From the IMG/VR virus record IMGVR_UViG_3300012983_000030: DNA of 64,000 nucleotides, one strand, 5' to 3'. How positions within the stretch are numbered: the first letter of the stretch is position 1; every line of letters starts with the position of its first letter. The DNA is from a virus (lineage: Duplodnaviria > Heunggongvirae > Uroviricota > Caudoviricetes). Under the pieces are notes generated by a model. The model was not told the DNA's origin and did no database searches. It was given only the letters and a program-made list of their open reading frames with translations. This document shows, one piece after another, positions 1-64,000 of the stretch. A program made the position numbers and the translations under genes.

Positions 1-639
1 ATCTTCTTTGTAAGCAGGAATTAAATATTGAACATATTCTTCTGGTAATTTAGAATTAAAAATTACATATGATTCTGTTAAAGTATTTCCTTCAGGTGTA
101 TATGAAATTGTTTCTATATCTGTCGTTTTAGTGAATATTGGTTTCCAACCAGATGCTAATCCATTGGTAGCATACATTTCATGTTCACCAAATTCATATA
201 ATATTTCACCTTTTGGTTTAATAACATCAATATATTCCCCACCTTGGATATTTGTTAAATCATTTGATAATAATTCATTTATTTTTGAAGAAGAATACGT
301 AGATGATGTAGAAACCACATCATCATTTATCATATCTTCTAAATCTGTATCATCAGTAATAATATATGTAATATTATCATTATAAGTACCAAGAGCTTCA
401 TATTCTGCTAAAGTACCTTTCCATAAAGTAGGATTTACATAATTACTAGCCAATACAGTTTTATCTAATACTGTATTTGTAAGTTGTCCATCTTCAGATA
501 AGGATAAGCCTTCACCTGTTGTAATTTTATTTTGTTTTGCATCAACTGCTGTTTTAATGGCTTTTTGAGATGGTATTAAGTAATCTGAATTTTCACTAAA
601 AGTACTATCTGTACTTAAATTTAAGTATTTTGTTGCCAT
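1..639 (-). CDS. tail fiber protein, N-terminal part (partial CDS; the C-terminus lies beyond the window start)
   Basis: Reverse-strand ATG at 639-637 with an AGGAA Shine-Dalgarno site upstream. The N-terminus MATKYLNLSTDSTFSENSDYLIPSQKAIK is paralogous to the N-terminus of the 32648-33790 fiber. The reading frame is open to position 1; the ORF track omits it because it is truncated. Confidence 0.6.
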   Translation of the reverse strand, partial: MATKYLNLSTDSTFSENSDYLIPSQKAIKTAVDAKQNKITTGEGLSLSEDGQLTNTVLDKTVLASNYVNPTLWKGTLAEYEALGTYNDNITYIITDDTDLEDMINDDVVSTSSTYSSSKINELLSNDLTNIQGGEYIDVIKPKGEILYEFGEHEMYATNGLASGWKPIFTKTTDIETISYTPEGNTLTESYVIFNSKLPEEYVQYLIPAYKED

Positions 640-744
640 AGCAAGAAATTCCTGGTAAATATAACTATTTAAAACTATTCCTAATACTATAGAACCAAGA
701 TTTATAAATGACAAGAAATACTTATAGATTTTGGTATTTAATTA

Positions 745-778
745 AAAAGAGAGACATATAAAAAATGTCTCTCTCTTA
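745..778. terminator. bidirectional rho-independent terminator hairpin
   Basis: Perfect inverted repeat AGAGAGACAT / ATGTCTCTCT flanked by an A-run and a T-run. It lies downstream of the minus-strand gene 920-2284. Confidence 0.55.
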
Positions 779-919
779 TTAGACCTGGACTAAACCTCAA
801 AATAGTCTTTAAAGAGGCAGGCCTAGTTAATCATTAAGCACTTTATTATGTCTATACAGCAATAAAATTGTGTTCCGACCGAATACCGAATTTGAAGTGT
901 CTTAATGATCCCCCTCAAA

Positions 920-2284
920 CTATTTCGTCTTAGTTTGAGTATCTTGTTTATTAGAAGTATTTTTAATCAATTTTTTAATTAAATTATTTCCAATATCTGA
1001 TTGATTAAATGCTTCTAACATTCCAGCTAATTCAGTACCACCGTTTGCTGAAAATAAATCGGTTATTTTATTAATACCAGAAGAAATTCCATCATTTGAA
1101 TTAGCAATTACTTTTAAGTTAGCCTGTGTTAAAGCTTTTGCTTGTTCAATTCCAATTTTTTCATTAGCTTCTACTTGACGAATAGTAATCAAATATTGTT
1201 GATATTGTTCGTTTTCACCAACTTCTTTTGCCAATGTAGTTTGAGCTGTTACTGATGCTAATTGTAATTGTTTTTCTGCTTCGGCTTTTGCTTCACCTTC
1301 TAATTTAATACCTTCTGCATTTTTAGTTTGAGTAACTAGCTTAGCTTCTGCTTCTAATTCAATTTTAGTTTTTTCAGCTTGAGCATTTGTTTCGATTATG
1401 ATTTTTTCTGCTTCAACTTCTAAACGTTTAGTTTCTTTTTTAATTTCAGCATCACGTACTTGTTGTACTTGAATTACTTCCATTTCTTTTTCTTTAGTAA
1501 TTTTAGCTTGCTCTTTAATAGCTTGTTGAGCTTTTTCATGAGCGAGTCCAACTTCTTTAGTTACTTCAGCTTGTTTTTTTCCAACCTCACGCTTAGAATC
1601 TTCATTTTTTAATGCAACTTCTTGTTTAGCAAGAATCTCTGCTTCTGTGGCCAATTTTTGGTTATTAGCGACTGCAATACGAGATGTTTTTTCTACTTCT
1701 GATTGTTTGATTGCCATTGTATCAGCAATAACTGTTGAACCACCAGAATCTCTTACATCCATTAATTCAATGTTCTTTACTGTTTTAACACCCCATTCTT
1801 TAAGTTGTTCTTTTACTGCTTCTGTAAATTTATCACCGTATTGGTCACGTTCATCCATGATGGTTTTTAATTCAGATTTGGCAAGAATTGTACGAATACA
1901 ACCTCTAACAATAGCTAGTAATTGTTCTCTTAAAATAGATTGAGAAGATACTTTTTGAGAAGCAACTGCTGGATTATCAATCGTAAAGAATGAAGTAACA
2001 TCTACCTGAAATGGAATACGATCTTTATCATATGCTTCATAATTTACAATATCAATATTAAAAATTTCAGTTGATAATTCTTTTACATTAACACCTAATT
2101 TTGGTAACCATTCTGGCCAAGCATAATAAACATTACCATCTGCTTGGTCCATACCACGTAAGTATGTTTTATTATTTTGTTGAATTACATGTACATAATT
2201 TAATGGTACTACTGTTCGTAAAGATATAATCCAAGCTATTAAAAAAACGCCTAAAGTAAATAAAATTGTTAAAAAAGCTATCAT
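920..2284 (-). CDS. SPFH/band-7 (flotillin/YqiK-like) membrane protein with a long coiled-coil tail
   Basis: N-terminal transmembrane helix, a central SPFH-like segment, then about 250 aa of highly charged E/K/A/Q-rich heptad-like sequence, as in flotillin or YqiK. Confidence 0.55.
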   Translation of the reverse strand: MIAFLTILFTLGVFLIAWIISLRTVVPLNYVHVIQQNNKTYLRGMDQADGNVYYAWPEWLPKLGVNVKELSTEIFNIDIVNYEAYDKDRIPFQVDVTSFFTIDNPAVASQKVSSQSILREQLLAIVRGCIRTILAKSELKTIMDERDQYGDKFTEAVKEQLKEWGVKTVKNIELMDVRDSGGSTVIADTMAIKQSEVEKTSRIAVANNQKLATEAEILAKQEVALKNEDSKREVGKKQAEVTKEVGLAHEKAQQAIKEQAKITKEKEMEVIQVQQVRDAEIKKETKRLEVEAEKIIIETNAQAEKTKIELEAEAKLVTQTKNAEGIKLEGEAKAEAEKQLQLASVTAQTTLAKEVGENEQYQQYLITIRQVEANEKIGIEQAKALTQANLKVIANSNDGISSGINKITDLFSANGGTELAGMLEAFNQSDIGNNLIKKLIKNTSNKQDTQTKTK

Positions 2285-2336
2285 TTGTCTATTCTCCTTT
2301 TGTTAAAATGATATCTTTTATATATTATAAGTTTTT

Positions 2337-2395
2337 TTAAAAGTAAAACAAAAAAAAAGGCAGTACCCAATAGATACTGCCTATAATTTTTTTTA
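2337..2395. terminator. rho-independent terminator downstream of the tail sheath gene
   Basis: Hairpin AGGCAGTA...ACTGCCT flanked by an A-run and a T-run. Confidence 0.5.
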
Positions 2396-2405
2396 TTTAA
2401 TTTAA

Positions 2406-4400
2406 TTATGCGCCAAGAGTTTCTACAGAAACTGTAGTATCTGCACCCATAACTGTAGTATTCAAAAGAATAACTTCAGCTGTATATGTAGGCCATAAGT
2501 AAATATCAATAACTAATTGATTATTTGCAATTACTTGTGGAGTATTATTTGACTCATCGCAGACAACTTGGAATTTTTGAATACCTTCTGCAGAAAGGAT
2601 TGTATTCAAGAAGCTATTGAATTGCAATGTAATTTGCATACGTGTATATGCTGTATTATTTTCAAATAAATGATATCTAGCAGCATCACGTAATACAGTT
2701 TCAATATAAATAACTGTTCTTGCTACGTTAATTCTATCTAAAGCAGATGGTTTAGCTTGTAATGTTCTTTGACCCCAGTTAACATAACCAGCACCTGGAT
2801 TACGAATAATACAGTTGATTTGGTTATCTGTATATAATGTGCCACCTTGAACATTATCATAATATTGAGTTAAACCAGTAGGTGATACAGCAGCTGCGGC
2901 TAATACACCACGATTTAAACCAGCAGGAGCAACCCAAGGCTCATATGCACCCATAATTTTAGCAACATATGCAGAAGGACACATTACGAAATTTGCACGA
3001 CCTTGAACTGAGTCATATGTTTTAACCCAAGGTGAACTTAATGCACCACGATAAGTATTAAAACCTTGAAGGTTCTTTCTCCAATCGATAGCATTTTCCA
3101 TAGAAGTTTCTGTCATTGGAACATCAAATAAACAGAAACAGTCACGACGGTGTTCGGCAATTTCTAACATTTTAGATTGATATGCAACATTACCTTTATT
3201 TACATAACCACTATTCATAAGTAATGAAACATTAACTTGTGAACGGTCACGGAATAATTCCCATGCATTACATAAATCAACATATTTTTTAGCTGCATCT
3301 GTCCAAATACCAGATTGACCATTTTCTAAAGCAATGTTTTCACCAAATGTTGGAACAACTGCTGCGTCTGGATCAATATCTAAGAAATTGTTATTTACAA
3401 ATACTTGAATATAATTAGAAGTACCATTTACAACGTCTTCTAAAAACATTGAATTACCATAATTATCTTGTGCATGATATAATGTACAATATTCAAATGT
3501 TTCAAGAGTTTGCATTACACGACCAATTTTTTCTTTAACTACAATACTAAATGTAGTTTCGTTTGTTTCTGGATAACGACCAACTCTTGCATTTGAATCT
3601 ACAACAGATTCGATTGCACCATCAACAAAATAAGAAATAGTTCCTTGAGTACGATCTTCATTTACTGAAAAATCATATACTGTAAATGTGCCATTCAAAG
3701 CACTTTCTTTTTCTACTGGATCAGTAACTTTCATTCTAGAAACAGCAATTTTAGAATTTTCTTCTAATCCATCTACAACTTCATAAGGAACAGTAACAGT
3801 AACTAAAGTTCTTGGTGTTTCACCAGATTCAACTTCAAGTTTAGTAGGAGCTAAAACGGCATAAGCTCTGTTTTCATTAATTGTACTATCAGCAATAGAA
3901 ATAAATAATTTTCTATTATTTGGATCAGTAGCTGTAACAATAAACGCTGATTCAAAATCTTCTGGTTCAAATAAACCTGAAGCTGAACCAGAGTCACGTG
4001 AATTTTCAGCAGCTGTTATTTCTTCATACCAGTAACCAGCATTTGTAGGTCTTGGTTTATCAGCTGTGTTTACTAAAACAGTAGCTGCGGCCCATACTGC
4101 ATCATTTTCACGATTTTCTGGTAAATCATCTGGATCACCAACTGGAACAACACGTACAAATTGATGTTCTGCAATAGATTCTGAAGCAACTGCTAATGAA
4201 TAACCAGCGTAACCATAACGAGAACTTAATGTACCAAAACGATCAATAAAACCTTGTAATGATGATAATAAAGTTGGTTTAAATACTGGACCATATTCTG
4301 CTTCACCAACATAAGCACATGCAGTAGTAGCATTATCTGCAACTACTCCACTAAGGTCTCTAATGCTTGGGTAAACGCCCGGAAATTTGTAGCTTGCCAT
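2406..4400 (-). CDS. contractile tail sheath protein (T4 gp18-like)
   Basis: Conserved C-terminal motifs shared with T4 gp18: PAGLNRG (T4 has PAGYNRG), FDRINV, and RVVCDxxNNTPxVI followed by a FYIQP-like segment. N-terminal FPGVY-type start. Shine-Dalgarno AAGGA. Confidence 0.85.
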   Translation of the reverse strand: MASYKFPGVYPSIRDLSGVVADNATTACAYVGEAEYGPVFKPTLLSSLQGFIDRFGTLSSRYGYAGYSLAVASESIAEHQFVRVVPVGDPDDLPENRENDAVWAAATVLVNTADKPRPTNAGYWYEEITAAENSRDSGSASGLFEPEDFESAFIVTATDPNNRKLFISIADSTINENRAYAVLAPTKLEVESGETPRTLVTVTVPYEVVDGLEENSKIAVSRMKVTDPVEKESALNGTFTVYDFSVNEDRTQGTISYFVDGAIESVVDSNARVGRYPETNETTFSIVVKEKIGRVMQTLETFEYCTLYHAQDNYGNSMFLEDVVNGTSNYIQVFVNNNFLDIDPDAAVVPTFGENIALENGQSGIWTDAAKKYVDLCNAWELFRDRSQVNVSLLMNSGYVNKGNVAYQSKMLEIAEHRRDCFCLFDVPMTETSMENAIDWRKNLQGFNTYRGALSSPWVKTYDSVQGRANFVMCPSAYVAKIMGAYEPWVAPAGLNRGVLAAAAVSPTGLTQYYDNVQGGTLYTDNQINCIIRNPGAGYVNWGQRTLQAKPSALDRINVARTVIYIETVLRDAARYHLFENNTAYTRMQITLQFNSFLNTILSAEGIQKFQVVCDESNNTPQVIANNQLVIDIYLWPTYTAEVILLNTTVMGADTTVSVETLGA

Positions 4401-4647
4401 TTCATTAATTCCTTATTTTTTAAGTTTAATATTAATATAATTCATAAATGTTAGAACTTTCAAACAGGTATAACGAATTGACAATTTAAATTATACCGAG
4501 TCTAAATTCTTCAATATTAAAGAACTCCATATAATCGAAATTGTTTATACTTATATATTTGGATGTAAATCTGGATTAGTTTTTTATTTATATATATTGT
4601 TAGAACGACTCTTCCATTTTATATTAATAATTACTGATATTATATAA

Positions 4648-5526
4648 TTATACTTCAAACATGCATTTTTCAGAAAATAATGCACCTAGATATTGATTTA
4701 ATTTTGGATAAGATTTAGCATTTCCAACTACATCATCAAATACACTTAACCAATCTTCATTTAACCAACTGTCAGATAAATCAAATTTTAAAGTAATTTT
4801 AACATCTTTTATTTTTCGTGGTGTATCTAATTCGGCATCTGGATATAAATTTTTATATACGCTTCTTTTGTGCAATACTTTCGGTGTCATATTAAATTGT
4901 AATATTTCCGGTTTATTAAGCATTTCTAAGAAGTTTTTCTTATTTATAATAATAGGAATATGAGATTCATAATCATAATGTGATTTACAATTTAATTCAT
5001 CTAACAATTCAATAGCATATTCAAATGCATATTGCCATCTAGAACGTTTTTCATTAACTTTATATTTTTCTACTTCATCTTCTAATGTACCTAAACATAC
5101 ATTTAAACTTTTTTTCCAATTATATATTGGATTTAAAGCAAAAAAATCATCATTCATTAAAATGAAATTATCAGAAATGTCTTTACATTCACAAGCTGCT
5201 CTGTAATTTATAATAGAATTTTTCCATTTATCTTGATTTTGATTAGTAGGTAAATAATTTACATTCTTTACCCATGTAGGTTTATATCCAACTAACCAAA
5301 TGTTTCTAAAATTGCAAAATTTAGCAACAGAACGTAGAGAAATTTTTAAATCTTGATTTCGTTCACTTCTTTTTAAGATATATACTAAATCGTATTGCTT
5401 ATCTTCTGGTAAAACTTTAGAAGGATCTATTGCTTTTTTTGGAGGTATTTTAATAGAAGTCCAAGAATGCGTATTTACATTTAGACGTCTAATACCTGGA
5501 ATTAAAGGCTTAGCTACACCCCCCAT
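4648..5526 (-). CDS. Stealth-family hexose-1-phosphoryl transferase (conserved regions CR2-CR4 present)
   Basis: LKISLRSVAKF...IWLVG..P.W matches Stealth CR2; MNDDFF matches CR3; SHIPIIINK matches CR4. Confidence 0.55.
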   Translation of the reverse strand: MGGVAKPLIPGIRRLNVNTHSWTSIKIPPKKAIDPSKVLPEDKQYDLVYILKRSERNQDLKISLRSVAKFCNFRNIWLVGYKPTWVKNVNYLPTNQNQDKWKNSIINYRAACECKDISDNFILMNDDFFALNPIYNWKKSLNVCLGTLEDEVEKYKVNEKRSRWQYAFEYAIELLDELNCKSHYDYESHIPIIINKKNFLEMLNKPEILQFNMTPKVLHKRSVYKNLYPDAELDTPRKIKDVKITLKFDLSDSWLNEDWLSVFDDVVGNAKSYPKLNQYLGALFSEKCMFEV

Positions 5527-5545
5527 TTTAATTTTTAATCCTTAT

Positions 5546-5935
5546 TTATTTTTTAGTTAATTCTTGAGCTAATTTTTTAGCAGATACTTCTAAAGGATAC
5601 ATTATTCCACCATTAGCTTTTAAGAAATTATAAATTTTAGTTTCTAATTCAGCTTCAGTATTATTTTCTTCTACAGGATATTTACCTTTTAAAATTCCAT
5701 GTATTCTAGAGTAAATACGTTGTGCAACTTCACGCTTGGCTTCATCTGATAATTCAGAAACGATTGCTGAATGATATTCACAAATATCAATTAAAAAATC
5801 TTCGATTTCTTCAAAAGAATCTGCATTAATAATTATACTAGATTCAATATAGTTTAATTTTTTATTAATACTATTTGCAATCTTAGCATATGGATTTAAT
5901 GCTTCTGTAAATAACGTTCTTGTTTTAGACATCAT
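5546..5935 (-). CDS. hypothetical protein
   Basis: ORF with coding-like composition, in an operon with its neighbours. Confidence 0.4.
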   Translation of the reverse strand: MMSKTRTLFTEALNPYAKIANSINKKLNYIESSIIINADSFEEIEDFLIDICEYHSAIVSELSDEAKREVAQRIYSRIHGILKGKYPVEENNTEAELETKIYNFLKANGGIMYPLEVSAKKLAQELTKK

Positions 5936-6771
5936 GCTACAATCTTTTTCTTAGGGTTTCTTCCACCAAAAATAGAATGAGAAGTATTCCAACCTATTTC
6001 TTTTTCTCCATTATATTCAAGAGCTCTTAAGTATTGAATAACTTTATATAATTGTTCTTTAGCCGCAATCGAATATACATTATCCATAATATTTTCAATG
6101 CTAGAAATATCAGAATCTATGTCATCTTTAAATTCATTTTTACGATCATTGATAGGATCATCTGTTGCAATAATAGCATTTTCTAATCTATCAAATTTAG
6201 CATCAGATATTGTAAAGATTTTACGTAATTCAATAAGATAGTTATCAACTTCTTGTGGAGTTAATTCATCTTCTGCATATCTAAAGATGTCTTCTACTAA
6301 TTCATATTGTTTATCTGTTAATCCAAATTCTTCAGCAATAACTTGTTCTATTTTCCAAGTGTCATATAATCTTTGATCTTGAACAGCTTCTTTTAATTCA
6401 GTAACTGATTCTGAGATATCTTTTCCTGATTTAGCTTCCTCTGTACCTTTATCAAAGTCTTCTTTTATATTAGGTAATTGAGAAATCTTTTCAGTTAATT
6501 GTGCAATGTGTTTTATTTCTTCATTACGGATATCTGTTAGAGTATCATGAAACATATCTACAATCCATGGTTCACATTTATCTTCTAATGAAAGAATTTG
6601 GGTATATTCAACTTCAGCTGAAGATTCACTAGCTAATGCTTTAATAATAGCTTGTGCATATAATTCAGTAGCCGGAGTATCTTTTACAGCATTTTCTAAA
6701 GGATTAACTTCAGCTTCCTTTAATTTAACTGATTCTGTAAGAATTGGTTTCTGTTTTGGAATACATCTCAT
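5932..6771 (-). CDS. hypothetical acidic protein
   Basis: 279-aa ORF, D/E-rich; its start overlaps the stop of the downstream gene. Confidence 0.4.
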   Translation of the reverse strand: MRCIPKQKPILTESVKLKEAEVNPLENAVKDTPATELYAQAIIKALASESSAEVEYTQILSLEDKCEPWIVDMFHDTLTDIRNEEIKHIAQLTEKISQLPNIKEDFDKGTEEAKSGKDISESVTELKEAVQDQRLYDTWKIEQVIAEEFGLTDKQYELVEDIFRYAEDELTPQEVDNYLIELRKIFTISDAKFDRLENAIIATDDPINDRKNEFKDDIDSDISSIENIMDNVYSIAAKEQLYKVIQYLRALEYNGEKEIGWNTSHSIFGGRNPKKKIVA

Positions 6772-6786
6772 AATTATTCTCCAAAA

Positions 6787-7482
6787 CTATTTTGCTACAG
6801 GAAAATCTTCACTCTTGCTATCAATTTTATAAGTATCATCATCTAATTTTAACTTTAAGTTTTGTACAACTAAAGTTTTAGGTAATTTATCTTTTTCAAT
6901 TTGAGATACTTTATAGCAATTATTTTTGTTATCATCATATAATTGATCAACATGGATGCCTTCAGAACCATCACCAATTTCAGCTTTTAACTTATTAAGT
7001 ACATCTGAAACATTAATACGTGTATCGGGAATAAAATCTAAAGGACCAGCATAATCACCAGCTTCTTTTAAATATTGCTCACATGATTTGCCATTAAGTA
7101 CTTTTTCAACTAATTTAGCAAATTTAGATTCACCAAAATGACAACATTTTTCTTCCGGTGTTTTTATAATTTCTACAGAGGTTGCTTCTTCTGGTTCAGA
7201 AATATCAACTAAATCGTCCATCATTTCTTTTGCTTTATCCATCAAATCTTCACCAGAAATTTCTTCTTTGTTAAATTCAGTATCATTTGACATTTCAGCA
7301 GTATTTACTAAATTTTCTTTATCTGTAATTTCGCCTTGTGCAAATTCACCTGGCACTACATTTGCCATACCCATGTTTTCAAAAGAAGGTACAACATTAT
7401 CATTAATCATTTCTGCTGAACTATCTACACCTTCTTGCAATTTATCTTTTGCGATGTTAAGTAAACGCTCTCTTAAGCTCAT
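6787..7482 (-). CDS. hypothetical acidic protein
   Basis: 231-aa ORF, D/E-rich. Confidence 0.4.
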   Translation of the reverse strand: MSLRERLLNIAKDKLQEGVDSSAEMINDNVVPSFENMGMANVVPGEFAQGEITDKENLVNTAEMSNDTEFNKEEISGEDLMDKAKEMMDDLVDISEPEEATSVEIIKTPEEKCCHFGESKFAKLVEKVLNGKSCEQYLKEAGDYAGPLDFIPDTRINVSDVLNKLKAEIGDGSEGIHVDQLYDDNKNNCYKVSQIEKDKLPKTLVVQNLKLKLDDDTYKIDSKSEDFPVAK

Positions 7483-7574
7483 GTCAATATCCTCTGTAAT
7501 AAGATCTTATTTTAAATTGTACAATATTATGATATTAAGAATCATTTTATAATTAGAACTTTTGTGTTTTATAA

Positions 7575-7859
7575 TTATTTATTTTGATTAACTTTAACAA
7601 AACCTGGACACAATGTAACAATTTTACCTGTTTTTGATTTGGCATACATTGCGCAACACGGTTTATTGTTTTTAATCCAATTTTCTACTAAAACTATATG
7701 AAAATGATTATGACAATTATGAGATTCTGCAAAATATCTACAAGAGCAAGATCTTGGATTTAATGATACTTTATGTTCTTCTATCAAATATCCTTGAATT
7801 TTTTCTTTCACAATATAAATAGGTTGATCATTTTCAATAGATTCTTCGATTAAATACAT
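7575..7859 (-). CDS. small Cys/His-rich (zinc-binding-like) protein
   Basis: CSC...CHNHFH...CC...C pattern in 94 aa. Confidence 0.35.
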   Translation of the reverse strand: MYLIEESIENDQPIYIVKEKIQGYLIEEHKVSLNPRSCSCRYFAESHNCHNHFHIVLVENWIKNNKPCCAMYAKSKTGKIVTLCPGFVKVNQNK

Positions 7860-7892
7860 TGCTTTCCTTTATTTGATGTTAAATATAATTCA

Positions 7893-7935
7893 TAGAACTA
7901 ATAAAAAGAGCCCCAAATTAGGAGCTCTTCTTTAG
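7893..7935. terminator. rho-independent terminator (reads on the minus strand after gene 7955-9256)
   Basis: Hairpin AAGAGCCCC / GGAGCTCTT with a T-run on the reverse strand. Confidence 0.5.
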
Positions 7936-7954
7936 TTTTTTTCAATACTTGAAA

Positions 7955-9256
7955 TTAAGCGAAAAAGCGTTTAGAGAAACGTTTTTCTTCTTTAGTTTCA
8001 GCAATGAAATTATCGCAATCTACAGATTCTTTGAAAGCTGCAACGAATTTACCGTATTTACCATCAAAGCAACGTACGCATTCTTTTAATGATTTATTAT
8101 CGAATGTAGCAACGATTTTAGCAATTACACCTTCAGCTAAACCACGAGCAGCTAAAACATTAACCATTCTTACATAATCAGCACCTGATTTTGCAGATTC
8201 TTCGAATCTCTTTAATACACGTTCAGCACATTCTGCAACTGAACAAGATTCAGCAGCAAATGCAGGTTGTTCATTCATATGAGCGCGTAACATTTCATAA
8301 GAAACAGGCTTATCAGCTGAACCATCTGGATTAGCACCCATGAAGTTAGCATAGAACGGATCACCTGTCATGTCATACAAGTCAGCAGCACACCAAGCAG
8401 CGTCTGTACCGTCTTGTTCACATTTATCTAACCATTTTTCAGGAGCAACTTCATAGTTATCTTCGAAATCAGCAACACCAAAATCAAATTCTTCCATTAC
8501 AGGAGCAGCTTCTACATCAAAACCGTCCATAGCTTCAGCAGAATCAAATTCGTTTTCTAAGAAAAGAATACCAGAGTTAGCTTCTTTATTGAAAGCGCCG
8601 ATAACTTTACCAGATTCTGATAATGCAATTTCACGTGCACCAGGTTGTAAAGAACCTTTCATTTCAGAAACGCGAGCAGCAAATTTAGCATAATCTGTCA
8701 TAGATTCACGCATAACTCTGTCAGCTTTAATTACAGACATATGAATTGGAGCTTCGTCAGATTCATCAACTAAGATAGATTCACAAGCCAAAACTCTTTC
8801 TGGATTAATACGGTGTGTACTGAATTTAGCAAATTTGGCTTCTACAGATTCTTTTTGTTCAACGTCAAGTTCAGCAACTTCAACTTCTTCGTTGTCGTCA
8901 TCGGCAAGACTGTCAATAACGTCTTCAACTTCTTCACCGCCCATAACAGCGTCTAAAGCTGGCTTTTCAACGAAGTTAACGTCAGACAACTCATCAGAAG
9001 AAATAACTACGTCTGCAATTTTAGCAGCTAAATCAGCATCAGAAATAACTACAACAGCAGCTTGACCTTGAATAGCCATATCACCTTCAGGAGTAGCACC
9101 GATTTCAGCAACATCACCTTTTTCAAATTCTACATCCATTTCTTCTGTTTCTAAAATTAATTTCTTAGATACAATCCAATTTTTAGATTCTTTTGCAGAT
9201 TCACGTAAAGCTTCACGAGCAACACGAGCTGCCAATCTATTTAAATATTTACTCAT
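7955..9256 (-). CDS. strongly acidic protein, possibly a scaffold or head-core protein (function unknown)
   Basis: 433 aa, very D/E-rich. Codon usage looks like that of a highly expressed gene. Shine-Dalgarno present. Confidence 0.4.
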   Translation of the reverse strand: MSKYLNRLAARVAREALRESAKESKNWIVSKKLILETEEMDVEFEKGDVAEIGATPEGDMAIQGQAAVVVISDADLAAKIADVVISSDELSDVNFVEKPALDAVMGGEEVEDVIDSLADDDNEEVEVAELDVEQKESVEAKFAKFSTHRINPERVLACESILVDESDEAPIHMSVIKADRVMRESMTDYAKFAARVSEMKGSLQPGAREIALSESGKVIGAFNKEANSGILFLENEFDSAEAMDGFDVEAAPVMEEFDFGVADFEDNYEVAPEKWLDKCEQDGTDAAWCAADLYDMTGDPFYANFMGANPDGSADKPVSYEMLRAHMNEQPAFAAESCSVAECAERVLKRFEESAKSGADYVRMVNVLAARGLAEGVIAKIVATFDNKSLKECVRCFDGKYGKFVAAFKESVDCDNFIAETKEEKRFSKRFFA

Positions 9257-9466
9257 TTATAAAATCACCTTATTTAATATAAAAAATTAATTAACAAATC
9301 TAAAACTAGGACATATGAAAAAAATTAATAAAAACTAGAAATTATTATGCTATATAGAACAACTATTTATTTATTTTTTCTTTAATATTCTTATTTTTAA
9401 TATTATTGAATTAAAATTTGATAATATTGTTATTCTATTAAGTAATAATAGAAAAGGAGTTAATAT

Positions 9467-10504
9467 ATGTCATATGCAATGGATATGTTAAGATGGTGGA
9501 TTAATAAAGATCCATTTACTGAACGTGAATTACAACTTTTAAAAAGAGATAGAAGTACAGATCTTAAAGTATATAACGATTCAGAAGAATATCGTAAAAT
9601 AGTTACAGATAACTTTATAAAGTATATTTCATATGGTAATATTTCCAGTGAAACACATAATGTTACGTTTGGTGATTCAGCTACAGAATTAATCCAACGT
9701 TTATTTAAGCATTATCATGCTGATAATGATAATACATTAGTAGTATACTCAAATAATGAGCATCATAGTGCAAAGAATTGTGTAGATAAATGTAAACATA
9801 CTTTAGAAGTATCATATGATGAAGAAATTCTTTTATGTAAAGTAGATAGAATTGTTAATGAAGCAAAGAAATTTAAAAGTACACTTATTTATATTATAGG
9901 TACTCAAATTTCAAATGGTTTAATTTCACCACAAGACTTTTTTATAAAACTGAGAAAAGAATTAGATAAAAATAACATAGACTATACATTAATTTTAGAT
10001 GATGTACATGGTATGTTATTTGTTCCAAGAGATTATTCTTTATTTGACTATGTTATCTATACTTGTCATGCTTGGGTATTAAATTATGACGCAGGCGTAT
10101 TGATAAGTAATAGAAAAAAGAAAAAATTTGGATATGAAATTGCTAACTGGGCTACTGATTATATGGAAAATATGAATATCTTATTTAAAAGATGGGATAA
10201 AATTCATACTTTCAAAGCAGTTATGATGAATTTCTTTGTAAAATATTTAGTTAATCCAAAAGTAAAACTACCATTATTTGGGTCTGATCAAATATTTGCA
10301 CCTTATTTAATTAATGATGAACATTTAATTGATGAAAAACTTGCAGATGTATTAGAAGATTATCACATTAGATGTGAAGGAGTAGATAGTCCACAAATTT
10401 ATTTTAGATTTAGAATTTCTGAAATTATAATGTATACAGAAGAAGATTTACAAAAACTTGAAAAAGGATTTAAGATTTTAGATAGTATTTTATTAGAAGA
10501 ATAA
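9467..10504 (+). CDS. hypothetical protein
   Basis: 345-aa ORF with Shine-Dalgarno AAAGGAG. Confidence 0.45.
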   Translation: MSYAMDMLRWWINKDPFTERELQLLKRDRSTDLKVYNDSEEYRKIVTDNFIKYISYGNISSETHNVTFGDSATELIQRLFKHYHADNDNTLVVYSNNEHHSAKNCVDKCKHTLEVSYDEEILLCKVDRIVNEAKKFKSTLIYIIGTQISNGLISPQDFFIKLRKELDKNNIDYTLILDDVHGMLFVPRDYSLFDYVIYTCHAWVLNYDAGVLISNRKKKKFGYEIANWATDYMENMNILFKRWDKIHTFKAVMMNFFVKYLVNPKVKLPLFGSDQIFAPYLINDEHLIDEKLADVLEDYHIRCEGVDSPQIYFRFRISEIIMYTEEDLQKLEKGFKILDSILLEE

Positions 10505-10530
10505 AGGCTCTTAAAAAGAGCCTTCTTTTT
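10503..10530. terminator. bidirectional terminator between convergent genes
   Basis: Hairpin GGCTCTTAAAAAGAGCC followed by a T-run. Confidence 0.55.
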
Positions 10531-11494
10531 AACTAATTACTATTCTACTTACTCTGTCTTCTCGTTCAACATGTATATTCATTCTAATCATTTCAATATA
10601 ATGCTGTGGTAAAGGAGCATCTGTTAAGCAACCCCAGACATTTACATTAAATGCTGTACCATAAATATAACCTTCACCTTTTAATTTATCTTTTGAAGTA
10701 GGATATCTATTTATATTAGGAATTCCAAATACTGTAAATATCTGATTTTCTGCACCATTTATTGTAGGTGAAGAATATTTATGCCAAATTTGAGCATCTG
10801 CACAACGTAAAATAAATTTATCTCTAATATATTGTGCTTCATCTCTAGTTTTACATAATACAACAGCAGTATAGGTACCTGTAATGGCTTTTGCTTTATA
10901 TACTGAAGGAACTTTTTTACCAGTAGGTCTTAAATCGTCTGCAGAAAAAAGTCTTGGATAAATTTTTAGATTTTTTTCTCTTTGCTTTATTACTTCACCA
11001 TTAATAGCTATTTCAAAAGATAGACCGGCTTCTCTATGAATTTTAAAAATTTGAGCTTCTGTTCCACGTAAATGGTCATCAGTTGCTATAATTACGGTAT
11101 CCCCTTCTTCCCATGTATCTTCGTTAATAGGAATATCAAAATACCATTGTTTATAACGATTTCCTGTACCCCAAAAAGCAGTTTCAATATCATTTTGTAA
11201 ATAAGCCAGTAATGGATAATTGACATCTACATTTTTTTCTTTATTTATATTTTTACGTAATAAATAAGTATCAAATATTTCTTCTGTTGTTAATTCATCT
11301 ACTTGAAAAACTCTAGACTCATCCCATAACCAATTTTCATCATCGGTTACAACATCATTTTGATCTCCACCTTTTTTACGTGGGTCTGCAATACGCATTT
11401 GATTCAATAATACACTTCCAATAGCTAAATCTATTTCATTTAAACTACTGTGAAATCTACTATTTGTTGGTATTTTTAAATCTATTGTTGGCAT
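10529..11494 (-). CDS. hypothetical protein (possibly structural)
   Basis: 321-aa ORF; no motif I can recognise. Confidence 0.4.
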   Translation of the reverse strand: MPTIDLKIPTNSRFHSSLNEIDLAIGSVLLNQMRIADPRKKGGDQNDVVTDDENWLWDESRVFQVDELTTEEIFDTYLLRKNINKEKNVDVNYPLLAYLQNDIETAFWGTGNRYKQWYFDIPINEDTWEEGDTVIIATDDHLRGTEAQIFKIHREAGLSFEIAINGEVIKQREKNLKIYPRLFSADDLRPTGKKVPSVYKAKAITGTYTAVVLCKTRDEAQYIRDKFILRCADAQIWHKYSSPTINGAENQIFTVFGIPNINRYPTSKDKLKGEGYIYGTAFNVNVWGCLTDAPLPQHYIEMIRMNIHVEREDRVSRIVIS

Positions 11495-11531
11495 AATTCA
11501 CTCACTCTTAATAAACATAAGTAATAGAACT

Positions 11532-12221
11532 TTACTTGTTATATTTATTGAGTATTTTATCTATTAAGGCCCATCGTTCTTCTTTTTTTACTTTTTTACA
11601 TAAATTTGTATCGTGTGATCTATAATAGTATAAAACTTTATGAATACTTGCTATTGGCATTTGCTTTAATATTTGTAAATGAAAATCAAAATCTTCACAC
11701 ATTTTTAAGGATTCATCAATAGCACAAGTTTTTAATAACGTTTGTCTAAACATCATTCCACCTGCATAACCGGTACCCGCTAATTTTTTATTGTTAACAA
11801 TGTCAGCAAAATCCCAAATTTCAGGTCTAGTAATATGTTGAGAAGTATTTCCAAATCTTTTTAATTCACAACATACTGCGCCAATCATTTCATTATTTTC
11901 TAAAAATTCTAATTCTTCTTTAATTAAATCTTTATGAAAAATATCATCACTACCTAATCTAACAATATACTTACCTTTAGCCAATGAAAATGCTTTGTTT
12001 ACAGATTTATTCATACCGAGATTTTTTTCATTTTTATATAATTTGATTTTATTTGATAACTTTGTAATATTATCATAATTTATATTTGGAGACGCATCAT
12101 TAATACAAATTATTTCAATATTTTGATATGATTGTCGTAATAAAGATTTTAAGCATTCATTTAAATAATTAAGTTTTATTTCATATAAAGTTAAAATTAT
12201 TGATACTAAAGGTTTTTGCAT
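11532..12221 (-). CDS. family 2 glycosyltransferase
   Basis: N-terminal GT-A signature: VSIILTLYE...CL.S...Q....EIICINDAS. Confidence 0.6.
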   Translation of the reverse strand: MQKPLVSIILTLYEIKLNYLNECLKSLLRQSYQNIEIICINDASPNINYDNITKLSNKIKLYKNEKNLGMNKSVNKAFSLAKGKYIVRLGSDDIFHKDLIKEELEFLENNEMIGAVCCELKRFGNTSQHITRPEIWDFADIVNNKKLAGTGYAGGMMFRQTLLKTCAIDESLKMCEDFDFHLQILKQMPIASIHKVLYYYRSHDTNLCKKVKKEERWALIDKILNKYNK

Positions 12222-12223
12222 AT

Positions 12224-12826
12224 TTATTCTTCTTCGATTAAATCGTAATTAGATAATGACCCAGGACGTCTCATATAATGATAATATATATTATTGTCAG
12301 GACATTCAAATATATTTTTAGTATGATTATAAATCCATCTTTTAAATGTACTATCTTCTCCTGCTTCTCTTTTTCCAGGAAATTTTAAATTATATTTATT
12401 AAGAAATTCTCTTTTTATAATAGAAGGAATTATACAACCGTATTCATTTTTACCGTGTTTATTATCTTTATCAATTACTCTAATTCCACGAATTAAATCA
12501 TATTGATTTGCATAACTATATAATTCTTCAAAGTATTTTATATCAACATAATCATCACTATCTATAAAGCCAATATATTCACCTTTAGCTCGTGACATTC
12601 CATAATTTCGTGCAATACCAGCACCTTCATTTCTTTTTGATAATATTTTTATTCTAATATCTTTTAATTGATAGTCTTGTAAAATTTTAAGTGAATTATC
12701 TGTTGAACCGTCATTAACACAAATAATTTCAATTTCTTTTAGTGTTTGATTTATTGCGGAATCTAAACATCTAGCTAAATATTTTTCACTATTGTAAACT
12801 GGAATTATAATAGAAACTTTTATCAA
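12224..12826 (-). CDS. family 2 glycosyltransferase
   Basis: Canonical GT2 N-terminus: SIIIPVYN...CLDS..NQT...EIICVNDGSTDNS, with a DSDD motif further on. Confidence 0.7.
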   Translation of the reverse strand: MIKVSIIIPVYNSEKYLARCLDSAINQTLKEIEIICVNDGSTDNSLKILQDYQLKDIRIKILSKRNEGAGIARNYGMSRAKGEYIGFIDSDDYVDIKYFEELYSYANQYDLIRGIRVIDKDNKHGKNEYGCIIPSIIKREFLNKYNLKFPGKREAGEDSTFKRWIYNHTKNIFECPDNNIYYHYMRRPGSLSNYDLIEEE

Positions 12827-13299
12827 TGTATAAATCCTTGTTTTTGTAAATAATCTATAAATTCAATTAAATGAGAACACATTCCAGGTAAATTGTATGG
12901 ATTATTTGGAGCGCGATCTGTTTTTCGATGATAATTTGGAAATCTTGCTCCTGTTCCAGCTCCCGCAGTACGATTTGCTTTATCAAAACGAAATCTATAA
13001 TTTGGACAGCTACATCTTACTAAAATTTCATGTTTAGATAGACTAGGTTTAGGTTGAAAGCCTTTAATTATTTCTTCTTCCGTTAAACCATCTGTTCTTT
13101 TTACACCTTTGAATGAAACAATACACGAATAACTACTTGGTTTACTAGAAGAGCTTACATCAGCATAAAAAGTAATAGTACTAACACCTTCATCATATCT
13201 TAAATCTAAATGATTTATTCTAGCAGATTGTGTTAAATTATTTATAGATTTAGGTGCTACGTTTTTAGTACCTTTATATAAAGCTCTATATACTGGCAT
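12823..13299 (-). CDS. SWIM zinc-finger-like protein
   Basis: CxC...CxH pattern (CSCPNY...CSH). It sits next to the VRR-NUC and helicase genes, as in known phage modules. Confidence 0.4.
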   Translation of the reverse strand: MPVYRALYKGTKNVAPKSINNLTQSARINHLDLRYDEGVSTITFYADVSSSSKPSSYSCIVSFKGVKRTDGLTEEEIIKGFQPKPSLSKHEILVRCSCPNYRFRFDKANRTAGAGTGARFPNYHRKTDRAPNNPYNLPGMCSHLIEFIDYLQKQGFIH

Positions 13300-13300
13300 T

Positions 13301-13753
13301 TTATTCTTCTTTTGGTGAATTTAAATTTAAGTTTTGTAAAATCCAATTAGTACATTCTTCTAGTGTTCTCCATTCTAAAACTTCATACCCCATAGAAGTA
13401 AGTAAATTACACATTGCTTCCTGATCTGTAGATTTTTTTCCTTTTTTCCATTTAAATTCTACAAATGTACATTTTCCACGGTTTAAAATAATTAAATCAG
13501 GTTGACCTGTTGCTGCACCCATTTTTTGCATATGTGTTTTATAAATAGCTTTGAATTTAATATCACGAATAAAAGACATTCCATTGAAAACATCTGTACA
13601 AAAACAAAGCATATTATGAGCACGTAATTTAGCAACGCATGCTTTTTGTAAATCGTGTTCAGAAGAAATTTCTTCAGTTTTTGTTGCTATTTTTGGTATA
13701 TTTCCAGATAAACTTCTTTTTCTTTTTATAGTCATATTACTTGTACCGTACAT
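13301..13753 (-). CDS. VRR-NUC domain nuclease
   Basis: GQPDLIIL...EFKWKKGK motif typical of VRR-NUC domains. Confidence 0.55.
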   Translation of the reverse strand: MYGTSNMTIKRKRSLSGNIPKIATKTEEISSEHDLQKACVAKLRAHNMLCFCTDVFNGMSFIRDIKFKAIYKTHMQKMGAATGQPDLIILNRGKCTFVEFKWKKGKKSTDQEAMCNLLTSMGYEVLEWRTLEECTNWILQNLNLNSPKEE

Positions 13754-13763
13754 TACAACCTCA

Positions 13764-14126
13764 TTAATTTAAAGATGCTTTAAAATCTAATACTGTACAA
13801 GCCAATACTGCAATTACTAATTTAGTCTGATCCCAGATTTGTACTGCATTAGATAATGTTAATTTATCAGCATTTTCTGCAGTAATTTGTAATTTTTCCA
13901 TATACTTCTGTAATTCAACACATAATGCTTCTAGTTCTGGTTTACCTACATAAATTTGTTTTTCTACTAAATATTTATGTAAAGTAAAACCTTCTTGTAA
14001 AATAGTATTTAATAACATTACAGAATCTTCTGTTGTAATTACTTTACCTTCTTCCGATACATATTTGTCTGAATAAGTATCAATGTCATTTAATATTTTT
14101 TCAGATAATTGACAGGCTTTTTCCAT
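13764..14126 (-). CDS. hypothetical protein
   Basis: 120-aa ORF. Confidence 0.4.
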   Translation of the reverse strand: MEKACQLSEKILNDIDTYSDKYVSEEGKVITTEDSVMLLNTILQEGFTLHKYLVEKQIYVGKPELEALCVELQKYMEKLQITAENADKLTLSNAVQIWDQTKLVIAVLACTVLDFKASLN

Positions 14127-14127
14127 G

Positions 14128-14406
14128 TTATTTCCCTTCTTTTGCTAAAGCGATTTTAATTGTTTCATTTAATTTTTTTGTTTTACCAAATTCCAATAAT
14201 GCCATTCCTATAAATAAGCATTGCTCTGCATCTAGTATAATTTCATTCATGTTTTTTATTTCAACTATAGACAGACATTTATCATTACCGTTAGGTTTTA
14301 CTTGAAGTACTACATCTTGTAATTTTAGATCTTTAAAATGAATAAATTGATTTTCAATATTTATATCTTTTTGATTTTTATTCTTTTTTCTAAAAAATCC
14401 AAACAT
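14128..14406 (-). CDS. hypothetical protein
   Basis: 92-aa ORF. Confidence 0.35.
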   Translation of the reverse strand: MFGFFRKKNKNQKDINIENQFIHFKDLKLQDVVLQVKPNGNDKCLSIVEIKNMNEIILDAEQCLFIGMALLEFGKTKKLNETIKIALAKEGK

Positions 14407-14491
14407 TTTAGCTCCTTTTGTTATATTTAATAATTAGAACAATCTTTATTAATATATTCTATAAACAATATGAAAATATAAAGGAAAAAAT

Positions 14492-16054
14492 ATGCCTATT
14501 TACAATACAAATACTTTTTGGAATTATATTGCTAATGAACCTTTGCTAGTAATGAAAAAATGTAAAGATTTATTGACACGTACTGATTATAATTTTGATA
14601 CAAAAATGGACGAAATATCTAAATACTATACTATTGTATCAAAAATTGAATTAGATGACGGAATACATGAAGTATTACGTTTTCCATCTGGATTATTAAA
14701 ATACATGCGTGAAAAAGCAGGTATTCCAGTAGAAGATAAAAATCGTAATTATGTTACGTATACAAAACAAGATATTTTGAAATATGCAGATATTGTAAAA
14801 GAAATTAATCCTCATTTTGAAATTAGAGAATATCAAATAAAAGCAGTTTTAGCTTCTCTTGATAAATTCGCAAGTTTAATTACAGCTGGAACAGGCTCAG
14901 GTAAAACTTCAATAATGTCTTTATTGTGTAAAGTTTTAGAAAAAGATAAAATATTGATATTAAATAATAATAATTTTATTTTACAACAAATATATGAAAG
15001 ATTGTTATCCTTTGGTATTGAAGATATCAGTTGGAATCCAAGCAAAGATCCAGATTATAGTAAGCGTATTGTTATTTTAAATACTTCTTCTTCAGACAGT
15101 CGCTTAAACAAACAAGATGTAAACTATTTAGAGTACTTAAAAAAAGTAAATGTAGTAATTTGGGATGAAGCTCATGGAGTACAAGCTCTTACTTATTTTG
15201 AGCCATTGTTTTATACAGATATTGAAAATTTGAAACATATAATAGGATACACTGCGACTCCTTTTAGAAAATATAAAGGACCTTATAGTGATCCTCAAGA
15301 TTTTAGATTGATTTCAATTTTAGGAGAACCTGTTTTTAGTTATGATTTAAAAAATAGTATTGAAGACGGTAATGTTGCACAACCTTATGCTTATTTTATA
15401 AATTTTCCGAATAAAGCCAGTAATTTACCAGCACAATTTAAAGATAATTATTATATGCAATATCGTTCAGGTATTACTTATAACAAAGCAAGAAATAAAG
15501 CAGGTTTAGAAATGCTTAAGTTTTTAAATAAAAATGGTATTAAAACAATGGCCTCTTTTAATAATATTAAACCTGGACAAAATCTATTAAAAGCATTAAA
15601 AGAAGAAGGTATAGATAGCTTATTTATTTGTGGTGGTGAAACAGTTTATGAATGGGTATATAATAAAAAAGGCAAATTAGTATTAGAAACTAGAAGTGGA
15701 AATGTAGATACAATAAAAGAAGCATTGAGAGATAAGTATAATATAATTATTAGCTCAAAAGTATTTGATGCCGGTGTAGATATTGATATCTTTCAGGCGG
15801 TTGTATTATTTTCTGCTGGAAAAACTCCAATCGCAGGTTTACAAAGAGTTGGTCGAGCTAGTCGTAAAAAGGTAAATGGAATTAATGTAGCACTAGCTAT
15901 CGATTTCAAAGATGTTAACGGTTTTCAAGTATTACATTCGCATTATCAACAAAGAAAACAATTAATGGTAGATTCTGGGGTAATCATTTTAGATAATGTG
16001 TATGCTTTTATGGATTTAGTTACTAAGATTAAAGAATCAAAAGAAGAAAGTTAA
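14492..16054 (+). CDS. SF2 DEAH-type helicase
   Basis: Walker A ITAGTGSGKT, DEAH-type motif WDEAHG, and a C-terminal helicase domain with the QRVGRASR motif. Confidence 0.7.
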   Translation: MPIYNTNTFWNYIANEPLLVMKKCKDLLTRTDYNFDTKMDEISKYYTIVSKIELDDGIHEVLRFPSGLLKYMREKAGIPVEDKNRNYVTYTKQDILKYADIVKEINPHFEIREYQIKAVLASLDKFASLITAGTGSGKTSIMSLLCKVLEKDKILILNNNNFILQQIYERLLSFGIEDISWNPSKDPDYSKRIVILNTSSSDSRLNKQDVNYLEYLKKVNVVIWDEAHGVQALTYFEPLFYTDIENLKHIIGYTATPFRKYKGPYSDPQDFRLISILGEPVFSYDLKNSIEDGNVAQPYAYFINFPNKASNLPAQFKDNYYMQYRSGITYNKARNKAGLEMLKFLNKNGIKTMASFNNIKPGQNLLKALKEEGIDSLFICGGETVYEWVYNKKGKLVLETRSGNVDTIKEALRDKYNIIISSKVFDAGVDIDIFQAVVLFSAGKTPIAGLQRVGRASRKKVNGINVALAIDFKDVNGFQVLHSHYQQRKQLMVDSGVIILDNVYAFMDLVTKIKESKEES

Positions 16055-16117
16055 CTATATGGAAAAATAACAAAAGTAGAATAGACACATCCGTTTATTC
16101 TAAATATCAAATAAAAA

Positions 16118-17566
16118 TTGCAATACAAAGAGGAAAAGATGCTAGAAAAAGAAATAGATGTTGAAGATCAATCATTTAATGACGAATTTGGATTAGAAGC
16201 TCAAAAAAGATTTATATCTTTGCTTATCTTTGATGAATCTTGGGCATTAATGAATGGATTTGATATTATTCGTCCTGAATATTTTGAAAATCGTGTATTA
16301 AATCGTATATGCAAATGGATACATTCATATTATGAAAAAAATAAAGCCATTCCAACAAAACTTGTTTTAATGCAAGAAGCTCAAGATTTCTTAAACGAAG
16401 CTAATGTTTCTTCTTCTACAAAAGAATATTTTATATATAAAGACGCGATAGATACAATATATTGCACAGAAGGTGGTATTGCAGAATTAGAGTTTTTTAA
16501 AGAAAAAGCAGTAGCGTTTGTAAGACAAATGCGTTGGAAAAAAGCACTTGAAAATGCAGGTAAAGCTTTGAAAATAAGCAATTTTGAAGATGCTATTGCC
16601 AAATTCAAAGAAGTTTTAGCGGTTGGAATTGAAAATGATTTAGGTTTAGATTTTGATACCATGGATGAAGATGTGTTTCTTCATGATTTGGGTGAAAATT
16701 ATGATACTCAAAATATGATTAAAACTGGAATACCTGATTGGGACAAAGCATTAGGTGGAGGTTTTGTTAGAGATAACTTACATATTGTTGGTGCTCCTCC
16801 AGGGGGCGGTAAAAGTAGGACAATGGCATTTTTGGCTACACAAGCTATTAAAGACCTAAAAAAAGTTATTTTTATTTCTTTGGAATTAAGTAAATTAGAA
16901 ACAATGGCTAATATCAAAGCATGCGCAACTGGTATTTCAACAAATGATTTACTTAAAATTGAAAATAGAGAAATATATAAAACTAAAGTAGCTACTTTTA
17001 AAAATACATTTGGTCCTAATTTAATGGTACAATTTTATAAGCCCGCTACTGTAACAGCAGATACTATTTATAATTATATTCAAAAAGTAATACAGTATAA
17101 AAAAGAAAAATTAGGTATTGATTGGAAACCAGATGTAATCTTTTTAGATTATCTTGATAAATTACTTCCTACTCAAAAATTAAAAGGAAGTTTATATGAA
17201 GATATTGGTGGTGTTGCGGACGATTGTAAAAATTTAGCTATTACTTTTCATTGTCCTGTTGTAACCGGTTCACAACTTGGTAAATTTACTTGGAATGTAA
17301 AAGGAAATGAAGTTGTAAACTTAGATAGCTTGGCTGAAAGTAGTAGAAAAGCTCATTTAGCACATAGTATTACAACAATTAACGTAAATCCAGGTGAAAA
17401 AGCACAAGGTAAAGCTAGATTATTTATGGCTAAATCAAGATCTGGTTCTCCAGGCAAAACTATATTCATTGAGCAAAATTTAGGTAAGTGTTTATTAACA
17501 CAAGTACCTGAATGGGACCCAGTTACTTTACAAGGTACAGATACTTATACTGTAAAAGGTGCATAA
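16118..17566 (+). CDS. DnaB-like replicative helicase
   Basis: Walker A HIVGAPPGGGKSRTMAFL and Walker B VIFLDYLD. The true start may be the ATG at 16139, which has an AAGAGGA site upstream. Confidence 0.65.
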   Translation: MQYKEEKMLEKEIDVEDQSFNDEFGLEAQKRFISLLIFDESWALMNGFDIIRPEYFENRVLNRICKWIHSYYEKNKAIPTKLVLMQEAQDFLNEANVSSSTKEYFIYKDAIDTIYCTEGGIAELEFFKEKAVAFVRQMRWKKALENAGKALKISNFEDAIAKFKEVLAVGIENDLGLDFDTMDEDVFLHDLGENYDTQNMIKTGIPDWDKALGGGFVRDNLHIVGAPPGGGKSRTMAFLATQAIKDLKKVIFISLELSKLETMANIKACATGISTNDLLKIENREIYKTKVATFKNTFGPNLMVQFYKPATVTADTIYNYIQKVIQYKKEKLGIDWKPDVIFLDYLDKLLPTQKLKGSLYEDIGGVADDCKNLAITFHCPVVTGSQLGKFTWNVKGNEVVNLDSLAESSRKAHLAHSITTINVNPGEKAQGKARLFMAKSRSGSPGKTIFIEQNLGKCLLTQVPEWDPVTLQGTDTYTVKGA

Positions 17567-17567
17567 A

Positions 17568-17596
17568 AAAGCGGGATTATTCCCGCTTCCTTTTTA
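17568..17596 (+). terminator. rho-independent terminator
   Basis: Hairpin AGCGGGATTATTCCCGCT followed by a T-run. Confidence 0.6.
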
Positions 17597-17753
17597 CTTT
17601 AACTGTTCAGAGGCTTGGATACTAGAACTTTTCCACTTATTTCATTAGGTCTGAGTTCAGAGGCGTAAAATTACCTTGATAAATAGAACTTTTTGTTTTA
17701 CTCATTTAAAAAATCTTATATATTTGTATTATAATTAACAAAAGGATTAAAAA

Positions 17754-18221
17754 ATGTATCGTTTACTTTATTATAATAATAGAGATAATCGAAATGATTT
17801 TGCAATAATATATCATATATTGCTTAATTGTACGAAAAATAATGAAGAAATGCAATTTGATGATTTTTATTGGATTATCAATAAAGCAAATTATTGGCAT
17901 TCATGTAAGTATTATAAGTCAGTATTATCTTATGATTTTTTAGTATGGATAGATGAAATTCCATTGTGTTTAGATAATTTTGAACAAAATTGGTCAGCTA
18001 AATATAAAATTGGTAGAAACGGCAAAATAATTAAAAATAAAGCTAGACAAATAATAATAGGACATGAAAATTGGAAATATACAGATTATTTATCTAAGGC
18101 CACTCTTACTGAATTAAATTCAGCAATAAGAGCATGGAAAATATATGGAAAATATTTTGTTAGAATAAACAGTATTATATATTCTATAAAGCAAAAAATA
18201 AGGAGTAAAGATAAATGTTAA
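17754..18221 (+). CDS. hypothetical protein
   Basis: 155-aa ORF. Confidence 0.4.
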   Translation: MYRLLYYNNRDNRNDFAIIYHILLNCTKNNEEMQFDDFYWIINKANYWHSCKYYKSVLSYDFLVWIDEIPLCLDNFEQNWSAKYKIGRNGKIIKNKARQIIIGHENWKYTDYLSKATLTELNSAIRAWKIYGKYFVRINSIIYSIKQKIRSKDKC

Positions 18222-18550
18222 TGCTTAAAGATTTTTTTAACAAGTTATTTGGATATGATAAAATAATTGAAGAAAACAATGCTTTTAATGTAAAAGAATC
18301 AATCGTTTTAGATCATATTACAACAGCTTTGTTTAGTAAAAATACTTCTATGGATGTTATAAAAAATCTTTGTGAATTAATTGTTCAACTAAATACACCA
18401 GTTGTAGATATTTGGTTAGAAGATTGGCGATTGGGAAAAGAATTAGAAAAAAATTATGAAAAACGTTTAAATGTAGTTTGTCCAATATTAGTAAAAGAAT
18501 TAAAAAAATTAGAACGTTTGAAAGAAAAAGAAGATGCTGAATTGGATTAA
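18215..18550 (+). CDS. hypothetical protein
   Basis: 111-aa ORF; its start overlaps the stop of the upstream gene. Confidence 0.4.
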   Translation: MLMLKDFFNKLFGYDKIIEENNAFNVKESIVLDHITTALFSKNTSMDVIKNLCELIVQLNTPVVDIWLEDWRLGKELEKNYEKRLNVVCPILVKELKKLERLKEKEDAELD

Positions 18551-18782
18551 AAAAATCATAAGAAGACTTAAAAAAGATAATTATACTGAAAATCTTTGGT
18601 ATGATTTATATTATTATACATTAAAACCTCAAATTATTTCATTATTAGAATTACGTGAAAATACTTGGGATAAACAAAGAGTAGACAGAATAATTAATAC
18701 TCTATGTTATATAAATTTGGATGAATTTTCAAAAGATTATGACTTAAAAGAGCATATTCGAGAAATTAGAGAAAAGGATTAA
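18534..18782 (+). CDS. hypothetical protein
   Basis: 82-aa ORF. Confidence 0.35.
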   Translation: MLNWIKKIIRRLKKDNYTENLWYDLYYYTLKPQIISLLELRENTWDKQRVDRIINTLCYINLDEFSKDYDLKEHIREIREKD

Positions 18783-18785
18783 TAA

Positions 18786-19946
18786 ATGACACAAGTTGTA
18801 AACGAAGAACAATTAGATTATTGTGATGTATTAATTAAACCAAAACGCTCTACATTAAATTCAAGAAAAGAGCCGAATGTATATAGAAATTATACATTTA
18901 AATGGTCTAATAGAACAGTAGAAGGAAATGGATTAACTGTAGCTAATATGGCAACTACTGGTACATTTGAAATGGCAAAAATTTTTCAATATAATAAAAT
19001 GTTCTGTTGTTTACAAAAGCATTATTCTTTTGATAGGCTTTATGAATTTTTTACTGAAAATAATCTTTCTGCCAAAACTTTTGATGGACACATTTGTGGA
19101 AATGATTATATCTTTTTATCAACTGGCGTAAATACTGAAGACATAAGTAAGACAAAACGTGTTTTAGATACGGGTCTTTGTAAAAATTTATGTATTGATA
19201 TTGCTAATGGTTATATTCCAAAACTTTTAGAAACAGTAAGTTTATTTAGAAAGGAATATCCAGATATTGTTATAATGGTTGGCAATGTTGTAACCGGAGA
19301 TATGGTCCAAGATTTAATATTAGCCGGAGCAGACTTGATTAAGTGCGGGATTGGACCGGGCGCTAACTGTGTTACTAGAAAGCAAACCGGTGTTGGACGT
19401 CCACAATTATCTACAGTACTAGATTGTGCAGAAGCAGCTCATGCTGTAGGAGGATATATCTGCGCTGATGGTGGAATTACTTGTTATGGTGATATAGCAA
19501 AAGCTTATGGAGCAGGTGCTGATTTTGTAATGGTTGGATCGTTAGTCGCAGGTGCAGATGAAGCAGAAGGTGATATAATTGAAAAATGTTATCGTACTAA
19601 TGAATATACATTTTCATATGAGCCTATAGATGAAGCAAATACAACAGACTGTTTTCCAGAAAAACCAATGTTTAGTATAAAACAATTTAAACTTGCATAT
19701 GGAATGTCATCTAAATATGCACAAGATAAACATTGGAATGGTATGGCTAATTACAGAACATCCGAAGGTATTGTTACATTAAAAGAATATACTGGTCCTG
19801 TACAAAATATTATTGATGATTATTTAGGCTCATTAAGAAGTACCATGACTTATATAAATTGTACAAAATTAAAGGATTTTCCAAAAGTAACTACTTTTTA
19901 TAAAGTTAGCAGAATTTTAAATAATGATGGAAAGGGTATTTTATGA
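18786..19946 (+). CDS. guaC: GMP reductase / IMP dehydrogenase-family oxidoreductase (GuaC-like)
   Basis: Catalytic-loop signature GIGPGANCVTRKQTGVGRPQ. The flanking TIM-barrel motifs (IDIANGY, ADLIKCG) match GMP reductase. Confidence 0.65.
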   Translation: MTQVVNEEQLDYCDVLIKPKRSTLNSRKEPNVYRNYTFKWSNRTVEGNGLTVANMATTGTFEMAKIFQYNKMFCCLQKHYSFDRLYEFFTENNLSAKTFDGHICGNDYIFLSTGVNTEDISKTKRVLDTGLCKNLCIDIANGYIPKLLETVSLFRKEYPDIVIMVGNVVTGDMVQDLILAGADLIKCGIGPGANCVTRKQTGVGRPQLSTVLDCAEAAHAVGGYICADGGITCYGDIAKAYGAGADFVMVGSLVAGADEAEGDIIEKCYRTNEYTFSYEPIDEANTTDCFPEKPMFSIKQFKLAYGMSSKYAQDKHWNGMANYRTSEGIVTLKEYTGPVQNIIDDYLGSLRSTMTYINCTKLKDFPKVTTFYKVSRILNNDGKGIL

Positions 19947-20100
19947 AAAAAATCTTTGTGTATTGTTTAAATTCTGTTTTACGTGCAATAATTATCTGTG
20001 TATGTATAATAAGTATAACAAAGTGTGTGGCAGAAACTGAACCTAAAACTGTAACACATGTTTATAAAGGAGTATGCCATGATTCAGGAGCTATAAAATG
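19944..20100 (+). CDS. small putative secreted or membrane protein
   Basis: 52-aa ORF with a hydrophobic N-terminus. ATGA overlaps at both ends link it to the neighbouring genes. Confidence 0.25.
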
Positions 20101-20460
20101 ACACCTAAACAAAATCGTACTATTTATAGAGTAATAAATACATTTGGTGAAAAAAATCAAACAATGCAAGCAATTGAAGAGTTAATGGAATTGCAAAAAG
20201 CTTTGTTTGAAAATATACATCGCGGAACTGATAATATTGAAAATATTATAGAAGAAGTTGCAGATGTAGAAATTATGCTACATCAAATAAAACAAATTTA
20301 TAATATAGATCAAGAAAAAATTGAAAATATAAAAGATTATAAATTAGAAAGACTTGATCATACTATAGATAAGTATATCACTAAGAATGGAAAAATAAAT
20401 ACTGCTGAAACTAAAGCAACTGAAGTTCATATAGATAGAAATACATCAAATGGTCGATAA
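20098..20460 (+). CDS. MazG-like nucleotide pyrophosphohydrolase
   Basis: Small all-alpha MazG-like pattern: EELMELQKAL...EEVADVEIML. Confidence 0.5.
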   Translation: MTPKQNRTIYRVINTFGEKNQTMQAIEELMELQKALFENIHRGTDNIENIIEEVADVEIMLHQIKQIYNIDQEKIENIKDYKLERLDHTIDKYITKNGKINTAETKATEVHIDRNTSNGR

Positions 20461-20476
20461 TAAAGGAGAAAATATA

Positions 20477-20653
20477 ATGTTTGTAATTAAAAATACAAAA
20501 TATTCATATAATGCTTATTTAAATGAAAAAGGTGAATGGAAAGGATTATTATCTGCTAAAACTTTTAGTACTAGAGAAGAAGCTGAAGCAAATTTACCTG
20601 AAAATGGCGAAATAATTGCTTGGAATGAAGTAGTTGGTTTAAAAAATAAATAA
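20477..20653 (+). CDS. hypothetical small protein
   Basis: Shine-Dalgarno AAAGGAG seven nt upstream of the ATG at 20477. The ORF track started it at 20450. Confidence 0.35.
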   Translation: MFVIKNTKYSYNAYLNEKGEWKGLLSAKTFSTREEAEANLPENGEIIAWNEVVGLKNK

Positions 20654-21158
20654 AAATTTAATTAGAAATAATAATTTTTAATATTCTATATAAAAGATAA
20701 TTTTTTGTTTTACATTATATAATATTTTTAGTATAGTGTAAAAAGTTGTAGAACATAGTGAATAGGAATAATATTAAAATAACAATTCTGTTATATTAAA
20801 TACATTGACTCTACTTGGACTTCCATCTGTATTAACAGGTCTCCATGGAAGTGGATTATCATGAGCTGAACATCCTGTTGGGGTATGAGTCATAACTGCA
20901 ATTTGTGATGCAGTCCATTTAAACATGCTTGTATCATGCCACTCAATATTTGATTGTTTGACCACATTCTAAGATTGGTATAGGTAAAGATATTTCTTTT
21001 GTTTTATGGGTAATAATCACCGTATGACGACGATGTTATGAAGTTTCAAATTACAGTAGTATAATATAACACTGGCAGTCTTAAATTTCTTAGTCAGGAC
21101 CTGGTCTTAATTAGATTATTTTTACTTAAATAATCTATAAAAGAAATTTATATACTGT

Positions 21159-21233
21159 AGCGAGGTAGAGCAGTGGTAGCTCACAAGGCTCATAACCTTG
21201 GGGTCGGAGGTTCAATTCCTTCCCTCGCAACCA
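21159..21233 (+). tRNA. tRNA-Met(CAT): tRNA-Met/Ile2 (anticodon CAT)
   Basis: Cloverleaf traced by hand: D-arm TAGAGCAGTGGTAGCTC, anticodon loop CTCATAA, T-loop TTCAATT, CCA encoded. There is an A1:A72 mismatch. Confidence 0.6.
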
Positions 21234-21490
21234 AAATAATAAAATTTATACTTCTTTAAGCACGTACAGCAATTTTAACAAAAATCAAACTTTTACTTTG
21301 ATCAATAGTGCTTAGTCGAAGAAATAAAGACAAATCCAATTATCTATTCTAGATTAAATAATTGGCGGTAATCCTTGCCGCACAAGGAAGTTTGCATAGA
21401 ACTTTTCTATGTAGGTAGTATAAAGGATGCCTGATCTGCAGTCAAAGTTTTTGAGGTTAAATATACCCTTAAACACCTTTATTTTTTTTT

Positions 21491-21575
21491 GGAGGGTTCG
21501 CATAATGGTATTGCAGCGGTCTTGAAAACCGCCGACCGAAAGGTTGTGAGAGTTCGAGTCCCTCACCCTCCGCCA
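21491..21575 (+). tRNA. tRNA-Ser(TGA): tRNA-Ser (anticodon TGA), type II
   Basis: Acceptor GGAGGGT/ACCCTCC, anticodon arm GCGGT-CTTGAAA-ACCGC, long variable arm, CCA encoded. Confidence 0.6.
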
Positions 21576-21582
21576 AAAATTT

Positions 21583-21658
21583 GGTCCGTTGGGAAAACAG
21601 TTAATCCGCCTCCCTGTCACGGAGGAGATAATCGGGGCAGCACCGATACGGATCGCCA
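21583..21658 (+). tRNA. tRNA-Asp(GTC): tRNA-Asp (anticodon GTC)
   Basis: Anticodon arm CCTCC-CTGTCAC-GGAGG, T-arm ATCGG...CCGAT, acceptor pairs, CCA encoded. Confidence 0.55.
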
Positions 21659-21664
21659 ATTTTT

Positions 21665-21749
21665 GGATTCGTGGCGAAATGGGTAAATACAAGGGATTTA
21701 AAATTCCTTGGTCATCATGACTTTATGAGTTCAACTCTTATCGAATCCA
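21665..21749 (+). tRNA. tRNA-Leu(TAA): tRNA-Leu (anticodon TAA), type II
   Basis: Acceptor GGATTCG/CGAATCC, anticodon loop TTTAAAA, variable-arm hairpin GTCATCATGAC. Confidence 0.55.
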
Positions 21750-21821
21750 CTAAAAAACTAGTACAAATCTAATATAATCGCCATTTTAATAGTTCTGTAC
21801 AGTAAATAAAGGAGTATTAAA

Positions 21822-22754
21822 ATGAAAATAAATGAAGATCTTATAAATAAAGCTTTGGAAGTAGCAACATCTCAAAAAGAATTTTATAGAATAATTGGTT
21901 ATAAAAATGGAAATGTTGGAAGTAATACAGATAAACGCTATAAAAAATTTTTGTTAGATACAAAAAATATTAATATAATTGAATACTTTTTAGAAAAACA
22001 AAAATTGTTAAATAAAAGTATAAATCAAGAAGAAAAAATATGTAAAAATTGTGGAAAAATATTTGTTGGTAAATATTCAAAAAATTGTTCTGGAGAATTT
22101 TGTTGTTTAAAATGCAGTAGAATATATGTTGCCAATTTAAATAAAACAGAAAAAAGAGAAAAAATACGTTTAGGATTGAAAAGACATTATGATAAATTAA
22201 TTGATTTTATACCAAAATATCAATCTAAAATTAAACCTTTTTATAAAAAATGTATTATTTGTGGTAAAGAATTTAAAACAATAAAAGCTAAAACAAAAAC
22301 ATGTAGTCATAGTTGTGCTTCAAAATTGGCATATAAAGTTTCAAAAGAAAAATATCAAGATTGGAAATTTATACAAGGAGGTTTTAGAGAAAAATCTTCA
22401 AGAGGTAAACAAGGTTGGTATAAAAATATTTTTTGTAATTCTCAATGGGAATTGGCTTTTGTAATATATTGTTTAGATCATAATATAAAAATAGAAAGAA
22501 ATAAAGAAAACTTTATATATTTTTATAAAAATAAACAACATTTATTTTATCCTGATTTTATTGTTAATGGAAAATTAGTTGAAATAAAAAATTATTGGCG
22601 TGAAATAAATGATATTAAAATAAATGCAGTTAAACAAATAAAAGATATAGATATTTTATATACAAAAGAGTTAGAATATGTTTTTGATTATATCTTAAAT
22701 AAATATGGAAAAGATAAAAGACATATTTATGAATTATATGAAAAAACATTATAG
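21822..22754 (+). CDS. zinc-finger protein, probably a homing-endonuclease-like gene embedded in the tRNA array
   Basis: Several CxxC pairs. The N-terminal region resembles that of the HNH gene at 34849. Its position between tRNAs is typical of mobile endonucleases. Confidence 0.4.
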   Translation: MKINEDLINKALEVATSQKEFYRIIGYKNGNVGSNTDKRYKKFLLDTKNINIIEYFLEKQKLLNKSINQEEKICKNCGKIFVGKYSKNCSGEFCCLKCSRIYVANLNKTEKREKIRLGLKRHYDKLIDFIPKYQSKIKPFYKKCIICGKEFKTIKAKTKTCSHSCASKLAYKVSKEKYQDWKFIQGGFREKSSRGKQGWYKNIFCNSQWELAFVIYCLDHNIKIERNKENFIYFYKNKQHLFYPDFIVNGKLVEIKNYWREINDIKINAVKQIKDIDILYTKELEYVFDYILNKYGKDKRHIYELYEKTL

Positions 22755-22866
22755 ATTGGGTTCTATTGTCTAATAACTAAGGCATCAGGTTTTTTATGAA
22801 GTAATTAAATAAGGTTCGATTCCTTTACTGTCTATTCAGTCTAATGGTTAGTTTACTTCATTTATT

Positions 22867-22939
22867 ACACTCATAGGCTAATTGGACAAACCCAAAGTCT
22901 TCTAAACTTTTATTACAGGTTCGAGTCCTGTTGAGTGTG
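22867..22939 (+). tRNA. tRNA-Arg(TCT): tRNA-Arg (anticodon TCT)
   Basis: Acceptor ACACTCA/TGAGTGT, anticodon arm AAAGT-CTTCTAA-ACTTT, T-arm ACAGG-TTCGAGT-CCTGT. Confidence 0.55.
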
Positions 22940-23228
22940 CTAGCATTTTATTCCCAGTGCGAGGGATTAAGATTAATTGAGTAAATCTAACACACGAATG
23001 ATAGAGGCAACCACCGAAAGAGCTAATAGGAATTTTCTTAGGTAAGTCGTGATATCCGAAAGATTTATTGTCCTAACTCTGCCTAACGCTGATTCGCACC
23101 TTGTACATAAAGTATCAATTAATCGTTTATATAGGATGTCATATTTCGTAAGAATATGAGGGTCAGGATTAAGTTCACAAAAGAGATAAAGTAGATGTTA
23201 ACCTCTACCTATCCTATATTTTTTAGTT

Positions 23229-23304
23229 GGGGGTATAGCTCAGCTGGGAGAGCACCTGCTTTGCAAGCAGGGGGTCAGGAGTTCGAACCTCCTTACCTCC
23301 ACCA
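23229..23304 (+). tRNA. tRNA-Ala(TGC): tRNA-Ala (anticodon TGC)
   Basis: Matches the GGGGGTATAGCTCAGCTGGGAGAGC consensus, G3:U70 pair, anticodon loop TTTGCAA, CCA encoded. Confidence 0.8.
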
Positions 23305-23311
23305 TTTTATA

Positions 23312-23438
23312 AGAGGAGCTCTACTATGTCAAATTAGTATTTCTGCAGAAAGAAAGTTTGATTAAGAAGACGGGAAGTAGAGGGAAATTCTAATATCTGC
23401 AGGCATTAGTTGTGTGTGGTTCGACTCCACCTCCTCTA
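23312..23438 (+). ncRNA. tRNA-like gene of about 127 nt: perfect acceptor halves and a canonical T-arm, but about 50 extra nt inside
   Basis: 5' AGAGGAG pairs with 3' CTCCTCT; T-arm GTGGTTCGACTCCAC; a CTGCAG...CTGCAG segment lies between them. Too long for any standard tRNA. Confidence 0.35.
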
Positions 23439-23452
23439 GCCGTTTTTTTTTT

Positions 23453-23544
23453 GGAATCATGGGTGAGTGGCTGAAACCAGCAGTTTGCTAAACTGTCGTT
23501 CCTTTTATAAGGGACCGAAGGTTCGAATCCTTCTGATTCCGCCA
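23453..23544 (+). tRNA. tRNA-Ser(GCT): tRNA-Ser (anticodon GCT), type II
   Basis: Acceptor GGAATCA/TGATTCC, anticodon loop TTGCTAA, long variable arm, T-arm GAAGGTTCGAATCCTTC, CCA encoded. Confidence 0.6.
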
Positions 23545-23555
23545 AAATTAATAAT

Positions 23556-23630
23556 GCGACTATAGTACAACGGTTAGTACGAAGCCTTGCCAAGGCCTAG
23601 ATACGAGTTCGATTCTCGTTAGTCGCTCCA
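23556..23630 (+). tRNA. tRNA-Gly(GCC): tRNA-Gly (anticodon GCC)
   Basis: Acceptor GCGACTA/TAGTCGC, anticodon arm AAGCC-TTGCCAA-GGCCT, T-arm ACGAG-TTCGATT-CTCGT, CCA encoded. Confidence 0.7.
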
Positions 23631-23643
23631 TTTTTTTTTTTCA

Positions 23644-23735
23644 TGGGGGTCGGTAAAACTATCCTTACAGATGCTAGCTATAGTTTGGACGTTTACATAG
23701 GTTGCGCAATGACACCGATATAGCTACCCCCGCCA
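23644..23735 (+). ncRNA. non-canonical tRNA-like RNA of about 92 nt (GGGGGT...ACCCCCGCCA ends, internal 8-bp stem, no TTCGA T-loop)
   Basis: Closing helix GGGGGT/ACCCCC with a CCA-like 3' end; inner stem TAGCTATA/TATAGCTA. It ends 2 nt before tRNA-Glu. Confidence 0.3.
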
Positions 23736-23737
23736 AT

Positions 23738-23814
23738 GGTCCCGTCGTCTAGCGGCCTAGGACATCTCCCTTTCACGGAGAAGATCACGAGTTCGAATCT
23801 CGTCGGGATCACCA
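23738..23814 (+). tRNA. tRNA-Glu(TTC): tRNA-Glu (anticodon TTC)
   Basis: Acceptor GGTCCCG/CGGGATC, anticodon arm TCTCC-CTTTCAC-GGAGA, CCA encoded. Confidence 0.65.
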
Positions 23815-23867
23815 GTTTACTATATACTTTGTTCTAAAAGGTAGATAAATCTTCTAGGACATTAAGT

Positions 23868-24386
23868 ATGCGAATATATACTGATGCGAGTACCAGAAAA
23901 AATATATCTGGAATAGCTTTTGTCGTAACAAATGCTAAAGATGAAGTACTCTGTAGAAAGGGAGTAATCGTAGAAGAATCTGATAATAATTCTGCAGAAT
24001 TACGTGCGATTTTATTTGCATTAGCTTATACTAAAAGTACAAAAGAGCATACTACAATATTTACTGATTCTACTTATGCTATAAATGCTATACGAAATGG
24101 TTACTATAGACCAAATGAAAAGAAGATAGTAGAAGAAATTCATAAAAATATGAAAGAACGTAAATGTCATTTAATGTGGATTAAAGGGCATTGTCAAGAT
24201 GGTACTATTCTTTTATATTATAATAAACAAGCGGATAAATGTGCAAAAGAAGTAAGAAAAGCTTATGAAAATGAATTACTTCTTCAAAAAAAGAAAAATA
24301 TTCAATTACTTAGAGATCAATATAGAAAAAAATCTAAGAAAAATAAAAAACAGAAATTTATTACAAAAAATAATTCAAGAGAATAG
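23868..24386 (+). CDS. rnhA: ribonuclease H
   Basis: RNase H-fold catalytic motifs: IYTDAS...AELRAILFAL...TDSTYAIN...GHCQDGT..N.QADKCA. Confidence 0.65.
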   Translation: MRIYTDASTRKNISGIAFVVTNAKDEVLCRKGVIVEESDNNSAELRAILFALAYTKSTKEHTTIFTDSTYAINAIRNGYYRPNEKKIVEEIHKNMKERKCHLMWIKGHCQDGTILLYYNKQADKCAKEVRKAYENELLLQKKKNIQLLRDQYRKKSKKNKKQKFITKNNSRE

Positions 24387-24407
24387 TTCTTATATAAGTA
24401 ATTTTAA

Positions 24408-24481
24408 GCCGAATTAGTTAAATGGTATAACAGTTGACTTGTAATCATCTATTGGAAGTTCGATTCTTTCATTCGGCACCA
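24408..24481 (+). tRNA. tRNA-Thr(TGT): tRNA-Thr (anticodon TGT)
   Basis: Acceptor GCCGAAT/ATTCGGC, D-stem GTTA/TAAC, anticodon loop CTTGTAA, CCA encoded. Confidence 0.6.
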
Positions 24482-24486
24482 TTTAT

Positions 24487-24563
24487 TGGTCGGTAGCTCA
24501 GGTGGTTAGAGCACAGCTCTGATAAAGCTGGGGTCGCAAGTTCGAGTCTCGCTCGGCCAACCA
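24487..24563 (+). tRNA. tRNA-Ile(GAT): tRNA-Ile (anticodon GAT)
   Basis: D-arm TAGCTCAGGTGGTTAGAGC, anticodon arm CAGCT-CTGATAA-AGCTG, CCA encoded. Confidence 0.7.
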
Positions 24564-24574
24564 TTTTAGTTTAT

Positions 24575-24649
24575 TGGGATGTAGCACAGTGGTAGTGCAA
24601 TCGGCTGTTAACCGATTGGTCGGGGGTTCGAATCCCTCCATCCCAGCCA
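24575..24649 (+). tRNA. tRNA-Asn(GTT): tRNA-Asn (anticodon GTT)
   Basis: Acceptor TGGGATG/CATCCCA, anticodon arm ATCGG-CTGTTAA-CCGAT, CCA encoded. Confidence 0.7.
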
Positions 24650-24672
24650 AATTTTAAAAGGAGTGTTATATA

Positions 24673-24858
24673 ATGGCGATAGAAAAGAAAAAGAAATCTT
24701 TTGAAGAAATAATGTTTGCAAAACGCTGGGCAAAGAGAATGAAATTAATGCCAAGTTTTCATTTATTAAAAAGTACAGTAGGTAAAGCTCCGGCTTGTAA
24801 TACAAATACTACTAAAAAAGAAGTAACATTACAAGTGGCTAGTAAAAAGAAAAAATAA
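24673..24858 (+). CDS. small basic protein (hypothetical)
   Basis: Shine-Dalgarno AAAGGAG seven nt upstream; 61 aa, Lys-rich; a terminator follows. Confidence 0.35.
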   Translation: MAIEKKKKSFEEIMFAKRWAKRMKLMPSFHLLKSTVGKAPACNTNTTKKEVTLQVASKKKK

Positions 24859-24898
24859 TCAAATTTTTGTTTTACTTTTAAAAAATTTAGTATATATT

Positions 24899-24933
24899 AA
24901 AAGTGTTCTTAAAAAATATAGGAACACTTTTTT
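24899..24933 (+). terminator. rho-independent terminator
   Basis: Hairpin AAGTGTTC...GAACACTT followed by a T-run. Confidence 0.55.
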
Positions 24934-24951
24934 AAAATTATTATTTAAGAA

Positions 24952-25038
24952 GGGCTTGTGGCGGAACAGGTAGACGCTGCAGACTTAAAATCTGTTGTCC
25001 GCAAGGACGTGCCGGTTCGATTCCGGCCTAGCCCACCA
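24952..25038 (+). tRNA. tRNA-Leu(TAA): tRNA-Leu (anticodon TAA), type II; second copy
   Basis: Anticodon arm GCAGA-CTTAAAA-TCTGT, variable-arm hairpin GTCCGCAAGGAC, T-arm CCGGTTCGATTCCGG, CCA encoded. Confidence 0.6.
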
Positions 25039-25056
25039 TTTAATGAAAGATGCTAA

Positions 25057-25296
25057 ATGCAAAAATGTAAAATACGATTACAAAATGATATAGAATGGGA
25101 AGAATATGAAAATGAACAAAATGTTCATCCTATGATATTAGTACAATCGTGGGTAGAAAAGCATCCTGAATGGTATGCAAAAAGTGTAGTTTTAGATGGT
25201 GATAGAGTATTATTTGTGGAAGTTTTAGATGAAGATATAATTCGTACTTTTCAAGTTACAGTGACATTTTCATTTAAAACGGTTGAAATAAGTTAA
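25057..25296 (+). CDS. hypothetical protein
   Basis: 79-aa ORF with a weak Shine-Dalgarno site. Confidence 0.3.
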   Translation: MQKCKIRLQNDIEWEEYENEQNVHPMILVQSWVEKHPEWYAKSVVLDGDRVLFVEVLDEDIIRTFQVTVTFSFKTVEIS

Positions 25297-25303
25297 TCTT
25301 ATG

Positions 25304-25419
25304 CGAGAAGTAGCTCAGTCTGGTAGAGCACGTATTTGTATTTAGTCCTAAATACGTACAGCATTATATTTTTTTGCTTGGTAAGCACGTGGTCATTGGT
25401 TCGAATCCAATCTTCTCGC
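25304..25419 (+). ncRNA. tRNA-like gene with a canonical 5' half and T-arm but an extra internal segment of about 42 nt
   Basis: 5' CGAGAAG-TA-GCTCAGTCTGGTAGAGC, T-arm ATTGGTTCGAATCCAAT, acceptor 3' CTTCTCG. The insert holds a 7-bp hairpin (CGTATTT/AAATACG) and a T-run. AGCACGT recurs on both sides of the insert. Confidence 0.4.
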
Positions 25420-25442
25420 ACTTTTTTAGAAAGGAAACATTA

Positions 25443-25700
25443 ATGAAATTATCTAAATCTGAAATTGAAAGAAAAGTAAAAGAAATATTAAGTGAAGTTT
25501 TAGTAGCACCTAAAGAATCAATTACTTTAAATGCAAATTTGGCACATGATTTAGGAGCAGATAGTTTAGATAATGTTGAAATAGTAATGTATTTAGAAGA
25601 AGAATTTGGGTATATTATTCCAGATGCGGTTACAGAAAAATTAGAAACAGTAGAAGATATTATTAATTATATAGAAGAAAGAGAAAAAAATGAAGTCTAA
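25443..25700 (+). CDS. acpP: acyl carrier protein
   Basis: Classic phosphopantetheine-attachment motif LGADSLDNVEIVMYLEEEFG. Shine-Dalgarno AAAGGAAA. The upstream part of the listed ORF (from 25374) overlaps a tRNA-like gene and is not coding. Confidence 0.7.
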   Translation: MKLSKSEIERKVKEILSEVLVAPKESITLNANLAHDLGADSLDNVEIVMYLEEEFGYIIPDAVTEKLETVEDIINYIEEREKNEV

Positions 25701-25891
25701 AAAAAATGACAATAACAGTTAAAATTCCAAAACCAAGGGATTTTAATTTAATAAATGCTCAAATAAAAGGATTGTTAAGAACAAAAGTAATTAGAAATAA
25801 AAAGAAAGACGTAAAAAAATATAATTGGAAAAAAGATATGTCTTATTATTTAAGTATTTTAACAATAAAGTATTTTAATAATAAGACATAT

Positions 25892-25968
25892 GCCTGATTA
25901 GCTCAGTCTGGTAGAGCATCTCGTTTACACCGAGAGGGTCGGCAGTTCGAACCTGTCATCAGGTACCA
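25892..25968 (+). tRNA. tRNA-Val(TAC): tRNA-Val (anticodon TAC)
   Basis: D-arm TAGCTCAGTCTGGTAGAGC, anticodon arm TCTCG-TTTACAC-CGAGA, CCA encoded. Confidence 0.7.
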
Positions 25969-26108
25969 TTTTTAATTTTAACTTCTTGTGGTGTAAGCGA
26001 TAGGTTTAATAATACTATAGCTCTTTTATTAAATCCTAACGGTAGTAGCTTAATTCCCACTAAGGTTTAGGTACAAGTGCAAGTCTTGTCAAGAAGAACA
26101 TTTTTTAT

Positions 26109-26188
26109 GGGGTGTTAAATCTGGTTCTAGAACAGATTGCTTAGGATGTAGGTCCAAGATAACGTGTGAAAATCATGTGGCCCCGCCA
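26109..26188 (+). ncRNA. non-canonical tRNA-like or structured RNA of about 80 nt (GGGGTGT...GGCCCCGCCA)
   Basis: Terminal helix with a CCA-like end followed by a T-run; internal palindromic hairpin AATCTGGTTCTAGAACAGATT; no canonical T-loop. Confidence 0.25.
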
Positions 26189-26277
26189 TTTTTTATAATA
26201 TTAAATATAATATTGTTTTACTTTCTAAATAATGTATATTAAATAATAAAAGTTGAAATTATTTAGAAAGGTTTAAA

Positions 26278-26445
26278 ATGACATATCAATATTATTCCAG
26301 AAAAGAATTACAAGAAATTTATAATACATCACAAAAGACAGAAAATCTCACATTTTCAACGTTTTATATTAGAGTACATCAATTAAATTGGTCTATTGAA
26401 AAAGCATTAACTTATTATGTAAAACCATTAAAAAGGAGAAAATAG
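26278..26445 (+). CDS. small hypothetical protein
   Basis: 55-aa ORF whose stop abuts the start of the next gene. Confidence 0.25.
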   Translation: MTYQYYSRKELQEIYNTSQKTENLTFSTFYIRVHQLNWSIEKALTYYVKPLKRRK

Positions 26446-26622
26446 ATGGCAAACTCTAGACAAGAATATAACTATGAGATTTTAAAAGTTCTGAAAGAAA
26501 ATATTAAAAAATATCCAGATTATAGATTTATCCAATTACTTTGGGCATTAAATATTATCGATGGCTCAGACAAGTTTTATGAAGAATCGAAAGAAACTTT
26601 AGATTATATAAAAGATAAATAA
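26446..26622 (+). CDS. small hypothetical protein
   Basis: Shine-Dalgarno AAAGGAG upstream; 58 aa. Confidence 0.3.
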   Translation: MANSRQEYNYEILKVLKENIKKYPDYRFIQLLWALNIIDGSDKFYEESKETLDYIKDK

Positions 26623-26700
26623 AAAATATTATTCCTGTTTTACTTTTTTATAAATTCATAGTATATAAAAAGTATTCTATAAATAAAAAAGGAGAAATTT

Positions 26701-28266
26701 ATGAATACTTATATTGATGTTTTAGGTTTAGATAAAAATCACACTGAAATTAAACCAGCTCGTGTAAAGACAAATAGTTTTATCAAAGCTCAAACTAATA
26801 AAACGTTTACTGAAAACGGGGCTTTGACTAATGCTTCTTCTTTATCTAAAATTGTTGATTGGTTTTTTCATGGAGCTGCTCTTCGTAAAGCTGAAGAAAA
26901 ACGTATTTTAAATTTATTCACAGATGCATTTAAAGAGAATCCTACTAGTGCTTTACGTATTTTATTTTATATTCGTGATATTCGCGGTGGACAAGGCGAA
27001 CGTCGTACTTTTAGAATTTGTTTGCAATGGCTTGGAAATTATGAAGCAGAATGGTTATCAAAAAATCTATCATTGATTTTTGAATATGGTAGATGGGATG
27101 ATTACTTTGTATTATTTGATACTAAAATTGCTAATACAGTAATTGATTTCATTGGAAGCCAACTTGAAAAAGATTTGAAACATCATGTTAATAATGAAAT
27201 AAGTAATCTTTCGTTGTTAGCAAAATGGATGCCTTCTGAAGCAAGTGTTAAGTATGAAACAAAAAAATATTATAATGCTTTACTTAAAACTGGTAAATTT
27301 GGTACAAAACGTAATTATCGTAAAGCAATCAGTATTTTAAGAAAAGACTTAGATATTGTTGAAAGAAAATTATCTGCTAAAGAATACTCTAATATTGATT
27401 ATGAAAAATTACCTTCATATGCAATGTTAAAATATTCTAAGCCTCGTGTTTATAATGGTATGGAAGGTAGCTTTTTAAGAAATGATAAAAAGCGTTTTTC
27501 TGAATACTTAGATAAAGTAAATAAAGGTGAAACAAAAATAAACGCTAAGACTTTATATCCATACGATTTAGCACGTGAATATACTGATAATCTTTATTGG
27601 AAGTGTACTTATAAAAAATCTGAGTTAAATGCTACTATTGAAGCTCAATGGAAAGCATTACCAGATTATGTTCCAGAAATAAACGGATTAGTAGTATGTG
27701 ATACTTCTGGTTCAATGAATGGTTTGCCTATGGCAGTAGCTATGTCTTTAGCAGTTTATATTGCAGAAAGAAATAAATCTGAAATTTGGAAAAATTATGT
27801 AATACCATTTTCATCTTCAGCTAAATTTATGGAAGTATCTGGTGAAACACTTCTTGAAAAATTAATATCAATATATACTGGTGATTGTAGTAATACAAAT
27901 TTACAAGCAGTATTTGATTTAATTTTAAATAGAGCTAAGGCAGCAAATGTATTGGCAGAAGACATGCCAAAACAATTGTTGATTATAAGTGATATGGAAT
28001 TTGATTCTACTTCATTTGGATATACAAATTATGAAAAAATTAAACATAAGTATAAAGAGAGTGGATATGTTTTACCAAAATTAGTTTGGTGGAATGTAGA
28101 CAGTAGAAATACACAAACTCCAGTTACTATTGATGATAAAAATAATTTGTTATTGTCTGGATCATCTCCTTCTTGCTTAAAAGTAGCTTTATCTGGAGAG
28201 TTTGATATAGTTGAAACAATAAATAAAATTATTGAACAAGAACGATATAGTTGTATAAATTATTAA
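26701..28266 (+). CDS. DUF2828-like protein with a C-terminal von Willebrand A (MIDAS) domain
   Basis: MIDAS motif VVCDTSGSMNG; N-terminal region ILFYIRDIRGGQGERR; 521 aa. Confidence 0.5.
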   Translation: MNTYIDVLGLDKNHTEIKPARVKTNSFIKAQTNKTFTENGALTNASSLSKIVDWFFHGAALRKAEEKRILNLFTDAFKENPTSALRILFYIRDIRGGQGERRTFRICLQWLGNYEAEWLSKNLSLIFEYGRWDDYFVLFDTKIANTVIDFIGSQLEKDLKHHVNNEISNLSLLAKWMPSEASVKYETKKYYNALLKTGKFGTKRNYRKAISILRKDLDIVERKLSAKEYSNIDYEKLPSYAMLKYSKPRVYNGMEGSFLRNDKKRFSEYLDKVNKGETKINAKTLYPYDLAREYTDNLYWKCTYKKSELNATIEAQWKALPDYVPEINGLVVCDTSGSMNGLPMAVAMSLAVYIAERNKSEIWKNYVIPFSSSAKFMEVSGETLLEKLISIYTGDCSNTNLQAVFDLILNRAKAANVLAEDMPKQLLIISDMEFDSTSFGYTNYEKIKHKYKESGYVLPKLVWWNVDSRNTQTPVTIDDKNNLLLSGSSPSCLKVALSGEFDIVETINKIIEQERYSCINY

Positions 28267-28288
28267 GTTCTAATAAAAAGTTTAGAGT

Positions 28289-28462
28289 CACCAAAAAACA
28301 TACAGCAGACACTATATGAAAAATATTTGTATTTAACATAGGTCGGTATTGTTTAGATAGTTAAGATTTGTTCTGATTATCAATGAGTGACAATACGAGA
28401 TGAGGACCCGGATGCGTTTTTTGTTAAGCGTGACTCTAAAGCGGGTCCTCATTTATTTTAAA
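28289..28462 (+). ncRNA. structured non-coding element with nested inverted repeats, including a GC-rich hairpin with T-run
   Basis: Outer inverted repeat TTTAGAGTCAC...GTGACTCTAAA (11 bp, 130 nt apart); inner GATGAGGACCCG...CGGGTCCTCAT followed by TTTATTTT. Confidence 0.3.
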
Positions 28463-28473
28463 AGGAATATAAA

Positions 28474-29025
28474 TTGAAAAAGTATAAAACAAAAATAAAA
28501 AATTTAAAAAATACAATAAATAATACTTCAAAAGAACTTGCCTGGAATGTAGACATAGCTTTTGCTGAAATGTTATATCCAGTTATTAAACAGTTTAAGA
28601 AAGATGCATTAAAACACATTGATTTTTCACAATATGGTATGTATAAATATGAAAAAATATTATGTAAATATTTAAAAAATAAAAAAGTGTATGAATATTT
28701 TCATAATAAAGGTAAAACTAGATTTGAAAATAAACTCAATGAATTAGAAGATTGTTTGAATGATATTTGTATAGAAGATACTAAAGAACACAGAACAAAA
28801 TGGAATTTAAAAGAATTATTAGAAGTAAAATATAATCATATTCCTATTAAAAAACCAAATGTTGGATTATTATATCGTATGGAAATCAAGCCAGAATATA
28901 AAGAAAATGATATAAAAAATACAAAAATAATACAATATAATGCAAAGATACTTAAAAAATGCTATAAATGGCGAAAAAAATGCTTATATTGGTTTATTGA
29001 TAATTTACATATTTTATGGTGGTAA
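28474..29025 (+). CDS. hypothetical protein
   Basis: 183-aa ORF. Confidence 0.4.
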   Translation: MKKYKTKIKNLKNTINNTSKELAWNVDIAFAEMLYPVIKQFKKDALKHIDFSQYGMYKYEKILCKYLKNKKVYEYFHNKGKTRFENKLNELEDCLNDICIEDTKEHRTKWNLKELLEVKYNHIPIKKPNVGLLYRMEIKPEYKENDIKNTKIIQYNAKILKKCYKWRKKCLYWFIDNLHILWW

Positions 29026-29028
29026 AAA

Positions 29029-29313
29029 ATGGATATTGTTACCTTAATGAAGTTACATAAAACTACTTTTAAAAATAAAGAATTATTAGATACAACTAAT
29101 GAATGCGCATGCTGTTCTTGTAATCATTTTTTAAAAACTTCAGACATTAAAGAATGGACAGATAATGCTTTAACTGCAATATGTCCATTATGTGGAGTAG
29201 ATGCTATAATTCCTATAACTGTTGAAAATCCTATAACTGAAGATGATTTGGAAAAATTATATAAATATTATTTTACTAATTTAGAAAAAGAATTTAAAAA
29301 TAATAAAAAATAA
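29029..29313 (+). CDS. hypothetical Cys-rich protein
   Basis: CACCSC...CPLC pattern. Confidence 0.4.
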   Translation: MDIVTLMKLHKTTFKNKELLDTTNECACCSCNHFLKTSDIKEWTDNALTAICPLCGVDAIIPITVENPITEDDLEKLYKYYFTNLEKEFKNNKK

Positions 29314-29510
29314 CAGTTCTATAAAACATGATGAATATTTTAGTGACATATTTTTACCCTTATTATCAACAACCTATAAACGGTTGATGGGTAGTTATTA
29401 CTTAAAATATTATCATAAGTAGGAAGTGCCCATCAAAAGAAATTTTGTGGGTATTTTTTTATTTTTGTGTTTTACATTTATTATTTTAGGTATTATATTT
29501 ATATTGTTTT

Positions 29511-29587
29511 CGGAATGTAGCTCAGCCTGGTAGAGCGCTAGTTTTGGGTACTAGATGTCGTGAGTTCAAGTCTCGCCATTCCGACCA
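29511..29587 (+). tRNA. tRNA-Pro(TGG): tRNA-Pro (anticodon TGG)
   Basis: Acceptor CGGAATG/CATTCCG, anticodon arm CTAGT-TTTGGGT-ACTAG, CCA encoded. Confidence 0.7.
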
Positions 29588-29592
29588 TTTAA

Positions 29593-29678
29593 GGGTGAGT
29601 CGCATAGAGGCTTATTGCAGCGGACTGTAAATCCGCCGTCTTCGGACATCGGTGGTTCAAATCCATCCTCACCCACCA
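29593..29678 (+). tRNA. tRNA-Tyr(GTA): tRNA-Tyr (anticodon GTA), type II
   Basis: Acceptor GGGTGAG/CTCACCC, anticodon arm GCGGA-CTGTAAA-TCCGC, long variable arm, CCA encoded. Confidence 0.7.
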
Positions 29679-29682
29679 TTAT

Positions 29683-29756
29683 TGGAGGATCGTCTAAAGG
29701 TAGGACAACGCACTTTGACTGCGTTAATATTGGTTCGATTCCAGTTCCTCCAGCCA
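29683..29756 (+). tRNA. tRNA-Gln(TTG): tRNA-Gln (anticodon TTG)
   Basis: Acceptor TGGAGGA/TCCTCCA, anticodon arm ACGCA-CTTTGAC-TGCGT, CCA encoded. Confidence 0.65.
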
Positions 29757-29776
29757 TTTTTTAATAAAGGGGGTTA

Positions 29777-30812
29777 TATGCGAACAGTAGGCACGTCTGT
29801 ATATGGATTAATTTGTCCAATTTTTAAAGAAGGTGATGATTTATGCCAAAAAATTTGTGATACACTTTTAAATAGTGAATTAGAAATAAATGATAGAGAT
29901 ATTTTAGGTATTACAGAATCTGTGGTCGCTAGAACTGAAGGAAATTATGTTACTGTCGATGAAGTAGCAGAATCAGTTAAAAAGTTATTTAATAATCCAA
30001 TAGATATTTTAGTATATAATCCGATTTATTCTCGTAATAGATTCGCAATGATTTTAAAAGGCATTGCAAGAGCAGTTACAGGAACTGTCTATATAACAAT
30101 GCTTAATATTGATGAAGTTGGTAATGTATTACAAAATCACCCTTTTACTGGTTTGAATTATGATGAATATTATAAATCAATTGTTGAAGCAGAAGGTAAA
30201 AAGTGTTATATTATATATCAAAATGAATCAGTAGGTTATTTTGATAATGTAATAGATTGTCAAATACATCAAAATACATTCGATGTAACATTAAAAGACA
30301 TTTGTTCAGATAAATGCGAATATGGACTTTATGGTTCAAATAAAGCAACAGAAGAAAAATTAAAGTTATTTCCATCTAAAAAATTTGCTCAAGAACTTAT
30401 TAGTAATATTCAAATTACTATTTATGGCAAAGTCGGTAAGAAAATTGAAGTAATGGTATATGGGGATGGTTGTTTTAAAGACCCTGTTGGTGGAATATGG
30501 GAATTAGCAGACCCTGTTGTAAGTCCTGCTTATACAGATGGATTAAATGGAACTCCTAATGAGTTGAAACTCAAATATTTAGCAGATAATGATTATAAAG
30601 ATTTGAGTGGAGACGAATTAACAAATGCTATTAAACAAAGCATTAAAACAAAAGATAAAAATCTTGTTGGCAACATGGCATCACAAGGAACAACACCGAG
30701 AAGATTAACAGATTTATTAGGTTCTTTAATGGATTTAACATCTGGAAGTGGTGATAAAGGTACACCTGTTGTTTATGTCAAAGGTTATTTTGATAATTTG
30801 AGTACTTATTAA
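29777..30812 (+). CDS. CofE-like (F420-0:gamma-glutamyl ligase family) amino-acid ligase-like protein
   Basis: ILGITESVVARTEGNYV resembles the CofE active-site strand. Shine-Dalgarno AAGGGGG. The start was moved from 29652 because the upstream part overlaps tRNAs. Confidence 0.45.
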
Positions 30813-30822
30813 GGAGGTCTTA

Positions 30823-31026
30823 ATGAAATTAAAGTATATAATACTTTTTATTTTGATTATTTTATTGTTAATGGCTTGTTCTCATGAAAATACTTCTTTA
30901 GATTTAGATAAAGAATTACGTTGTCAAGGTTATATTCGCACTGATTATACTGAAGAAGAAATTTTAAATGAATATTCAAATGTACATGAATGCATACAAT
31001 ATAATAAAAAATTTTATTGCTATTAA
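30823..31026 (+). CDS. small lipoprotein
   Basis: Signal peptide followed by a lipobox (LLLMAC); 67 aa. Confidence 0.4.
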   Translation: MKLKYIILFILIILLLMACSHENTSLDLDKELRCQGYIRTDYTEEEILNEYSNVHECIQYNKKFYCY

Positions 31027-31072
31027 TTTTCTGCTTTTAATTTAATGTAAAATTTGATATATAAATAAATAT

Positions 31073-31150
31073 GCGTCGGTAGCTCAGCCCGGTTAGAGCT
31101 GTCCGCTCATAACGGATAGGTCGTTGGTTCGAATCCAGCCCGACGCACCA
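31073..31150 (+). tRNA. tRNA-Met(CAT): tRNA-Met/Ile2 (anticodon CAT); second CAT tRNA
   Basis: Acceptor GCGTCGG/CCGACGC, D-arm TAGCTCAGCCCGGTTAGAGC, anticodon loop CTCATAA, CCA encoded. Confidence 0.65.
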
Positions 31151-31151
31151 A

Positions 31152-32330
31152 TTATAATAAATTTAAATTAACAATACAAAGTACTAGCTTTTCATTTGTT
31201 TCAACACTACTCTCTAAAGCCCTAGCTAGTACTTTTTTATTTATATCATACCATTTCTTTTTTCTTGCAATTCCTGGAATAGATGATAATACTAATTTAT
31301 CACCTCTTTGTATTTTTCCAATTACTCTTACTAATACCCGTCCAGACAATGCAATTTTACAAGGATTTTCATAATCATTATTACTATTTAAGATAAAACC
31401 AGGTTGACTTGAAATTACTGCAATAGGATCTGAAGAAGCAATGGATATTTCACTATTTTTGCCTATTTTGACTAAAGTTCCAGCAGGATAATTTTTATCT
31501 GCTTCATAAATTTCTGCTAAATCTGCATATTGGGCATATAATGCTGTACCTTTAATAATACTAGAAAAAGTTTTAACGCCTGCTATTGTCTCATCACCAG
31601 TCTTATGAACAACGGCACTGTCATTAGCTTTTCCTGCAAGAGAAGTTGCCCAATTACTCCAATCCATTTGAGATTGATTGATTTGACCATTAGCAACAAT
31701 TACAAAAAATCTTGCTCTTAAGTTATCACCTTGTACTTTAGCTCCACTTTTATGAATGCCATTTTCTGCTGAAGCGTTAGTCATTTGTTGACGAGCAGTG
31801 GAATATCCTGAAGCAGCTCTATCTGAAAATTCACCATTGGTACCAGCTCCATTCGTACCTGTATTGACAATTACACCTCCAACAGTAGTAGATGTTGCAG
31901 GAACATATCCAGCATTCCCTGCTGTTCCTCCAGCATTAACAATAGCAAGATGGTGAGTATGATCCGGTAAACTTTCTTTATATATTTTTCCTAATTCACT
32001 ATCAGATTTAGCTTGTGTAAGATAACTACCGTCTTTTATTGTTGGTACTTTAAATTTTTTATTAGTCGAATCTACTGCAAATTTATTTGTTTGACCATAT
32101 GTATTTAGGTCAGTGGTATATTCGGCATAAGTACAAGTAAGTAATTTTCCAGTTAATAAATAATTATTAAACAGCTCAGAAAATTGAGCTTCTTGATATT
32201 CTGATCCATCACAAGGTAAACAACCAGAAGGAATATAAGAAGAATTACAAATTACTTTAACAATCTGTCCTATAATTTGTATACCATCTGATGTTCCAAA
32301 TATTTTTTTAGTACCTAAATAAACACCCAT
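31152..32330 (-). CDS. tail fiber / receptor-binding protein
   Basis: Gly/Thr/Asn-rich repeats and a VHKTGDETIAGVKTF-type fiber motif. It lies next to another fiber gene. Confidence 0.55.
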   Translation of the reverse strand: MGVYLGTKKIFGTSDGIQIIGQIVKVICNSSYIPSGCLPCDGSEYQEAQFSELFNNYLLTGKLLTCTYAEYTTDLNTYGQTNKFAVDSTNKKFKVPTIKDGSYLTQAKSDSELGKIYKESLPDHTHHLAIVNAGGTAGNAGYVPATSTTVGGVIVNTGTNGAGTNGEFSDRAASGYSTARQQMTNASAENGIHKSGAKVQGDNLRARFFVIVANGQINQSQMDWSNWATSLAGKANDSAVVHKTGDETIAGVKTFSSIIKGTALYAQYADLAEIYEADKNYPAGTLVKIGKNSEISIASSDPIAVISSQPGFILNSNNDYENPCKIALSGRVLVRVIGKIQRGDKLVLSSIPGIARKKKWYDINKKVLARALESSVETNEKLVLCIVNLNLL

Positions 32331-32332
32331 AA

Positions 32333-32638
32333 TTATTCTTCCAGTTTACGAATTTCTTCTCTCCAAGCTTTACGTGTAGCCTTTTTGATTTCCCATTCTT
32401 CTTCAGTATATTCACCGTCTAAATATTTTTGTCCCCAGTAATCTGCCTCTTTTAACAAATATTTTAATTCTAAAATTCTATTTTTCTTTGCTTCTTCTTC
32501 AGTTGGTTTTGGGGTTTGTATAATTTCATAATATGTATCACAATCTTTAAATTCAGCATGGTTTGCATTACACCAAATAGCATATTTAGCATATTCTTCA
32601 TCAGTTAATTTATCTTTGTATAATTTTTTACCTATCAT
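32333..32638 (-). CDS. hypothetical protein (possibly a fiber assembly factor)
   Basis: 101-aa ORF lying between the two fiber genes. Confidence 0.35.
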   Translation of the reverse strand: MIGKKLYKDKLTDEEYAKYAIWCNANHAEFKDCDTYYEIIQTPKPTEEEAKKNRILELKYLLKEADYWGQKYLDGEYTEEEWEIKKATRKAWREEIRKLEE

Positions 32639-32647
32639 TTCTTTATC

Positions 32648-33790
32648 CTAATAACCGCATGCATACCAATGTACAGGACCACCGTCAGTACCTGAACCAC
32701 TTAGACCATGAATATAAAGAGTTACTTTTGAAGTAGTAACAAAAGTTACTCCTGCATTATTAGCTGTATTACCAACAGTCACTCTCATTTCGTTTGCTTC
32801 ACCGTTTGTTACTTCCAAATTACAAATAAAAGTAGGTTTTTGAGTAAATGCTTTCAAAAACGTTAAAGTATTAGTAGTTCCTCTATACCAAGCTGCTGTT
32901 ACACCGCCTTGTTCAATCCAACCATCAGACCAAACTCTATACCAGTTATTACCAGATTTATAGTTTTGTGTAATAACAGCGACTCTATTTGCGGTAGCAG
33001 AAGAAGTAGTAGTAGCTTTAGCAGTACATTTTGGGAAAGACATATTTACTCCACCTGCTGTATCTACCCAAAGATTTAATTGAGCATACTGCATAGTACC
33101 ATTAATACTTCTACCATGATTTATTCCAAATCTACTAGTACCATCTGTTAGCCAATAACCTTCTACTTTACCATAACGCTGACCTTTATTATCATAAAAA
33201 GTCATACCACTATAAGCAGCAGAGGTAGGCGTTGTCATATGATCTGTAAAATGAGTAGCATAATGAGAAATAGTATCTGCATTTGTTTTAATTACTAATT
33301 TGCCTGTCATGGTATCACCAGCTTTTGCTACTTTAGTATTATTTTCAGTTTTAGTAGCAAATTTGGCGTCAGCTTCTATAATGTTATACTTGGCATTTAA
33401 AAGATAATCTATTTCAGCTTGAGTATATGTATTGACTATTAATGATTCTGCTTCGTCTGTAATACTATATAAAGTATTATCATCTTTAGTAGTTAAAGCA
33501 TCATATTCTGCTCTAGTTCCTACCCAATTTTTTATAATTAAGTTTTTATTTGTTTCTACTGTACCAATTGTTTGGTATTGACTGTTTGTATCTTTTTTGA
33601 TACTATTTACATTAAATTTTGGAATATTATTTAAATCAGTATATTCATTAGTAGTAGCAACTTTACTTAATGAAGAAATGTCTGCTTTTTTATCGATAGC
33701 AGACTTTACGGCTTTTTGAGAAGGAATTATATAATCAGAATTAGCACTAAAAGAAGAATCAGTGTCTAAATTTAAATATTTAGTAGTCAT
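32648..33790 (-). CDS. tail fiber protein
   Basis: N-terminus MTTKYLNLDTDSSFSANSDYIIPSQKAVKSAID, paralogous to the partial fiber gene at 1-639. Confidence 0.6.
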   Translation of the reverse strand: MTTKYLNLDTDSSFSANSDYIIPSQKAVKSAIDKKADISSLSKVATTNEYTDLNNIPKFNVNSIKKDTNSQYQTIGTVETNKNLIIKNWVGTRAEYDALTTKDDNTLYSITDEAESLIVNTYTQAEIDYLLNAKYNIIEADAKFATKTENNTKVAKAGDTMTGKLVIKTNADTISHYATHFTDHMTTPTSAAYSGMTFYDNKGQRYGKVEGYWLTDGTSRFGINHGRSINGTMQYAQLNLWVDTAGGVNMSFPKCTAKATTTSSATANRVAVITQNYKSGNNWYRVWSDGWIEQGGVTAAWYRGTTNTLTFLKAFTQKPTFICNLEVTNGEANEMRVTVGNTANNAGVTFVTTSKVTLYIHGLSGSGTDGGPVHWYACGY

Positions 33791-33915
33791 AACATTAAAT
33801 AATCTCTATATTGAAACTTAATATATTATATATGATATATGAACGATTTAATTTAGTTTTTTGTTTTACTACACAAATATAATAGTATAATATAATTGAA
33901 AATAAGGAGTTTGTC

Positions 33916-34308
33916 ATGACACGAATTAATTTAATATCAACAAAAGAATTATCTGATCAACATTTATTAGCAGAATATAGAGAATTACCTCGTGTAATTA
34001 AAGGTGATTTTAATATTAATAATGCTCCAATAAAATATTGTCTCGGTAAAGGACATATAAAATGGGCAAAGTTACATAGTGCTTATTTAATTCTTAGATA
34101 TGATTTAATTTGTCAAGAAATGAGATATAGAGGTTTTACAGTTAATTATCCTTCGAAAGATTTAATTAAAGAATGGGATGGTGGACACATGTATTTTCCT
34201 TCAAAAGAAGATATAGAAGTAAGCAAAAGACGTTTAATAGAAAAATATAAATTAAAACCTAAATGGTATAAATGGACAAATAGAGAAAAACCAAAATATT
34301 TTTCATAA
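33916..34308 (+). CDS. denV: pyrimidine-dimer DNA glycosylase (T4 endonuclease V / DenV-like)
   Basis: N-terminus [27 protein letters not shown] closely matches T4 endonuclease V ([27 protein letters not shown]), including the catalytic N-terminal Thr and the Glu. Confidence 0.85.
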   Translation: [130 protein letters not shown]

Positions 34309-34492
34309 ATTGTGATTTTTTGCTTTACTTTAAATTTTTATATGTTATTATATTTTTTATCGACTATGATTGGTTAAATAAAGGTTCTAAATAATATGAT
34401 GAAAAGTACGATTAAACATTTTTGGCATTGTTTTTACTTCGCTAGAGGCGATGCCGTTTAATTATACCTTTTTGTCGGTATTATTTGGTTTG

Positions 34493-34525
34493 AGCCTCTG
34501 AGATTTTTCAGAGGCTTTATTTTTT
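34493..34525 (+). terminator. rho-independent terminator
   Basis: Hairpin AGCCTCTGA...TCAGAGGCT followed by a T-run. Confidence 0.6.
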
Positions 34526-34601
34526 GGTTAAGTAGCTCAGTTGGTAGAGCAGGAGACTGAAAATCTTCGTGTCGGCGGTTCGATCCCGTCCTTGACCACC
34601 A
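34526..34601 (+). tRNA. tRNA-Phe(GAA): tRNA-Phe (anticodon GAA)
   Basis: D-arm TAGCTCAGTTGGTAGAGC, anticodon loop CTGAAAA, T-arm GGCGGTTCGATCCCGTC, CCA encoded. Confidence 0.7.
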
Positions 34602-34603
34602 TT

Positions 34604-34677
34604 GCACTGTTGGCAGAGAAGTTATGCATCGGTCTGCAAAACCGACAAGAGAGGTGCAATTCCTCTACAGTGCTCCA
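34604..34677 (+). tRNA. tRNA-Cys(GCA): tRNA-Cys (anticodon GCA)
   Basis: Acceptor GCACTGT/ACAGTGC, anticodon arm TCGGT-CTGCAAA-ACCGA, CCA encoded. Confidence 0.65.
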
Positions 34678-34678
34678 T

Positions 34679-34753
34679 GCGATTGTAGTATAATGGTTAT
34701 TATTCCGGTCTTCCAAACTGAGGATGTGAGTTCGATTCTCACCAGTTGCTCCA
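34679..34753 (+). tRNA. tRNA, isotype uncertain (loop CTTCCAA gives anticodon TCC = Gly, or CCA if read with an 8-nt loop)
   Basis: Acceptor GCGATTG/CAGTTGC with G-U pairs, T-arm GTGAGTTCGATTCTCAC, CCA encoded. The anticodon stem is weak. Confidence 0.45.
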
Positions 34754-34755
34754 AT

Positions 34756-34829
34756 AGGGGTTTAGTTTAATGGTAAAACCTTACTCTCCAAAAGTAAAGA
34801 TGATAGTTCGATTCTGTCAACCCTTGCCA
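34756..34829 (+). tRNA. tRNA-Trp(CCA): tRNA-Trp (anticodon CCA)
   Basis: Anticodon arm TTACT-CTCCAAA-AGTAA, T-arm GATAGTTCGATTCTGTC, CCA encoded. Confidence 0.6.
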
Positions 34830-34848
34830 TAAAATAAAGGAATATAAT

Positions 34849-35328
34849 ATGAAAAGAATAAGTAAAATATTAAGTATAAGTCATCAAGAATTGCAAGATA
34901 TAATTGATGTTTCAAATTCATTATCAGATATTTTAGTTAAATTAGGATACAGTCCAAATGGTGGAACAAATTATGTAACTTTAAAGAATAGATTATATAA
35001 TGAAAATTTTGATTTAAAAAAATTATTAGAAAAGCGTAAAAATAATTATAGAAATATTAAATTAAAAAATGCTGAAGAAGTTTTTATACAAAATTCCATG
35101 TATGCAAGACATAATTTAAAAAGAAGAATATTAAAAGATAATTTAATACTATATAAATGTGCTATTTGTGGGCAAGAACCTATTTGGAATGGAAAAGAAT
35201 TAGTATTAGTTTTAGATCACATAAATGGAATAAATAATGATAATAGATTAGAAAATTTAAGATTTTTATGTCCAAATTGTAATGCTCAACAAGATACTTT
35301 TGCGGCTAAAAATAAAAATAAACATTAA
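34849..35328 (+). CDS. HNH homing endonuclease
   Basis: HNH motif LVLDHINGINNDNRLENLRFLCPNCNAQ and an N-terminal DNA-binding region. It lies inside the tRNA array. Confidence 0.75.
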   Translation: MKRISKILSISHQELQDIIDVSNSLSDILVKLGYSPNGGTNYVTLKNRLYNENFDLKKLLEKRKNNYRNIKLKNAEEVFIQNSMYARHNLKRRILKDNLILYKCAICGQEPIWNGKELVLVLDHINGINNDNRLENLRFLCPNCNAQQDTFAAKNKNKH

Positions 35329-35393
35329 CTTTATATTATTTTTGTCATTTCTACGAATAGAAGTATATATCAGTATATATCTGGTCTATTCTT

Positions 35394-35469
35394 GTGTTCG
35401 TAGCTTAATTGGTAAAGCGCTAGATTGTGGTTCTGGAGGATATGGGTTCAAGTCCCATCGATCACCCCA
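35394..35469 (+). tRNA. tRNA-His(GTG): tRNA-His (anticodon GTG)
   Basis: D-arm TAGCTTAATTGGTAAAGC, anticodon arm CTAGA-TTGTGGT-TCTGG, T-arm TGGGTTCAAGTCCCA, CCA encoded. Confidence 0.6.
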
Positions 35470-35477
35470 ATTATTAT

Positions 35478-35550
35478 ATACCCGTGAGTCAAGTGAAGCA
35501 TACGGTTTCCATCATCGTAAGAGTAGGACATCTTCCTGCCGGGTATGCCA
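35478..35550 (+). ncRNA. tRNA-sized (73 nt) non-canonical tRNA-like gene
   Basis: Perfect acceptor ATACCCG/CGGGTAT plus GCCA. The anticodon-like arm ACGGT-TTCCATC-ATCGT has a CCA triplet with T at position 37. The T-arm GTAGG-ACATCTT-CCTGC lacks the TTCGA consensus, and the D-arm is unclear. Confidence 0.3.
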
Positions 35551-35551
35551 C

Positions 35552-35626
35552 AGAGGTATAGTTCAGTAGTAGAACATTGATCCCCAAAACCAAATGTCGG
35601 GAGTTCGAATCTCTCTGCCTCTGCCA
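35552..35626 (+). tRNA. tRNA, isotype uncertain (anticodon loop CCCCAAA)
   Basis: Acceptor AGAGGTA/TGCCTCT, D-arm TAGTTCAGTAGTAGAAC, T-arm GGGAGTTCGAATCTCTC, CCA encoded. The anticodon stem has one mismatch and position 33 is C. Confidence 0.45.
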
Positions 35627-35710
35627 TTTTTTATCCTGTTAATGCAGAATCTGTTTTACATTTATAATAGAATATATTATAATTATTATAATATATAGAA
35701 AGGAACAGAT

Positions 35711-36370
35711 ATGTCTGTAACTCATTATGATATTTTAGGAATTAATAAAAATGCTACTTTAAATGAAATTAAAGCGGCTTATAAATCTTTAGCCAAAAAA
35801 TATCATCCTGACATTAATCCAAATACAAGCGATTTATTTAAACAAATAAATGAAGCTTATTCTGTTTTATCTGATTCTGTCAAAAGACATGAATATGATA
35901 GTTTACTTTCTAATGATGATTTAGATATTGAAGATTTAACCGACGATGATTTAGATGCAATAATTTCAAAATTAGAAGAACTTAGAAAAGAAATCTACAA
36001 TAAAGAAAAACAAAAAACAAAATCTAGTTATAAAAAACCAAAACAAGTAACAGAATCTATATTTGATATAGTTAATAATTTTTCTAGTTATAAATTTACA
36101 AAAGGATGCTCACTTTTATGGAATAAAAAAGTAAGTACATTATTTGGAGCATGGTTAATTTTTATATTAGGTACTTTTTATATAACTATAGCAAAGGTTT
36201 TTTGGTTTTTAGCTCCAAAAAATACTAATAAATTCATTTGTAACTGGATTACAGAATTAAAAATTCTTTGTTATCAAGATAAATTGATTAGCACTTTATC
36301 TTGGACTGTCTTTCTATTTATATTGTGGTTTATGAAATTGATATCTAAAATTTTAATGCCTTTTAAATAA
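35711..36370 (+). CDS. DnaJ (J-domain) protein with a C-terminal transmembrane region
   Basis: J-domain: [29 protein letters not shown]; two C-terminal hydrophobic helices. Confidence 0.65.
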
Positions 36371-36439
36371 ATTTTGTTTTACATTTTTCATATTATCATT
36401 AAAAATATATTTAATGTAAATTTTTTAGGAAAAAATGTA

Positions 36440-36631
36440 ATGTATATAATTTATTATAGTGTTCTTGCAATTATAGGATTATGTATCGCGATTGCTGTCT
36501 ATACCAATAAAAAATATAATTTTTTGTGTAAAATTGGTTTTCATGATTGGGAATGGGTAGTAGACGAAAAATATAAATATCCAGGAGCAAGACAAATATG
36601 TAAAAATTGTAAAAAAATGAGGGAATATTGA
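36440..36631 (+). CDS. small membrane protein (hypothetical)
   Basis: Internal start MYIIYYSVLAIIGLCIAIAV carries a transmembrane helix followed by CxxC. The first part of the listed ORF is unlikely to be coding. Confidence 0.3.
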   Translation: MYIIYYSVLAIIGLCIAIAVYTNKKYNFLCKIGFHDWEWVVDEKYKYPGARQICKNCKKMREY

Positions 36632-36831
36632 TGTTTAAGATTTTCAGTAAGCAAAAAGTAAAACTACAAGAAATCAAAAAAGAAGAAATTCAATTAAAAG
36701 AGCAGACAGATGCTCTATCTAAAGTAGATGAAAAATATAGTTTGTTATATGAAAAAGCAAATAAAATGTTTACTGAAAAGAATTTTGAAGGAAATTCAGC
36801 TGAACAGTTTTATTCATTATTTATTCAATAA
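36628..36831 (+). CDS. hypothetical protein
   Basis: 67-aa ORF; its start overlaps the stop of the upstream gene. Confidence 0.35.
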   Translation: MMFKIFSKQKVKLQEIKKEEIQLKEQTDALSKVDEKYSLLYEKANKMFTEKNFEGNSAEQFYSLFIQ

Positions 36832-36940
36832 AATTTAATATTATGTCATTTAAGAGAGATGTTAAAAAGCATCTCTTTTTTTGTTTTACTTTTAAAATAT
36901 CAAGTAATATATAAATAATATAAATATTAGGAGCAAACAG

Positions 36941-37315
36941 ATGAATTGTAATTGGACAAAACAGCAAAATATTTGGTATTTAGAAGATAACAATCATTTT
37001 TATAAGATAAATTTTACATATTTTCATCCATATGGTATGATTAGTTTAAAGATAATTGATAAAAGCAATATAAAAATTTCATATACTTTTGATTGGTTTA
37101 AGTCAACTAATAAAATAACTTTAATAAAATTTGATAAAACGAAGCCGGATGATTTAGTAGATATAATAGCTAGAGAATCATTAACGGCAATAGATACTTT
37201 AGATACTTTTAGATTAGCTATTAAATACGCTGAATTATCTAATGAAATACTAGATTCAAATGTATATGAAGACTTTTTAGAGGCAATACAATGGGCTTGT
37301 ACGGATCTAAATTAA
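36941..37315 (+). CDS. hypothetical protein (paralog of 37291-37638)
   Basis: C-terminal motif LDSNVYEDFLEAIQW matches LDPDVYEDFCNYEV in the next gene. Shine-Dalgarno AGGAG. Confidence 0.4.
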   Translation: MNCNWTKQQNIWYLEDNNHFYKINFTYFHPYGMISLKIIDKSNIKISYTFDWFKSTNKITLIKFDKTKPDDLVDIIARESLTAIDTLDTFRLAIKYAELSNEILDSNVYEDFLEAIQWACTDLN

Positions 37316-37638
37316 ATTGGACAGTAACTGAAGATTTTAGTCATTATTCTTATAGAGATCCTAATAAAAATCTTGTATATTTCATTGATTCTATTTGTGT
37401 TGCAGGATTATTACAAAATAAAACTTTAACTATACTCAATGAAAATAATAATGCTTTAGTATATTTTATGTATGAAGAAGTAGCTAACTTATATACAGTT
37501 AAATATCATTATAAAGAAAGAACTGAAGTTGTATCAGATATTTCAGATTTAATGGTAGCATTATGTACAGTTAGTCAATATTTAAACGATACATTAGATC
37601 CTGATGTATATGAAGATTTTTGTAATTATGAAGTATGA
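37291..37638 (+). CDS. hypothetical protein (paralog of 36941-37315)
   Basis: 115-aa ORF sharing its C-terminal motif with the preceding gene. Confidence 0.4.
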   Translation: MGLYGSKLNWTVTEDFSHYSYRDPNKNLVYFIDSICVAGLLQNKTLTILNENNNALVYFMYEEVANLYTVKYHYKERTEVVSDISDLMVALCTVSQYLNDTLDPDVYEDFCNYEV

Positions 37639-37820
37639 CAAGACTGTTGTTTTGCTTGTATTATTTTTTCTACAGCTTTCTTTTCATAATATTTTCTTTT
37701 ATTCTCTAATATTTTTTGATATTTATCTTCAGAACCTTCTCTAGATTGATTACAAAATTCATTTAATTGTTGTGCTTCATATCTATAATCAGCATATTCT
37801 TCATAACCATTTGTAGACAT
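37626..37820 (-). CDS. small hypothetical protein (the only minus-strand gene in this block)
   Basis: 64-aa ORF with AAAGGA on the reverse strand. Confidence 0.35.
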   Translation of the reverse strand: MSTNGYEEYADYRYEAQQLNEFCNQSREGSEDKYQKILENKRKYYEKKAVEKIIQAKQQSCHTS

Positions 37821-37954
37821 TAAAAATTCCTTTTATTATATTTTTACCATATTATAGAATTTATACTAATTGCATTTTCTAATATGATTTTTTGCTTTAC
37901 AAATCATTTATTTTTATTAAAATAATATAATAACATAATTTATAAGAGGCTTTT

Positions 37955-38341
37955 ATGAAGTTTTCACTATTAGATCAACAAATTAGACGTTGTATAATTG
38001 CAGATTTAATTTCTGTAATACCTTTATATAATGTAAAAAATATAAATGAAAACACAACTTTTCAAATAAATTGGAATTCCTTTTATCTAAAAATAAAAAG
38101 CTTGGATATGACATATTATAATCAAGTTATGCAGATATTAAACAAAATACAAGCCGAATTAGATGTATTTAGGTGTATTCGTCCAGAAATTACTAAAAAG
38201 AATAAAGGAATATACGCTGAATTAAAAAAGAATTTATCAAACGAACAAATCATTACATTAATGAAATTATATAAATACAGTTTAGAATATGTAAAAAGTG
38301 CTTTACCTACTAAAATCAACATAAAATCAGAGATTCTATAA
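37955..38341 (+). CDS. hypothetical protein
   Basis: 128-aa ORF. Confidence 0.4.
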   Translation: MKFSLLDQQIRRCIIADLISVIPLYNVKNINENTTFQINWNSFYLKIKSLDMTYYNQVMQILNKIQAELDVFRCIRPEITKKNKGIYAELKKNLSNEQIITLMKLYKYSLEYVKSALPTKINIKSEIL

Positions 38342-38387
38342 ATAAAGTTTACAGATACTATTTTGTTAATTTTTAACTTTATTTATT

Positions 38388-38873
38388 ATGTCAAAAAAGA
38401 ATCAAAATGTATTACAGGGAACATTATTTCCTGAATACGAGGTCAAACAACCAAAAAAGACCCAGAAAAGACCAAGTGCTGTCAAAAGATTACAAGCAGA
38501 AAAGGCAAAGCTTGAAGAGAAAGTAAGACAGTTAAAGAAAGAAAATGCGAAACTTAAACTAAAAGCAGAAGCTTTCGATGAACTTATTGCTTCATCTAGT
38601 CTCTTTACCACAACTGTGATTGCCAAAAGCTTTGGTTGGTCAGCAATTAGACTGAATCAGTACCTAAATCAAAAGCGAGTACAGTATCAGCAAGGTGAAG
38701 TATGGGTACTTTATGCTAAGTATGCAAATGAAGGGTATACAAGAATTTGCTGGTATGATTATGCCACCGATTCAAAAGGAAAACCTTTGTCTAGAGCGCA
38801 TACTTATTGGACAAGTAAAGGATTACTGTTTATACGACAGCTCCTTAAAGAAGATGGTCTATTAAAAGACTAA
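38388..38873 (+). CDS. KilA-C/antirepressor-like DNA-binding protein (tentative)
   Basis: Basic coiled-coil N-terminus followed by a C-terminal W/Y-rich domain like the C-terminal parts of phage antirepressors. GC content and codon usage differ from the neighbours. Confidence 0.35.
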   Translation: MSKKNQNVLQGTLFPEYEVKQPKKTQKRPSAVKRLQAEKAKLEEKVRQLKKENAKLKLKAEAFDELIASSSLFTTTVIAKSFGWSAIRLNQYLNQKRVQYQQGEVWVLYAKYANEGYTRICWYDYATDSKGKPLSRAHTYWTSKGLLFIRQLLKEDGLLKD

Positions 38874-38972
38874 AACTACAAAAAGCAGGTATTATTACAA
38901 TATCTGCTTTACTTTTTTATGTATTTTACATATAATATATAATGAAAAATAATAGTATAAGGGTAAAATACA

Positions 38973-39362
38973 ATGCAAATAAATAAATTATGCAGATTAG
39001 CAAGAGCTTCGTTAATAGAACATTTATATATACAATATCATTTTTATCAATTAAAATCTATTAAAAATTTTGACATAGGTTTTACAATAAGGTCTAAAAA
39101 GAACAAAATCGGTCCAAATACTGCAGAGGTAGTATTAGCCATTTGTTCGCATTGTCCTAATCAATCAGGAGAAATACTAAAAATCTTAAAAACCTACTTA
39201 GAAAAAACATTAGATATAAACTTTGCTTTTAAAAAAACAGAGGAAAAATTATCTGATAATATGTCATTAACACCTATAAGTCATTCGGTGGAATATACAG
39301 CAGAAATCACTAAACAGGAATTAGAAAGTATATACAATACAGTTACCACTTTGGAGAATTAA
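38973..39362 (+). CDS. hypothetical protein
   Basis: 129-aa ORF. Confidence 0.4.
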   Translation: MQINKLCRLARASLIEHLYIQYHFYQLKSIKNFDIGFTIRSKKNKIGPNTAEVVLAICSHCPNQSGEILKILKTYLEKTLDINFAFKKTEEKLSDNMSLTPISHSVEYTAEITKQELESIYNTVTTLEN

Positions 39363-39364
39363 TA

Positions 39365-39820
39365 ATGTATCCTATAAAAAACATTAAAAAATATCTTTTG
39401 AATTTTATAAACGATAGAATATATAAATATATACTATATAATTCTGTATACGCTGAAATTATTACAAAAAGAAATGAATATAGAATATCTATAAATGTTT
39501 TAGATACTACATTAGGTATATGGAATAAAAAGACTCAAAAAGCAATAGAAACTGACTTTAATACTATATGTAGTAAAATAACCGATACTTTTTCTATAGA
39601 GTTTGAAAATACTATAACTGAATCATACATAGAAGACTTAGGAAATGTAAAAACTCATATTAATGAAATAAAAGTGCATACTAGATTATCTAAACCCTTA
39701 TCTAGAAAAGAATTTAAATTATTACCCGTTTTATCTAAAATAAATAAAAACATAGACTTAAAAGAATATAGATATATGTATTGGACACCTTTATTAGAAA
39801 GGACACAATCATGGATATAA
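39365..39820 (+). CDS. hypothetical protein
   Basis: 151-aa ORF. Confidence 0.4.
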   Translation: MYPIKNIKKYLLNFINDRIYKYILYNSVYAEIITKRNEYRISINVLDTTLGIWNKKTQKAIETDFNTICSKITDTFSIEFENTITESYIEDLGNVKTHINEIKVHTRLSKPLSRKEFKLLPVLSKINKNIDLKEYRYMYWTPLLERTQSWI

Positions 39821-40389
39821 ATAAACTATCAAACGCACTACGTAGAAGATTAGCTATATCAGTATACTTAGAAAATGAGTGTATTGATGCTTTACCTACA
39901 GATAGAGATACAAATAACATAAATATATCTTTCTGGATACATAAGACAAGAAGAGATAATAAACGACCCGTATATAAATTAGGAATACATTTAGAATTAC
40001 CTAGACATCATGAGTATTTTAGTCCAGCAAATAAAAACACGTGTGAAAAAATAAAAAATATTTTATATAAGAAATTAAAACAAGAATATAAAATACAATT
40101 AGATATAAACAATGCAGTAATACTAAATACAAGTACACTATTTCACGATAAAATAATATACAGTATTTATACTAAGTCATTTACATATAATAAAATAAAA
40201 CAACTATATACATATCTAAAACTAATACGTGAAACAGATAAACATAATGAAAGCATGCAAGCTAAATATGATCGCTTAACTACACTAGAATTATACGAAG
40301 TAATAGCAACAATAATGCCAAACAGCAATAATATCACTAATGAAGATACTAATGCTATTCTAACGGGATTAGATAACTACTTTGCATAA
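39811..40389 (+). CDS. hypothetical protein
   Basis: Start at ATG 39811 with AAAGGA upstream. The ORF track began it at 39781. Confidence 0.4.
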   Translation: MDINKLSNALRRRLAISVYLENECIDALPTDRDTNNINISFWIHKTRRDNKRPVYKLGIHLELPRHHEYFSPANKNTCEKIKNILYKKLKQEYKIQLDINNAVILNTSTLFHDKIIYSIYTKSFTYNKIKQLYTYLKLIRETDKHNESMQAKYDRLTTLELYEVIATIMPNSNNITNEDTNAILTGLDNYFA

Positions 40390-40989
40390 TAGGATATACT
40401 ACTAGTACTTTCTTACTGACTATTGCTGTGTATATACATACTTACTGACTTTTGCTACAATATTTATGACACTTTACTTACTACGGCTATATATACATCT
40501 TGTTGTCTGCTTTTGACATCTTCTTCTTATTTTTCTGCTGACCTTCTTACGACTTTTCTATTTTCTTTCTAACTTTTCTCTCTTCTGTTTACTGCTGTTT
40601 ACTGACACCTCCTACTGGGTTTTGACTGGCTGCCCTGGTCCCTATATGTAAAGGGCCCGCCCCCGGGGGTCCCCTGGCTGGGTATGGGTCTTTTTAGGTC
40701 CTTATATGTAGGAATCCATATAATTGCTGTAGGAGTCTGTCTTATATTCTGGTTATAAATTATATATGATTTAGGAATCTGTATTCCTGTGGTCAAAAAA
40801 AGTATGTTTATGTGAGTGTTTCGGAATTAGGTAATCGGTAGTCTAATAGTCTACAAATATTCAGCCTGATTATACAGTCTAATTGTTTATGTATAATCTA
40901 AACCTGTAAATGACAAAAACTAAAGTGAAAGGTAAACATGATGTAAATGAAAAAAATATTTTCTCTGTTATTATAAAACTGTCTCGTTG

Positions 40990-41034
40990 TAAATAAACAA
41001 CCTATTTCTTACTAGAGGTAGGTTGTTTTTATTT
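40990..41034 (+). terminator. terminator hairpin fused to a conserved 20-mer (repeat copy 1)
   Basis: Stem AACAACCTA / TAGGTTGTT and a T-run, followed by ACGTAAAGGCCAAC. Confidence 0.45.
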
Positions 41035-41160
41035 TATACCTATACGTAAAGGCCAACTTAATTATGCAGTCTAATTTATTTAGTATATTCTATAATCATA
41101 AAATATAGGCACAGCTGAAAAGTGTATTTGTATTTTATATTACACATGATTTTTCTCAAG

Positions 41161-41215
41161 ATAACCTATACTAAATAAGTGTAGGTTATTTTTTTATTCG
41201 CACGTAAAGGCCAGC
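41161..41215 (+). terminator. terminator hairpin fused to a conserved 20-mer (repeat copy 2)
   Basis: Stem ATAACCTA / TAGGTTAT and a T-run, followed by ACGTAAAGGCCAGC. Confidence 0.45.
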
Positions 41216-41254
41216 CTAATTGTACAACTTAATATAATTGATATATAATAAAGG

Positions 41255-41289
41255 TATAATAAGAAAACAATAAGTTTAATCTTATTATA
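41255..41289 (+). repeat. stem-loop repeat 1 (stem TATAATAAG/CTTATTATA, loop AAAACAATAAGTTTAAT)
   Basis: Read directly from the sequence; the loop sequence is conserved across all three copies. Confidence 0.6.
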
Positions 41290-41374
41290 GATAAAAAAAT
41301 TATAATAAAGTGTTTTAATGTTCAACTTAATTATAATATATGATCAACTTAATAAATATATATTATAATAAAAC

Positions 41375-41409
41375 TATAATAAAGAAACATTAAGTTTAAC
41401 TTTATTATA
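41375..41409 (+). repeat. stem-loop repeat 2 (stem TATAATAAAG/CTTTATTATA, loop AAACATTAAGTTTAA)
   Basis: Read directly from the sequence; the stem covaries with the loop unchanged. Confidence 0.6.
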
Positions 41410-41500
41410 AAATATAAAAACTTCAAAAAATAAATAAATTAAATGACCAGCCTAATAAAAATAATTGATCAACAAAATATTTATAATATATAATAAAATT

Positions 41501-41533
41501 ATAAATAAAAAACAATACGTTTAATTTATTTAT
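41501..41533 (+). repeat. stem-loop repeat 3 (stem ATAAATAAA/TTTATTTAT, loop AAACAATACGTTTAA)
   Basis: Read directly from the sequence; the stem covaries with the loop unchanged. Confidence 0.6.
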
Positions 41534-41692
41534 AAATACGAATCCTCACCAACCTAAATTATACTATACACCAACCGAATTTATATACCATAATACAACT
41601 ACATATTGAGTATAAAATATGTGGTTATACTATAGTATATATTCGGACAATATACTATAGAATTGTAAACCTAACTTTAAAGGAGATAAATC

Positions 41693-42034
41693 ATGACAAA
41701 AGCAAAATCATTACAAGAAGTTAAACAATTACGTGAAGCAAACAAACCGGCATTGTTTAATATGGCAGTTGCATTAGATGTAGTTAAAACAACTGCTCCA
41801 AAGACTAAAGGGACTGGTGTATTGTCAACCTTTAGTACAGATTTGATTAACTTGTTTAAAGAAGCTGGAGCACAACTTGCAGTCAATCAAGTAGTTGCAG
41901 CATTCAAAGCAAATGATATAGAAGTGACTTCAAAACAAGTTGCAGATAGATGTTGGTTGCTTGCTAAGAAAGGTATCTTAGAGAAAGGCGACGCTAAAGG
42001 TACTTATGTATATAAGAGCGACGCTCAAGCATAG
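41693..42034 (+). CDS. hypothetical protein, first gene downstream of the control region
   Basis: Strong Shine-Dalgarno AAGGAG. The 113-aa product is rich in A/K/V. Confidence 0.5.
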   Translation: MTKAKSLQEVKQLREANKPALFNMAVALDVVKTTAPKTKGTGVLSTFSTDLINLFKEAGAQLAVNQVVAAFKANDIEVTSKQVADRCWLLAKKGILEKGDAKGTYVYKSDAQA

Positions 42035-42217
42035 CCACCCCCCTACCGCCCCCCTATTAAAAGCGACGCTTGTTATATAAGAGTGCCGCTCATTTTTTAT
42101 TGAAAGGAGTATTGCTATGAAAGAATTACCAAGCATCGCTATTGCATTGGTTGTAGTTAAACCTGGTAGTAGCAACACAACAACAATGATTATCGCAGAC
42201 GAAAGGATAGACATATA

Positions 42218-42403
42218 ATGAAAAAAGTTTTAGAAATATTATCAATAAGTGTAGCAAGCGTCGTATTTACATTAGTATTTATGCTTTGTTTACTAACACC
42301 TGAAAAAACTAAATATAATACATATACTGATCCATATAAATACTGGACAAGCGACGCTTACTTGTGTGAAAACTTTGATTATTGTGAAAGGAGTCAACAA
42401 TGA
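42218..42403 (+). CDS. small membrane protein
   Basis: 61 aa with one transmembrane helix; Shine-Dalgarno GAAAGGA. Confidence 0.4.
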   Translation: MKKVLEILSISVASVVFTLVFMLCLLTPEKTKYNTYTDPYKYWTSDAYLCENFDYCERSQQ

Positions 42404-42639
42404 ACGAGTTTATTTCAATAAGTGTATTAGAATTAAAAGTAGCGCATCCTGATACATATCAACTTACTTATAAGCATACTACTTGTGTAGATGTTAATAA
42501 AAGAATGGTTGAATCATTCCAAACGATTAAAGATCCTTTTAACAAAAAAATATATGTTTTGTTAACAATGACTTCCGGTAAAGAGTATGTCATTGATGAA
42601 GAATCTGAAACATTACTTAGAAGGGAGATTGAACAATGA
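42400..42639 (+). CDS. hypothetical protein
   Basis: 79-aa ORF; its start overlaps the stop of the upstream gene; Shine-Dalgarno GAAAGGAG. Confidence 0.4.
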   Translation: MNEFISISVLELKVAHPDTYQLTYKHTTCVDVNKRMVESFQTIKDPFNKKIYVLLTMTSGKEYVIDEESETLLRREIEQ

Positions 42640-42848
42640 GTATTGTAAATAAAACAGATAGAGATTGGAATTACACATTATTTGTGCAAACAGTCAATAC
42701 ATTAAAATCTTCACAAGGATTTTATTCAAGATTAGCGGCGCAACTTGCTGAAATGTCTGAAGAAGAAAAAGAGCAACTTAAAGAACAGTTGGCTAATCAA
42801 CCTAAGTTTAATGACACATTAGATGTTGTTATGTTTTTAGAAGGTTAA
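42636..42848 (+). CDS. hypothetical protein
   Basis: 70-aa ORF; its start overlaps the stop of the upstream gene. Confidence 0.4.
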   Translation: MSIVNKTDRDWNYTLFVQTVNTLKSSQGFYSRLAAQLAEMSEEEKEQLKEQLANQPKFNDTLDVVMFLEG

Positions 42849-42862
42849 CAAAGGAGGTTATC

Positions 42863-43270
42863 ATGACAGTTAAACGTTATAATGAACTCAAAGAGATTTG
42901 TAGAACACAAAAGTTTGAAGGTATTGAGTATGTGTTTGGTGATAAACAGTTTAAGGAATACCTTGAACGAAACGGTTATACAGAAGCAGACATTGAGTCT
43001 GGTTTACTTGTAGGTGATGGTTGCGGTGGAATCGGAACTAAAGAAGCCTTCGCTAAACGTCACGAATTTTATGAACAAATAGATGAAAGGATTAAAGCTG
43101 AATGCAAACCAGAAGATATTTTTGAATCAGAATGGTGGAATCATGAATGTGGTTTAACTTATAGTTATTCTACACCACTTCATCTTACACAACATTACTT
43201 CCCAGACTTTAAACCATCTGCGAAGTTATTGAATAGATTACAAAAACGATTTAATGAGCTTAATTTTTAA
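42863..43270 (+). CDS. hypothetical protein
   Basis: 135-aa ORF; Shine-Dalgarno AAAGGAGG. Confidence 0.4.
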   Translation: MTVKRYNELKEICRTQKFEGIEYVFGDKQFKEYLERNGYTEADIESGLLVGDGCGGIGTKEAFAKRHEFYEQIDERIKAECKPEDIFESEWWNHECGLTYSYSTPLHLTQHYFPDFKPSAKLLNRLQKRFNELNF

Positions 43271-43280
43271 GGAGATACGT

Positions 43281-43547
43281 ATGAATAATACAAACGAATT
43301 ATTATATATGGTAAGACAAACACAACCAAGTGCTTGCTATGATAAAACTACTATTTACATATATACCAATGAGGAAGATGCAAATAGAGTTGCAAGACAA
43401 TTAAACAAAAAGTATGGTGCTAATTGTGAGTTTACTGAAGAGTATGACTTTATTGCTGAAAATGATGATGTGGATTATGATGAGATTCATTATTATGATG
43501 TAGAAGCAATAAGGTTAAACGAAAAGCTTGCACCATTTTATACTTGA
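43281..43547 (+). CDS. hypothetical protein
   Basis: Start at ATG 43281 with TAAGGAG upstream. The ORF track began it at 43254. Confidence 0.4.
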   Translation: MNNTNELLYMVRQTQPSACYDKTTIYIYTNEEDANRVARQLNKKYGANCEFTEEYDFIAENDDVDYDEIHYYDVEAIRLNEKLAPFYT

Positions 43548-43563
43548 TGAAAGGAGTTAAATC

Positions 43564-44079
43564 ATGACAAAAACAACTTATATTATTACTGACCCTTGCT
43601 ACATTATAGAAGATAATGTATGGAATGATATTTGTGGTCAATGTACTAGTGATGATTTTTATAATGGTAAATTTAATAAATTGGTTGCTGACCATCTTAC
43701 TAAAATTACTGGTCAACAAGCGTATGCTTCAGAAACAGGTTTTGGTGATTGGGACAATCAGTTATTTGTAAGTATACCAGAATTACTTAAGAACTCTGGT
43801 AATTTTTGTGCAGATTCTGGTATGGTCTGTGTTTGTAAACTAGATGCAGCATTATTTAGTAAGTATACACCAGAACAAATTAAGAAGTTTGGTGCAATCT
43901 TTGAAGTAGAAGGTGAATTAAAAGTAAACATTGATACTTCAAATAGTGATTGGACACAAATTACAATGTCTGATTCAGCTGGTCATACATTCAGTACACT
44001 TCCTGCAGATGTAATGTTTGAGGAAGATTATGATGAAGATGATGAGTCTGGCTACTTTGATGACCATGCAAATTGGTGA
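43564..44079 (+). CDS. hypothetical protein
   Basis: 171-aa ORF; Shine-Dalgarno AAAGGAG. Confidence 0.45.
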   Translation: MTKTTYIITDPCYIIEDNVWNDICGQCTSDDFYNGKFNKLVADHLTKITGQQAYASETGFGDWDNQLFVSIPELLKNSGNFCADSGMVCVCKLDAALFSKYTPEQIKKFGAIFEVEGELKVNIDTSNSDWTQITMSDSAGHTFSTLPADVMFEEDYDEDDESGYFDDHANW

Positions 44080-44161
44080 TGAAGGAGAGTAAATGTTGAA
44101 CGATACCAGCTGAATATGTATCTATTATATTATGTTTAACTTAATTGAAAGGAGATTTAAA

Positions 44162-44470
44162 ATGTTTCAAGCAGGTGATATTTTATGTAGCTCACACGGT
44201 TATAACTGTACTCTAGTAAGTTTTTATAGAGTATTAAGAGTAACAAAAGCAAGTGTAGTATTACAAGAATTAGAAAACAGATTTGATGAGCATGATGGCT
44301 ATGGTCAAGTAGGACATGTTGTACCAAGTCATGTTGAACGTGCAGATAAACCATTCATGAGAAGAATATTATATAATCAATATAGTAATGAGCATTATGT
44401 TGCTATTAGTAAATATGAATATGCTAGTAAATGGAATGGTAAACCTGTATATTATAACTCAATGGATTGA
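44162..44470 (+). CDS. hypothetical protein
   Basis: Start at ATG 44162 with GAAAGGAG upstream. The ORF track began it at 44132. Confidence 0.4.
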   Translation: MFQAGDILCSSHGYNCTLVSFYRVLRVTKASVVLQELENRFDEHDGYGQVGHVVPSHVERADKPFMRRILYNQYSNEHYVAISKYEYASKWNGKPVYYNSMD

Positions 44471-44481
44471 CGGAGGTAAAC

Positions 44482-44640
44482 AATGAAGGATGACGATGAT
44501 AATCCTATAATTGGTGTTATTCAGATAATCATAGTTATTTGGTTAATAACTCAAATAACCAGTATGGCAAGTGACATCAATCAAATAAAACATGATGTTG
44601 AAATATTAAAGTTAAGCCATTGTTATGCTGACGCTGATAC
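44482..44640 (+). CDS. small membrane protein
   Basis: About 52 aa with one transmembrane helix; Shine-Dalgarno GGAGG. Below the ORF-track size cutoff. Confidence 0.3.
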
Positions 44641-44655
44641 GAAAGGAGGTAAACA

Positions 44656-45069
44656 ATGACAATACCCTATGTAACGAGTGATCAACTTAAAAATGCTGCA
44701 GACTATCTTGCTTCTACTAAAGAACAAGGTGGTTGTTATCATTGGAAAGTTTGTAGTCAAGGTGATAAAGACATTGCTATTGTCCTAGGTTGGACAAATG
44801 GTTTTGATAAGGATGATCCTGCTAAAGATAAATATCAAGATGATACTTGGAGACTTGCTGTTAAAGTTGGTTATCAACCGTCTAATAGTATGATGCAATG
44901 TGATTACGATATAGATTTTAGTCTTCCATATAATCCTGATAATGGTGATGTATGTGATGATTGCGAATATTGTATATACGAAACCACTAACTTTGGAGCA
45001 CTTGCTAAAGACATAAACAGCAATGTAGATTGGGTAATCCAACATTGGAAGGAGTTAGGACATGACTAA
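44656..45069 (+). CDS. hypothetical protein
   Basis: 137-aa ORF; Shine-Dalgarno AAAGGAGG. Confidence 0.45.
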   Translation: MTIPYVTSDQLKNAADYLASTKEQGGCYHWKVCSQGDKDIAIVLGWTNGFDKDDPAKDKYQDDTWRLAVKVGYQPSNSMMQCDYDIDFSLPYNPDNGDVCDDCEYCIYETTNFGALAKDINSNVDWVIQHWKELGHD

Positions 45070-45253
45070 AAAAGTATGGGTCTTATGCTACGAAGATAAT
45101 TTTGGTCAAATAGATTTGAATAATCTTTTTGGTGGTTATGATACAAAGGAACAAGCTGACGCAGCACTTAAAGAAATTACTGATAGGTTTGGTCCACAAG
45201 GCTTTGTAGTAAGACAAGTAGATTATAAACTAATTGAAGCAACCTGTGTTTGA
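45062..45253 (+). CDS. hypothetical protein
   Basis: 63-aa ORF; its start overlaps the stop of the upstream gene. Confidence 0.4.
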   Translation: MTKKVWVLCYEDNFGQIDLNNLFGGYDTKEQADAALKEITDRFGPQGFVVRQVDYKLIEATCV

Positions 45254-45265
45254 AAGGAGTAAGTA

Positions 45266-45418
45266 ATGCACAAAAGGATTAAGCGAAAATTAAAAAGAAT
45301 AGCTGATGCTTTAAAGAAAGCTTTTTTACAAAAGAAATATATAAATGAATTTCAATATAAACCACAAGAACAAATGGAATATGTTTACATACCATTAAAT
45401 ACTAAAAGAAAGGAGTAA
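45266..45418 (+). CDS. small basic protein
   Basis: About 50 aa; Shine-Dalgarno AAAGGAG. Below the ORF-track size cutoff. Confidence 0.3.
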   Translation: MHKRIKRKLKRIADALKKAFLQKKYINEFQYKPQEQMEYVYIPLNTKRKE

Positions 45419-45422
45419 TCTA

Positions 45423-45644
45423 ATGGCTAAGATATATAAAGAATATAAATGTATACCTGTTGTTGATGGATGTGGTGACAGTTGGTCAGCTCATCTTGAA
45501 TGGCAATATAACGGTGACATTGGTCTAAATGAAGATATGATTGAATCAGAACATGACATGGAAGTTGTGCAAGAAGGTACAGTCTATAATTTTAGACATG
45601 TTACAATGCGAAGTGGCAACGAACATTTTCTATTAAAGGAGTAG
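45423..45644 (+). CDS. hypothetical protein
   Basis: 73-aa ORF; Shine-Dalgarno AAAGGAG. Confidence 0.4.
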   Translation: MAKIYKEYKCIPVVDGCGDSWSAHLEWQYNGDIGLNEDMIESEHDMEVVQEGTVYNFRHVTMRSGNEHFLLKE

Positions 45645-45647
45645 AGT

Positions 45648-45989
45648 ATGAAAACATTAAATGATGTACAAATAATAATAACTGAAGATGGAGTCTCATA
45701 TAATTATAAAGGAGTACTCTTTACTAAAGAACAGTTTGAAGAACAATTTCTTCCTAAGTCTAAAAAGTTTGTGCTAATCTATACAGACTATGGTGATACA
45801 TGCGATGGTTTGGCTAGAGTATCTGGTGTATTCAATACATTCAGAGAAGCACAAATTGAAATGGATAGAGATGTTGAACAATATAAAGTAGATTGTCCTT
45901 ATATTGAAGAAGCATCTGATGATAACTATTTTGTATTAGGCGATACATTCGGTGGTTGTCAATGGCAAATCTTAGAAGTGGAGTTGTAA
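45648..45989 (+). CDS. hypothetical protein
   Basis: 113-aa ORF; Shine-Dalgarno AAGGAG. Confidence 0.4.
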   Translation: MKTLNDVQIIITEDGVSYNYKGVLFTKEQFEEQFLPKSKKFVLIYTDYGDTCDGLARVSGVFNTFREAQIEMDRDVEQYKVDCPYIEEASDDNYFVLGDTFGGCQWQILEVEL

Positions 45990-46415
45990 ATGAATAAAAC
46001 AATTTATATCCTAGCCTCTCGTTATGAGTATGATGAATGGTATGTTATCTATGCTACTTACGAAACCCTTACTGAGGCTGAAAAAAATTGGAAGAAGGAA
46101 CTTAAATCTTTCTTTAAGTATGGTCCTGATGACTGTACTTCTTTTATTTTGGCTAAGTGTGAATTGTCTGAAGAACAATTTGATAGACTCCAAGACCACA
46201 TCAAACAGTGTGATGACGATGACATGCACATTTATGATGAAGAGTTTACTACCTTCATGCGAGAAATCTTCTATGACCATGGAGATAAAATCCATTGGGA
46301 AGACTGTGATGGTGTCTTAGAAATCTATGAAAAAGCTGAAGACAAAGGTGAAGACCCTAACGATGATAAGGTCTTTACTAAATACTTTAACCAATACTTT
46401 AAACGTAATTATTAA
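45990..46415 (+). CDS. hypothetical acidic protein
   Basis: 141-aa ORF; its start overlaps the stop of the upstream gene. Confidence 0.4.
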   Translation: MNKTIYILASRYEYDEWYVIYATYETLTEAEKNWKKELKSFFKYGPDDCTSFILAKCELSEEQFDRLQDHIKQCDDDDMHIYDEEFTTFMREIFYDHGDKIHWEDCDGVLEIYEKAEDKGEDPNDDKVFTKYFNQYFKRNY

Positions 46416-46428
46416 GAAAGGAATACAT

Positions 46429-46608
46429 ATGACTGATTTATATTATACAGTTGAAGACGAAGATGGTAATTCTTGGGATGAGGATAGCAAAGAAAAAGCT
46501 ATGACTCTAGCAAGACAACTTGAAGCTGAAGGTCATCGCTGTGTTCATGTCTTTGCTTGCAGAGATGATGAAGACGGTGAACCAGAAGTTGTTAAAACAA
46601 TTTATTAA
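46429..46608 (+). CDS. hypothetical protein
   Basis: Start at ATG 46429 with AAAGGAA upstream. The ORF track began it at 46327. Confidence 0.4.
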   Translation: MTDLYYTVEDEDGNSWDEDSKEKAMTLARQLEAEGHRCVHVFACRDDEDGEPEVVKTIY

Positions 46609-46622
46609 GAAAGGAAAATAAT

Positions 46623-46814
46623 ATGGCTTGTTATAAAATAACATTTAAAGAATCTTATGAATACATAAAATTTATTGAAACAGATGATAATGAAGATATC
46701 AATGAAATAATTAGAGACCCATTACAATGTCCAAGAGTAGTTGATATGACTAATGATGAATATCAAGAACTCAATGGAATATGTGTCAATGAGTATGAAG
46801 TAGAAGAAGTCTGA
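46623..46814 (+). CDS. hypothetical protein
   Basis: 63-aa ORF; Shine-Dalgarno AAAGGAA. Confidence 0.4.
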   Translation: MACYKITFKESYEYIKFIETDDNEDINEIIRDPLQCPRVVDMTNDEYQELNGICVNEYEVEEV

Positions 46815-46874
46815 CCTCTGTAAAAATTTGCAGAGGTTTATTTTTAACCTAACCACATTAAAGGAGAACAGATC

Positions 46875-47276
46875 ATGGCTAAAATATATGATGATGGAAA
46901 TCATGAGTTTGTAGGTATGGACCTATGTGTTTACTGCGGTGAATGTAAACAATTACTATTACAAACTGAATTTTTTAGAGCAGCAAATGGTGAAATGAAA
47001 CCAAGGAAAGGAGTAAGTAAATGCCAGTCAACTAGTCCTGAACCTTGTGATAAATGTAAACAAAAGTTTAAAGAAGATGGTGTTGTACCTATGATTGCGG
47101 CACGAAGAGGATTTAATGGTAAACTTGAATTTACTAATAAATTAGTCTTTGTTCGTAGAGAATCAATCCAAGGTGAACAGTTTATAAAAATGATGGAAGA
47201 GGTTGGTTTTCTTATCATGGAAGAAGATGAGTTTGATAGAACATTTATACAAAACAAAGCACATTTGAATGCTTAG
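46875..47276 (+). CDS. hypothetical zinc-ribbon-like protein
   Basis: CVYCGEC...CDKC pattern; Shine-Dalgarno AAGGAG. Confidence 0.45.
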   Translation: MAKIYDDGNHEFVGMDLCVYCGECKQLLLQTEFFRAANGEMKPRKGVSKCQSTSPEPCDKCKQKFKEDGVVPMIAARRGFNGKLEFTNKLVFVRRESIQGEQFIKMMEEVGFLIMEEDEFDRTFIQNKAHLNA

Positions 47277-47383
47277 TGTAAAAAAATGTGTATAACTCAA
47301 ATCGTTAACTACTTATTAGTAAATCCTATTTTATAATTCAACCTGATTTATGATTATTATAATTAGGGAAAGGAGTTTATATT

Positions 47384-47857
47384 ATGACTGAAAAGAAAAG
47401 ACCACCAAAACCAACGCTTGAGGAATTAAGGAAACTTATTGCTGAAGCAAATGAAAAACTTGGACGACAACACGGTCGTGCAGGTAAAGAAAATGAAACT
47501 GAGGAACAAGAGTACAAAAGACTTTATAACAATTGGAAGTCTAGAGAATCTCGTGACCGTAAAAAGAAATTGGAAAAACACCAAGAACGTTCATACCGTG
47601 AATTACTTGGGTTTAATGCTGATGAAGATGAGTATGGAATCAGACCTGTTGATGAACGCAGATATCGTGCATGCTTTAAGTCAGCACCAATTGGTAGCAT
47701 AGTGTATAGAGACTATGTAAAAAGAATGACTGGACTAAGTAAAAATCAAATATATATAATGCAACAAAGAACTGGTCTAGTACCTCATCCCGCTGTGACT
47801 AAAAAGGAAGCAGATGCAGATGAGAAAAGACGCTGGGAAACAGGAGACTACTTCTAA
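47384..47857 (+). CDS. hypothetical basic protein
   Basis: 157-aa ORF; Shine-Dalgarno AAAGGAG. Confidence 0.45.
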   Translation: MTEKKRPPKPTLEELRKLIAEANEKLGRQHGRAGKENETEEQEYKRLYNNWKSRESRDRKKKLEKHQERSYRELLGFNADEDEYGIRPVDERRYRACFKSAPIGSIVYRDYVKRMTGLSKNQIYIMQQRTGLVPHPAVTKKEADADEKRRWETGDYF

Positions 47858-48094
47858 ATACCAGCCGAATAAAAATAAATAACCAACTAAAAATATATAA
47901 TATATAATCCATTCAATAATCATGATGAAGAGTTTTATACTTGAATGTGTAAAATACTTTTCCTTGTGGTTAGGGAAACTACCTTAGCATGTAGTTAAAC
48001 TGCTTGTCCGAGTGGAGTGTGCTTTAATGAGCTCACCAAAAAATTAGAGCACACTCTTTATTTCTAAATGTATAAACCTAAAATGGAGGCAATT

Positions 48095-48382
48095 ATGACA
48101 AAAGAAGTAAAAGTACTTAACGAAAAGCAAGTTAAAGCTTTAGTTAAAGCATATGTTGAATACAAAAAAGCTGAGAACGCTTTTAAGAAACTTAAGGATG
48201 AATTATGTAAAGATATCATTGAAGGCAAACACGAAAGTGATGTCGGATATGTATTGAAAACAACCTCTAAAAGATCTAGCTTAGATAAGACTAGATTGTT
48301 TGAGGATCATCCTGAGATCAACGAAGAAGAGTACCTAACTGAGAAGGAAGTTACTACTATCACAATACAAAACTTAAGATAA
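48095..48382 (+). CDS. hypothetical protein
   Basis: Start at ATG 48095 with a GGAGG site upstream. The ORF track began it at 48068. Confidence 0.4.
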   Translation: MTKEVKVLNEKQVKALVKAYVEYKKAENAFKKLKDELCKDIIEGKHESDVGYVLKTTSKRSSLDKTRLFEDHPEINEEEYLTEKEVTTITIQNLR

Positions 48383-48397
48383 ACAAAGGAGAGTAGT

Positions 48398-49372
48398 ATG
48401 AAAACATTCAAGCAATGGGTTGACGGGCTAAGTGAAGCAGCTCGTGACTATATTGAAAAGCGCTGTAGTGATTGGGCTGACTTTACGACAGAAGATTATT
48501 ATCGTAAAATAGACCCGAATGATACAGAGTTTTTAAGAAAATTAATTAGAGAAGCATATGGATATAATAAAGCTGATAAGTTATTATTAGCAACTTCCAT
48601 GCTGTTATTACAAAAAACTGATCCTAACTCTAAAGAAATGTTTAACACCCTCTTACAAAATAACAGTGACTATGATAATACATTATGTGCTGTTATAGGT
48701 AGAGATGCTTACAGAGAATGGTATAGAAAAAAATATGGTCAAAGACTAAGTAAGAGTATAGATTATATATTGCTTATGACTGATGACTTTGATAATATAG
48801 ATTTCAGTGAATATGATAACGGCAATTTAACTGCTGACCCAGAATACTTTGATATTTTTGGTGAAGAGTATATGCTAAACTTTCTTAAGGAAAATCCAAG
48901 ACTATTTAAGCCAACACAATTAGCTATCGATGACGAGCGCTTTGATAAGTTATTCTTTGGTGAAAACGGTTGGACCGAAGCACAAAAGAAACAAGTCATT
49001 GGTAATTATACCGGTGATGTATGGCAAATGGATGACTTCTTAGAAAGAATAGTAGCTGTAGATAAATCTTATCTTAAATATGTTTATAATATTATTTATA
49101 GAGATGCTGCAGCAGCTGCTAAATTGTATACTGCTAAGAAAGATAACTATGATGTAAATACAACCACAGTTCAACAGAGATTCAGATATTCGAAAGAATT
49201 GAGGAAACTCTTTATGATTGCAGGTTGTTGTGCAAGAGAGTCTTTACCTAAAACAAAAGCAGGTACAATTGGTGACATATCAGCATTGGTTAAGTTATAT
49301 AATTTTGACTTTAACTCAATATTTGATTGTCTATATCCAGAATTAATGGAACAACAAGTAATTATTGAATAA
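48398..49372 (+). CDS. hypothetical protein
   Basis: 324-aa ORF; Shine-Dalgarno AAAGGAG. Confidence 0.45.
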   Translation: MKTFKQWVDGLSEAARDYIEKRCSDWADFTTEDYYRKIDPNDTEFLRKLIREAYGYNKADKLLLATSMLLLQKTDPNSKEMFNTLLQNNSDYDNTLCAVIGRDAYREWYRKKYGQRLSKSIDYILLMTDDFDNIDFSEYDNGNLTADPEYFDIFGEEYMLNFLKENPRLFKPTQLAIDDERFDKLFFGENGWTEAQKKQVIGNYTGDVWQMDDFLERIVAVDKSYLKYVYNIIYRDAAAAAKLYTAKKDNYDVNTTTVQQRFRYSKELRKLFMIAGCCARESLPKTKAGTIGDISALVKLYNFDFNSIFDCLYPELMEQQVIIE

Positions 49373-49474
49373 CTTGTCCAACTAAATAGAAGGATATGCC
49401 AACCTAATAAAAAAGGTGTATCCTTCTTATACTTTAATTAAAAACCTTAACCACATATAGAAAGGAAATTTAAC

Positions 49475-50704
49475 ATGTCTAAAATTCAAGATAAATTTTT
49501 AATGCCAGAATTCACAATTGATACAATCGTTGATGAAAAAGGTAATGAGACACCAGGTATTAAACGTATGTATGATATTGCATTAGCTATCAATGACAGT
49601 ATTATGCAATGGGGTGCTCCTGGTGTTGGTAAGTCACAAGCAGTTCAACAATGGAATGCTGAAAAAGTAATTGAATATCAGAAAAGAATAGCAGCAGGTG
49701 AAAAGGTAAAACCTTGGAATCCAGATGTTTGTGATGTACGTTTAAGTATGAAAGAACCTGTTGACTTAGTTGGTGTACCAATTCCTACTAAGAATGAAAA
49801 AGGTGAAATGTGTACTGTATGGGCTACTCCTAGTATGTGGCCAAAAGATAATGGTGAGTTCGAAGGTGGTGTAATTCACTTAGATGAAATGAACCAAGGT
49901 CAAGCAGCAATTCTTAATGCAGCTTTCCAACTTATTCAAGACCGAGCTCTAGGAGAATACAAAGTACCTGAAGGTTACATTATCATTGGTTCATCTAATA
50001 CTTCAGCTTATAATAATACAGTAACTGAGTTTAGTGTTCCATTGTCTAACAGATTTAGTCACTTTAATATTAAAGCAGACTTTAATTCTTGGTTAAACTA
50101 TAGAATGAATAATGGAGGTAACCTGGATGTCATGACCTTCTTAAAGACACAAGGCTCCAATATGTTATTCGATAGTGAAACAATGAAACAGAGAGTTGGT
50201 GACTTAGCAGATGCTATGTATACTGATATTGTTGTAACACCAAGGTCATGGGAAGTAATTGAGAAATTACTGAACTTGCCAGTAGGTAATCCATCAACTG
50301 GTGGATTTAGTTTGGATGAGAAACAAAGATATGCAACCGGTCGTTTAGGATTGGCTTTGGCATCAAGATTATTCTTGTACTTGAAGGATAAAGAAAAATA
50401 TCAGGATTGGAGAGAAATTCTTATTGATGGAAAAGACTTCCGTGATGAGAATACTGAACAATTCTGGGCAGTACAGATGGCATGTATGTCTACTATCATT
50501 AATGAAAATGATGATAAGAAATGTCGTGATTATGTATTGAACTTTATCAATGCAACAAGACATCTTAAATCTAAAGCATATCAAGTAATTAATATTACTC
50601 AGTTAGTAAGAACTAAACGATTACTTGGTGCACTCCATATCTTCAATCCAATGAAAGATTGTCCAGATATGGTAATGCTGGCATCCGTATCACTTAAAAA
50701 CTAA
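49475..50704 (+). CDS. MoxR-like AAA+ ATPase
   Basis: Walker A GAPGVGKS, Walker B VIHLDEMN, sensor-like SSNTS. It has a partner protein carrying a vWA domain. Confidence 0.6.
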   Translation: MSKIQDKFLMPEFTIDTIVDEKGNETPGIKRMYDIALAINDSIMQWGAPGVGKSQAVQQWNAEKVIEYQKRIAAGEKVKPWNPDVCDVRLSMKEPVDLVGVPIPTKNEKGEMCTVWATPSMWPKDNGEFEGGVIHLDEMNQGQAAILNAAFQLIQDRALGEYKVPEGYIIIGSSNTSAYNNTVTEFSVPLSNRFSHFNIKADFNSWLNYRMNNGGNLDVMTFLKTQGSNMLFDSETMKQRVGDLADAMYTDIVVTPRSWEVIEKLLNLPVGNPSTGGFSLDEKQRYATGRLGLALASRLFLYLKDKEKYQDWREILIDGKDFRDENTEQFWAVQMACMSTIINENDDKKCRDYVLNFINATRHLKSKAYQVINITQLVRTKRLLGALHIFNPMKDCPDMVMLASVSLKN

Positions 50705-50782
50705 GAGTTGATACTAAGTAAAAAGGGACTGAGTTAAGGCTTGGTCCCTTACTAACCTAACCACAAACAGAAAGGAAACACA

Positions 50783-51289
50783 ATGACTTATGTAGTTAAA
50801 CAAGATAAAGCATACATAAAGTTTGATAGATTTGTAAGAGGAATGTCTATCGTAACTACAATGGAACCAGTTGTAAATATAATAGTAGCAACTGAGTTTG
50901 AAACAGAAAATTCAGCAAAATCAATACTTAAAGAAGCAGACTCTTGTGGATTTGATATTACTAAATGTGTAATTCATGATAGAGATGAAATAGATAAACA
51001 AGACCAAGAAAGAGCAAAAGCTGAAGCGCTTGCTATACAAAAGGAAGCCTGGGAGAATACATCAGAAAAAAGAAAGCGTGAAATGCTTAGAGCAATCCTA
51101 GATAATAATGGTCAAGAAGCTGTAGATAAGTTTCTAAAAGAAGTTGGTGATACTTCAGGTATTCAACCTGCTGAACCAGCTGAGAACGATAACTTATCCA
51201 TCCTAGATAAAGTATATCAAAATATGGAGAAACTTTTAGGTAGACCATTAACTGAGTCTGAAAAAGAAGATTTAACTAAAGGAGTTTAA
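50783..51289 (+). CDS. hypothetical protein lying between the ATPase and the vWA gene
   Basis: 168-aa ORF; Shine-Dalgarno AAAGGAA. Confidence 0.4.
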   Translation: MTYVVKQDKAYIKFDRFVRGMSIVTTMEPVVNIIVATEFETENSAKSILKEADSCGFDITKCVIHDRDEIDKQDQERAKAEALAIQKEAWENTSEKRKREMLRAILDNNGQEAVDKFLKEVGDTSGIQPAEPAENDNLSILDKVYQNMEKLLGRPLTESEKEDLTKGV

Positions 51290-51290
51290 T

Positions 51291-52646
51291 ATGGAAACAG
51301 ATGTAAAAGATTTATGGGAAAGAGCAATGATTGATTTAGTATTAGATTTTCCTATATATGCAAATCTTATTACTAGAATCGGTTGTAAAATAGTTGAGAC
51401 TCCCACAGATAGTATTGCTTGGACTGATGGTAAAGCTATCTATATAAATGCAACAACTGTTAAGAAATGGAATGAAGATCCTATTATAACTGGTGATTCA
51501 GGAAAACAATATAACAGAACAATTGGTAAAAAAGAAATGATGTTTCTTCTTTGTCATGAGTTAATGCATCTTATTGGTTTAACATTCGATAGAGGAACTG
51601 CTCTTGGTATATCAAATGTACATGAAACAAATGAAGAAGAAAGAGCAAAACAAATCCTTTGGAATAAAGCTACTGACTATGAAATTAATGCGATATTACA
51701 TACAAATGAAAGTCGTGATGCTAATGGTCGAGTAACTAGAAATCCTGTAGGTAAGATGCCAGAAGTTGGTTTATACTCATCTGAATATAGAGACATGCCA
51801 GCTGAAAAGATTTATGAACAATTATATGAAGAATATCAAAAGAATCCTGAAGGCAATAAGCAATCATTCACATTTGATGGTGACCAAACTGGTAACTCAG
51901 CAGATGGTTTAGGATGTAGCTTAGACCAACACATGCCTATCCTAGATGATGCTACACGAAGTGAAGTAATCTCTAAGATGTCAGAAGTATTTGGTTCAAC
52001 ACAAAATGGTACTGGTGAGTCAGCTATTGACAGAATGTTAGAAAGAGCATTCAAACCACAACCATTTAACTGGAGACGTGCGCTAACTAAGTACATCAGA
52101 GGTTGGATGAAAGATAATTATACTTGGAATAAACCTTCACGTGCTGGTATAGCAAATGGTTTAATCTTACCTTCTTCTGGTCGTACACCTAAAATGCACA
52201 TTGGTGTATCAGTTGATACTTCAGGTTCGATTCATGATTCAGAATTACATACAATGATGGATCATCTATTTACTATCTTACAACAATTCAAAGACTTTCA
52301 AGTTGATGTTTGGTGCTGTGGTTCAGAAGTATATCCTGAAACATTCAGAACATATACTGGACAGAACAAGAAAGACTTAGTTAACTTTGAGTTTAAGTCT
52401 GATGGTGGTAACGATATGCGTAAGAATTTTGAGTTTATCAAAAACAAATATCGTGGTGATAAATTAGATTTATTCATCTGTATGTCTGACTTTTATGATC
52501 CACTTGATGGTGATACAACAACAGTAAGTCCTTGTAATTGTATTTGGTTAGTACTAGATCATCCTGACTTTGTACCACCAAAATTGATTAAAGCAGAAAC
52601 TTATCCGTTTGTTGTTGAAAAAAGTAAAAACGATAGCAGATACTAA
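51291..52646 (+). CDS. HExxH zinc-metallopeptidase-like plus von Willebrand A domain protein (DUF2201-like MoxR partner)
   Basis: HExxH motif (LLCHELMHLIGL) in the N-terminal half and a MIDAS motif (GVSVDTSGSIHDSE) in the C-terminal half. Its start overlaps the stop of the upstream gene. Confidence 0.55.
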   Translation: METDVKDLWERAMIDLVLDFPIYANLITRIGCKIVETPTDSIAWTDGKAIYINATTVKKWNEDPIITGDSGKQYNRTIGKKEMMFLLCHELMHLIGLTFDRGTALGISNVHETNEEERAKQILWNKATDYEINAILHTNESRDANGRVTRNPVGKMPEVGLYSSEYRDMPAEKIYEQLYEEYQKNPEGNKQSFTFDGDQTGNSADGLGCSLDQHMPILDDATRSEVISKMSEVFGSTQNGTGESAIDRMLERAFKPQPFNWRRALTKYIRGWMKDNYTWNKPSRAGIANGLILPSSGRTPKMHIGVSVDTSGSIHDSELHTMMDHLFTILQQFKDFQVDVWCCGSEVYPETFRTYTGQNKKDLVNFEFKSDGGNDMRKNFEFIKNKYRGDKLDLFICMSDFYDPLDGDTTTVSPCNCIWLVLDHPDFVPPKLIKAETYPFVVEKSKNDSRY

Positions 52647-52707
52647 TACTAATAATAAGGGTTATCTGAAATATGGTAACCCTTTAGTTTCATGAAGGAG
52701 AACAAAC

Positions 52708-53559
52708 ATGAGAAGTAAATTAGTACAATATATAAAGCAGTATATCGAATATGTTAAAAGCAGAACGGATATCGAAGATACAACTAAGTCTTTCTTTATA
52801 CGAGAAATTGAAAGTCATTTTAAGTACATACTACGTGATAGAGATCCAACGAAAGTTAATCATAGTGCAAAAAGATATTCCGACTTACCAGAATACATTT
52901 GGTATGTACCACCAAAAATTCTTTTTAACATTATGCATGCTGATGATCTTGAATACATTAGTGCTCGATTATGTGCAATAGAAGATATTGATAACCCAAC
53001 AGATACTGAAATGACTTTTTTAATACGTAATGGTGTAAACTTATCACATTTAGGATTATATACATTTATTTGGGGAAAGCAAAAAACATATGAAATGATA
53101 TTTAGATGTTTACAAAAATATGATTATATTGATCTATCACGACATTGTTATGGATGTAGTATCGATGATGTTATTGATTTTCTTGCAGCAATTCCTTCAA
53201 AATTTATTAATTCAATAAATGGTTTGGATTCAGTTTTTGGTATACGTATAGGTGATATCATTAAATATGAAGAATTTGATAAGTTATGTCAAAAAAATCC
53301 AATGTATTATAAAAAGATTGGTATGTTTATTACTGATAAACGAACAAATTTTTATAAACATATAATGAGAAGATTTAATCTTAGTGATACTTATATAACC
53401 TGTCTTGCAATTAAACAGTGTTGTGACAGACATACTGTGACTGCAACAGATGAAACTGTCTTAAAAGAATATGCTGGATTAATAAGACTTTATGATTATA
53501 ACGCTGATGCAATCATAGATAATATACTTGAGAGTAAGTTAAAGGAGAATGTAAAATGA
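52708..53559 (+). CDS. hypothetical protein
   Basis: 283-aa ORF; Shine-Dalgarno GAAGGAG. Confidence 0.4.
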   Translation: MRSKLVQYIKQYIEYVKSRTDIEDTTKSFFIREIESHFKYILRDRDPTKVNHSAKRYSDLPEYIWYVPPKILFNIMHADDLEYISARLCAIEDIDNPTDTEMTFLIRNGVNLSHLGLYTFIWGKQKTYEMIFRCLQKYDYIDLSRHCYGCSIDDVIDFLAAIPSKFINSINGLDSVFGIRIGDIIKYEEFDKLCQKNPMYYKKIGMFITDKRTNFYKHIMRRFNLSDTYITCLAIKQCCDRHTVTATDETVLKEYAGLIRLYDYNADAIIDNILESKLKENVK

Positions 53560-53912
53560 AAGGAGATGATTTAAGAAAGATGGCCTGTGTCTTACAAGTC
53601 ATTCCTAAAGAAATGTTCTGGGCATACGAATCTGTTCGTCAGTCTGGTATATTTAATATGAATGGATTTACTTGGCACATGGCTGAAACACGTGTTGATG
53701 AATGTTTTGAAATAATGAAACAAACATATTATCAATATATTATAAGAGGTAACATTGATTTAGATAAAGTCAATATGCCTCATCTGACTAAAGACCATGT
53801 AAGATTTATTCAAGAATGTTATAGTGTCTGTAAAGATGGTTATGGCATTCCAGATGATCTTATTGAAATTAAACAGAAAGTATATACTGAAACAACATAT
53901 ACTTTAAAGTAA
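53556..53912 (+). CDS. hypothetical protein
   Basis: 118-aa ORF; its start overlaps the stop of the upstream gene. Confidence 0.4.
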   Translation: MKGDDLRKMACVLQVIPKEMFWAYESVRQSGIFNMNGFTWHMAETRVDECFEIMKQTYYQYIIRGNIDLDKVNMPHLTKDHVRFIQECYSVCKDGYGIPDDLIEIKQKVYTETTYTLK

Positions 53913-53923
53913 AGGAGGTTAGT

Positions 53924-54148
53924 ATGTGTGATAGTACTACTAAAAGACCTGCACCTAGACCGCAATGCTTTATCATAACAGATGAAGATACAGGTGAAAT
54001 ACAGAGATTTGAATTTTTAGCAGAGGCTGAATCTAAATATAAAGAATTACGTAAAGAAAAACCTTTACATACTTTAAATTTAGTACGCTACTTTGCTAAT
54101 TATAAAATATCTAAAACAGAACATCAAGTAATTTACAGTACAATTTAA
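53924..54148 (+). CDS. hypothetical protein
   Basis: 74-aa ORF; Shine-Dalgarno AAGGAGG. Confidence 0.4.
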   Translation: MCDSTTKRPAPRPQCFIITDEDTGEIQRFEFLAEAESKYKELRKEKPLHTLNLVRYFANYKISKTEHQVIYSTI

Positions 54149-54158
54149 AGGAGGTAAT

Positions 54159-54389
54159 ATGTGGTGGGTAATAATGTTAGTATGTTTTATGTTAGATAGT
54201 AAACCAGATGGACATAAATATATGTGGATAGTTATAGCACTTGGATGTCTTACAACTTGTTTTGAAACAGTTATAAATAGTGCCCTAGAAAGGGAACGCA
54301 CTAAAATCCTTCAAGGGCTTACCACAAGTATTACAAGTTCATCTACTAAACTATCAAATTTAGTTGGTAATCCAACCATTAAAAAGTAG
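54159..54389 (+). CDS. small membrane protein
   Basis: Two transmembrane helices; Shine-Dalgarno AAGGAGG. Confidence 0.4.
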   Translation: MWWVIMLVCFMLDSKPDGHKYMWIVIALGCLTTCFETVINSALERERTKILQGLTTSITSSSTKLSNLVGNPTIKK

Positions 54390-54426
54390 ATTATAATAGT
54401 ATAACTTTATTAAAAAGGAGTAATAT

Positions 54427-54846
54427 ATGACTAATAATGAAATCTTAAACATACTTTTGGAAAGAGGTACTGATTCTGAATCAGCAACGCATTCAGTAAA
54501 TGCACTTAATACTAAAAAGTATTTACCAATGTGGAATAATGAAGAAGGCCTCTTTCCTCATGAGGAATTAGAAAAGTATATTCGTATGAATGAATGGACT
54601 AAAGAAGACTTTAACTATGATATGGAGCTTGTACTTAAAGATACTCTGCTTCCATTCGTATTAGATATCTTCTTTGAAGTTAAAGACTTCCGTTCAGACC
54701 ATAGAAATGAATTACTTTCAACACAAGAAGTATTCGCAAGGTTATATGGATACCCATATAATACTCAAGATGAGAAAGCATTTTGTGTATTCAAATGTGC
54801 TTTCCAAGAATACTTAAATGCATCAAGACTAAATCAAGGAGAATAA
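54427..54846 (+). CDS. hypothetical protein
   Basis: 139-aa ORF; Shine-Dalgarno AAAGGAG. Confidence 0.4.
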   Translation: MTNNEILNILLERGTDSESATHSVNALNTKKYLPMWNNEEGLFPHEELEKYIRMNEWTKEDFNYDMELVLKDTLLPFVLDIFFEVKDFRSDHRNELLSTQEVFARLYGYPYNTQDEKAFCVFKCAFQEYLNASRLNQGE

Positions 54847-54848
54847 AT

Positions 54849-55022
54849 ATGAATAAATATATGGTAGTAGCTAACTTAAAATCTAATGAAAACAATAACT
54901 TAGAGATTATTGACTTCGACTTATCTAAGGAAGAAGCATTAGAGAAATTAAAGAAACTACAAAACGATGAAGACGTTGAATCTTGTCTTATCGTATCTCA
55001 TGGTGAATTTATTTATGCATAG
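54849..55022 (+). CDS. hypothetical small protein
   Basis: Start at ATG 54849 with AAGGAG upstream. The ORF track began it at 54783, inside the upstream gene. Confidence 0.35.
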   Translation: MNKYMVVANLKSNENNNLEIIDFDLSKEEALEKLKKLQNDEDVESCLIVSHGEFIYA

Positions 55023-55030
55023 GAGGAATA

Positions 55031-55303
55031 ATGAGAAATACAGATGAACTTAAAAAAATCTTTCTTGAAGAGTTAACTAACTTATTTATTGAAAATAAAC
55101 AAACTGTCTTAACATTACCAAATTTAATGAAAGACAATAATGAACAAGCACGTGACGTGTATGAATCTTTACGAAAAAAAGGTAAAGATAAGTTAGATAA
55201 ACATAATGTAACTGATGAAGAAATGAAAATAATCCAAGCTAATCAAATGGCTTGGTCAGCAGAAGTTGTTGATATTATATTCAATAACCTGAATAGTAAT
55301 TAA
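55031..55303 (+). CDS. hypothetical protein
   Basis: 90-aa ORF; Shine-Dalgarno AGGAGG. Confidence 0.4.
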   Translation: MRNTDELKKIFLEELTNLFIENKQTVLTLPNLMKDNNEQARDVYESLRKKGKDKLDKHNVTDEEMKIIQANQMAWSAEVVDIIFNNLNSN

Positions 55304-55328
55304 CCTAACCAAAACAAGGAGATCCCTA

Positions 55329-55808
55329 ATGACAAGACAATGTATAGTTGATAAAGATGAATTACATACTCGTGTAATGGAATTATTTAAACGTAGATGT
55401 AAAGTATATCTTGGTATACCAGAAGTATCAGATAATCGTAAAGAATGGTCTACTGCTGTGCAGCGTGAATATAAAAATGCACACTCTACAGTATATCATC
55501 AAATGAGACGTGAGCTTAAAGATAAAGCAAATAACTTTTGGTTAAATCTAATTGATAATGGTAATATTAAGGCACTATTAGAAAAGCATGGACTAACTAT
55601 TCACTGTGGCGAAGTATGTTGTAAAGATGCTGGTGCTCTTATTATTGCTAAGTATATAACAGAAATAGTATTGCCTGAACTTGAAGAGCTTGGAATAACT
55701 GGAGTTAAAATGGCAAAGAGACCATCTGGATTAAAAAGAAGTATTCTTGACTTCACTAAAGCTGAGGTAGTACAAACAGCAGGTACTGCTGTTGAGAAGG
55801 AGGACTAA
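55329..55808 (+). CDS. hypothetical protein
   Basis: 159-aa ORF; Shine-Dalgarno AAGGAG. Confidence 0.4.
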   Translation: MTRQCIVDKDELHTRVMELFKRRCKVYLGIPEVSDNRKEWSTAVQREYKNAHSTVYHQMRRELKDKANNFWLNLIDNGNIKALLEKHGLTIHCGEVCCKDAGALIIAKYITEIVLPELEELGITGVKMAKRPSGLKRSILDFTKAEVVQTAGTAVEKED

Positions 55809-55976
55809 ATGAAATGGTATTTTATAAGAAAAGGAGTATTCTGTGCAAGAAATAAAGAATGTTTATTATTTAGATTAATAAAAGAAAATGACTTTGAAGT
55901 TCAAGGTCCTTTCAAAAATAAAGCTGAAGCAGAAAGAGCATGGAATCTATTTATGAGTCAACAAAAAAGTAGTTAA
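55809..55976 (+). CDS. small hypothetical protein
   Basis: 55 aa; Shine-Dalgarno GAAGGAGG. Below the ORF-track size cutoff. Confidence 0.3.
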   Translation: MKWYFIRKGVFCARNKECLLFRLIKENDFEVQGPFKNKAEAERAWNLFMSQQKSS

Positions 55977-56047
55977 GTAGAAACCTGCTTTACTTTCTGA
56001 TTTAATATGATATATTAATTTAACAATTTTTACAAAAGGAGTCTAAT

Positions 56048-56452
56048 ATGTTTAAAGTAGTACAAAAAAATAATGTCAATAAATTCGTTGAATTTAAAAC
56101 TAAAGAAGAAGCACAAGCTTTTCTTGCTAGTAAAGGACGTGCAGCTAACTTCTTTAGGATTGAAGAGGTAGTTACTGAACCTGCAGCAAATACAGAAGAA
56201 CGTGATTGGAAGAAATCAATTGACTGGTCAGATGCTGTACAAATTACACGTAATAATGTAAGACTTTTCTATAAAAAGATGGGATACATTAAAGTAATTA
56301 ATCCTGCAGGAAAAACTTTACACATTGGAAGAACCAGAAATATGGGTAAGGTATTTAGTAACTATGTTAATTGTAACAGATATAATCAGTCATATGATTT
56401 TAACTTAGATCGTGGTGACAGATTATTCTTTAAAGAAACAGAATCATTCTAA
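56048..56452 (+). CDS. hypothetical protein
   Basis: 134-aa ORF; Shine-Dalgarno AAAGGAG. Confidence 0.4.
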   Translation: MFKVVQKNNVNKFVEFKTKEEAQAFLASKGRAANFFRIEEVVTEPAANTEERDWKKSIDWSDAVQITRNNVRLFYKKMGYIKVINPAGKTLHIGRTRNMGKVFSNYVNCNRYNQSYDFNLDRGDRLFFKETESF

Positions 56453-56463
56453 GGAGGAATATA

Positions 56464-56742
56464 ATGACAAAAGTATCCCCAAATATTACACCTTTATCTC
56501 AAAATGCAATAACTGCAACTAGAAAGGATGTAGATCCCAAGGATATAGTAAATATAAAATATGTAGTAATTGCAGAGGAAAAACCTGAAATAAGGGGAAC
56601 ATCTAAACCAATGCGTTTACGAATGGGAGCAAAGACTTTAGAAGAAGCAGAACAAATGCTTGAACAAATTCAGTCAATGCCGGGTGGAAGTATGCTGTTT
56701 AATTTTAGAATAGAAAAATCACCTATCGAAACTAAAGAATAA
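56464..56742 (+). CDS. hypothetical protein
   Basis: 92-aa ORF; Shine-Dalgarno AAGGAGG. Confidence 0.4.
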   Translation: MTKVSPNITPLSQNAITATRKDVDPKDIVNIKYVVIAEEKPEIRGTSKPMRLRMGAKTLEEAEQMLEQIQSMPGGSMLFNFRIEKSPIETKE

Positions 56743-56807
56743 GTTTTAACTAATTGGGATGGGGCTATTGTTCCATCCCACAAATTTCTAAGAAAGGAGG
56801 TAAGACA

Positions 56808-57101
56808 ATGAGAGAGATCAATATCAATAAAACTTTATCAATATTTATCAATAGCTTAATTGGTATTGATAATTCGCGTTGTGCATTTACAAGTAGTATA
56901 ACTAAAGAAGTATGTATGCTTTATACAATATCGGATACAATAGCAGATAAAGTAAATCTTTTAAAGCTGAATGACCAACTTAAAAAACTTGGTATAAATA
57001 TAGCAAATAAAGGTGATCATGTAATTGTATTAAAATTAGAAGATATGAATAAAGTATTAACCTTATGCCGTATGCAAGGCAAAGCGGTATATCATAATTA
57101 A
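56808..57101 (+). CDS. hypothetical protein
   Basis: Start at ATG 56808 with AAAGGAGG upstream. The ORF track began it at 56754. Confidence 0.4.
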   Translation: MREININKTLSIFINSLIGIDNSRCAFTSSITKEVCMLYTISDTIADKVNLLKLNDQLKKLGINIANKGDHVIVLKLEDMNKVLTLCRMQGKAVYHN

Positions 57102-57124
57102 CCTAACCACGAAGGAGAATGGAC

Positions 57125-57937
57125 ATGTATATTGATTTACAAAAGACAGAAGATGTTTATTTAATATGTAATAAACTAAAATTAGATATCAAAACTTACG
57201 GTATGTTAGATATAAATAACGATTTATCAAATCATTATAAAACTAGTCTTATTTATCATAAAACAATAGTGTCAGATATACTACCAGATTGTACATCATT
57301 TAGTAGAAAAGATTATGACATCTTTAAATGCAAAAGAGCTAAATTATACTATACACAAACTGATTTATGTGATTTTAAGACTTCTCAATGGGAAAATAGT
57401 GATAAAAAGAATAAATTATTATTTGCAATTTCTAGTATAACTGGTGTAAAAATATTTAACATGCATACTAAAACCGCAGAAGGTATGAATTTATATGAAT
57501 TTAAACACATAGAATATTTAAAGCGTAAACCACAAATATTTGTGTTATTATCAGATAGTTTAGAATATCTCAATGATAATCAATCAAAGCCTTCAATATT
57601 ACAAGTAGATAAATTAAAACTGTTTAATAATATTTATAGACCTAGTATAGAGGCAACTTTAAATAGTATTGGATTAGATCGCAGTTATGATGATATTGCA
57701 TTGAAGGAAGACGCAGTAACTCTTAGAGTAGGACTATCAAAATCTTTAAGAAGAGAAATATTATTAAAGATGAAAGATCATTTACCAATGATCTTAGAAG
57801 AAGTTACTGATAATAAATTTAATAAGACATTAACTGAAATAAATGTTAATGTAGACAGACTTATTGATGATATTGCAAATTCTTTTGATATGTTATATAC
57901 AACATCATTAGATGTGGATACTAAAAATCTTTTGTAA
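57125..57937 (+). CDS. hypothetical protein
   Basis: Start at ATG 57125 with AAGGAG nine nt upstream. The ORF track began it at 57119. Confidence 0.4.
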   Translation: MYIDLQKTEDVYLICNKLKLDIKTYGMLDINNDLSNHYKTSLIYHKTIVSDILPDCTSFSRKDYDIFKCKRAKLYYTQTDLCDFKTSQWENSDKKNKLLFAISSITGVKIFNMHTKTAEGMNLYEFKHIEYLKRKPQIFVLLSDSLEYLNDNQSKPSILQVDKLKLFNNIYRPSIEATLNSIGLDRSYDDIALKEDAVTLRVGLSKSLRREILLKMKDHLPMILEEVTDNKFNKTLTEINVNVDRLIDDIANSFDMLYTTSLDVDTKNLL

Positions 57938-57948
57938 AGGAGGATACC

Positions 57949-58509
57949 ATGAGTTACGAAATATATAAATCTATTAAACAATTACCAGATAATAGTTTTA
58001 AAACAGTCTCGGCTTCCTCTAATTGTACTAATGCATTTGGAGGAAGAGACTTCTCTACTGGTAAGATTGACTTTTTCAGAGATAATTGGCCATATGCAAA
58101 TGCTGAAGAAACAAGAGCACTTTGGTTAATCTATTCTGCATACAATGGTGATAAATTTTATCCGGCTAATTGGAAAGCAGACCAAAGATTAGCTTATAGA
58201 TTTATGCAAGATAATGGATACGATGTAAGAGATATAATAGCTGACCATAATCTTTGGTTAGATAGAGCACGCGAATTCGTTAAATACAAACGTGACAATA
58301 AAAGAAATAATCCAAAGAAATATTACATTGTACAAATGGGTGGTCATTTTATAGAGCGTAGAACAAAGAACAGATGTTATCAATGCTGGCATAAAGAAAA
58401 TGCTAAAATCTTTCATACTTCATTGGAAGAATTAACTAGAATGTTTAGAGGATACGCTAGTTATAAACCAACCTTTGTGGAAGTAACAAAAGAAGGGGAA
58501 CCAGTATAA
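57949..58509 (+). CDS. hypothetical protein
   Basis: 186-aa ORF; Shine-Dalgarno AAGGAGG. Confidence 0.4.
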   Translation: MSYEIYKSIKQLPDNSFKTVSASSNCTNAFGGRDFSTGKIDFFRDNWPYANAEETRALWLIYSAYNGDKFYPANWKADQRLAYRFMQDNGYDVRDIIADHNLWLDRAREFVKYKRDNKRNNPKKYYIVQMGGHFIERRTKNRCYQCWHKENAKIFHTSLEELTRMFRGYASYKPTFVEVTKEGEPV

Positions 58510-59198
58510 TGAAAGTAACTAAAGTTAAAAAGACATGGTGGGTATTAAGTAAATACAAAGGCATGTCAGGTGGTGAAGCAGAATATAGTAAATATTTATC
58601 TATTACAAAGACTAGACCAGTAAGAGATGCTGAAGACTTACTATATTTCTTATCTGATGGGTATGAGGTAACTTTAACGGAAGAGGACATCCTAAATGAC
58701 CCCAGACTTAACATGCCTTTTCTTAAACCTGCTACTGTAGCGTCGGTAGTACGTGATATGTACTTTCCTAATGCAGAGGAATGTTTCATAAATAGTGATG
58801 AAGATTACTATCTTCTTACTGATGACCACGGTAAATTAATTCATTCAACAATAACTGTCTTCTTAAAAAGAGAACAAAGATTTGATTTAACTAAAAAAGA
58901 TAGAGCCAGAATTGATAAAAAAGAAGCATTGAAAACCAATCAGAAATTAGTAAAGACTTTTGCATTAGGTAGTATTGAAGAAGTACTTGCTAAGTATGGT
59001 ATGGAAATACGTTTTAATTCAGTTAGATTTAAAGATTCAAATACTCTTAAAAAGTTTGTAATACAAGCACTTGAACAAACGATTGTTAAAGAGTTAAATG
59101 ATCTCGGACTTGATGTTAAATTAAGTAAGCGCTTTCAAAAGCTAACTCCAAAATCAACATTAATTGAAATGGAAAAAATACTATTAAAACAGCAATAA
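58509..59198 (+). CDS. hypothetical protein
   Basis: 229-aa ORF; its start overlaps the stop of the upstream gene. Confidence 0.4.
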   Translation: MKVTKVKKTWWVLSKYKGMSGGEAEYSKYLSITKTRPVRDAEDLLYFLSDGYEVTLTEEDILNDPRLNMPFLKPATVASVVRDMYFPNAEECFINSDEDYYLLTDDHGKLIHSTITVFLKREQRFDLTKKDRARIDKKEALKTNQKLVKTFALGSIEEVLAKYGMEIRFNSVRFKDSNTLKKFVIQALEQTIVKELNDLGLDVKLSKRFQKLTPKSTLIEMEKILLKQQ

Positions 59199-59352
59199 TA
59201 TGCTTTACACAGAAAATAGTATATATTATTATAACTTGGTATAATCTATAGACTAAGGAGAACAGAAATGAAAAAATCTACTGCGATTAAAATTAAAATA
59301 ATCAAATCTAAAGGCATAAAAAGAAAGTAATTTAATTAAATTGGAGGTTATA

Positions 59353-60216
59353 ATGGATATAAAGAAACTAATTAATACACTAGGTCTTGCTTATCGAGGT
59401 GTAAATAAAACTAATAATACTGAATTTCTTAAAGGTATTACAGTTGCATGTGACCTCCAAAACAATGGTGAATGGATAAAGCATTGTATGAAACTTGATC
59501 CTCGTCACTGTAGTGAGTATTTAGTACTAAGTGAAGAAGATAAGTTATATGCAAATGGTAAACTACTGTTACAGTTTCCTGCTGATAAAATAACTTTACC
59601 TTTATTAGAAAGAGCTTTAAATGCAGAAGCTCCTCTTACACCAAGTATGGTTGCTACTAATAAAGTTTTAAAGAATATTATTACTAATGAATTGATTATT
59701 AAGAAAGCTAAGTTTTCGTCATATGACTATGATACTGGTTCTTCTTACGAATATTATCATTTCGATTGGTTAAAATTATGGAATAAAAAAGGTAAGTCAT
59801 TTTCTGAATTAACAGGAATAACAGATTTACCTGGTATATATAGAGCATTGAGTATGTGTCATATATTGGATACTAGACCTTCTATGCCTATTCCTACTAA
59901 AGTAACTTCTGCCTTATCTAAGTTACAGCTATCTGATGATTTCTTTTCAGTAATGGAAGAAGTAAGAGCCAGACGTGCTGTATATGAACATATAACTGAA
60001 GAATTTTATAAAAAGAGAAATAGTTTAGCTTGGTCTGTTAGAGATTCAATAAAAAGAGAATATATTCCAATATCTGATAATCCAGAAGAAGACGAATTAT
60101 TTATTGCAATGCTAAGAATGTCCGGTGGATTAAATAAATATATGGAAAATGGTATATGGAAAAGTAGTACTGCTTATGTAAAAGCATGTATATATGTGTT
60201 AACCCAACAAAGATAA
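59353..60216 (+). CDS. hypothetical protein
   Basis: Start at ATG 59353 with a GGAGG site upstream. The ORF track began it at 59341. Confidence 0.4.
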   Translation: MDIKKLINTLGLAYRGVNKTNNTEFLKGITVACDLQNNGEWIKHCMKLDPRHCSEYLVLSEEDKLYANGKLLLQFPADKITLPLLERALNAEAPLTPSMVATNKVLKNIITNELIIKKAKFSSYDYDTGSSYEYYHFDWLKLWNKKGKSFSELTGITDLPGIYRALSMCHILDTRPSMPIPTKVTSALSKLQLSDDFFSVMEEVRARRAVYEHITEEFYKKRNSLAWSVRDSIKREYIPISDNPEEDELFIAMLRMSGGLNKYMENGIWKSSTAYVKACIYVLTQQR

Positions 60217-60228
60217 AGGAGAAATGCT

Positions 60229-60363
60229 ATGTGGTATGTACATTTAAATGGTAGAGTTCTTCCAACGCCTTATCAACAATATCGTGATTGTATGGATGAG
60301 TGTGAAAGACTCAAAAGAACAATGGTTGCTGTAATAGTATACCCTGTATTAATTCAAGACTAG
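60229..60363 (+). CDS. small hypothetical protein
   Basis: 44 aa; Shine-Dalgarno AAAGGAG. Below the ORF-track size cutoff. Confidence 0.25.
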   Translation: MWYVHLNGRVLPTPYQQYRDCMDECERLKRTMVAVIVYPVLIQD

Positions 60364-60379
60364 ATGAAGGAGAACCACG

Positions 60380-60649
60380 ATGAGTGAAAATATTACACCT
60401 GAACAAATGCTAGCCTTACAAGTAGTACTTCAAAAGAAGCTGCGTCCTCTTGGTATATTTATAACTTATTCTCATTGTGGTTTTCCTCTGGTATGTTTAT
60501 CAGGTCCATGGAATCGACGTTTCCAAGACTTAATAACTACTTGTAAAAAATTAGACATTGATATAGATGTTATAGATGATAAACACTTCCAAATATATTC
60601 TGATAATATAGAAGCTGTTACCGGTTTATTGAATATTACTAAAATATAA
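60380..60649 (+). CDS. hypothetical protein
   Basis: 89-aa ORF; Shine-Dalgarno GAAGGAG. Confidence 0.4.
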   Translation: MSENITPEQMLALQVVLQKKLRPLGIFITYSHCGFPLVCLSGPWNRRFQDLITTCKKLDIDIDVIDDKHFQIYSDNIEAVTGLLNITKI

Positions 60650-60658
60650 GAGGTCTAA

Positions 60659-60970
60659 GTGTTTGATTTAAAAGAAATATCTGATTTAATATATAGAAAA
60701 TTATCAATTAGAGTAGGTGTAACATTACATTACACTACTGAAGGGGAAATGTATGTATTAAAGAAAGACATCTTACCTCATCCTTATCATGATAATTTAC
60801 ATAAGTCAATATATCAGTTAAATAATGAAATAAATAAGCTACATTTAGAAAAATTCTTTAATGATAATGATATTCCATATGCATTAGTAGATAACCCAAA
60901 GTATATATTTGTATTCTATTTGGCACCTAAAGATATGGAATTTCTTATTGGTTTACTGTTAATAAAATAA
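60659..60970 (+). CDS. hypothetical protein (GTG start)
   Basis: GTG start with AAGAGG upstream; 103 aa. Confidence 0.35.
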   Translation: MFDLKEISDLIYRKLSIRVGVTLHYTTEGEMYVLKKDILPHPYHDNLHKSIYQLNNEINKLHLEKFFNDNDIPYALVDNPKYIFVFYLAPKDMEFLIGLLLIK

Positions 60971-61092
60971 AAAAATGTTTTACAATATTTAAATATATGC
61001 TATAAATAAGATTGTCGTGAGGGTAATATATAGATAAAGACCATGATCATAGACTCCCTCCCCGATCCCCAAATCTATATATTACAAGGCAA

Positions 61093-61125
61093 GAGTAGGT
61101 TTTTAGTCCGCCTACTCTTTTTTTA
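61093..61125 (+). terminator. rho-independent terminator
   Basis: Hairpin AGAGTAGG...CCTACTCT followed by a T-run. Confidence 0.55.
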
Positions 61126-61209
61126 TGTTCTATATTTTGTTAAGGTAACGCGCCGTCTTAACCTAAGGTATCCTTAGAAAGGCGTACTTAAATAATAGGA
61201 TATAATAAA

Positions 61210-61599
61210 ATGCTTAATAAATTAATCGCTACAGGTACTGTATTAGAAGAAAACGAAGTTAAAATCGTTGCTTCTGTATATGTTGATCTTATGGAAGATG
61301 GTTCTGAATCTACAGAAGTTGGTGCTCACTATGTTACTCTTTCTTATGCAAATGGTAACGCTGAAGCTCAACCAATGGATGCTATGACATTTGCTGACAT
61401 TGCTGCAGCTGCTGGTGCAAAAGAAGAATCAGGTGCCGAAGAAGAATCTGCTGCTGCAGGTTTAGTTGTTCCTGGTTTCGAAGGTCATGCTGATGTTGAA
61501 TTAGCTGCTCCTTTCGCTGTTAGATATAGCAAAACTAAATCTTTCATGCGTGTTGACGGTACAGTTCAAGTTAATGTTGCTATGCGTTATGTATTCTAA
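61210..61599 (+). CDS. hypothetical protein whose codon usage suggests very high expression
   Basis: Codon usage is dominated by GCT, GGT, GAA and GTT, unlike the neighbouring genes. It is an isolated transcription unit between terminators. The product is 129 aa with an Ala/Glu-rich low-complexity centre. Confidence 0.5.
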   Translation: MLNKLIATGTVLEENEVKIVASVYVDLMEDGSESTEVGAHYVTLSYANGNAEAQPMDAMTFADIAAAAGAKEESGAEEESAAAGLVVPGFEGHADVELAAPFAVRYSKTKSFMRVDGTVQVNVAMRYVF

Positions 61600-61623
61600 T
61601 TAGAAAATTAGAGTATAAATTTA

Positions 61624-61660
61624 GGGTCTTGATTAACTTCTTGACCCTTTTTTATTCTCC
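61624..61660 (+). terminator. rho-independent terminator
   Basis: Hairpin AGGGTC...GACCCT followed by a T-run. Confidence 0.6.
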
Positions 61661-61819
61661 CTCACTCATTTTTTTACTTTTAGACAAGAAAAAATAGACA
61701 AAATTTCTAATTTCAATTATTTAATAAAATCAATGACTTATAAAAAATGAGGTGTTGTTTTGTATATAGGGAAAACACTACAAATGTCTTGTCCAAAAAT
61801 CAATTATAGACAAAAAAAA

Positions 61820-62050
61820 TTACCAGCCTCTTTCGATGTAATATGTCATTATATACATTCTTATTACTGATAATCTTTCTAATTTTAATGGTTTCCACTG
61901 TATACTTTGGCATTTAAGTATATGTTCACATTTCTTTTGTAATGCTTCTTCTGTACATTCTGCTATTTCAAACTTAATATAATGCTCAGAATTACTTATT
62001 TCATTTACACGGTCTCTATCTTCAAAACATTTTATAATATCTTTAGACAT
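61820..62050 (-). CDS. hypothetical protein
   Basis: 76-aa ORF on the minus strand. Confidence 0.3.
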   Translation of the reverse strand: MSKDIIKCFEDRDRVNEISNSEHYIKFEIAECTEEALQKKCEHILKCQSIQWKPLKLERLSVIRMYIMTYYIERGW

Positions 62051-63051
62051 AATATATCCCTACATTAATTTAATACATTTTATAGAATTTGAAAAAAAGT
62101 ATTTACAAATAAAAAAATATATGTTATATATAAATTGATTTGTCAGATTTAGTTAATCCTAGATTTTAGTCTTGGTTTAATCTAGTTTGAAATAAAAAAC
62201 ACACAGAATGAAATATAAGGCATTTTTGTATTTCATTTTTCCTTTTTGAAGACTAGATGTAGAAATATGTCTGGTCTTTTTTATTAAGACACACATAAAC
62301 AGCTAAAATTTGACCATACAGCTATCTAATTCTAATTTTCTAACTTAGGCTACTAGAAAAGTAGAAATATTGTCCTACGGTCAAAAAATGTATTTTTTTT
62401 TAATTTTCTGCTTTACTTTTATAAAAATATATATTATATTGAATAATGTAAATGATGAAAAAGTATTATTAATATACGTAAGCCTCAAATACGGTTGTGT
62501 TAAGTCAATGATAGCACCAGCATATGGCAAGCTTTCATCATTACAAAGGGTTATTATTTATCATTTTTTTGAATGTAAGTGCGGTTTGAAACTTCATCTA
62601 CATCGATGTATACTTGATATGTATTTCCCTCATCATCAGTAATTAAAAAAAACCAGGTGTCGTTCGAGCTTGGTTTTTTTATTTTTTTTTTGCTTTACAT
62701 TTAAATATTTATGTGTTAAATTAAATAACGTAATAATAAGAATGTTTCTTGTTCTTACATGTTGGTACATATTAAATATCTTGAGTACATTGAGTATTAA
62801 TATGTTTGACATGCTGAATATAAAGTCTATATATTATATTCAGTTTAAAAGTCACCTCCTTCAAGTTACGGTCTTATACTTTTGGACCGTACAAAAATAA
62901 AGGATATTCTGCTAGTATAGACCTAGTTGAACAGCTTATGACTTATAGTAATATTTTTTATCTTTACTATTACTTTTTATGAAGCTAAAAGAATATTACA
63001 AAAGTATAAATTCTTTTCATAGTTTGAAAAAAAAAAACAATGTTAGTCATT

Positions 63052-63092
63052 AGTTCCTCCTAGTTTTTCGACTTCTAGGAGGAATTTTTTTA
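63052..63092. terminator. bidirectional terminator
   Basis: Perfect stem TCCTCCTAG / CTAGGAGGA followed by a T-run. It abuts the stop of the minus-strand gene at 63090. Confidence 0.6.
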
Positions 63093-64000
63093 TTCATTAT
63101 ACCATACAAACTTTTTAGAGCCACATCCATGACATTCAAATAGCTTACCTTCATTTACCATTTGCTTATATTGTTGATATGCATATGGACTTCTATTAAT
63201 TCTTTGCATTTTATTATTAATAGTAATATAAAACTTATCTGGACCGGTATATCCTTCTAATTGAAATCCTGCTTCTTCATATCCTTTACCACTGAATAAA
63301 TTCCAATCACTAAAGCATAGTATATTATTCGGTTTATACGTATCAATAAAATATTTTAATAATTTGCTAGTACCACCTACTACTTTATTATTACTACTAA
63401 TACAACCGCGAACCCATTCATACTCATATTTATCTATGCTATTATAACTATATTGTCTAGCTTTATTAAAGGAAGCTATCTGTACTAATTCATTTTTATA
63501 GTATAATCCTAGCTTAATACTAGCACTTCTATATCCTTGTACGTGATATTTATTACAAAATTCTCTATAATCAGCAGTACTAACATCTCTTATTTCGCAT
63601 TTACGCGCATATATTTTTTCACCACGTATAATTCCTAATCTAGCAGCTATAATATCTTTAATAATTTCTTTTTGATTTTTCCACTGATCTTCCCATACTT
63701 GTATTAATTCTATACCTTCTTTATATGCAATTACATTCTTATTGAAGTGATAATTCTTTCCTCTATGGTTTATGCCATTACTAGCATGATAATAACAACC
63801 ATTGTACTCTACTGCTAAGTTTTTTTCTTTTACGTATATATCTAGTTCAAATCTATTATGATCTTTACCTATCACATACTTATTAGTACTAAAGCCTAAT
63901 GACTCTATATACTCTCTAATTTCTAATTCCCCTTTAGAAGAAAATAGTGTACCATTCTCACTTTTAGTTTGAAATGCTTTAAGATATCTTTCTTTCCACT
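63090..64000 (-). CDS. endonuclease-domain protein (DUF559/Vsr-like PD-(D/E)XK fold), partial; the N-terminus lies beyond the window end
   Basis: FELDIYVKEKNLAVEYNGCYYH motif. The reading frame has no stop between the listed GTG start at 63875 and position 64000, so the gene continues out of the window. Confidence 0.45.
   Translation of the reverse strand, partial: WKERYLKAFQTKSENGTLFSSKGELEIREYIESLGFSTNKYVIGKDHNRFELDIYVKEKNLAVEYNGCYYHASNGINHRGKNYHFNKNVIAYKEGIELIQVWEDQWKNQKEIIKDIIAARLGIIRGEKIYARKCEIRDVSTADYREFCNKYHVQGYRSASIKLGLYYKNELVQIASFNKARQYSYNSIDKYEYEWVRGCISSNNKVVGGTSKLLKYFIDTYKPNNILCFSDWNLFSGKGYEEAGFQLEGYTGPDKFYITINNKMQRINRSPYAYQQYKQMVNEGKLFECHGCGSKKFVWYNE

What the first reader, a model, noticed from the sequence alone, without database searches (positions are those of the whole stretch)
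25304..25419. Second interrupted tRNA-like gene: canonical 5' half and T-arm, with an insert of about 42 nt that carries its own hairpin and T-run
5' CGAGAAG-TA-GCTCAGTCTGGTAGAGC and 3' ATTGGTTCGAATCCAAT-CTTCTCG are textbook tRNA halves. Between the D-arm and the T-arm, however, there are 64 nt where a tRNA has 22. The insert holds a 7-bp hairpin (CGTATTT/AAATACG) followed by TATTTTTTT, which is terminator-like. A related sequence, AGCACGTACAGCA, occurs at 21262. The heptamer AGCACGT recurs on both sides of the insert, much like a target-site duplication.
Basis: partly seen in the sequence, partly recalled or inferred. Interest (0 to 1): 0.65.

Follow-up and report, generated by a model that had tools for sequence, protein, structure and literature searches.

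The report
tRNA carrying a Ro-protein docking module
The "interrupted tRNA" is real. It is most likely not a broken gene or a classical intron but a tRNA-shaped non-coding RNA carrying a 42-nt hairpin+ACAGCA module, a module that in hundreds of phages and gut bacteria sits next to the gene for a Ro60-like RNA-binding protein, which this phage encodes 1.3 kb downstream.

Summary
Window 25304-25419 (+) scores as a tRNA (Rfam 46.8 bits) with a 42-nt insert in the 5' strand of the anticodon stem. A near-identical copy in an independent assembly rules out mis-assembly.

The insert is a lead, a hairpin, the motif ACAGCA(A) and a U/A-rich tail. It defines a large family ("class A") of interrupted tRNAs in phage contigs and in Lachnospiraceae/Clostridia genomes. 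The two halves of the split anticodon stem covary with the 3' strand, and the 7-nt loop keeps U33 and R37.

In 94 of 94 loci that hold both, the RNA lies on the same strand as a DUF2828/DUF7788 gene, usually about 250 nt upstream. In the window this gene is at 26701-28266. Its predicted fold best matches phage Ro60.

The same stem+ACAGCAA module also occurs free-standing with only an anticodon-like hairpin (window 21256-21315) and around a circularly permuted tRNA (mycobacteriophage Faith1).

Best reading: a Y-RNA-like tRNA chimera that partners a Ro-like protein, often next to RtcB. The main rival is a protein-dependent spliced tRNA intron. The terminator and target-site-duplication ideas are not supported.

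The parts
25304..25332 (+). 5' tRNA part: acceptor 5' strand (25304-25310), U8 A9, D arm (25313-25329), A26, and C27 G28, the outer two pairs of the anticodon stem. G25303 can pair with C25419 as an eighth acceptor pair.
   Evidence: Rfam tRNA alignment; coordinates; outer pairs 100% paired with covariation in 22 homologues.
25333..25337 (+). Single-stranded lead of the insert (UAUUU). Whether the insert starts at 25333 or 25334 is ambiguous, because T25333 and T25375 are interchangeable as U29.
   Evidence: Parsing of homologues: the lead is 5-14 nt, A/U-rich, and usually starts UA or AA directly after CG.
25338..25355 (+). Hairpin H of the insert: GUAUUUA-GUCC-UAAAUAC.
   Evidence: MFE and centroid folds. 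RNAalifold predicts this hairpin independently, with compensatory changes. The hairpin helices are 83-85% paired in the covariation count. In most homologues the consensus is GUCUUG-N-CAAAGAC, often with a GNRA-type loop.
25356..25364 (+). Linker GU plus the conserved single-stranded motif ACAGCA(U). The family consensus is (N)ACAGCAA.
   Evidence: C, G, C and A of the motif are invariant in the 22-sequence alignment. The same motif follows the closing stem in the free-standing RNAs next to DUF2828 genes.
25365..25374 (+).
   Evidence: Tails of 7-14 nt, A/U-rich and not conserved in sequence. The tail is one T longer in the sister contig L270.
25375..25389 (+). Inner anticodon stem (UGC, 25375-25377), 7-nt loop UUGGUAA (25378-25384, anticodon position GGU at 25380-25382), and 3' strand GCACG (25385-25389).
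   Evidence: The inner pairs are 30/30 Watson-Crick over 11 distinct stems, against 10-13/30 in slid registers. RNAalifold recovers the inner stem and the 7-nt loop. U33 is present in 20/22 and R37 in 22/22.
25390..25419 (+). Variable loop UGGUC, T arm (25395-25411), acceptor 3' strand (25412-25418) and discriminator C25419. No encoded CCA.
   Evidence: 21 of the 23 ordinary tRNAs in the window encode CCA; this RNA does not.
26701..28266 (+). Gene for a 521-aa DUF2828 + DUF7788 protein with a Ro60-like fold (helical-repeat ring plus vWA domain). It is the inferred protein partner of the RNA.
   Evidence: Pfam E = 3e-42 and 7e-41. AlphaFold model pLDDT 85.5, pTM 0.86. The best PDB fold matches are Ro60 of Thermus phage phiLo, 9l5y and 9kop, over about 520 columns, E = 1e-7. 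Homologues lie next to class A RNAs on the same strand in 94/94 loci.
21256..21315 (+). Free-standing member of the same RNA family: 8-bp stem UUAAGCAC/GUGCUUAG with a terminal U.G pair, GU, ACAGCAA, a 12-nt tail, an anticodon-like hairpin UCAAA-CUUUUAC-UUUGA, and a 6-nt linker. It starts 23 nt after tRNA-Met.
   Evidence: It is the only strict match in the window, against 1 hit in 20 shuffles. There are 62 such elements in 42 loci, and all 39 that lie in DUF2828 loci are on the gene's strand. L134 has the same inner hairpin closed by a different, compensated outer stem.

Best explanation
Window 25304-25419 encodes a stable non-coding RNA of about 116 nt. It is a complete tRNA scaffold with a 42-nt module grafted into the 5' strand of its anticodon stem. 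The module is a hairpin followed by single-stranded ACAGCA(A).

This module, together with the adjoining anticodon-type stem-loop, is the signature of the RNA partners of a large family of Ro60-like proteins (Pfam DUF2828 + DUF7788). The phage encodes its own copy at 26701-28266 on the same strand.

By analogy with Ro60 and its Y RNAs (the YrlA class), the proposed mechanism is as follows:
1. The RNA is transcribed with the tRNA array and end-processed like a tRNA.
2. The hairpin+ACAGCA module docks onto the Ro-like ring.
3. The tRNA body and its exposed anticodon loop act as the effector or mimic end of the RNP. It may recruit or decoy tRNA-recognising enzymes, plausibly in tRNA damage and repair, since RtcB ligase genes flank a subset of these loci.

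Shown here: the tRNA architecture, the conserved module with covariation, the genomic linkage to the protein, and the Ro60-like fold.

Inferred: physical binding, and what the RNP does.
For: 1. Real tRNA scaffold with a 42-nt insert. The element is reproduced in an independent assembly.

2. A family. 22 curated and about 79 strictly defined homologues share lead, hairpin, ACAGCAA and tail at anticodon-stem position 28/29 or 29/30. The structure is 88% paired, with a covariation score of 0.80 against 0.08-0.20 in slid controls and 0/500 shuffles reaching the observed value. RNAalifold finds the hairpin and the inner anticodon stem unaided. The covariance model finds copies that were not in its training set.

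3. Purifying selection on the insert. The tRNA plus insert differs at only 2 insert positions among eight KVP40-group phages, while the 177-220-nt matches spanning it and its flanks are only 76-79% identical.

4. Linkage. tblastn with the window protein finds full-length homologues in 94 loci. In all 94 the gene is on the RNA's strand, in 86 the RNA is upstream, and the median gap is 244 nt. In the motif-blind viral set, 7 of 22 loci with the ACAGCAA motif carry the gene, against 0 of 98 without it.

5. The same stem+ACAGCAA module occurs without a tRNA body directly beside the gene in Listeria phage P100 (three copies), in Lak-B4, in a Lachnospiraceae chromosome, and in Faith1. In Faith1 one copy encloses a circularly permuted tRNA, which is the YrlA topology.

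6. The protein fold matches Ro60. Others annotate homologues as "Ro-like RNA binding protein". In the P100-like phage CKA15, abundant RNAs map upstream of the homologue and were proposed to be Y RNAs (PMC12282133).

7. The anticodon position is not constrained as in working tRNAs. Near-identical bodies carry GUU or UCU. 9 of 79 carry Leu or Ser anticodons on bodies with short variable loops. Several have A34. None of the 79 encodes CCA.
Against: - No binding or expression data exist for this phage.
- The protein-RNA pairing is inferred from gene neighbourhood and fold only.
- The window gap (1282 nt, with ACP, tRNA-Val and small ORFs in between) is larger than the median. In KVP40-group phages the RNA and the gene are about 10-12 kb apart.
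- Removing the insert would restore an intact, canonical-looking anticodon stem-loop. This is equally what an intron would look like. KVP40 copies encode CCA.
- RtcB, a tRNA-splicing ligase, neighbours at least 11 of the loci.
- The canonical Ro-binding motif (GNCGAA/CGAA) is absent, and Pfam TROVE does not match the protein.
Confidence: 0.62

Rival explanations
1. It is a genuine intron-containing pre-tRNA, reading as tRNA-Thr(GGU). The 42-nt insert is excised and the exons are rejoined by a protein-dependent pathway that has not been described in bacteria or phages. The Ro-like DUF2828 protein might recognise the intron, an unknown endonuclease might cut, and RtcB might ligate, yielding a working tRNA.
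For: - Deleting 25333-25374 gives a perfect 5-bp anticodon stem CGUGC/GCACG and a 7-nt loop with U33 and A37. This holds for 11 different stems, with compensatory changes.
- GGU is not otherwise present in the window's tRNA set.
- KVP40 copies end in CCA.
- RtcB ("tRNA splicing ligase") is adjacent in at least 11 DUF2828 loci and in P100.
- Lak megaphage authors reported "enigmatic introns" in phage tRNAs (10.1101/356790).
Against: - The same module exists with no exons to join, as free-standing stem+ACAGCAA+hairpin RNAs next to the same gene.
- It also occurs in a permuted form, in which the "intron" ends are the ends of the RNA.
- No nuclease domain is detected in the protein, and no RtcB was found among 30 window ORFs scanned.
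- The insert sequence is itself under strong constraint.
- Leu and Ser anticodons sit on class I bodies, A34 anticodons occur, 0 of 79 encode CCA, and KVP40 already has a canonical Asn(GUU).
- There is no BHB motif and no group I core.
Confidence: 0.22
2. It is a dead tRNA gene (pseudogene) disrupted by a small mobile or slipped-in sequence, with the AGCACGT repeats as a target-site duplication.
For: - KVP40 and Vibrio phage 6E35.1a annotate their copies as tRNA pseudogenes or tRNA-OTHER.
- ARAGORN does not call it.
- There is no encoded CCA.
Against: - The insert is conserved with only 2 substitutions among eight KVP40-group phages whose matches spanning the element and its flanks are only 76-79% identical.
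- Compensatory changes maintain the hairpin and both halves of the split stem.
- The heptamers do not flank the insert and are explained by stem self-complementarity.
- There is strict co-orientation with a specific protein gene in 94/94 loci.
Confidence: 0.04
3. The hairpin plus T-run is an intrinsic terminator or attenuator embedded in a tRNA-like leader that controls the downstream acyl-carrier-protein gene (25443-25700).
For: - A T-run of 7 lies at 25369-25375.
- The ACP start codon is 24 nt after the element.
Against: - The terminator scan finds nothing in the element.
- The hairpin is AU-rich (about -4 kcal/mol) and about 13 nt (25356-25368) separate it from the T-run.
- Homologues lack the T-run and are followed by unrelated genes.
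Confidence: 0.03

Closest known systems
Bacterial and phage Y RNAs of the YrlA type with Ro60/Rsr (Chen et al. 2014, PMC4201824; Thermus phage phiLo phiRo60 with Yrl1 and Yrl2, PMC12135203)
   Same: - Small RNAs encoded within a few kb of a Ro60-fold protein gene, on the same strand, often several per locus.
- Modular build: a protein-binding stem with a short conserved single-stranded motif, plus a tRNA-like domain.
- A nearby RtcB ligase in some loci, as in the Salmonella rsr-yrlBA-rtcBA operon.
- The Faith1 member has exactly the YrlA topology: a closed acceptor stem, with the RNA ends in the protein-binding stem.
   Different: - The protein belongs to Pfam DUF2828/DUF7788, not TROVE.
- The conserved RNA motif is ACAGCAA, not GNCGAA/CGAA.
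- In the window RNA the ends are at the acceptor stem, as in a true tRNA. The binding module is an internal insertion, a circular permutation of the YrlA layout.
- An intact anticodon-type stem-loop is retained.
- No Rfam family other than tRNA matches.
"Enigmatic introns" in tRNA genes of Lak megaphages (Devoto et al., bioRxiv 10.1101/356790)
   Same: - Oversized phage tRNA genes, scored as pseudo or undetermined by bacterial tRNA finders, with short conserved inserts of unknown mechanism.
- Lak-B4 also encodes a DUF2828 homologue with a stem+ACAGCAA RNA about 100 nt upstream.
   Different: That report gives no motif, no structure and no protein link. I could not check whether the Lak inserts are of the ACAGCAA class. 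One of them is a nested tRNA-like sequence, which resembles my "class C" and not this element.
Archaeal and eukaryal protein-spliced tRNA introns (bulge-helix-bulge), including non-canonical positions such as 29/30
   Same: Short insert (tens of nt). The position in the anticodon stem is one that occurs in Crenarchaeota. RtcB-type ligases complete that pathway.
   Different: No bulge-helix-bulge can be drawn consistently, because lead-tail pairing is not conserved. The hosts are bacteria and phages, where no splicing endonuclease is known. The insert has a conserved sequence motif and its own protein-gene linkage.
Group I self-splicing introns in bacterial and phage tRNA genes
   Same: They interrupt the anticodon arm of bacterial-type tRNA genes.
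   Different: Group I introns are over 200 nt, have a P1-P9 core, and sit in the anticodon loop. This insert is 38-55 nt, sits in the stem, and gives no match to Rfam Intron_gpI or to any ribozyme family.
tmRNA
   Same: tRNA-like ends with a functional RNA domain inserted where the anticodon arm would be.
   Different: There is no open reading frame and no pseudoknots. The anticodon stem-loop is retained, and the RNA is far smaller.

Membership tests
tRNA (Rfam RF00005) | Score above the curated threshold, with acceptor, D and T arms in register | tested here: met
   46.8 bits against a gathering score of 29, model positions 1-71. 7-bp acceptor stem, GCUC/GAGC D stem, GGUUCGAAUCC T loop.
tRNA (Rfam RF00005) | Contiguous 5-bp anticodon stem and 7-nt loop (total length about 74-90 nt) | tested here: not met
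   A 42-nt insert splits the 5' strand after position 28/29. ARAGORN does not call it.
tRNA (Rfam RF00005) | Anticodon and body consistent with one amino-acid identity; 3' CCA like the neighbouring genes | tested here: inconclusive
   GGU (Thr) sits on a body with C1-G72 and a possible G-1:C73 pair. There is no encoded CCA, although 21/23 neighbours have it. Across the family there are Leu and Ser anticodons on short-variable-loop bodies and 0/79 with encoded CCA. Aminoacylation was not testable.
Y RNA / YrlA-type partner of a Ro60-family protein | Encoded near the gene of a Ro60-fold protein, on the same strand | tested here: met
   Window gap 1282 nt, same strand. In the loci, 94/94 same strand, 86/94 with the RNA upstream, median gap 244 nt.
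Y RNA / YrlA-type partner of a Ro60-family protein | The partner protein is a Ro60 orthologue (TROVE domain + vWA) | tested here: inconclusive
   Pfam gives DUF2828 + DUF7788 and no TROVE. No PDB hit by sequence. The predicted fold best matches phage Ro60 9l5y/9kop over its full length, E = 1e-7, TM about 0.5.
Y RNA / YrlA-type partner of a Ro60-family protein | Conserved Ro-binding motif GNCGAA(N)G / CGAA in the 5' strand of the terminal stem | tested here: not met
   The motif is absent from the element. The conserved motif here is ACAGCA(A), 3' of a helix (motif as defined in PMC4201824).
Y RNA / YrlA-type partner of a Ro60-family protein | tRNA-like domain | tested here: met
   A full tRNA scaffold. 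A permuted version occurs in Faith1.
Y RNA / YrlA-type partner of a Ro60-family protein | Physical association with the protein in vivo | not testable with these tools
   Needs RIP/CLIP or EMSA.
Group I intron in a tRNA gene | Catalytic core P3-P9 (over about 200 nt); insertion in the anticodon loop; match to Rfam RF00028 | tested here: not met
   The insert is 42 nt and lies in the stem. There is no Rfam hit even at E <= 1 on 25200-25520.
Archaeal-type BHB tRNA intron | Two 3-nt bulges separated by a 4-bp helix at the splice sites | tested here: not met
   No conserved lead-tail or exon-intron helix appears in folds of 22 inserts or in the alignment consensus. Both junctions abut a continuous helix with the 3' strand.
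Intrinsic (Rho-independent) terminator | G+C-rich stem followed within 0-2 nt by a T-run | tested here: not met
   No site is called within 25304-25419. The stem is AU-rich and about 13 nt (25356-25368) separate it from the T-run.
Transposable-element insertion with target-site duplication | Direct repeats immediately flanking the insert; terminal inverted repeats | tested here: not met
   The second heptamer starts at 25384, 9-10 nt past the insert end. There is no repeat in homologues with other stems, and no consistent terminal pairing.

The most novel reading that the evidence does not exclude
Phages and Firmicutes possess a previously unrecognised, protein-dependent tRNA processing system. 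Pre-tRNAs are tagged inside the anticodon stem with a hairpin+ACAGCAA module that recruits a Ro60-like ring protein (DUF2828). With an unknown endonuclease and RtcB, the module is removed, or damaged anticodon loops are exchanged or repaired. This would be a bacterial counterpart of archaeal and eukaryal enzymatic tRNA splicing. It could serve as a regulated or defence-resistant tRNA supply during infection, with the free-standing ACAGCAA-anticodon hairpins acting as decoys or spare parts.
Probability: 0.2. Interest if true: 0.92.

Novelty: new variant of a known kind. Interest (0 to 1): 0.78.

Why it matters
1. It explains a class of "tRNA pseudogenes", "tRNA-OTHER" calls and enigmatic phage tRNA introns. 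Examples are KVP40 tRNA-Pseudo-3 and many metagenomic phages. They are members of one conserved structured RNA family.

2. It assigns candidate RNA partners and a recognisable motif (helix + ACAGCAA + anticodon-like hairpin) to DUF2828/DUF7788. This very large uncharacterised protein family has at least 5,574 homologues in the protein search and occurs in 711 isolated phage genomes, including Felix O1-like, P100/A511-like, Twort-like, KVP40-like and Lak phages. It extends Ro60/Y-RNA biology to a second, divergent protein-RNA lineage.

3. The three interchangeable topologies (free-standing, tRNA-permuted, tRNA-inserted) form a natural experiment on how Y-RNA-type tRNA mimics are built.

4. The recurrent RtcB neighbourhood and the free variation of the anticodon make directly testable the idea that phages use Ro-like RNPs in the conflict over tRNA cleavage and repair.

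Tried and rejected
- T4 stable RNAs C and D (rnaC, rnaD) as homologues: read and unrelated.
- An uninterrupted copy of the same tRNA body (CGTGC-N7-GCACG) in IMG/VR: none found, so there is no intron-less allele to map the junction.
- A looser motif pattern added only false positives.
- Close relatives via the neighbouring ACP protein in IMG/VR: none.
- Known ribozymes or riboswitches in the insert (hammerhead, twister, pistol, hatchet, HDV-like, group I): no Rfam match at gathering score or at E <= 1. HDV-like and BHB folds tried by hand do not fit.
- A closing lead-tail helix in the insert: it pairs in some members only and was not kept.
- Codon-like complementarity between insert and anticodon (T-box style): none seen by eye.
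- An RNA ligase or RtcB in the window: 30 ORFs scanned, none found. The window is only part of the genome.
- The idea that an Rnl2-type nick-sealing ligase acts after excision: dropped for lack of any evidence.
- PDB search by sequence for the protein: no hit. The fold search was needed.
- Literature searches for phage tRNA mini-introns and for DUF2828 found no description of this RNA family.
- My first strict regex for the family census failed and was replaced.
Full report
**Observation.** The acceptor strands are CGAGAAG (25304-25310) and CTTCTCG (25412-25418). The D arm is at 25313-25329 and the T arm at 25395-25411. Between them lie 65 nt where a class I tRNA has 22-23, so the insert is 42 nt. 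Rfam's tRNA model scores the whole span 46.8 bits against a gathering score of 29 and places a 46-nt unaligned block in the anticodon arm. ARAGORN, which finds 23 ordinary tRNAs in the window, misses it. A contig from an independent public assembly (L270) is syntenic with the window, and its DUF2828 protein is 94% identical. It carries the same element with one extra T in the T-run. This is not a mis-assembly.

**Anatomy.** Comparison with homologues resolves the insert as follows:
- a short A/U lead (25333-25337);
- hairpin H, GUAUUUA-GUCC-UAAAUAC (25338-25355);
- a GU linker;
- the motif ACAGCA(U) (25358-25364);
- a U-rich tail (to 25374).

On either side, C27 G28 (25331-25332) and U29 G30 C31 (25375-25377) together pair with GCACG (25385-25389). 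They close a 7-nt loop, UUGGUAA, with U33 and A37. The alignment favours the inner hairpin.

The two AGCACGT heptamers are positions 23-29 and 38-44 of the tRNA. They repeat because ACGU is self-complementary and the stem is CGUGC/GCACG. The second copy lies 9-10 nt beyond the insert. Family members with other stems show no repeat, so this is not a target-site duplication. No terminator is called inside the element.

**A family, not a one-off.** A pattern built on the conserved flanks found the same architecture in 14 IMG/VR contigs and in Vibrio phage 6E35.1a, where it is annotated as a tRNA-OTHER pseudogene.

It revealed several insert classes. The window's class ("class A") is recognisable by hairpin + (N)ACAGCAA. 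It sits after position 28 or 29 of the anticodon stem, usually directly after a CG dinucleotide.

Evidence that the structure is under selection:
- Across 11 different anticodon stems, the 2-3 nt that follow the insert are always complementary to the 3' strand: 30/30 Watson-Crick pairs, against 10-13/30 when the register is slid.
- On a 22-sequence alignment the proposed structure is 88% paired. Its covariation score is 0.80 against 0.08-0.20 in slid controls, and 0 of 500 shuffles reach the observed value.
- RNAalifold, given no hint, returns the insert hairpin, the inner anticodon stem with its 7-nt loop, and the T arm.
- A covariance model built from these sequences (R1) scores the window element 65.9 bits. 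It finds further copies that were not used for training, often several per contig and with other D arms.

**Not a decaying pseudogene.** KVP40 ("tRNA-Pseudo-3") and relatives from two other genera carry an orthologous element. The tRNA plus insert differs at only two insert positions among eight phages, although the 177-220-nt BLAST matches spanning it and its flanks are only 76-79% identical. These copies end in an encoded CCA. The insert sequence itself is therefore under purifying selection.

**The turn: a protein partner.** Most hits are Lachnospiraceae, Clostridia and Oscillospiraceae assemblies, and most are true class A RNAs. Many carry an often GNRA-type hairpin with consensus GUCUUG-N-CAAAGAC. 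Several loci contain two or three such RNAs and no ordinary tRNA.

One locus (L177) lies in a 564-kb chromosomal contig, downstream of glyA, gerA and an ABC/FtsX transporter. Within 700 nt it holds an array of class A tRNAs and smaller ACAGCAA-containing RNAs. The array ends about 30 nt before an ORF that is plainly homologous to the window's 26701-28266 protein.

The linkage is quantitative:
- tblastn with the window protein against all held loci gives full-length homologues (34-41% identity, E down to 1e-107) in 94 loci.
- In all 94 the gene is on the same strand as the RNA. In 86 the RNA is upstream. The median gap is 244 nt.
- In the motif-blind viral set, 7 of 22 loci with the ACAGCAA motif hold the gene, against 0 of 98 without it.
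- In the window the gap is 1282 nt, same strand.

**What the protein is.** Pfam assigns DUF2828 + DUF7788. There is no TROVE match and no sequence-level PDB hit. A model built on 38 homologues has pLDDT 85.5 and pTM 0.86. Its three best PDB fold matches, over about 520 aligned columns, are the Ro60 homologue of Thermus phage phiLo (9l5y, 9kop; E = 1e-7, TM about 0.5). After them come isolated vWA/MIDAS domains.

The family is very large. At least 5,574 proteins reach E <= 1e-20. 711 isolated phage genomes encode a homologue, among them cluster-L mycobacteriophages (annotated "Ro-like RNA binding protein"), Felix O1-like coliphages, P100/A511-like, Twort-like, EFDG1-like, Campylobacter and KVP40-group phages, and Lak-B4. 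I found no paper on its function.

**One RNA module in three topologies.** A strict search looked for this arrangement: a 7-bp closing stem, 0-3 nt, NCWGCAA, 3-18 nt, a 5-bp/7-nt hairpin with U33 and R37, 3-16 nt, and the closing strand. It finds 62 elements in 42 loci. All 39 that lie in DUF2828 loci are on the gene's strand. The window has exactly one, at 21257-21314 (21256-21315 once the terminal U.G pair is included), against one hit in 20 shuffles.

It is a free-standing family member with a Lys-like loop, CUUUUAC.

The same kind of RNA sits beside the gene in other phages:
- Listeria phage P100: three copies behind a strong promoter, directly upstream of gp165.
- Lak-B4: one copy upstream of the homologue.
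- Mycobacteriophage Faith1: three copies downstream of gp55.

The middle Faith1 RNA is especially informative. Its closing stem and ACAGCAA are followed by the inner anticodon stem-loop, the variable loop, the T arm, an acceptor stem closed by a loop, the D arm, "G CG", and a lead back to the closing stem. That is the window RNA circularly permuted, and it is the layout described for YrlA.

The common core is therefore helix H, single-stranded ACAGCAA plus tail, an anticodon-type stem-loop, and an A-rich return strand. The tRNA body is an optional addition.

**Comparison with the known system.** Ro60 proteins bind Y RNAs encoded next to them. Bacterial YrlA RNAs combine a Ro-binding stem bearing GNCGAA(N)G with a tRNA-like domain, and they were found near TROVE-domain genes in 254 bacteria and 22 phages (PMC4201824). 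phiLo Ro60 binds two upstream Y-like RNAs that carry CGAA (PMC12135203).

Our system has the same logic but a different protein family, a different motif and, in the window, a different topology. Rfam returns only "tRNA" for it.

Independent experimental hints come from the P100-like phage CKA15. Highly abundant transcripts arise within 2 kb upstream of CKA15_055 on the same strand. HHpred links that protein to Rsr, the authors speculated that the transcripts are Y RNAs, and the protein is present in virions (PMC12282133). I could not verify that these transcripts are the three ACAGCAA RNAs. A ROOL-like RNA lies in the same region.

**Spliced tRNA or tRNA mimic?** Arguments for splicing:
- Removing the insert restores a perfect anticodon arm.
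- GGU is absent from the phage's other tRNAs.
- KVP40 copies encode CCA.
- RtcB genes flank at least 11 of the loci and lie 1.3 kb from the P100 gene.

Arguments against splicing as the primary role:
- The same module occurs where there is nothing to splice.
- It also occurs where the RNA ends lie in the "intron".
- The insert is strongly conserved.
- Near-identical bodies carry different anticodons, GUU and UCU.
- Among 79 strictly defined class A RNAs, 9 have Leu or Ser anticodons on bodies with 4-5-nt variable loops. By established knowledge, bacterial tRNA-Leu, -Ser and -Tyr are class II, with long variable arms. Several have A34, and none encodes CCA.
- In the window, 21 of 23 ordinary tRNAs encode CCA but this RNA does not.
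- No nuclease domain is evident in the protein, and no ligase was found in the 30 window ORFs scanned.

I therefore put about 0.6 on a Y-RNA-like tRNA chimera that docks the Ro-like protein and presents a tRNA or anticodon mimic. I put about 0.2 on a new protein-dependent splicing or repair pathway. The two are not wholly exclusive. The function of the RNP is inference only. By analogy with rsr-yrlBA-rtcBA, and given that the anticodon-type hairpin is retained in every topology, it may act in tRNA damage, repair or decoy functions during infection.

**Verdict.** It belongs to a widespread and, as far as I could find, undescribed RNA family tied to DUF2828 Ro-like proteins. It is a new variant of the Ro60/Y-RNA kind. 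The terminator, target-site-duplication and pseudogene ideas are rejected.

Noticed in passing
window 21256-21315 (+): Free-standing stem + ACAGCAA + Lys-like anticodon hairpin RNA, 23 nt after tRNA-Met.
   Followed up: yes
window 22790-22850 (+) and 23365-23452 (+): Two stretches with good T-arm-like sequences (AAGG-TTCGATT-CCTT and GTGG-TTCGACT-CCAC, the second with a matching 7-bp acceptor-like stem). Neither ARAGORN nor Rfam calls them as tRNAs. They may be further odd tRNA-like RNAs or remnants.
   Followed up: partly
window 25970-26195 (+): A 310-nt gap without ORFs between tRNA-Val and the small ORFs upstream of the DUF2828 gene. It has long-range complementarity (AACUUCUUG ... CAAGAAG) and a GUCUUGUCAAGA hairpin resembling the family's hairpin H, but no ACAGCAA. 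Possibly another structured RNA.
   Followed up: no
window 20000-36500: The tRNA array (23 canonical genes) has none for Lys or Asp. 21 of 23 encode CCA. tRNA-His (35394-35469) has T, not G, at position -1.
   Followed up: partly
window 25443-25700 (+): An acyl-carrier-protein gene (PP-binding, E = 2e-13) starts 24 nt after the RNA. An F420-0:gamma-glutamyl-ligase-like gene lies at 29775-30812. These are unusual metabolic genes inside a phage tRNA region.
   Followed up: no
loci L033, L085 (three copies), L106, L113, L122: A second class of inserts in phage tRNA genes, about 55-60 nt, at the same site (after CG of the anticodon stem). These end in GGUUACUU and lack ACAGCAA. No DUF2828 gene was found in the held flanks.
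   Followed up: no
loci L024, L025, L045, L058, L061 and others; also L041, L046, L072 and others: Two more recurrent insert types in phage tRNA genes. One contains a nested T-arm/tRNA-like sequence (GGTTGAGAGTTCGAGTCTCTCAAG ...), reminiscent of the Lak "tRNA within intron". The other is AGACCAAATAGTCCGTCGCAT ....
   Followed up: no
L002/L011 versus L004/L009/L010/L013: Class A RNAs that are otherwise nearly identical differ by two substitutions exactly in the anticodon (UCU versus GUU). This suggests rapid turnover or diversifying selection at that position.
   Followed up: partly
L271 (Listeria phage P100) 1947-2498 and 6259-7542: A ROOL-like RNA (86 bits, below the gathering score of 99) lies about 1 kb upstream of the DUF2828 gene. 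An RtcB "tRNA splicing ligase" and an HD phosphohydrolase lie just downstream. RtcB is also adjacent to DUF2828 in at least 10 other loci (L180, L187, L199, L200, L206, L209, L212, L249, L263, L264).
   Followed up: partly
L143 (KVP40) 2197-2443: KVP40 tRNA-Pseudo-4 and tRNA-Pseudo-5 are also oversized tRNAs with a hairpin + NCUGCA insert. Pseudo-5 has the insert in the anticodon loop region rather than in the stem. The KVP40-group DUF2828 homologue lies about 10-12 kb away.
   Followed up: partly
L177 6741-6955: In the Lachnospiraceae array, two further tRNA-like RNAs have acceptor and T arms plus a hairpin + ACAG(U/C)AA but no recognisable D arm. These are additional topologies of the family.
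   Followed up: no

Follow-up and report, generated by a model that had tools for sequence, protein, structure and literature searches.

The GC-rich segment near position 40650 of this DNA is very probably one part of a larger element: a real, conserved, single-copy cis-acting site that is recognised by protein and heads the early gene module of a group of jumbo phages. As part of the same statement, the property of the tract that has been selected would be its GC-richness rather than its palindrome. In the window (the whole 64-kb stretch of DNA that was analysed), the segment sits in a 1.3-kb gene-free gap, 40390–41692, between two plus-strand gene blocks. The element is built, in this order, from a C-rich short-repeat array, box 1, a 24-nt spacer, box 2 and the GC tract.

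The window comes from a large tailed phage and encodes a tail sheath (2406–4400, minus strand) that is 26% identical to T4-like sheaths, two helicases (14492–17566, replication genes that lie 23 kb from the element) and 23 tRNA genes called by ARAGORN at 21159–35626. Inside this tRNA array, Rfam matches a tRNA at 25304–25419 (116 nt, 46.8 bits) that is missing from the ARAGORN calls and may be an interrupted or unusually long tRNA. Auxiliary genes code for an IMP dehydrogenase/GMP reductase domain protein (18786–19946), a PHROG 850 ‘RNA-binding protein’ (26701–28266), an F420-0:gamma-glutamyl ligase-like protein (29652–30812), a DnaJ-domain protein (35711–36370) and a KilAC/ANT antirepressor-domain protein (38388–38873). 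An ATPase of the window is 30% identical to that of phage G, and the phage has no close cultured relative. Strong AGGAG ribosome-binding sites, seen by direct reading of the loci of its relatives, fit a Firmicutes host.

The window has a GC content of 29.3%, and GGGCCCGCCCCCGGGGGTCCCCTGG is read at 40653–40677. The longest run in the window that consists strictly of G and C is GGGCCCGCCCCCGGGGG (17 nt, 40653–40669), which ends in the perfect palindrome CCCCCGGGGG (40660–40669); at the composition of the window, 5.6 × 10−5 such 17-nt runs are expected in 64 kb. The original prediction of a GC-rich palindrome in an AT-rich genome, extremely unlikely to have arisen by chance, is borne out on both counts. 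The 26-bp GC-only segment that it described is shorter, the strict run being the 17 nt given above; the 26-nt span 40653–40678 includes T at 40670 and 40675 and so amounts to 24/26 G+C. Measured over any length between 12 and 60 nt, the region of the tract is the most GC-rich in the window. Two copies of a direct repeat, GGTCCYTATATGTA, do bracket it as proposed, at 40637–40650 and 40697–40710 (13/14 identity; the second copy, on the plus strand, reads GGTCCTTATATGTA), although the starts assigned to them, 40634 and 40696, were off by 1–3 nt. Independent assemblies (ENA with SPAdes and MEGAHIT, Logan, JGI) agree in every base of a 115-nt core, and the GC stretch is therefore not an assembly artefact.

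Relatives were searched for the element by anchoring on the ATPase gene 9 kb downstream, followed by DNA pattern scans. Absence of the motif from relatives had been put forward as evidence against a function; a homologous element in fact occupies the syntenic place in related genomes. In total 16 instances were found, counting tandem second copies in two relatives. In one of these (L014; copies at 3534–3610 and 3676–3750) a second, more degenerate whole element follows 142 nt downstream, and in the other (L078, minus strand) the element at 5148 has a degenerate second copy at 4465, 683 nt downstream; the element thus appears to be a module able to duplicate in tandem. An exact scan of IMG/VR with the 17-mer gave matches only in unrelated contigs of 51–82% GC.

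What the relatives share is the composition of the GC tract (40653–40682 in the window, plus strand) and not its sequence. The tract is 26–34 nt long with 70–87% GC, in genomes that have 26–34% GC overall, and is usually C-rich on the gene-sense strand. The CCCCCGGGGG palindrome is confined to the lineage of the window, and other relatives have different palindromes or none, so that over the 16 instances this feature, stressed at first, is not conserved. Nor are the flanking repeats. Copy 1 of GGTCCYTATATGTA falls within conserved box 2, whereas copy 2 is lineage-specific: it lies inside a block that is invariant in close strains, is kept in L062–L066 only and cannot be aligned in distant relatives.

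Conservation resides in two boxes at a fixed distance. Box 1 (CCTACTG, 40611–40617, plus strand) was located by alignment A2 and pattern scans and has the consensus aCCTACTGrg, of which ACTG is invariant in 14 of 14 aligned instances (12 genomes, two of them with tandem second copies). The spacer (40618–40641, plus strand) is kept in length and free in sequence, measuring 24 nt in all instances except L016 (22 nt). Box 2 is CCCTATATGTAAAGGGCC (CTATAYGTAAAGGSCC; 40640–40657, plus strand), an imperfect palindrome around TAYGTA (TACGTA). Its family consensus in A2 is cCTAyAyGTAAaGGsCC, with invariant positions T44, A45, G49, T50, A51, A52 and G55. The centres of the two boxes are about 31 nt apart, which corresponds to roughly three helical turns. 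Full box 2 occurs once in the window, and partial copies are found at 41041 and ∼ 41199 in the same intergenic region.

RNAalifold, applied to the relatives, returned only three pairs, all within box 2, with no compensatory change and no conserved fold, and no Rfam family scored above threshold at the element. The lack of a conserved RNA or single-stranded DNA fold, together with the lack of an Rfam match, points to protein recognition of duplex DNA; judged from these sequence comparisons, this is the form in which the element most likely acts. The opposing idea, in which the segment would work as an intrinsic terminator, as a small structured RNA or as a G-quadruplex/i-motif element, could draw on the runs of C and G in the tract, on a T-run that 7 of 13 relatives have 45–55 nt past box 2 and on a weak, sub-threshold Rfam match on the minus strand. 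The remaining relatives have A-runs in place of the T-run. There is no consensus fold or covariation, and the single-sequence fold has a z-score of +1.06 against shuffled sequences. G4Hunter scores over the relatives differ in sign and lie between −2.2 and +1.4 (−0.7 to +1.0 for the tract in the window). We regard the terminator, structured-RNA and G-quadruplex readings as already largely refuted, and this whole class of explanation as highly improbable. A cruciform was also considered and set aside: the flanking inverted repeat that would form it reaches significance in no more than 6 of the 16 instances, and the window lacks it.

The exact bipartite pattern occurs at one locus per 220–263 kb contig in IMG/VR, JGI metagenomes and GTDB genomes, and the whole JGI metagenome collection contains only three exact matches outside the phage family. 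The family consists of uncultivated myoviruses of ∼ 220–260 kb, whose contigs were recovered from rumen and gut samples (IMG/VR, JGI, ENA, GTDB). The full element does not recur upstream of many genes, as a general multi-copy promoter motif would; one locus per genome is expected of a pac site or terminus and not of a general promoter. Its single-copy state fits the class of unique cis-acting sites that comprises packaging sites or termini, origins and recombination sites.

Two members of the family come from GTDB assemblies titled ‘MAG: Bacilli bacterium’ (L079, JAFZWP010000001.1, 245 kb; L080, JAZNQD010000009.1, 249 kb). Within the 8 kb of each that was read, both carry the element with an AT-rich leader. 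The element and the family-like size indicate that they are probably phage genomes rather than bacterial DNA. The conserved first gene described below is present in L080; none was detected in the fetched 8 kb of L079. BLASTN found nothing similar to the region among 50 697 phage records, the protein encoded directly upstream of the gap has no relatives in IMG/VR, and the literature searched holds no description of the phage group or of the motif. The motif and its architecture are accordingly absent from Rfam, the phage records and the literature searched, while the kind of site to which they belong, a unique phage cis-site, is already known.

Upstream of box 1 the picture is reversed. The interval 40400–40607 (plus strand; repeat family D3) is a hypervariable, pyrimidine-rich array of short repeats with C 0.23, G 0.10 and T 0.48, that is, with C in excess of G on the plus strand. 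It contains four additional box-1-like YTACTG motifs (40413, 40442, 40589 and 40599), all on the plus strand and none on the minus strand, against 0.6 ACTG expected. Among five strain-level variants, the array is only 22–57% identical, with insertions and deletions of short repeats, and the sequence on both sides of it is 90–100% identical. Conservation jumps at box 1 from 22–57% to about 100%, and remains there for ∼ 115 nt: the near-invariant block (40608–40725, plus strand) starts exactly at box 1 and shows one substitution, in L063, among the five variants. Eight further relatives (L013, L014, L039, L069, L073, L075, L080 and L084) have different short repeats at the position of the array; extra box-1 iterons are found upstream in some lineages only. 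In most lineages, the array strand has C 0.22–0.40 and G 0.05–0.15, and G exceeds C downstream of the element.

The sharp mosaic boundary at box 1 raises the question of whether the site is a recombination or module boundary, either a conserved linker at which the hyperplastic early region is exchanged between phages or a sequence on which a site-specific recombinase or nuclease acts, without any part in packaging or replication. Gene content downstream does vary between strains, and short, 100%-identical cassettes just upstream assemble separately in several samples. No recombinase or integrase adjoins the site. Moreover, the exact bipartite geometry is maintained across element-bearing lineages whose ATPases are only 66–80% identical, which suggests a selected binding function and not a passive patch of homology. 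A pure boundary function is thus very unlikely in our view.

Downstream of the near-invariant block, an AT-rich leader (40726–41692, plus strand) falls to 10–12% GC and contains promoter-like repeats, terminators, and direct and inverted repeats. Two strong intrinsic terminators on the plus strand (40995–41035 and 41158–41198) each stand ∼ 100 nt after one of two promoter-like 58-nt repeats. The resulting units, 40852–41035 and 41044–41198, are, from their sequence, candidates for short non-coding early transcripts. The second and third promoter-like units start with partial box 2, ACGTAAAGGCC. Further downstream, three direct repeats of ∼ 120 nt (41184–41536; 10–15% G+C) form the most AT-rich part of the region and hold iterated 9-mers of the CAACTTAAT type. 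Within these repeats, 41300–41500 has 10–12% GC, in keeping with an unwinding region. The AT-rich leaders of relatives carry their own lineage-specific iterated 8–12-mers. Directly upstream of the first early gene lies a 26-nt inverted repeat (41582–41641, 85% complementary).

This gene, the first of a block of early-type genes (41693–42034, plus strand), encodes 113 amino acids. An AF2 model of the product (pLDDT 70) has the order helix–helix–helix–strand–strand, with an N-terminal helical part and a C-terminal winged helix. Foldseek relates it to generic winged-helix domains (E about 0.02), it matches no Pfam family, and it is 27–33% identical between relatives. On the strength of the model, the product looks like an autoregulated DNA-binding protein. 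Linkage between this gene and the element was judged on every contig with enough upstream sequence. An HMM derived from A1 placed the gene 430–1800 nt downstream of the element, as the first gene after it and in the same orientation, in the 13 element-bearing contigs tested; L084, a contig recovered by way of this gene, likewise has it downstream of the element. A pattern-based search for loci starting from homologues of the first gene was dropped because the alignment was too divergent. The gene is duplicated in L016 and L067. Downstream of the gap are about 20 plus-strand ORFs of 50–170 aa, whose content differs between strains.

The proximity of the element to these promoters allows a reading in which it controls the first early promoter from upstream: a conserved dimeric host or phage protein would bind the boxes and activate, repress or insulate transcription. 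The binder might be the winged-helix product of the first gene, and the GC tract would be a rigid or non-melting spacer or a barrier to read-through from the genes upstream. Such a role agrees with the imperfect palindrome of box 2 and its distance of three helical turns from box 1, and with the next gene always being a winged-helix gene with its own inverted-repeat operator. In the shortest versions of the region (L069, L075 and L013), the boxes and GC tract lie ∼ 45–75 nt upstream of the first promoter-like −10 boxes. This proximity fits a transcriptional role equally well as it does a genome end. In addition, both partial copies of box 2 (ACGTAAAGGCC at 41041 and ∼ 41199) lie just past an intrinsic terminator and ∼ 36 nt upstream of TATAAT. 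Control of transcription leaves the 30-nt GC tract and the hypervariable array without a reason, and the full element remains single-copy despite the several promoter-like units of the region. The 24–25 nt between the boxes is too long for sigma-70-type spacing. The promoter-near repeats differ between relatives and the boxes do not, which makes the lineage-specific repeats a likelier target of the winged-helix protein than the boxes. We consider a control site possible, if on the doubtful side.

Known early promoters of other phages offer partial parallels. T4-type PeSL cassettes consist of an early promoter plus a stem-loop and are multi-copy, and N4 early promoters need a conserved hairpin of 5–7 bp. 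The region studied here shares with these systems a hyperplastic early region with promoter/terminator mini-units (40852–41198). It differs from the former in that the element is single-copy and from the latter in that a conserved hairpin is absent. Some relatives have, between small early genes, an intergenic repeat family of the form TAAGCACTGAAGATT...hairpin...TTTCTTGAATGCTTA (L016, 1260–1340 and 1540–1620; L039, ∼ 6480), which resembles T4-type mobile promoter/stem-loop cassettes and was not found in the window.

The same AT-rich surroundings could serve a replication origin, at which the boxes would bind an initiator or loader, the GC tract would delimit the site and the 1-kb AT-rich region (10–12% GC) would unwind; initiation might be primed by transcription from the early promoter. 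The layout is reminiscent of iteron-type origins such as lambda ori and plasmid oriV, which likewise combine repeats, an extremely AT-rich region and a GC-rich segment with a neighbouring winged-helix gene behind an operator-like inverted repeat. The site is single-copy, the AT-rich region with its lineage-specific iterated 8–12-mers lies directly downstream, and local C/G skew flips at the element, with C>G on its upstream side and G>C on its downstream side. The flip is local only, since skew at the scale of the genome follows gene orientation. DnaA boxes (TTATCCACA, ≤ 1 mismatch) are absent from 40390–41692, and the whole window has 18 where 23.9 are expected. The upstream array is hypervariable even between strains, unlike functional iterons, and propensity to form G-quadruplexes or R-loops is inconsistent between relatives in both strength and strand. 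A protein of 113 aa is small for an initiator and showed no initiator homology, and the helicases at 14492–17566 stand 23 kb off. Taken together, these observations make an origin unlikely.

The closest architectural counterpart that we found is the left end, or concatemer junction, of phage T7. In the T7 group, the sequence recognised for packaging is found close to the ends of the genome, and maturation begins at the concatemer junction, in the processing of which T7's own RNA polymerase takes part (PMC3276506). The T7 record has a terminal repeat with the GC palindrome CCCCCATAGGGGG at nt 25–39, then a short-repeat array with C 0.31 and G 0.12, then promoters A1–A3. Both phages have a unique locus with a GC-rich palindromic segment, adjoining short direct repeats that are rich in C and poor in G, and then tandem promoters (here promoter-like repeats) and small genes, putatively early ones here, on the same strand; the composition of the array in the window matches that of the T7 SRL. 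The likeness is one of architecture only, without sequence homology. In T7, arrays flank the terminal repeat on both sides, whereas here an array is clear upstream only, and T7, a podovirus, has a genome of 40 kb and encodes its own RNA polymerase. A terminal repeat in the present phage is only putative.

Because array, GC core, promoter-like repeats and early-type genes match the T7 left end in layout, we rank first, tentatively and by analogy, a role of the element as a packaging or concatemer-junction (genome-end) recognition site. It would mark the place at which concatemers are processed and packaged, as a pac site or as the boundary of a terminal repeat, and the DNA to its right would be the leading end, the first to enter the cell. 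A conserved phage protein, either the small terminase or an end-processing factor, would contact both boxes from the same side of the helix. The GC tract may serve as a stable duplex or as the region of cleavage, and the upstream repeats may play the part of the SRL and SRR arrays beside the T7 terminal repeat. The early-type block downstream of the element is hyperplastic between strains and is preceded by promoter-like repeats and terminators. Small early genes behind promoters at the leading end are the organisation of phages with defined ends such as T7, T5, SPO1 and N4.

The assembled contigs were inspected for traces of physical ends. Three full-length contigs had been opened 76.6, 113.6 and 152.3 kb upstream of the element; since these points differ, the assemblies behaved like circles, which is what terminally redundant DNA would give. 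No contig terminates at the site, and the element is internal in every contig of 62–263 kb, in metagenomes that also hold replicative forms. Such read-through, in contigs that are opened at other places, speaks against a simple cos end without redundancy, though not against a terminal-repeat boundary or a pac site. The read-through and the circle-like assemblies fit a terminal repeat or headful packaging alike, and headful packaging, which is frequent among jumbo myoviruses, would yield circular assemblies just as readily with no specific site at all. Among 40 ORFs of the window that were scanned, none matched a terminase.

Smaller contigs break unusually often within about 1.1 kb upstream of the element (84 nt in L084, 90 in L075, 304 in L069, 510 in L065, 672 in L073 and ∼ 1120 in L064). 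The break points are non-homologous: near the element, contig starts and ends never fall on homologous nucleotides. Since the breaks fall in a mosaic, AT-rich stretch, they are attributed to strain heterogeneity or low coverage, and contig ends in this mosaic stretch of 17–19% GC were rejected as a proxy for physical ends. Short contigs that are 100% identical to the window over parts of 37707–40194 were seen in four samples, with ends at 40037, 40065 and 40194 and one start at 40103. All of these points lie in a stretch of 17–19% GC inside ORF 39781–40389, which suggests a mosaic cassette shared by co-occurring strains, or a recurrent coverage gap.

Other packaging systems resemble the element less completely. 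Lambda-type cos (cosQ–cosN–cosB with terminase R sites) is also a single-copy site, and with the GC-rich cohesive ends of low-GC phages it has in common a symmetric core, boxes at helical-turn spacing and a GC-rich tract. In the present family, by contrast, the symmetry of the tract is not conserved, no terminase gene was seen beside the site among the 40 ORFs scanned, and the long contigs run on across it. Nor did the relatives share a nicking region with the two-fold symmetry of cos, CCCCCGGGGG occurring in the lineage of the window only. The pac sites of P1 and SPP1 share with the element heptamers iterated on one strand (here YTACTG, four times) beside a unique core. They differ in that the iteration here is lineage-specific and that the site heads the early genes instead of lying in or near the gene for the small terminase. 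The left end of Pectobacterium phage CBB, with its annotated 22-kb terminal repeat, was inspected as well and has no comparable feature.

A more specific version of the genome-end reading can be formulated: myoviruses of ∼ 220–260 kb, probably infecting Bacilli, would have defined ends like those of the T7 group, and the bipartite site, a GC ‘clamp’ and a fast-changing, telomere-like C-rich array would mark the leading end with its hyperplastic host-takeover module. We hold this version to be distinctly unlikely as it stands. If T7-like defined ends were nevertheless true, the element would represent a packaging or end-definition signal not described before in jumbo phages and recognisable from sequence alone, and if it were an end or packaging signal of any kind, the packaging strategy of the clade could be called directly from assemblies.

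Nearly all knowledge of jumbo phages from gut and rumen comes from metagenomes, and no maps exist of their ends, origins or early programmes. For this family, CYACTG-N24-CTAYRYGTAARGGSC followed by the GC tract provides a sequence-defined, single-copy landmark. It can be used as an anchor for orienting genomes of the family and delimiting the early host-takeover module, and offers a precise target for read analysis of the PhageTerm type and for binding assays.

A second GC island, CCACCCCCCTACCGCCCCCC, is located right after the first early gene (42035–42054). Its G4Hunter score (−2.2) is the strongest of the window, and the island is flanked by the palindromic unit AGCGACGCT at 42017 and 42062, followed by a terminator (region 42017–42100). 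Four relatives have, at the same place, a G-rich island of opposite strand polarity (L013, ∼ 4150; L015, ∼ 500; L019, ∼ 35; L039, ∼ 6090).

Follow-up and report, generated by a model that had tools for sequence, protein, structure and literature searches.

The ORF-free gap studied here, located in the genome of a large uncultivated phage, probably contains two tandem and paralogous mini transcription units, A and B, at the head of an array of promoter cassettes, and a GC-rich 22-mer that follows a terminator-like hairpin at two sites would be the front edge of the cassette lying behind it. In each unit, a promoter-like pair of boxes would be followed by a short non-coding stretch, the body, and then by a Rho-independent terminator. 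The array formed by cassettes U1 to U4 (41202-41692) would drive a small winged-helix gene and a block of ∼20 kb of ORFans, and the two hairpins, T1 and T2, would stop transcripts coming from upstream and thereby insulate the array. We propose that RNA polymerase is brought in by the boxes, which would act on it directly as an extended -35 element or through a DNA-binding factor, and that the AT-only hairpins of U1 to U3 sit at the predicted 5' ends of the transcripts. As repeats, the cassettes are also substrates for recombination, and unit B was lost between the 22-mers in one sub-lineage. The repeats, the hairpins and their maintenance, the geometry of the boxes, and the deletion with its polarity are observed in the DNA; we infer promoter and terminator activity, transcript ends, and a protein that reads the boxes.

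RESULTS

Phage and genomic context

Positions refer to the window, the whole stretch of DNA that was analyzed, which covers only 64 kb of the phage genome. Contigs encoding the protein next to the gap on its upstream side reach 238,861 bp in length, and one related contig in IMG/VR measures 237,323 bp; the source is therefore an uncultivated myophage of ∼239 kb, large and AT rich. The GC content of the window is ∼29%, and that of the region of interest is 25 to 30%, with an abundance of TATA-like strings. Twenty-three tRNA genes are found at 21 to 36 kb. The tail sheath protein shares 25% identity with T4-like gp18, the DnaB-like helicase shares <30% identity with that of any cultured phage, most structural ORFs of the window belong to no PHROG family, and the small downstream ORFs at 42 to 60 kb are ORFans with almost no PHROG matches. 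The source is not a bona fide T4-type phage.

The hairpins and the 22-mers are held in an ORF-free gap of 1,303 bp (40390-41692), which is flanked by an ORF of 192/202 aa on the left and by an ORF of 113 aa on the right, both on the + strand, and which stands upstream of the small winged-helix gene and of ∼20 kb of ORFans. Searches of 50,697 GenBank phages with megablast and blastn returned no match to the gap save one AT-rich stretch of 82 nt in Geobacillus virus E3 (E 8e-3), which we judged to be a chance match, and no credible DNA similarity to GenBank phages was found. Rfam gave only tRNAs at the gathering level and nothing credible at the E-value level: a match to the L2 leader was weak (25.9 bits versus a threshold of 37.8), and the miRNA-like matches are explained by a long hairpin. 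Indels led us to reject the idea that the gap is coding; they occur both in a candidate ORF of 65 aa on the minus strand (40599-40796, spanning element X), in which one haplotype, L027, carries a 1-nt indel, and in the putative peptides of the unit A and unit B bodies, which are broken by indels of 3, 4, and 7 nt.

Two terminator-like hairpins, each followed by a 22-mer

T1 (AAACAACCTATTTCTTACTAGAGGTAGGTTGTTT) forms a stem-loop at 40995-41028, with a T-rich tail (TTATTTTATACC) that extends to 41040, and T2 (AAGATAACCTATACTAAATAAGTGTAGGTTATTTT) forms a stem-loop at 41158-41192, with a T-rich tail (TTTATTCGC) that extends to 41201, both on the + strand. The tails, TTATTTTAT and TTTATT, come after stems that end in TTT(T). 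Both hairpins are scored as terminator-like by a pattern scan, and their predicted folding energies are -18.8 kcal/mol (z -5.2) for T1 and -16.6 kcal/mol (z -7.0) for T2. The pairing is kept in relatives: none of the 13 pairs of the T1 stem is broken, three one-sided variants being still paired, and the 15 pairs of the T2 stem show six one-sided variants that still pair and a single broken cell out of 90. Double compensatory changes were not seen within either T1 or T2 among the relatives, and the comparison of the two paralogous hairpins with each other reveals one outer pair that changes from C-G to T-A. With a stable stem-loop, a T-tract, and pairing that is maintained in relatives, T1 and T2 look like intrinsic (Rho-independent) terminators.

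Copy 1 of the 22-mer (ACGTAAAGGCCARCYTAATTRT) lies at 41044-41065 and copy 2 at 41202-41223, both on the + strand. The 22-mer occurs exactly twice in 64 kb, even with three mismatches allowed, whereas 0.02 occurrences are expected by chance and none of 100 shuffled sequences contained as many as two. The two copies are GC rich and share 19 of their 22 bases. The positions, the scan, the folds, and the repeat count thus bear out the description, in an earlier note on this DNA, of two terminator-like hairpins that are each followed by the same GC-rich 20-mer. The partial third copy reported there at 41445 is also real (GACCAGCCTAAT, 41445-41456), and a further partial copy, GTTCAACTTAATTA, which had escaped that note, is located at 41320-41333. 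The previous count of 2.5 copies is right as regards two full copies; what remains is many copies of a box and not one half copy.

Each 22-mer consists of a core, GTAAAGGCCA, and a box, the latter being CAACTTAAT in copy 1 (41054-41062, the distal box of unit B) and CAGCCTAAT in copy 2 (41212-41220, the distal box of U1). Only GTAAAGGCCA is invariant across all copies of the 22-mer in all relatives. The ACGT with which the 22-mer starts varies in relatives (ATGT, GCGT, and GTGT) and was for this reason rejected as the functional core of the 20-mer, and the box part varies mainly at its R and Y positions. The GTAAAGGCCA core lies 11 to 17 nt past the stems of T1 and T2, and its only other site, where it reads GTAAAGGGCC, is in element X (40647), a GC-rich block at 40608-40702; it is absent from U2, U3, and the doublets D1 and D2 described below. 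The promoter reading leaves this core unexplained.

In its 3' half, the 22-mer corresponds to a copy of a 9-mer box, CARYYTAAT. When U1, U2, and U3 are aligned, GGCCAGCCTAATTGT of the 22-mer falls on GTTCAACTTAATTAT in U2 and on GACCAGCCTAATAAA in U3. The box half of the 22-mer aligns in register with the first box of the terminator-less U2 and U3 and recurs before TATAAT elsewhere, which suggests that it belongs to the downstream cassette. We therefore favor the view that the 22-mer marks the upstream border of the promoter cassette behind it and is not an appendage of the terminator. The 22-mer would adjoin a terminator because the duplicated unit consists of promoter, body, and terminator in tandem. 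An exact 19-mer scan of IMG/VR gave no match; the eight loci matched by the 19-mer in JGI metagenomes were all attributed to chance, as they lie in unrelated and mostly GC-richer or coding-like contexts. A pattern scan for element X recovered only the IMG/VR contig that was already known, and none among genome contigs.

The CARYYTAAT box and its doublets

The + strand of the window contains 11 matches to CARYYTAAT, 8 of them within 40875-41448. The gap holds box copies beyond those of the earlier note, at 40862, 40875, 41067, 41225, 41345, 41470, 41550, and 41572, and outside the gap the box is found at 47862/47884 and 49379/49400. With a slightly relaxed pattern, doublets of boxes 12 to 24 nt apart number nine on the + strand and zero on the - strand, whereas Markov-1 controls gave a mean of 1.69 and a maximum of 6. 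Eight of the nine are convincing, all of them intergenic; the spacing is 13 nt in three (unit A, unit B, and U1) and 21 to 22 nt in five (U2, U3, U4, 47862, and 49379). In every one of the eight, a TAnnnT hexamer (TATAAT in five cases) follows the start of the proximal box at 17 to 19 nt. This geometry places the proximal box at about -30, with 8 to 10 bp between the end of the box and the -10 hexamer, and the same box also heads cassettes that have no terminator in front of them.

All cassettes have good -10 hexamers, and the CARYYTAAT box occupies the -35 position where a -35-like hexamer is lacking. Such a hexamer, at a distance of 17 to 18 nt, is present only in U1 (TGTACA) and U3 (TTGATC), where it overlaps the box, both combinations giving 10/12 sigma-70 matches; P-1, P0, U4, D1, and D2 have no 10/12 match. 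Matches of the sigma-70 type are no more frequent in this AT-rich DNA than in shuffled sequences, so TATAAT hexamers by themselves say little; the case for promoters is built on geometry, strand bias, and conservation and not on matches to hexamers. The box would either replace a -35 element or extend one. A search of 10 neighboring ORFs against Pfam gave no match, to MotA/AsiA-type factors or otherwise.

Organization of units and cassettes

From left to right, the gap contains a CT-rich stretch, element X, unit A (∼40862-41043), unit B (41044-41201), and cassettes U1, U2, U3, and U4, all units and cassettes being on the + strand. The promoter-like element of unit A (40862-40897), with 90% pairwise identity across nine haplotypes, is composed of a distal box, CAGCCTGAT (40862-40870), and a proximal box, CAGTCTAAT (40875-40883), spaced by 13 nt, the latter starting 17 nt before TATAAT (40892-40897). 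The unit A body (40898-40994) is non-coding and is the most variable part of the unit, with 76% identity and indels of 3, 4, and 7 nt; it includes a conserved GAAAGG-N5-6-ATG followed by one or two codons and a stop. In unit B, the proximal box, again CAGTCTAAT (41067-41075), precedes two -10-like hexamers, TATATT (41084-41089), which is kept in five of six haplotypes, and TATAAT (41091-41096), which varies. The unit B body (41098-41157) together with T2 would give a two-hairpin RNA of ∼100 nt, and 41098-41200 folds at -26.6 kcal/mol (z -5.0). RNAalifold provided no covariation support for the 5' hairpin of unit B among the relatives, and the bodies of units A and B have no conserved fold. Common to both units are the promoter half, CTGAAARGT, CATGAT, and a stem core, AACCTAT...TAGGTT, which indicates that they are paralogues.

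Cassette U1 (41225-41289) displays the proximal box CAACTTAAT (41225-41233), TATAAT (41244-41249), and an AT-only hairpin (41255-41289). U2 (41320-41409) has boxes at 41323-41331 and 41345-41353, TATAAT at 41364-41369, and its hairpin at 41375-41409, and U3 (41445-41534) starts with the partial copy of the 22-mer mentioned above, followed by the proximal box (41470-41478), TATAAT (41489-41494), and the hairpin (41500-41534). U1 to U3 are ∼120-nt cassettes in register, with spacings of 120 and 125 nt and without a terminator. All 14 pairs of their AT-only hairpin are formed in every unit, 4 of them with compensatory changes on both sides when the paralogous units are compared, against 34 to 50% pairing in slid controls. 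The 5' arm of the hairpin begins 6 to 7 nt after TATAAT, at the predicted start of the transcript, and the U hairpins would then be 5'-terminal stem-loops. U4 and the 5' leader of the first gene (41547-41692) contain boxes at 41550-41558 and 41572-41580, CATAAT at 41589-41594, a long hairpin at 41575-41646, and a Shine-Dalgarno sequence, AAGGAG, at 41680.

Elsewhere in the window, only two cassettes are found, both intergenic and on the + strand. In D1 (47862-47908; nhmmer E 0.011), the boxes CAGCCGAAT and CAACTAAAA are spaced by 22 nt and TATAAT comes 19 nt past the proximal box start; D1 heads a third unit with the same plan as units A and B (47862-48066; z -5.0). The boxes of D2 (49379-49427) are 21 nt apart, and the proximal one is part of a hairpin loop (-17 kcal/mol) located between two ORFs. 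The modular repeat that had been proposed for this DNA, i.e., terminator, 20-mer, promoter, and stem-loop, therefore has to be modified: a repeated modular layout exists, but there is no uniform module of this composition. The actual layout is two mini-units, each with a box promoter, a body of 60 to 100 nt, and a terminator, followed by three terminator-less cassettes of ∼120 nt, each with a box doublet, TATAAT, and an AT-only hairpin.

Conservation among relatives and loss of unit B

The 113-aa protein, used singly or in a profile, recovered only the known IMG/VR contig among viral contigs, and the 202-aa protein recovered none; useful relatives were obtained via homologous proteins and the contigs encoding them. 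The relatives of the 113-aa protein share 97%, 54%, and 55% identity with it, and nine relatives of the 202-aa protein share 80 to 100%. The relatives come from metagenomic assemblies, and several of these contigs stop within the gap; we compared nine distinct whole-gap haplotypes, window included. Conservation of the gap is high for non-coding DNA: pairwise identity reaches 97% in element X, 95% in T1, 94% in copy 2 of the 22-mer, 93 to 94% in U2/U3, and 91% in copy 1 of the 22-mer. The CT-rich stretch at the left end of the gap (40394-40607) is hypervariable, with 43% identity.

Both 22-mers are present in six of the nine haplotypes, namely the window (identical to L019), L022 (identical to L023), L024, L025, L027, and L029. 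The other three haplotypes, L002, L026, and L028, all from runs SRR292779xx, contain one 22-mer and lack exactly the 158-bp segment of unit B (41043-41200), whose endpoints are at the 5' edges of the two 22-mers and are identical in all three. In a neighbor-joining tree built from the rest of the gap, the one-copy haplotypes form a single clade nested among two-copy haplotypes, and the two main clades, which are up to 12% apart, both include two-copy members; the two-copy state is therefore ancestral and has been maintained. These data indicate that one sub-lineage lost unit B through crossover or slippage between the 22-mer repeats, i.e., that the deletion is derived. A single copy in close relatives, which the earlier note had named as evidence against the repeat, is accordingly seen in three of nine haplotypes and in the derived clade only, two copies being kept across a divergence of up to 12%. 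A target-site duplication around a mobile unit B was also considered and is less likely than a duplication of the whole unit, because the homology of the 22-mer copies runs to the left into the terminators and to the right into the second box.

Winged-helix gene and homologous gaps of other phage types

The first gene past the gap (41693-42034, + strand) encodes a protein of 113 aa with a C-terminal winged-helix fold and lies beside the gap in three phage types. The structural model of the protein has a pLDDT of 80 to 87, and its top structural matches are MarR, Fur, IclR, and Z-alpha domains (E ∼0.02 to 0.1). The predicted recognition helix, KQVADRxWLLAK, is invariant across the three phage types while the boxes differ between them, which makes it unlikely that the winged-helix protein reads the boxes. 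In the homologous gap of L001/L004, we found four doublets of a different box (CAAGGYT or CAATGGTGA), 21 to 22 bp apart and confined to the gap, with the proximal box 19 nt before a TATAAT-like hexamer and AT-only hairpins thereafter. The homologous gap of L007 contains repeated units with TTTACT-N17-TATAAT. The theme conserved across these types appears to be a promoter array upstream of the winged-helix gene, with an upstream element that is specific to each type.

DISCUSSION

Alternative explanations

The position of the 20-mer directly behind two hairpins could mean that it is a functional appendage of the terminator, for example, the site of a termination, antitermination, or processing factor. 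Its GTAAAGGCCA core does occur directly after T1 and T2, with element X as the only further site and none in the terminator-less cassettes, and no copy in any haplotype departs from it, in contrast to the variable ACGT next to it. We nevertheless consider this explanation unlikely: terminator-less cassettes are headed, in the same register, by the box that forms the 3' half of the 20-mer, this box also precedes TATAAT at 47862 and 49379, and the other terminator-like hairpins of the window, at 34492, 36852, 38882, and 46813, are not followed by the 22-mer motif. Moreover, T1 and T2 are paralogous, so that a duplication of the whole unit accounts for their common flank. The bodies of units A and B direct attention to another possibility, that the units are genes for small RNAs and that the 22-mer is merely a common promoter-proximal flank. 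In favor of this, a promoter-like element and a strong terminator enclose a body of 60 to 100 nt in each unit, a fold with two hairpins is predicted for the RNA of unit B (z -5.0), and a third unit of the same plan exists at 47862-48066 (z -5.0). Yet conservation is lowest in the bodies (76% in unit A), where indels are numerous, covariation is absent other than in the terminators, and no Rfam family is matched, and unit B is dispensable in one clade, so we hold this to be very unlikely as an account of the region.

Iteron-type replication origins of plasmids and phages contain phased direct repeats, and the boxes could be the iterons of such an origin, with the winged-helix protein as a possible initiator and with transcription possibly priming replication, as in the transcription-primed oriF and oriG of T4. 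The gap resembles an iteron origin in that more than 12 boxes of the same orientation are phased by 13 or 22 bp in 740 bp of AT-rich, non-coding DNA, directly upstream of a winged-helix gene; in addition, the L001/L004 doublets are restricted to the gap, and assemblies of relatives often break there. It differs in that the repeats are tied at a fixed distance of 17 to 19 nt to -10-like hexamers, that doublets are also found, singly, before other genes, at 47862 and 49379, and that all boxes are on the sense strand of genes. Furthermore, the L007 gap has TTTACT-N17-TATAAT units in place of iterons, the adjacent protein is only 113 aa long, and its recognition helix does not covary with the box, being invariant across three types with different boxes. 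Cumulative GC skew shows no turn at 41 kb, which is weak evidence. On balance, an origin seems quite unlikely to us. That the whole pattern is a chance similarity in low-complexity DNA is exceedingly improbable, in spite of the 25 to 30% GC of the region and its many TATA-like strings, given that the 22-mer is GC rich with an expectation of 0.02, that the arrangement is kept in six haplotypes at up to 12% divergence, and that the hairpin z-scores range from -5 to -7.

Our preferred explanation, paralogous mini-units at the head of a cassette array, can be extended into a more ambitious proposal, which joins a promoter class that depends on a phage factor, co-evolved boxes, regulatory RNAs from A, B, and D1, and a separate signal in the core; taken as a whole, we regard it as speculative and somewhat unlikely. 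Under this extended proposal, the promoter class may be of a sigma-appropriation-like or activator-dependent kind, distinct from the TTTACW-N17-TATAAT promoters located upstream. The CAAGGYT box of the sister type has the same geometry, so the box and its factor would have co-evolved, the A, B, and D1 mini-units would be short regulatory RNAs expressed from the box promoter class, and the invariant GTAAAGGCC core, common to element X, would be a separate signal at the protein or RNA level.

Relation to known systems

The closest known analogues are the promoter-early stem-loops (PeSLs) of T4-type phages, composite terminator/promoter cassettes of ∼100 bp (Arbiol et al. 2010, PMC2839356; Comeau et al. 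2014, PMC4122927), to which the present cassettes would be functionally analogous without being family members. The stem-loop of PeSLs is variable in position, being upstream of the promoter, overlapping it, or after the -10 element, and recombination between neighboring cassettes deletes or inserts the intervening DNA (PMC2839356, PMC4122927). Measured promoter and terminator activity and the formation of mini-circles are further characteristics of PeSLs. The likeness lies in a repeated motif of ∼100 bp with a promoter and a stem-loop (here U1 to U3, units A/B, and D2), in the location within non-coding spaces of an ORFan-rich region, in the variable position of the stem-loop, and in indels among relatives that end inside two neighboring cassettes and leave one chimeric cassette, as with unit B. 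However, there is no sequence homology to PeSLs, and the phage is not T4-type. A double CARYYTAAT box stands here in place of a clean -35 element: of the -35/-10 pair at N17 that characterizes the sigma-70 promoters of PeSLs, the -35-like hexamer is found only in U1 and U3. Six cassettes are stacked here in a 1.3-kb gap without ORFs and two more lie in intergenic spaces of the window, in an ORFan-rich block, whereas PeSLs are dispersed in the spaces between ORFans of hyperplastic regions; the stems of the U type are AT only, whereas those of PeSLs are GGGG...CCCC; and the DNA lost between cassettes is a non-coding unit and not an ORFan.

Middle promoters of T4 combine a MotA box centered at -30 with a sigma-70 -10 element, the box being 12 ± 1 bp from the -10 (Hinton 2010, PMC2988021). 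The cassettes resemble them, and the PmSL variant of phage nt-1 (PMC4122927), in having a phage-specific box of 9 to 10 nt about one helical turn upstream of the -10, a box that would here take the place of a canonical -35. In contrast to the 12 ± 1 bp of T4, the interval between box and -10 is 8 to 10 bp here, where start sites are only predicted; the box is always doubled, at a distance of 13 or 21 to 22 bp, and is unrelated to TGCTTtA, and some cassettes have a -35-like TTGATC or TGTACA that overlaps the box.

The A1, A2, and A3 promoters of T7 are tandem strong early promoters, ∼125 bp apart at the start of the early region, and they do not repeat each other and come without hairpins or boxes. 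The three cassettes at spacings of 120 and 125 nt, directly upstream of a long block of small genes, are reminiscent of this arrangement but differ from it in being repeats with hairpins and boxes. T7 PA1 has been named as a strong promoter (PMC2988021).

In itself, the region is an ordinary kind of phage control region, as would be expected, with a few unusual details, and it opens no new question. It offers a natural example, outside T4-type phages, of terminator/promoter cassettes that would act both as a regulatory array and as recombination points at which modules are added or removed, and the nine haplotypes reveal the direction of the module change. It also provides a candidate promoter motif, a double box plus a -10 hexamer, for a ∼239-kb uncultivated lineage without cultured relatives, and it flags three candidate short transcription units. 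As a separate observation, a second promoter type, TTTACW-N16-18-TAWWAT, occurs at intergenic positions of the window (33865, 34324, 35655, 37896, 38908, and 59204).

Conserved and hypervariable segments of the ORF-free gap

The left part of the gap holds two segments of different character. Element X, a GC-rich block of 95 nt (40608-40702), is invariant in 90 of its 95 columns among the nine haplotypes, the window and its close relatives, which differ by up to 12% nearby. The arrangement CCTCCTACTGG-N24-TATAYGTAAAGG(G)CC is common to element X and to the distant L001/L004 phage type, and the core of the element, CTATATGTAAAGGGCC, is similar to copy 1 of the 22-mer, the repeat that follows the terminator-like hairpins, together with its flank. 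Element X has no Rfam family and its fold z-score was 0.1; a coding reading is disfavored because one relative (L027) carries a 1-nt indel. The CT-rich, G-poor stretch immediately 3' of the upstream gene (40394-40607) carries repeats of TTACTGAC and is hypervariable among close relatives, with 43% pairwise identity and numerous indels. Its counterpart in the L001 type is likewise poor in G and contains inverted repeats, GGGGCC...GGCCCC.

A (T)ATACGTA-type palindromic motif is repeated in the homologous gaps, with five copies in L007 (positions 1-800) and two in L001 (3950-4330). By contrast, the 22-mers in the phage type of the window show no conservation of the corresponding ACGT. Many relatives' metagenomic contigs stop within the gap (L003, L005, L006, L008, L020, and L021), with ends that fall in the array of promoter-like cassettes or in the CT-rich stretch. 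This distribution fits assembly breaks driven by repeats or heterogeneity; a physical genome end is a possible alternative.

Unit A, terminator-like stems, and the first downstream gene

Unit A, the mini-unit with terminator-like hairpin T1, contains a start-stop mini-ORF (40925-40950), in which a conserved GAAAGG-N5-6-ATG is followed by one or two codons and a stop; the encoded peptide differs by haplotype (MM*, MI*, or MIK*). The promoter box CAACCTAAT is nearly reproduced in the 5' arms of both terminator-like hairpins, at 40998-41006 (CAACCTATT) and 41162-41170 (TAACCTATA), and both stems may have originated from inverted copies of this box.

The first gene 3' of the gap (41693-42034) is kept beside the gap in three phage types. 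Its 113-aa product belongs to no Pfam or PHROG family; it has a winged-helix fold at its C terminus and includes the invariant helix KQVADRxWLLAK. The leader of this gene forms a long imperfect hairpin (41575-41646), which covers the proximal box and the -10-like hexamer of cassette U4 and accounts for weak miRNA-precursor-like Rfam matches.

Promoter-like sites and tRNA genes outside the gap

Box doublets also occur elsewhere in the window. In the region 47858-48100, one doublet makes up a promoter-like site followed by a 150-nt leader that folds strongly (-46.5 kcal/mol, z -5.0) and is closed, just 5' of an ORF, by a terminator-like hairpin (48014-48057). The true start of this ORF is likely the ATG at 48095, preceded by GGAGG, and the folded leader is a candidate attenuator or small RNA. 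The intergenic region at 49373-49474, 5' of an ATPase-like gene, contains a hairpin (-17.1 kcal/mol, z -5.0) with the proximal box in its loop, which is a composite hairpin/promoter arrangement.

Between two ORFs, at 38882-38953, a terminator-like hairpin is directly followed by promoter-like sites of a second type, TTTACT/TTTACA-N17-TATAAT, also found at 33865, 34324, 35655, 37896, and 59204. Finally, a cluster of 23 tRNA genes spans 21159-35626; an extra 116-nt tRNA-like match at 25304-25419, reported by Rfam and not called by ARAGORN, may represent a degenerate tRNA or one with an intron.
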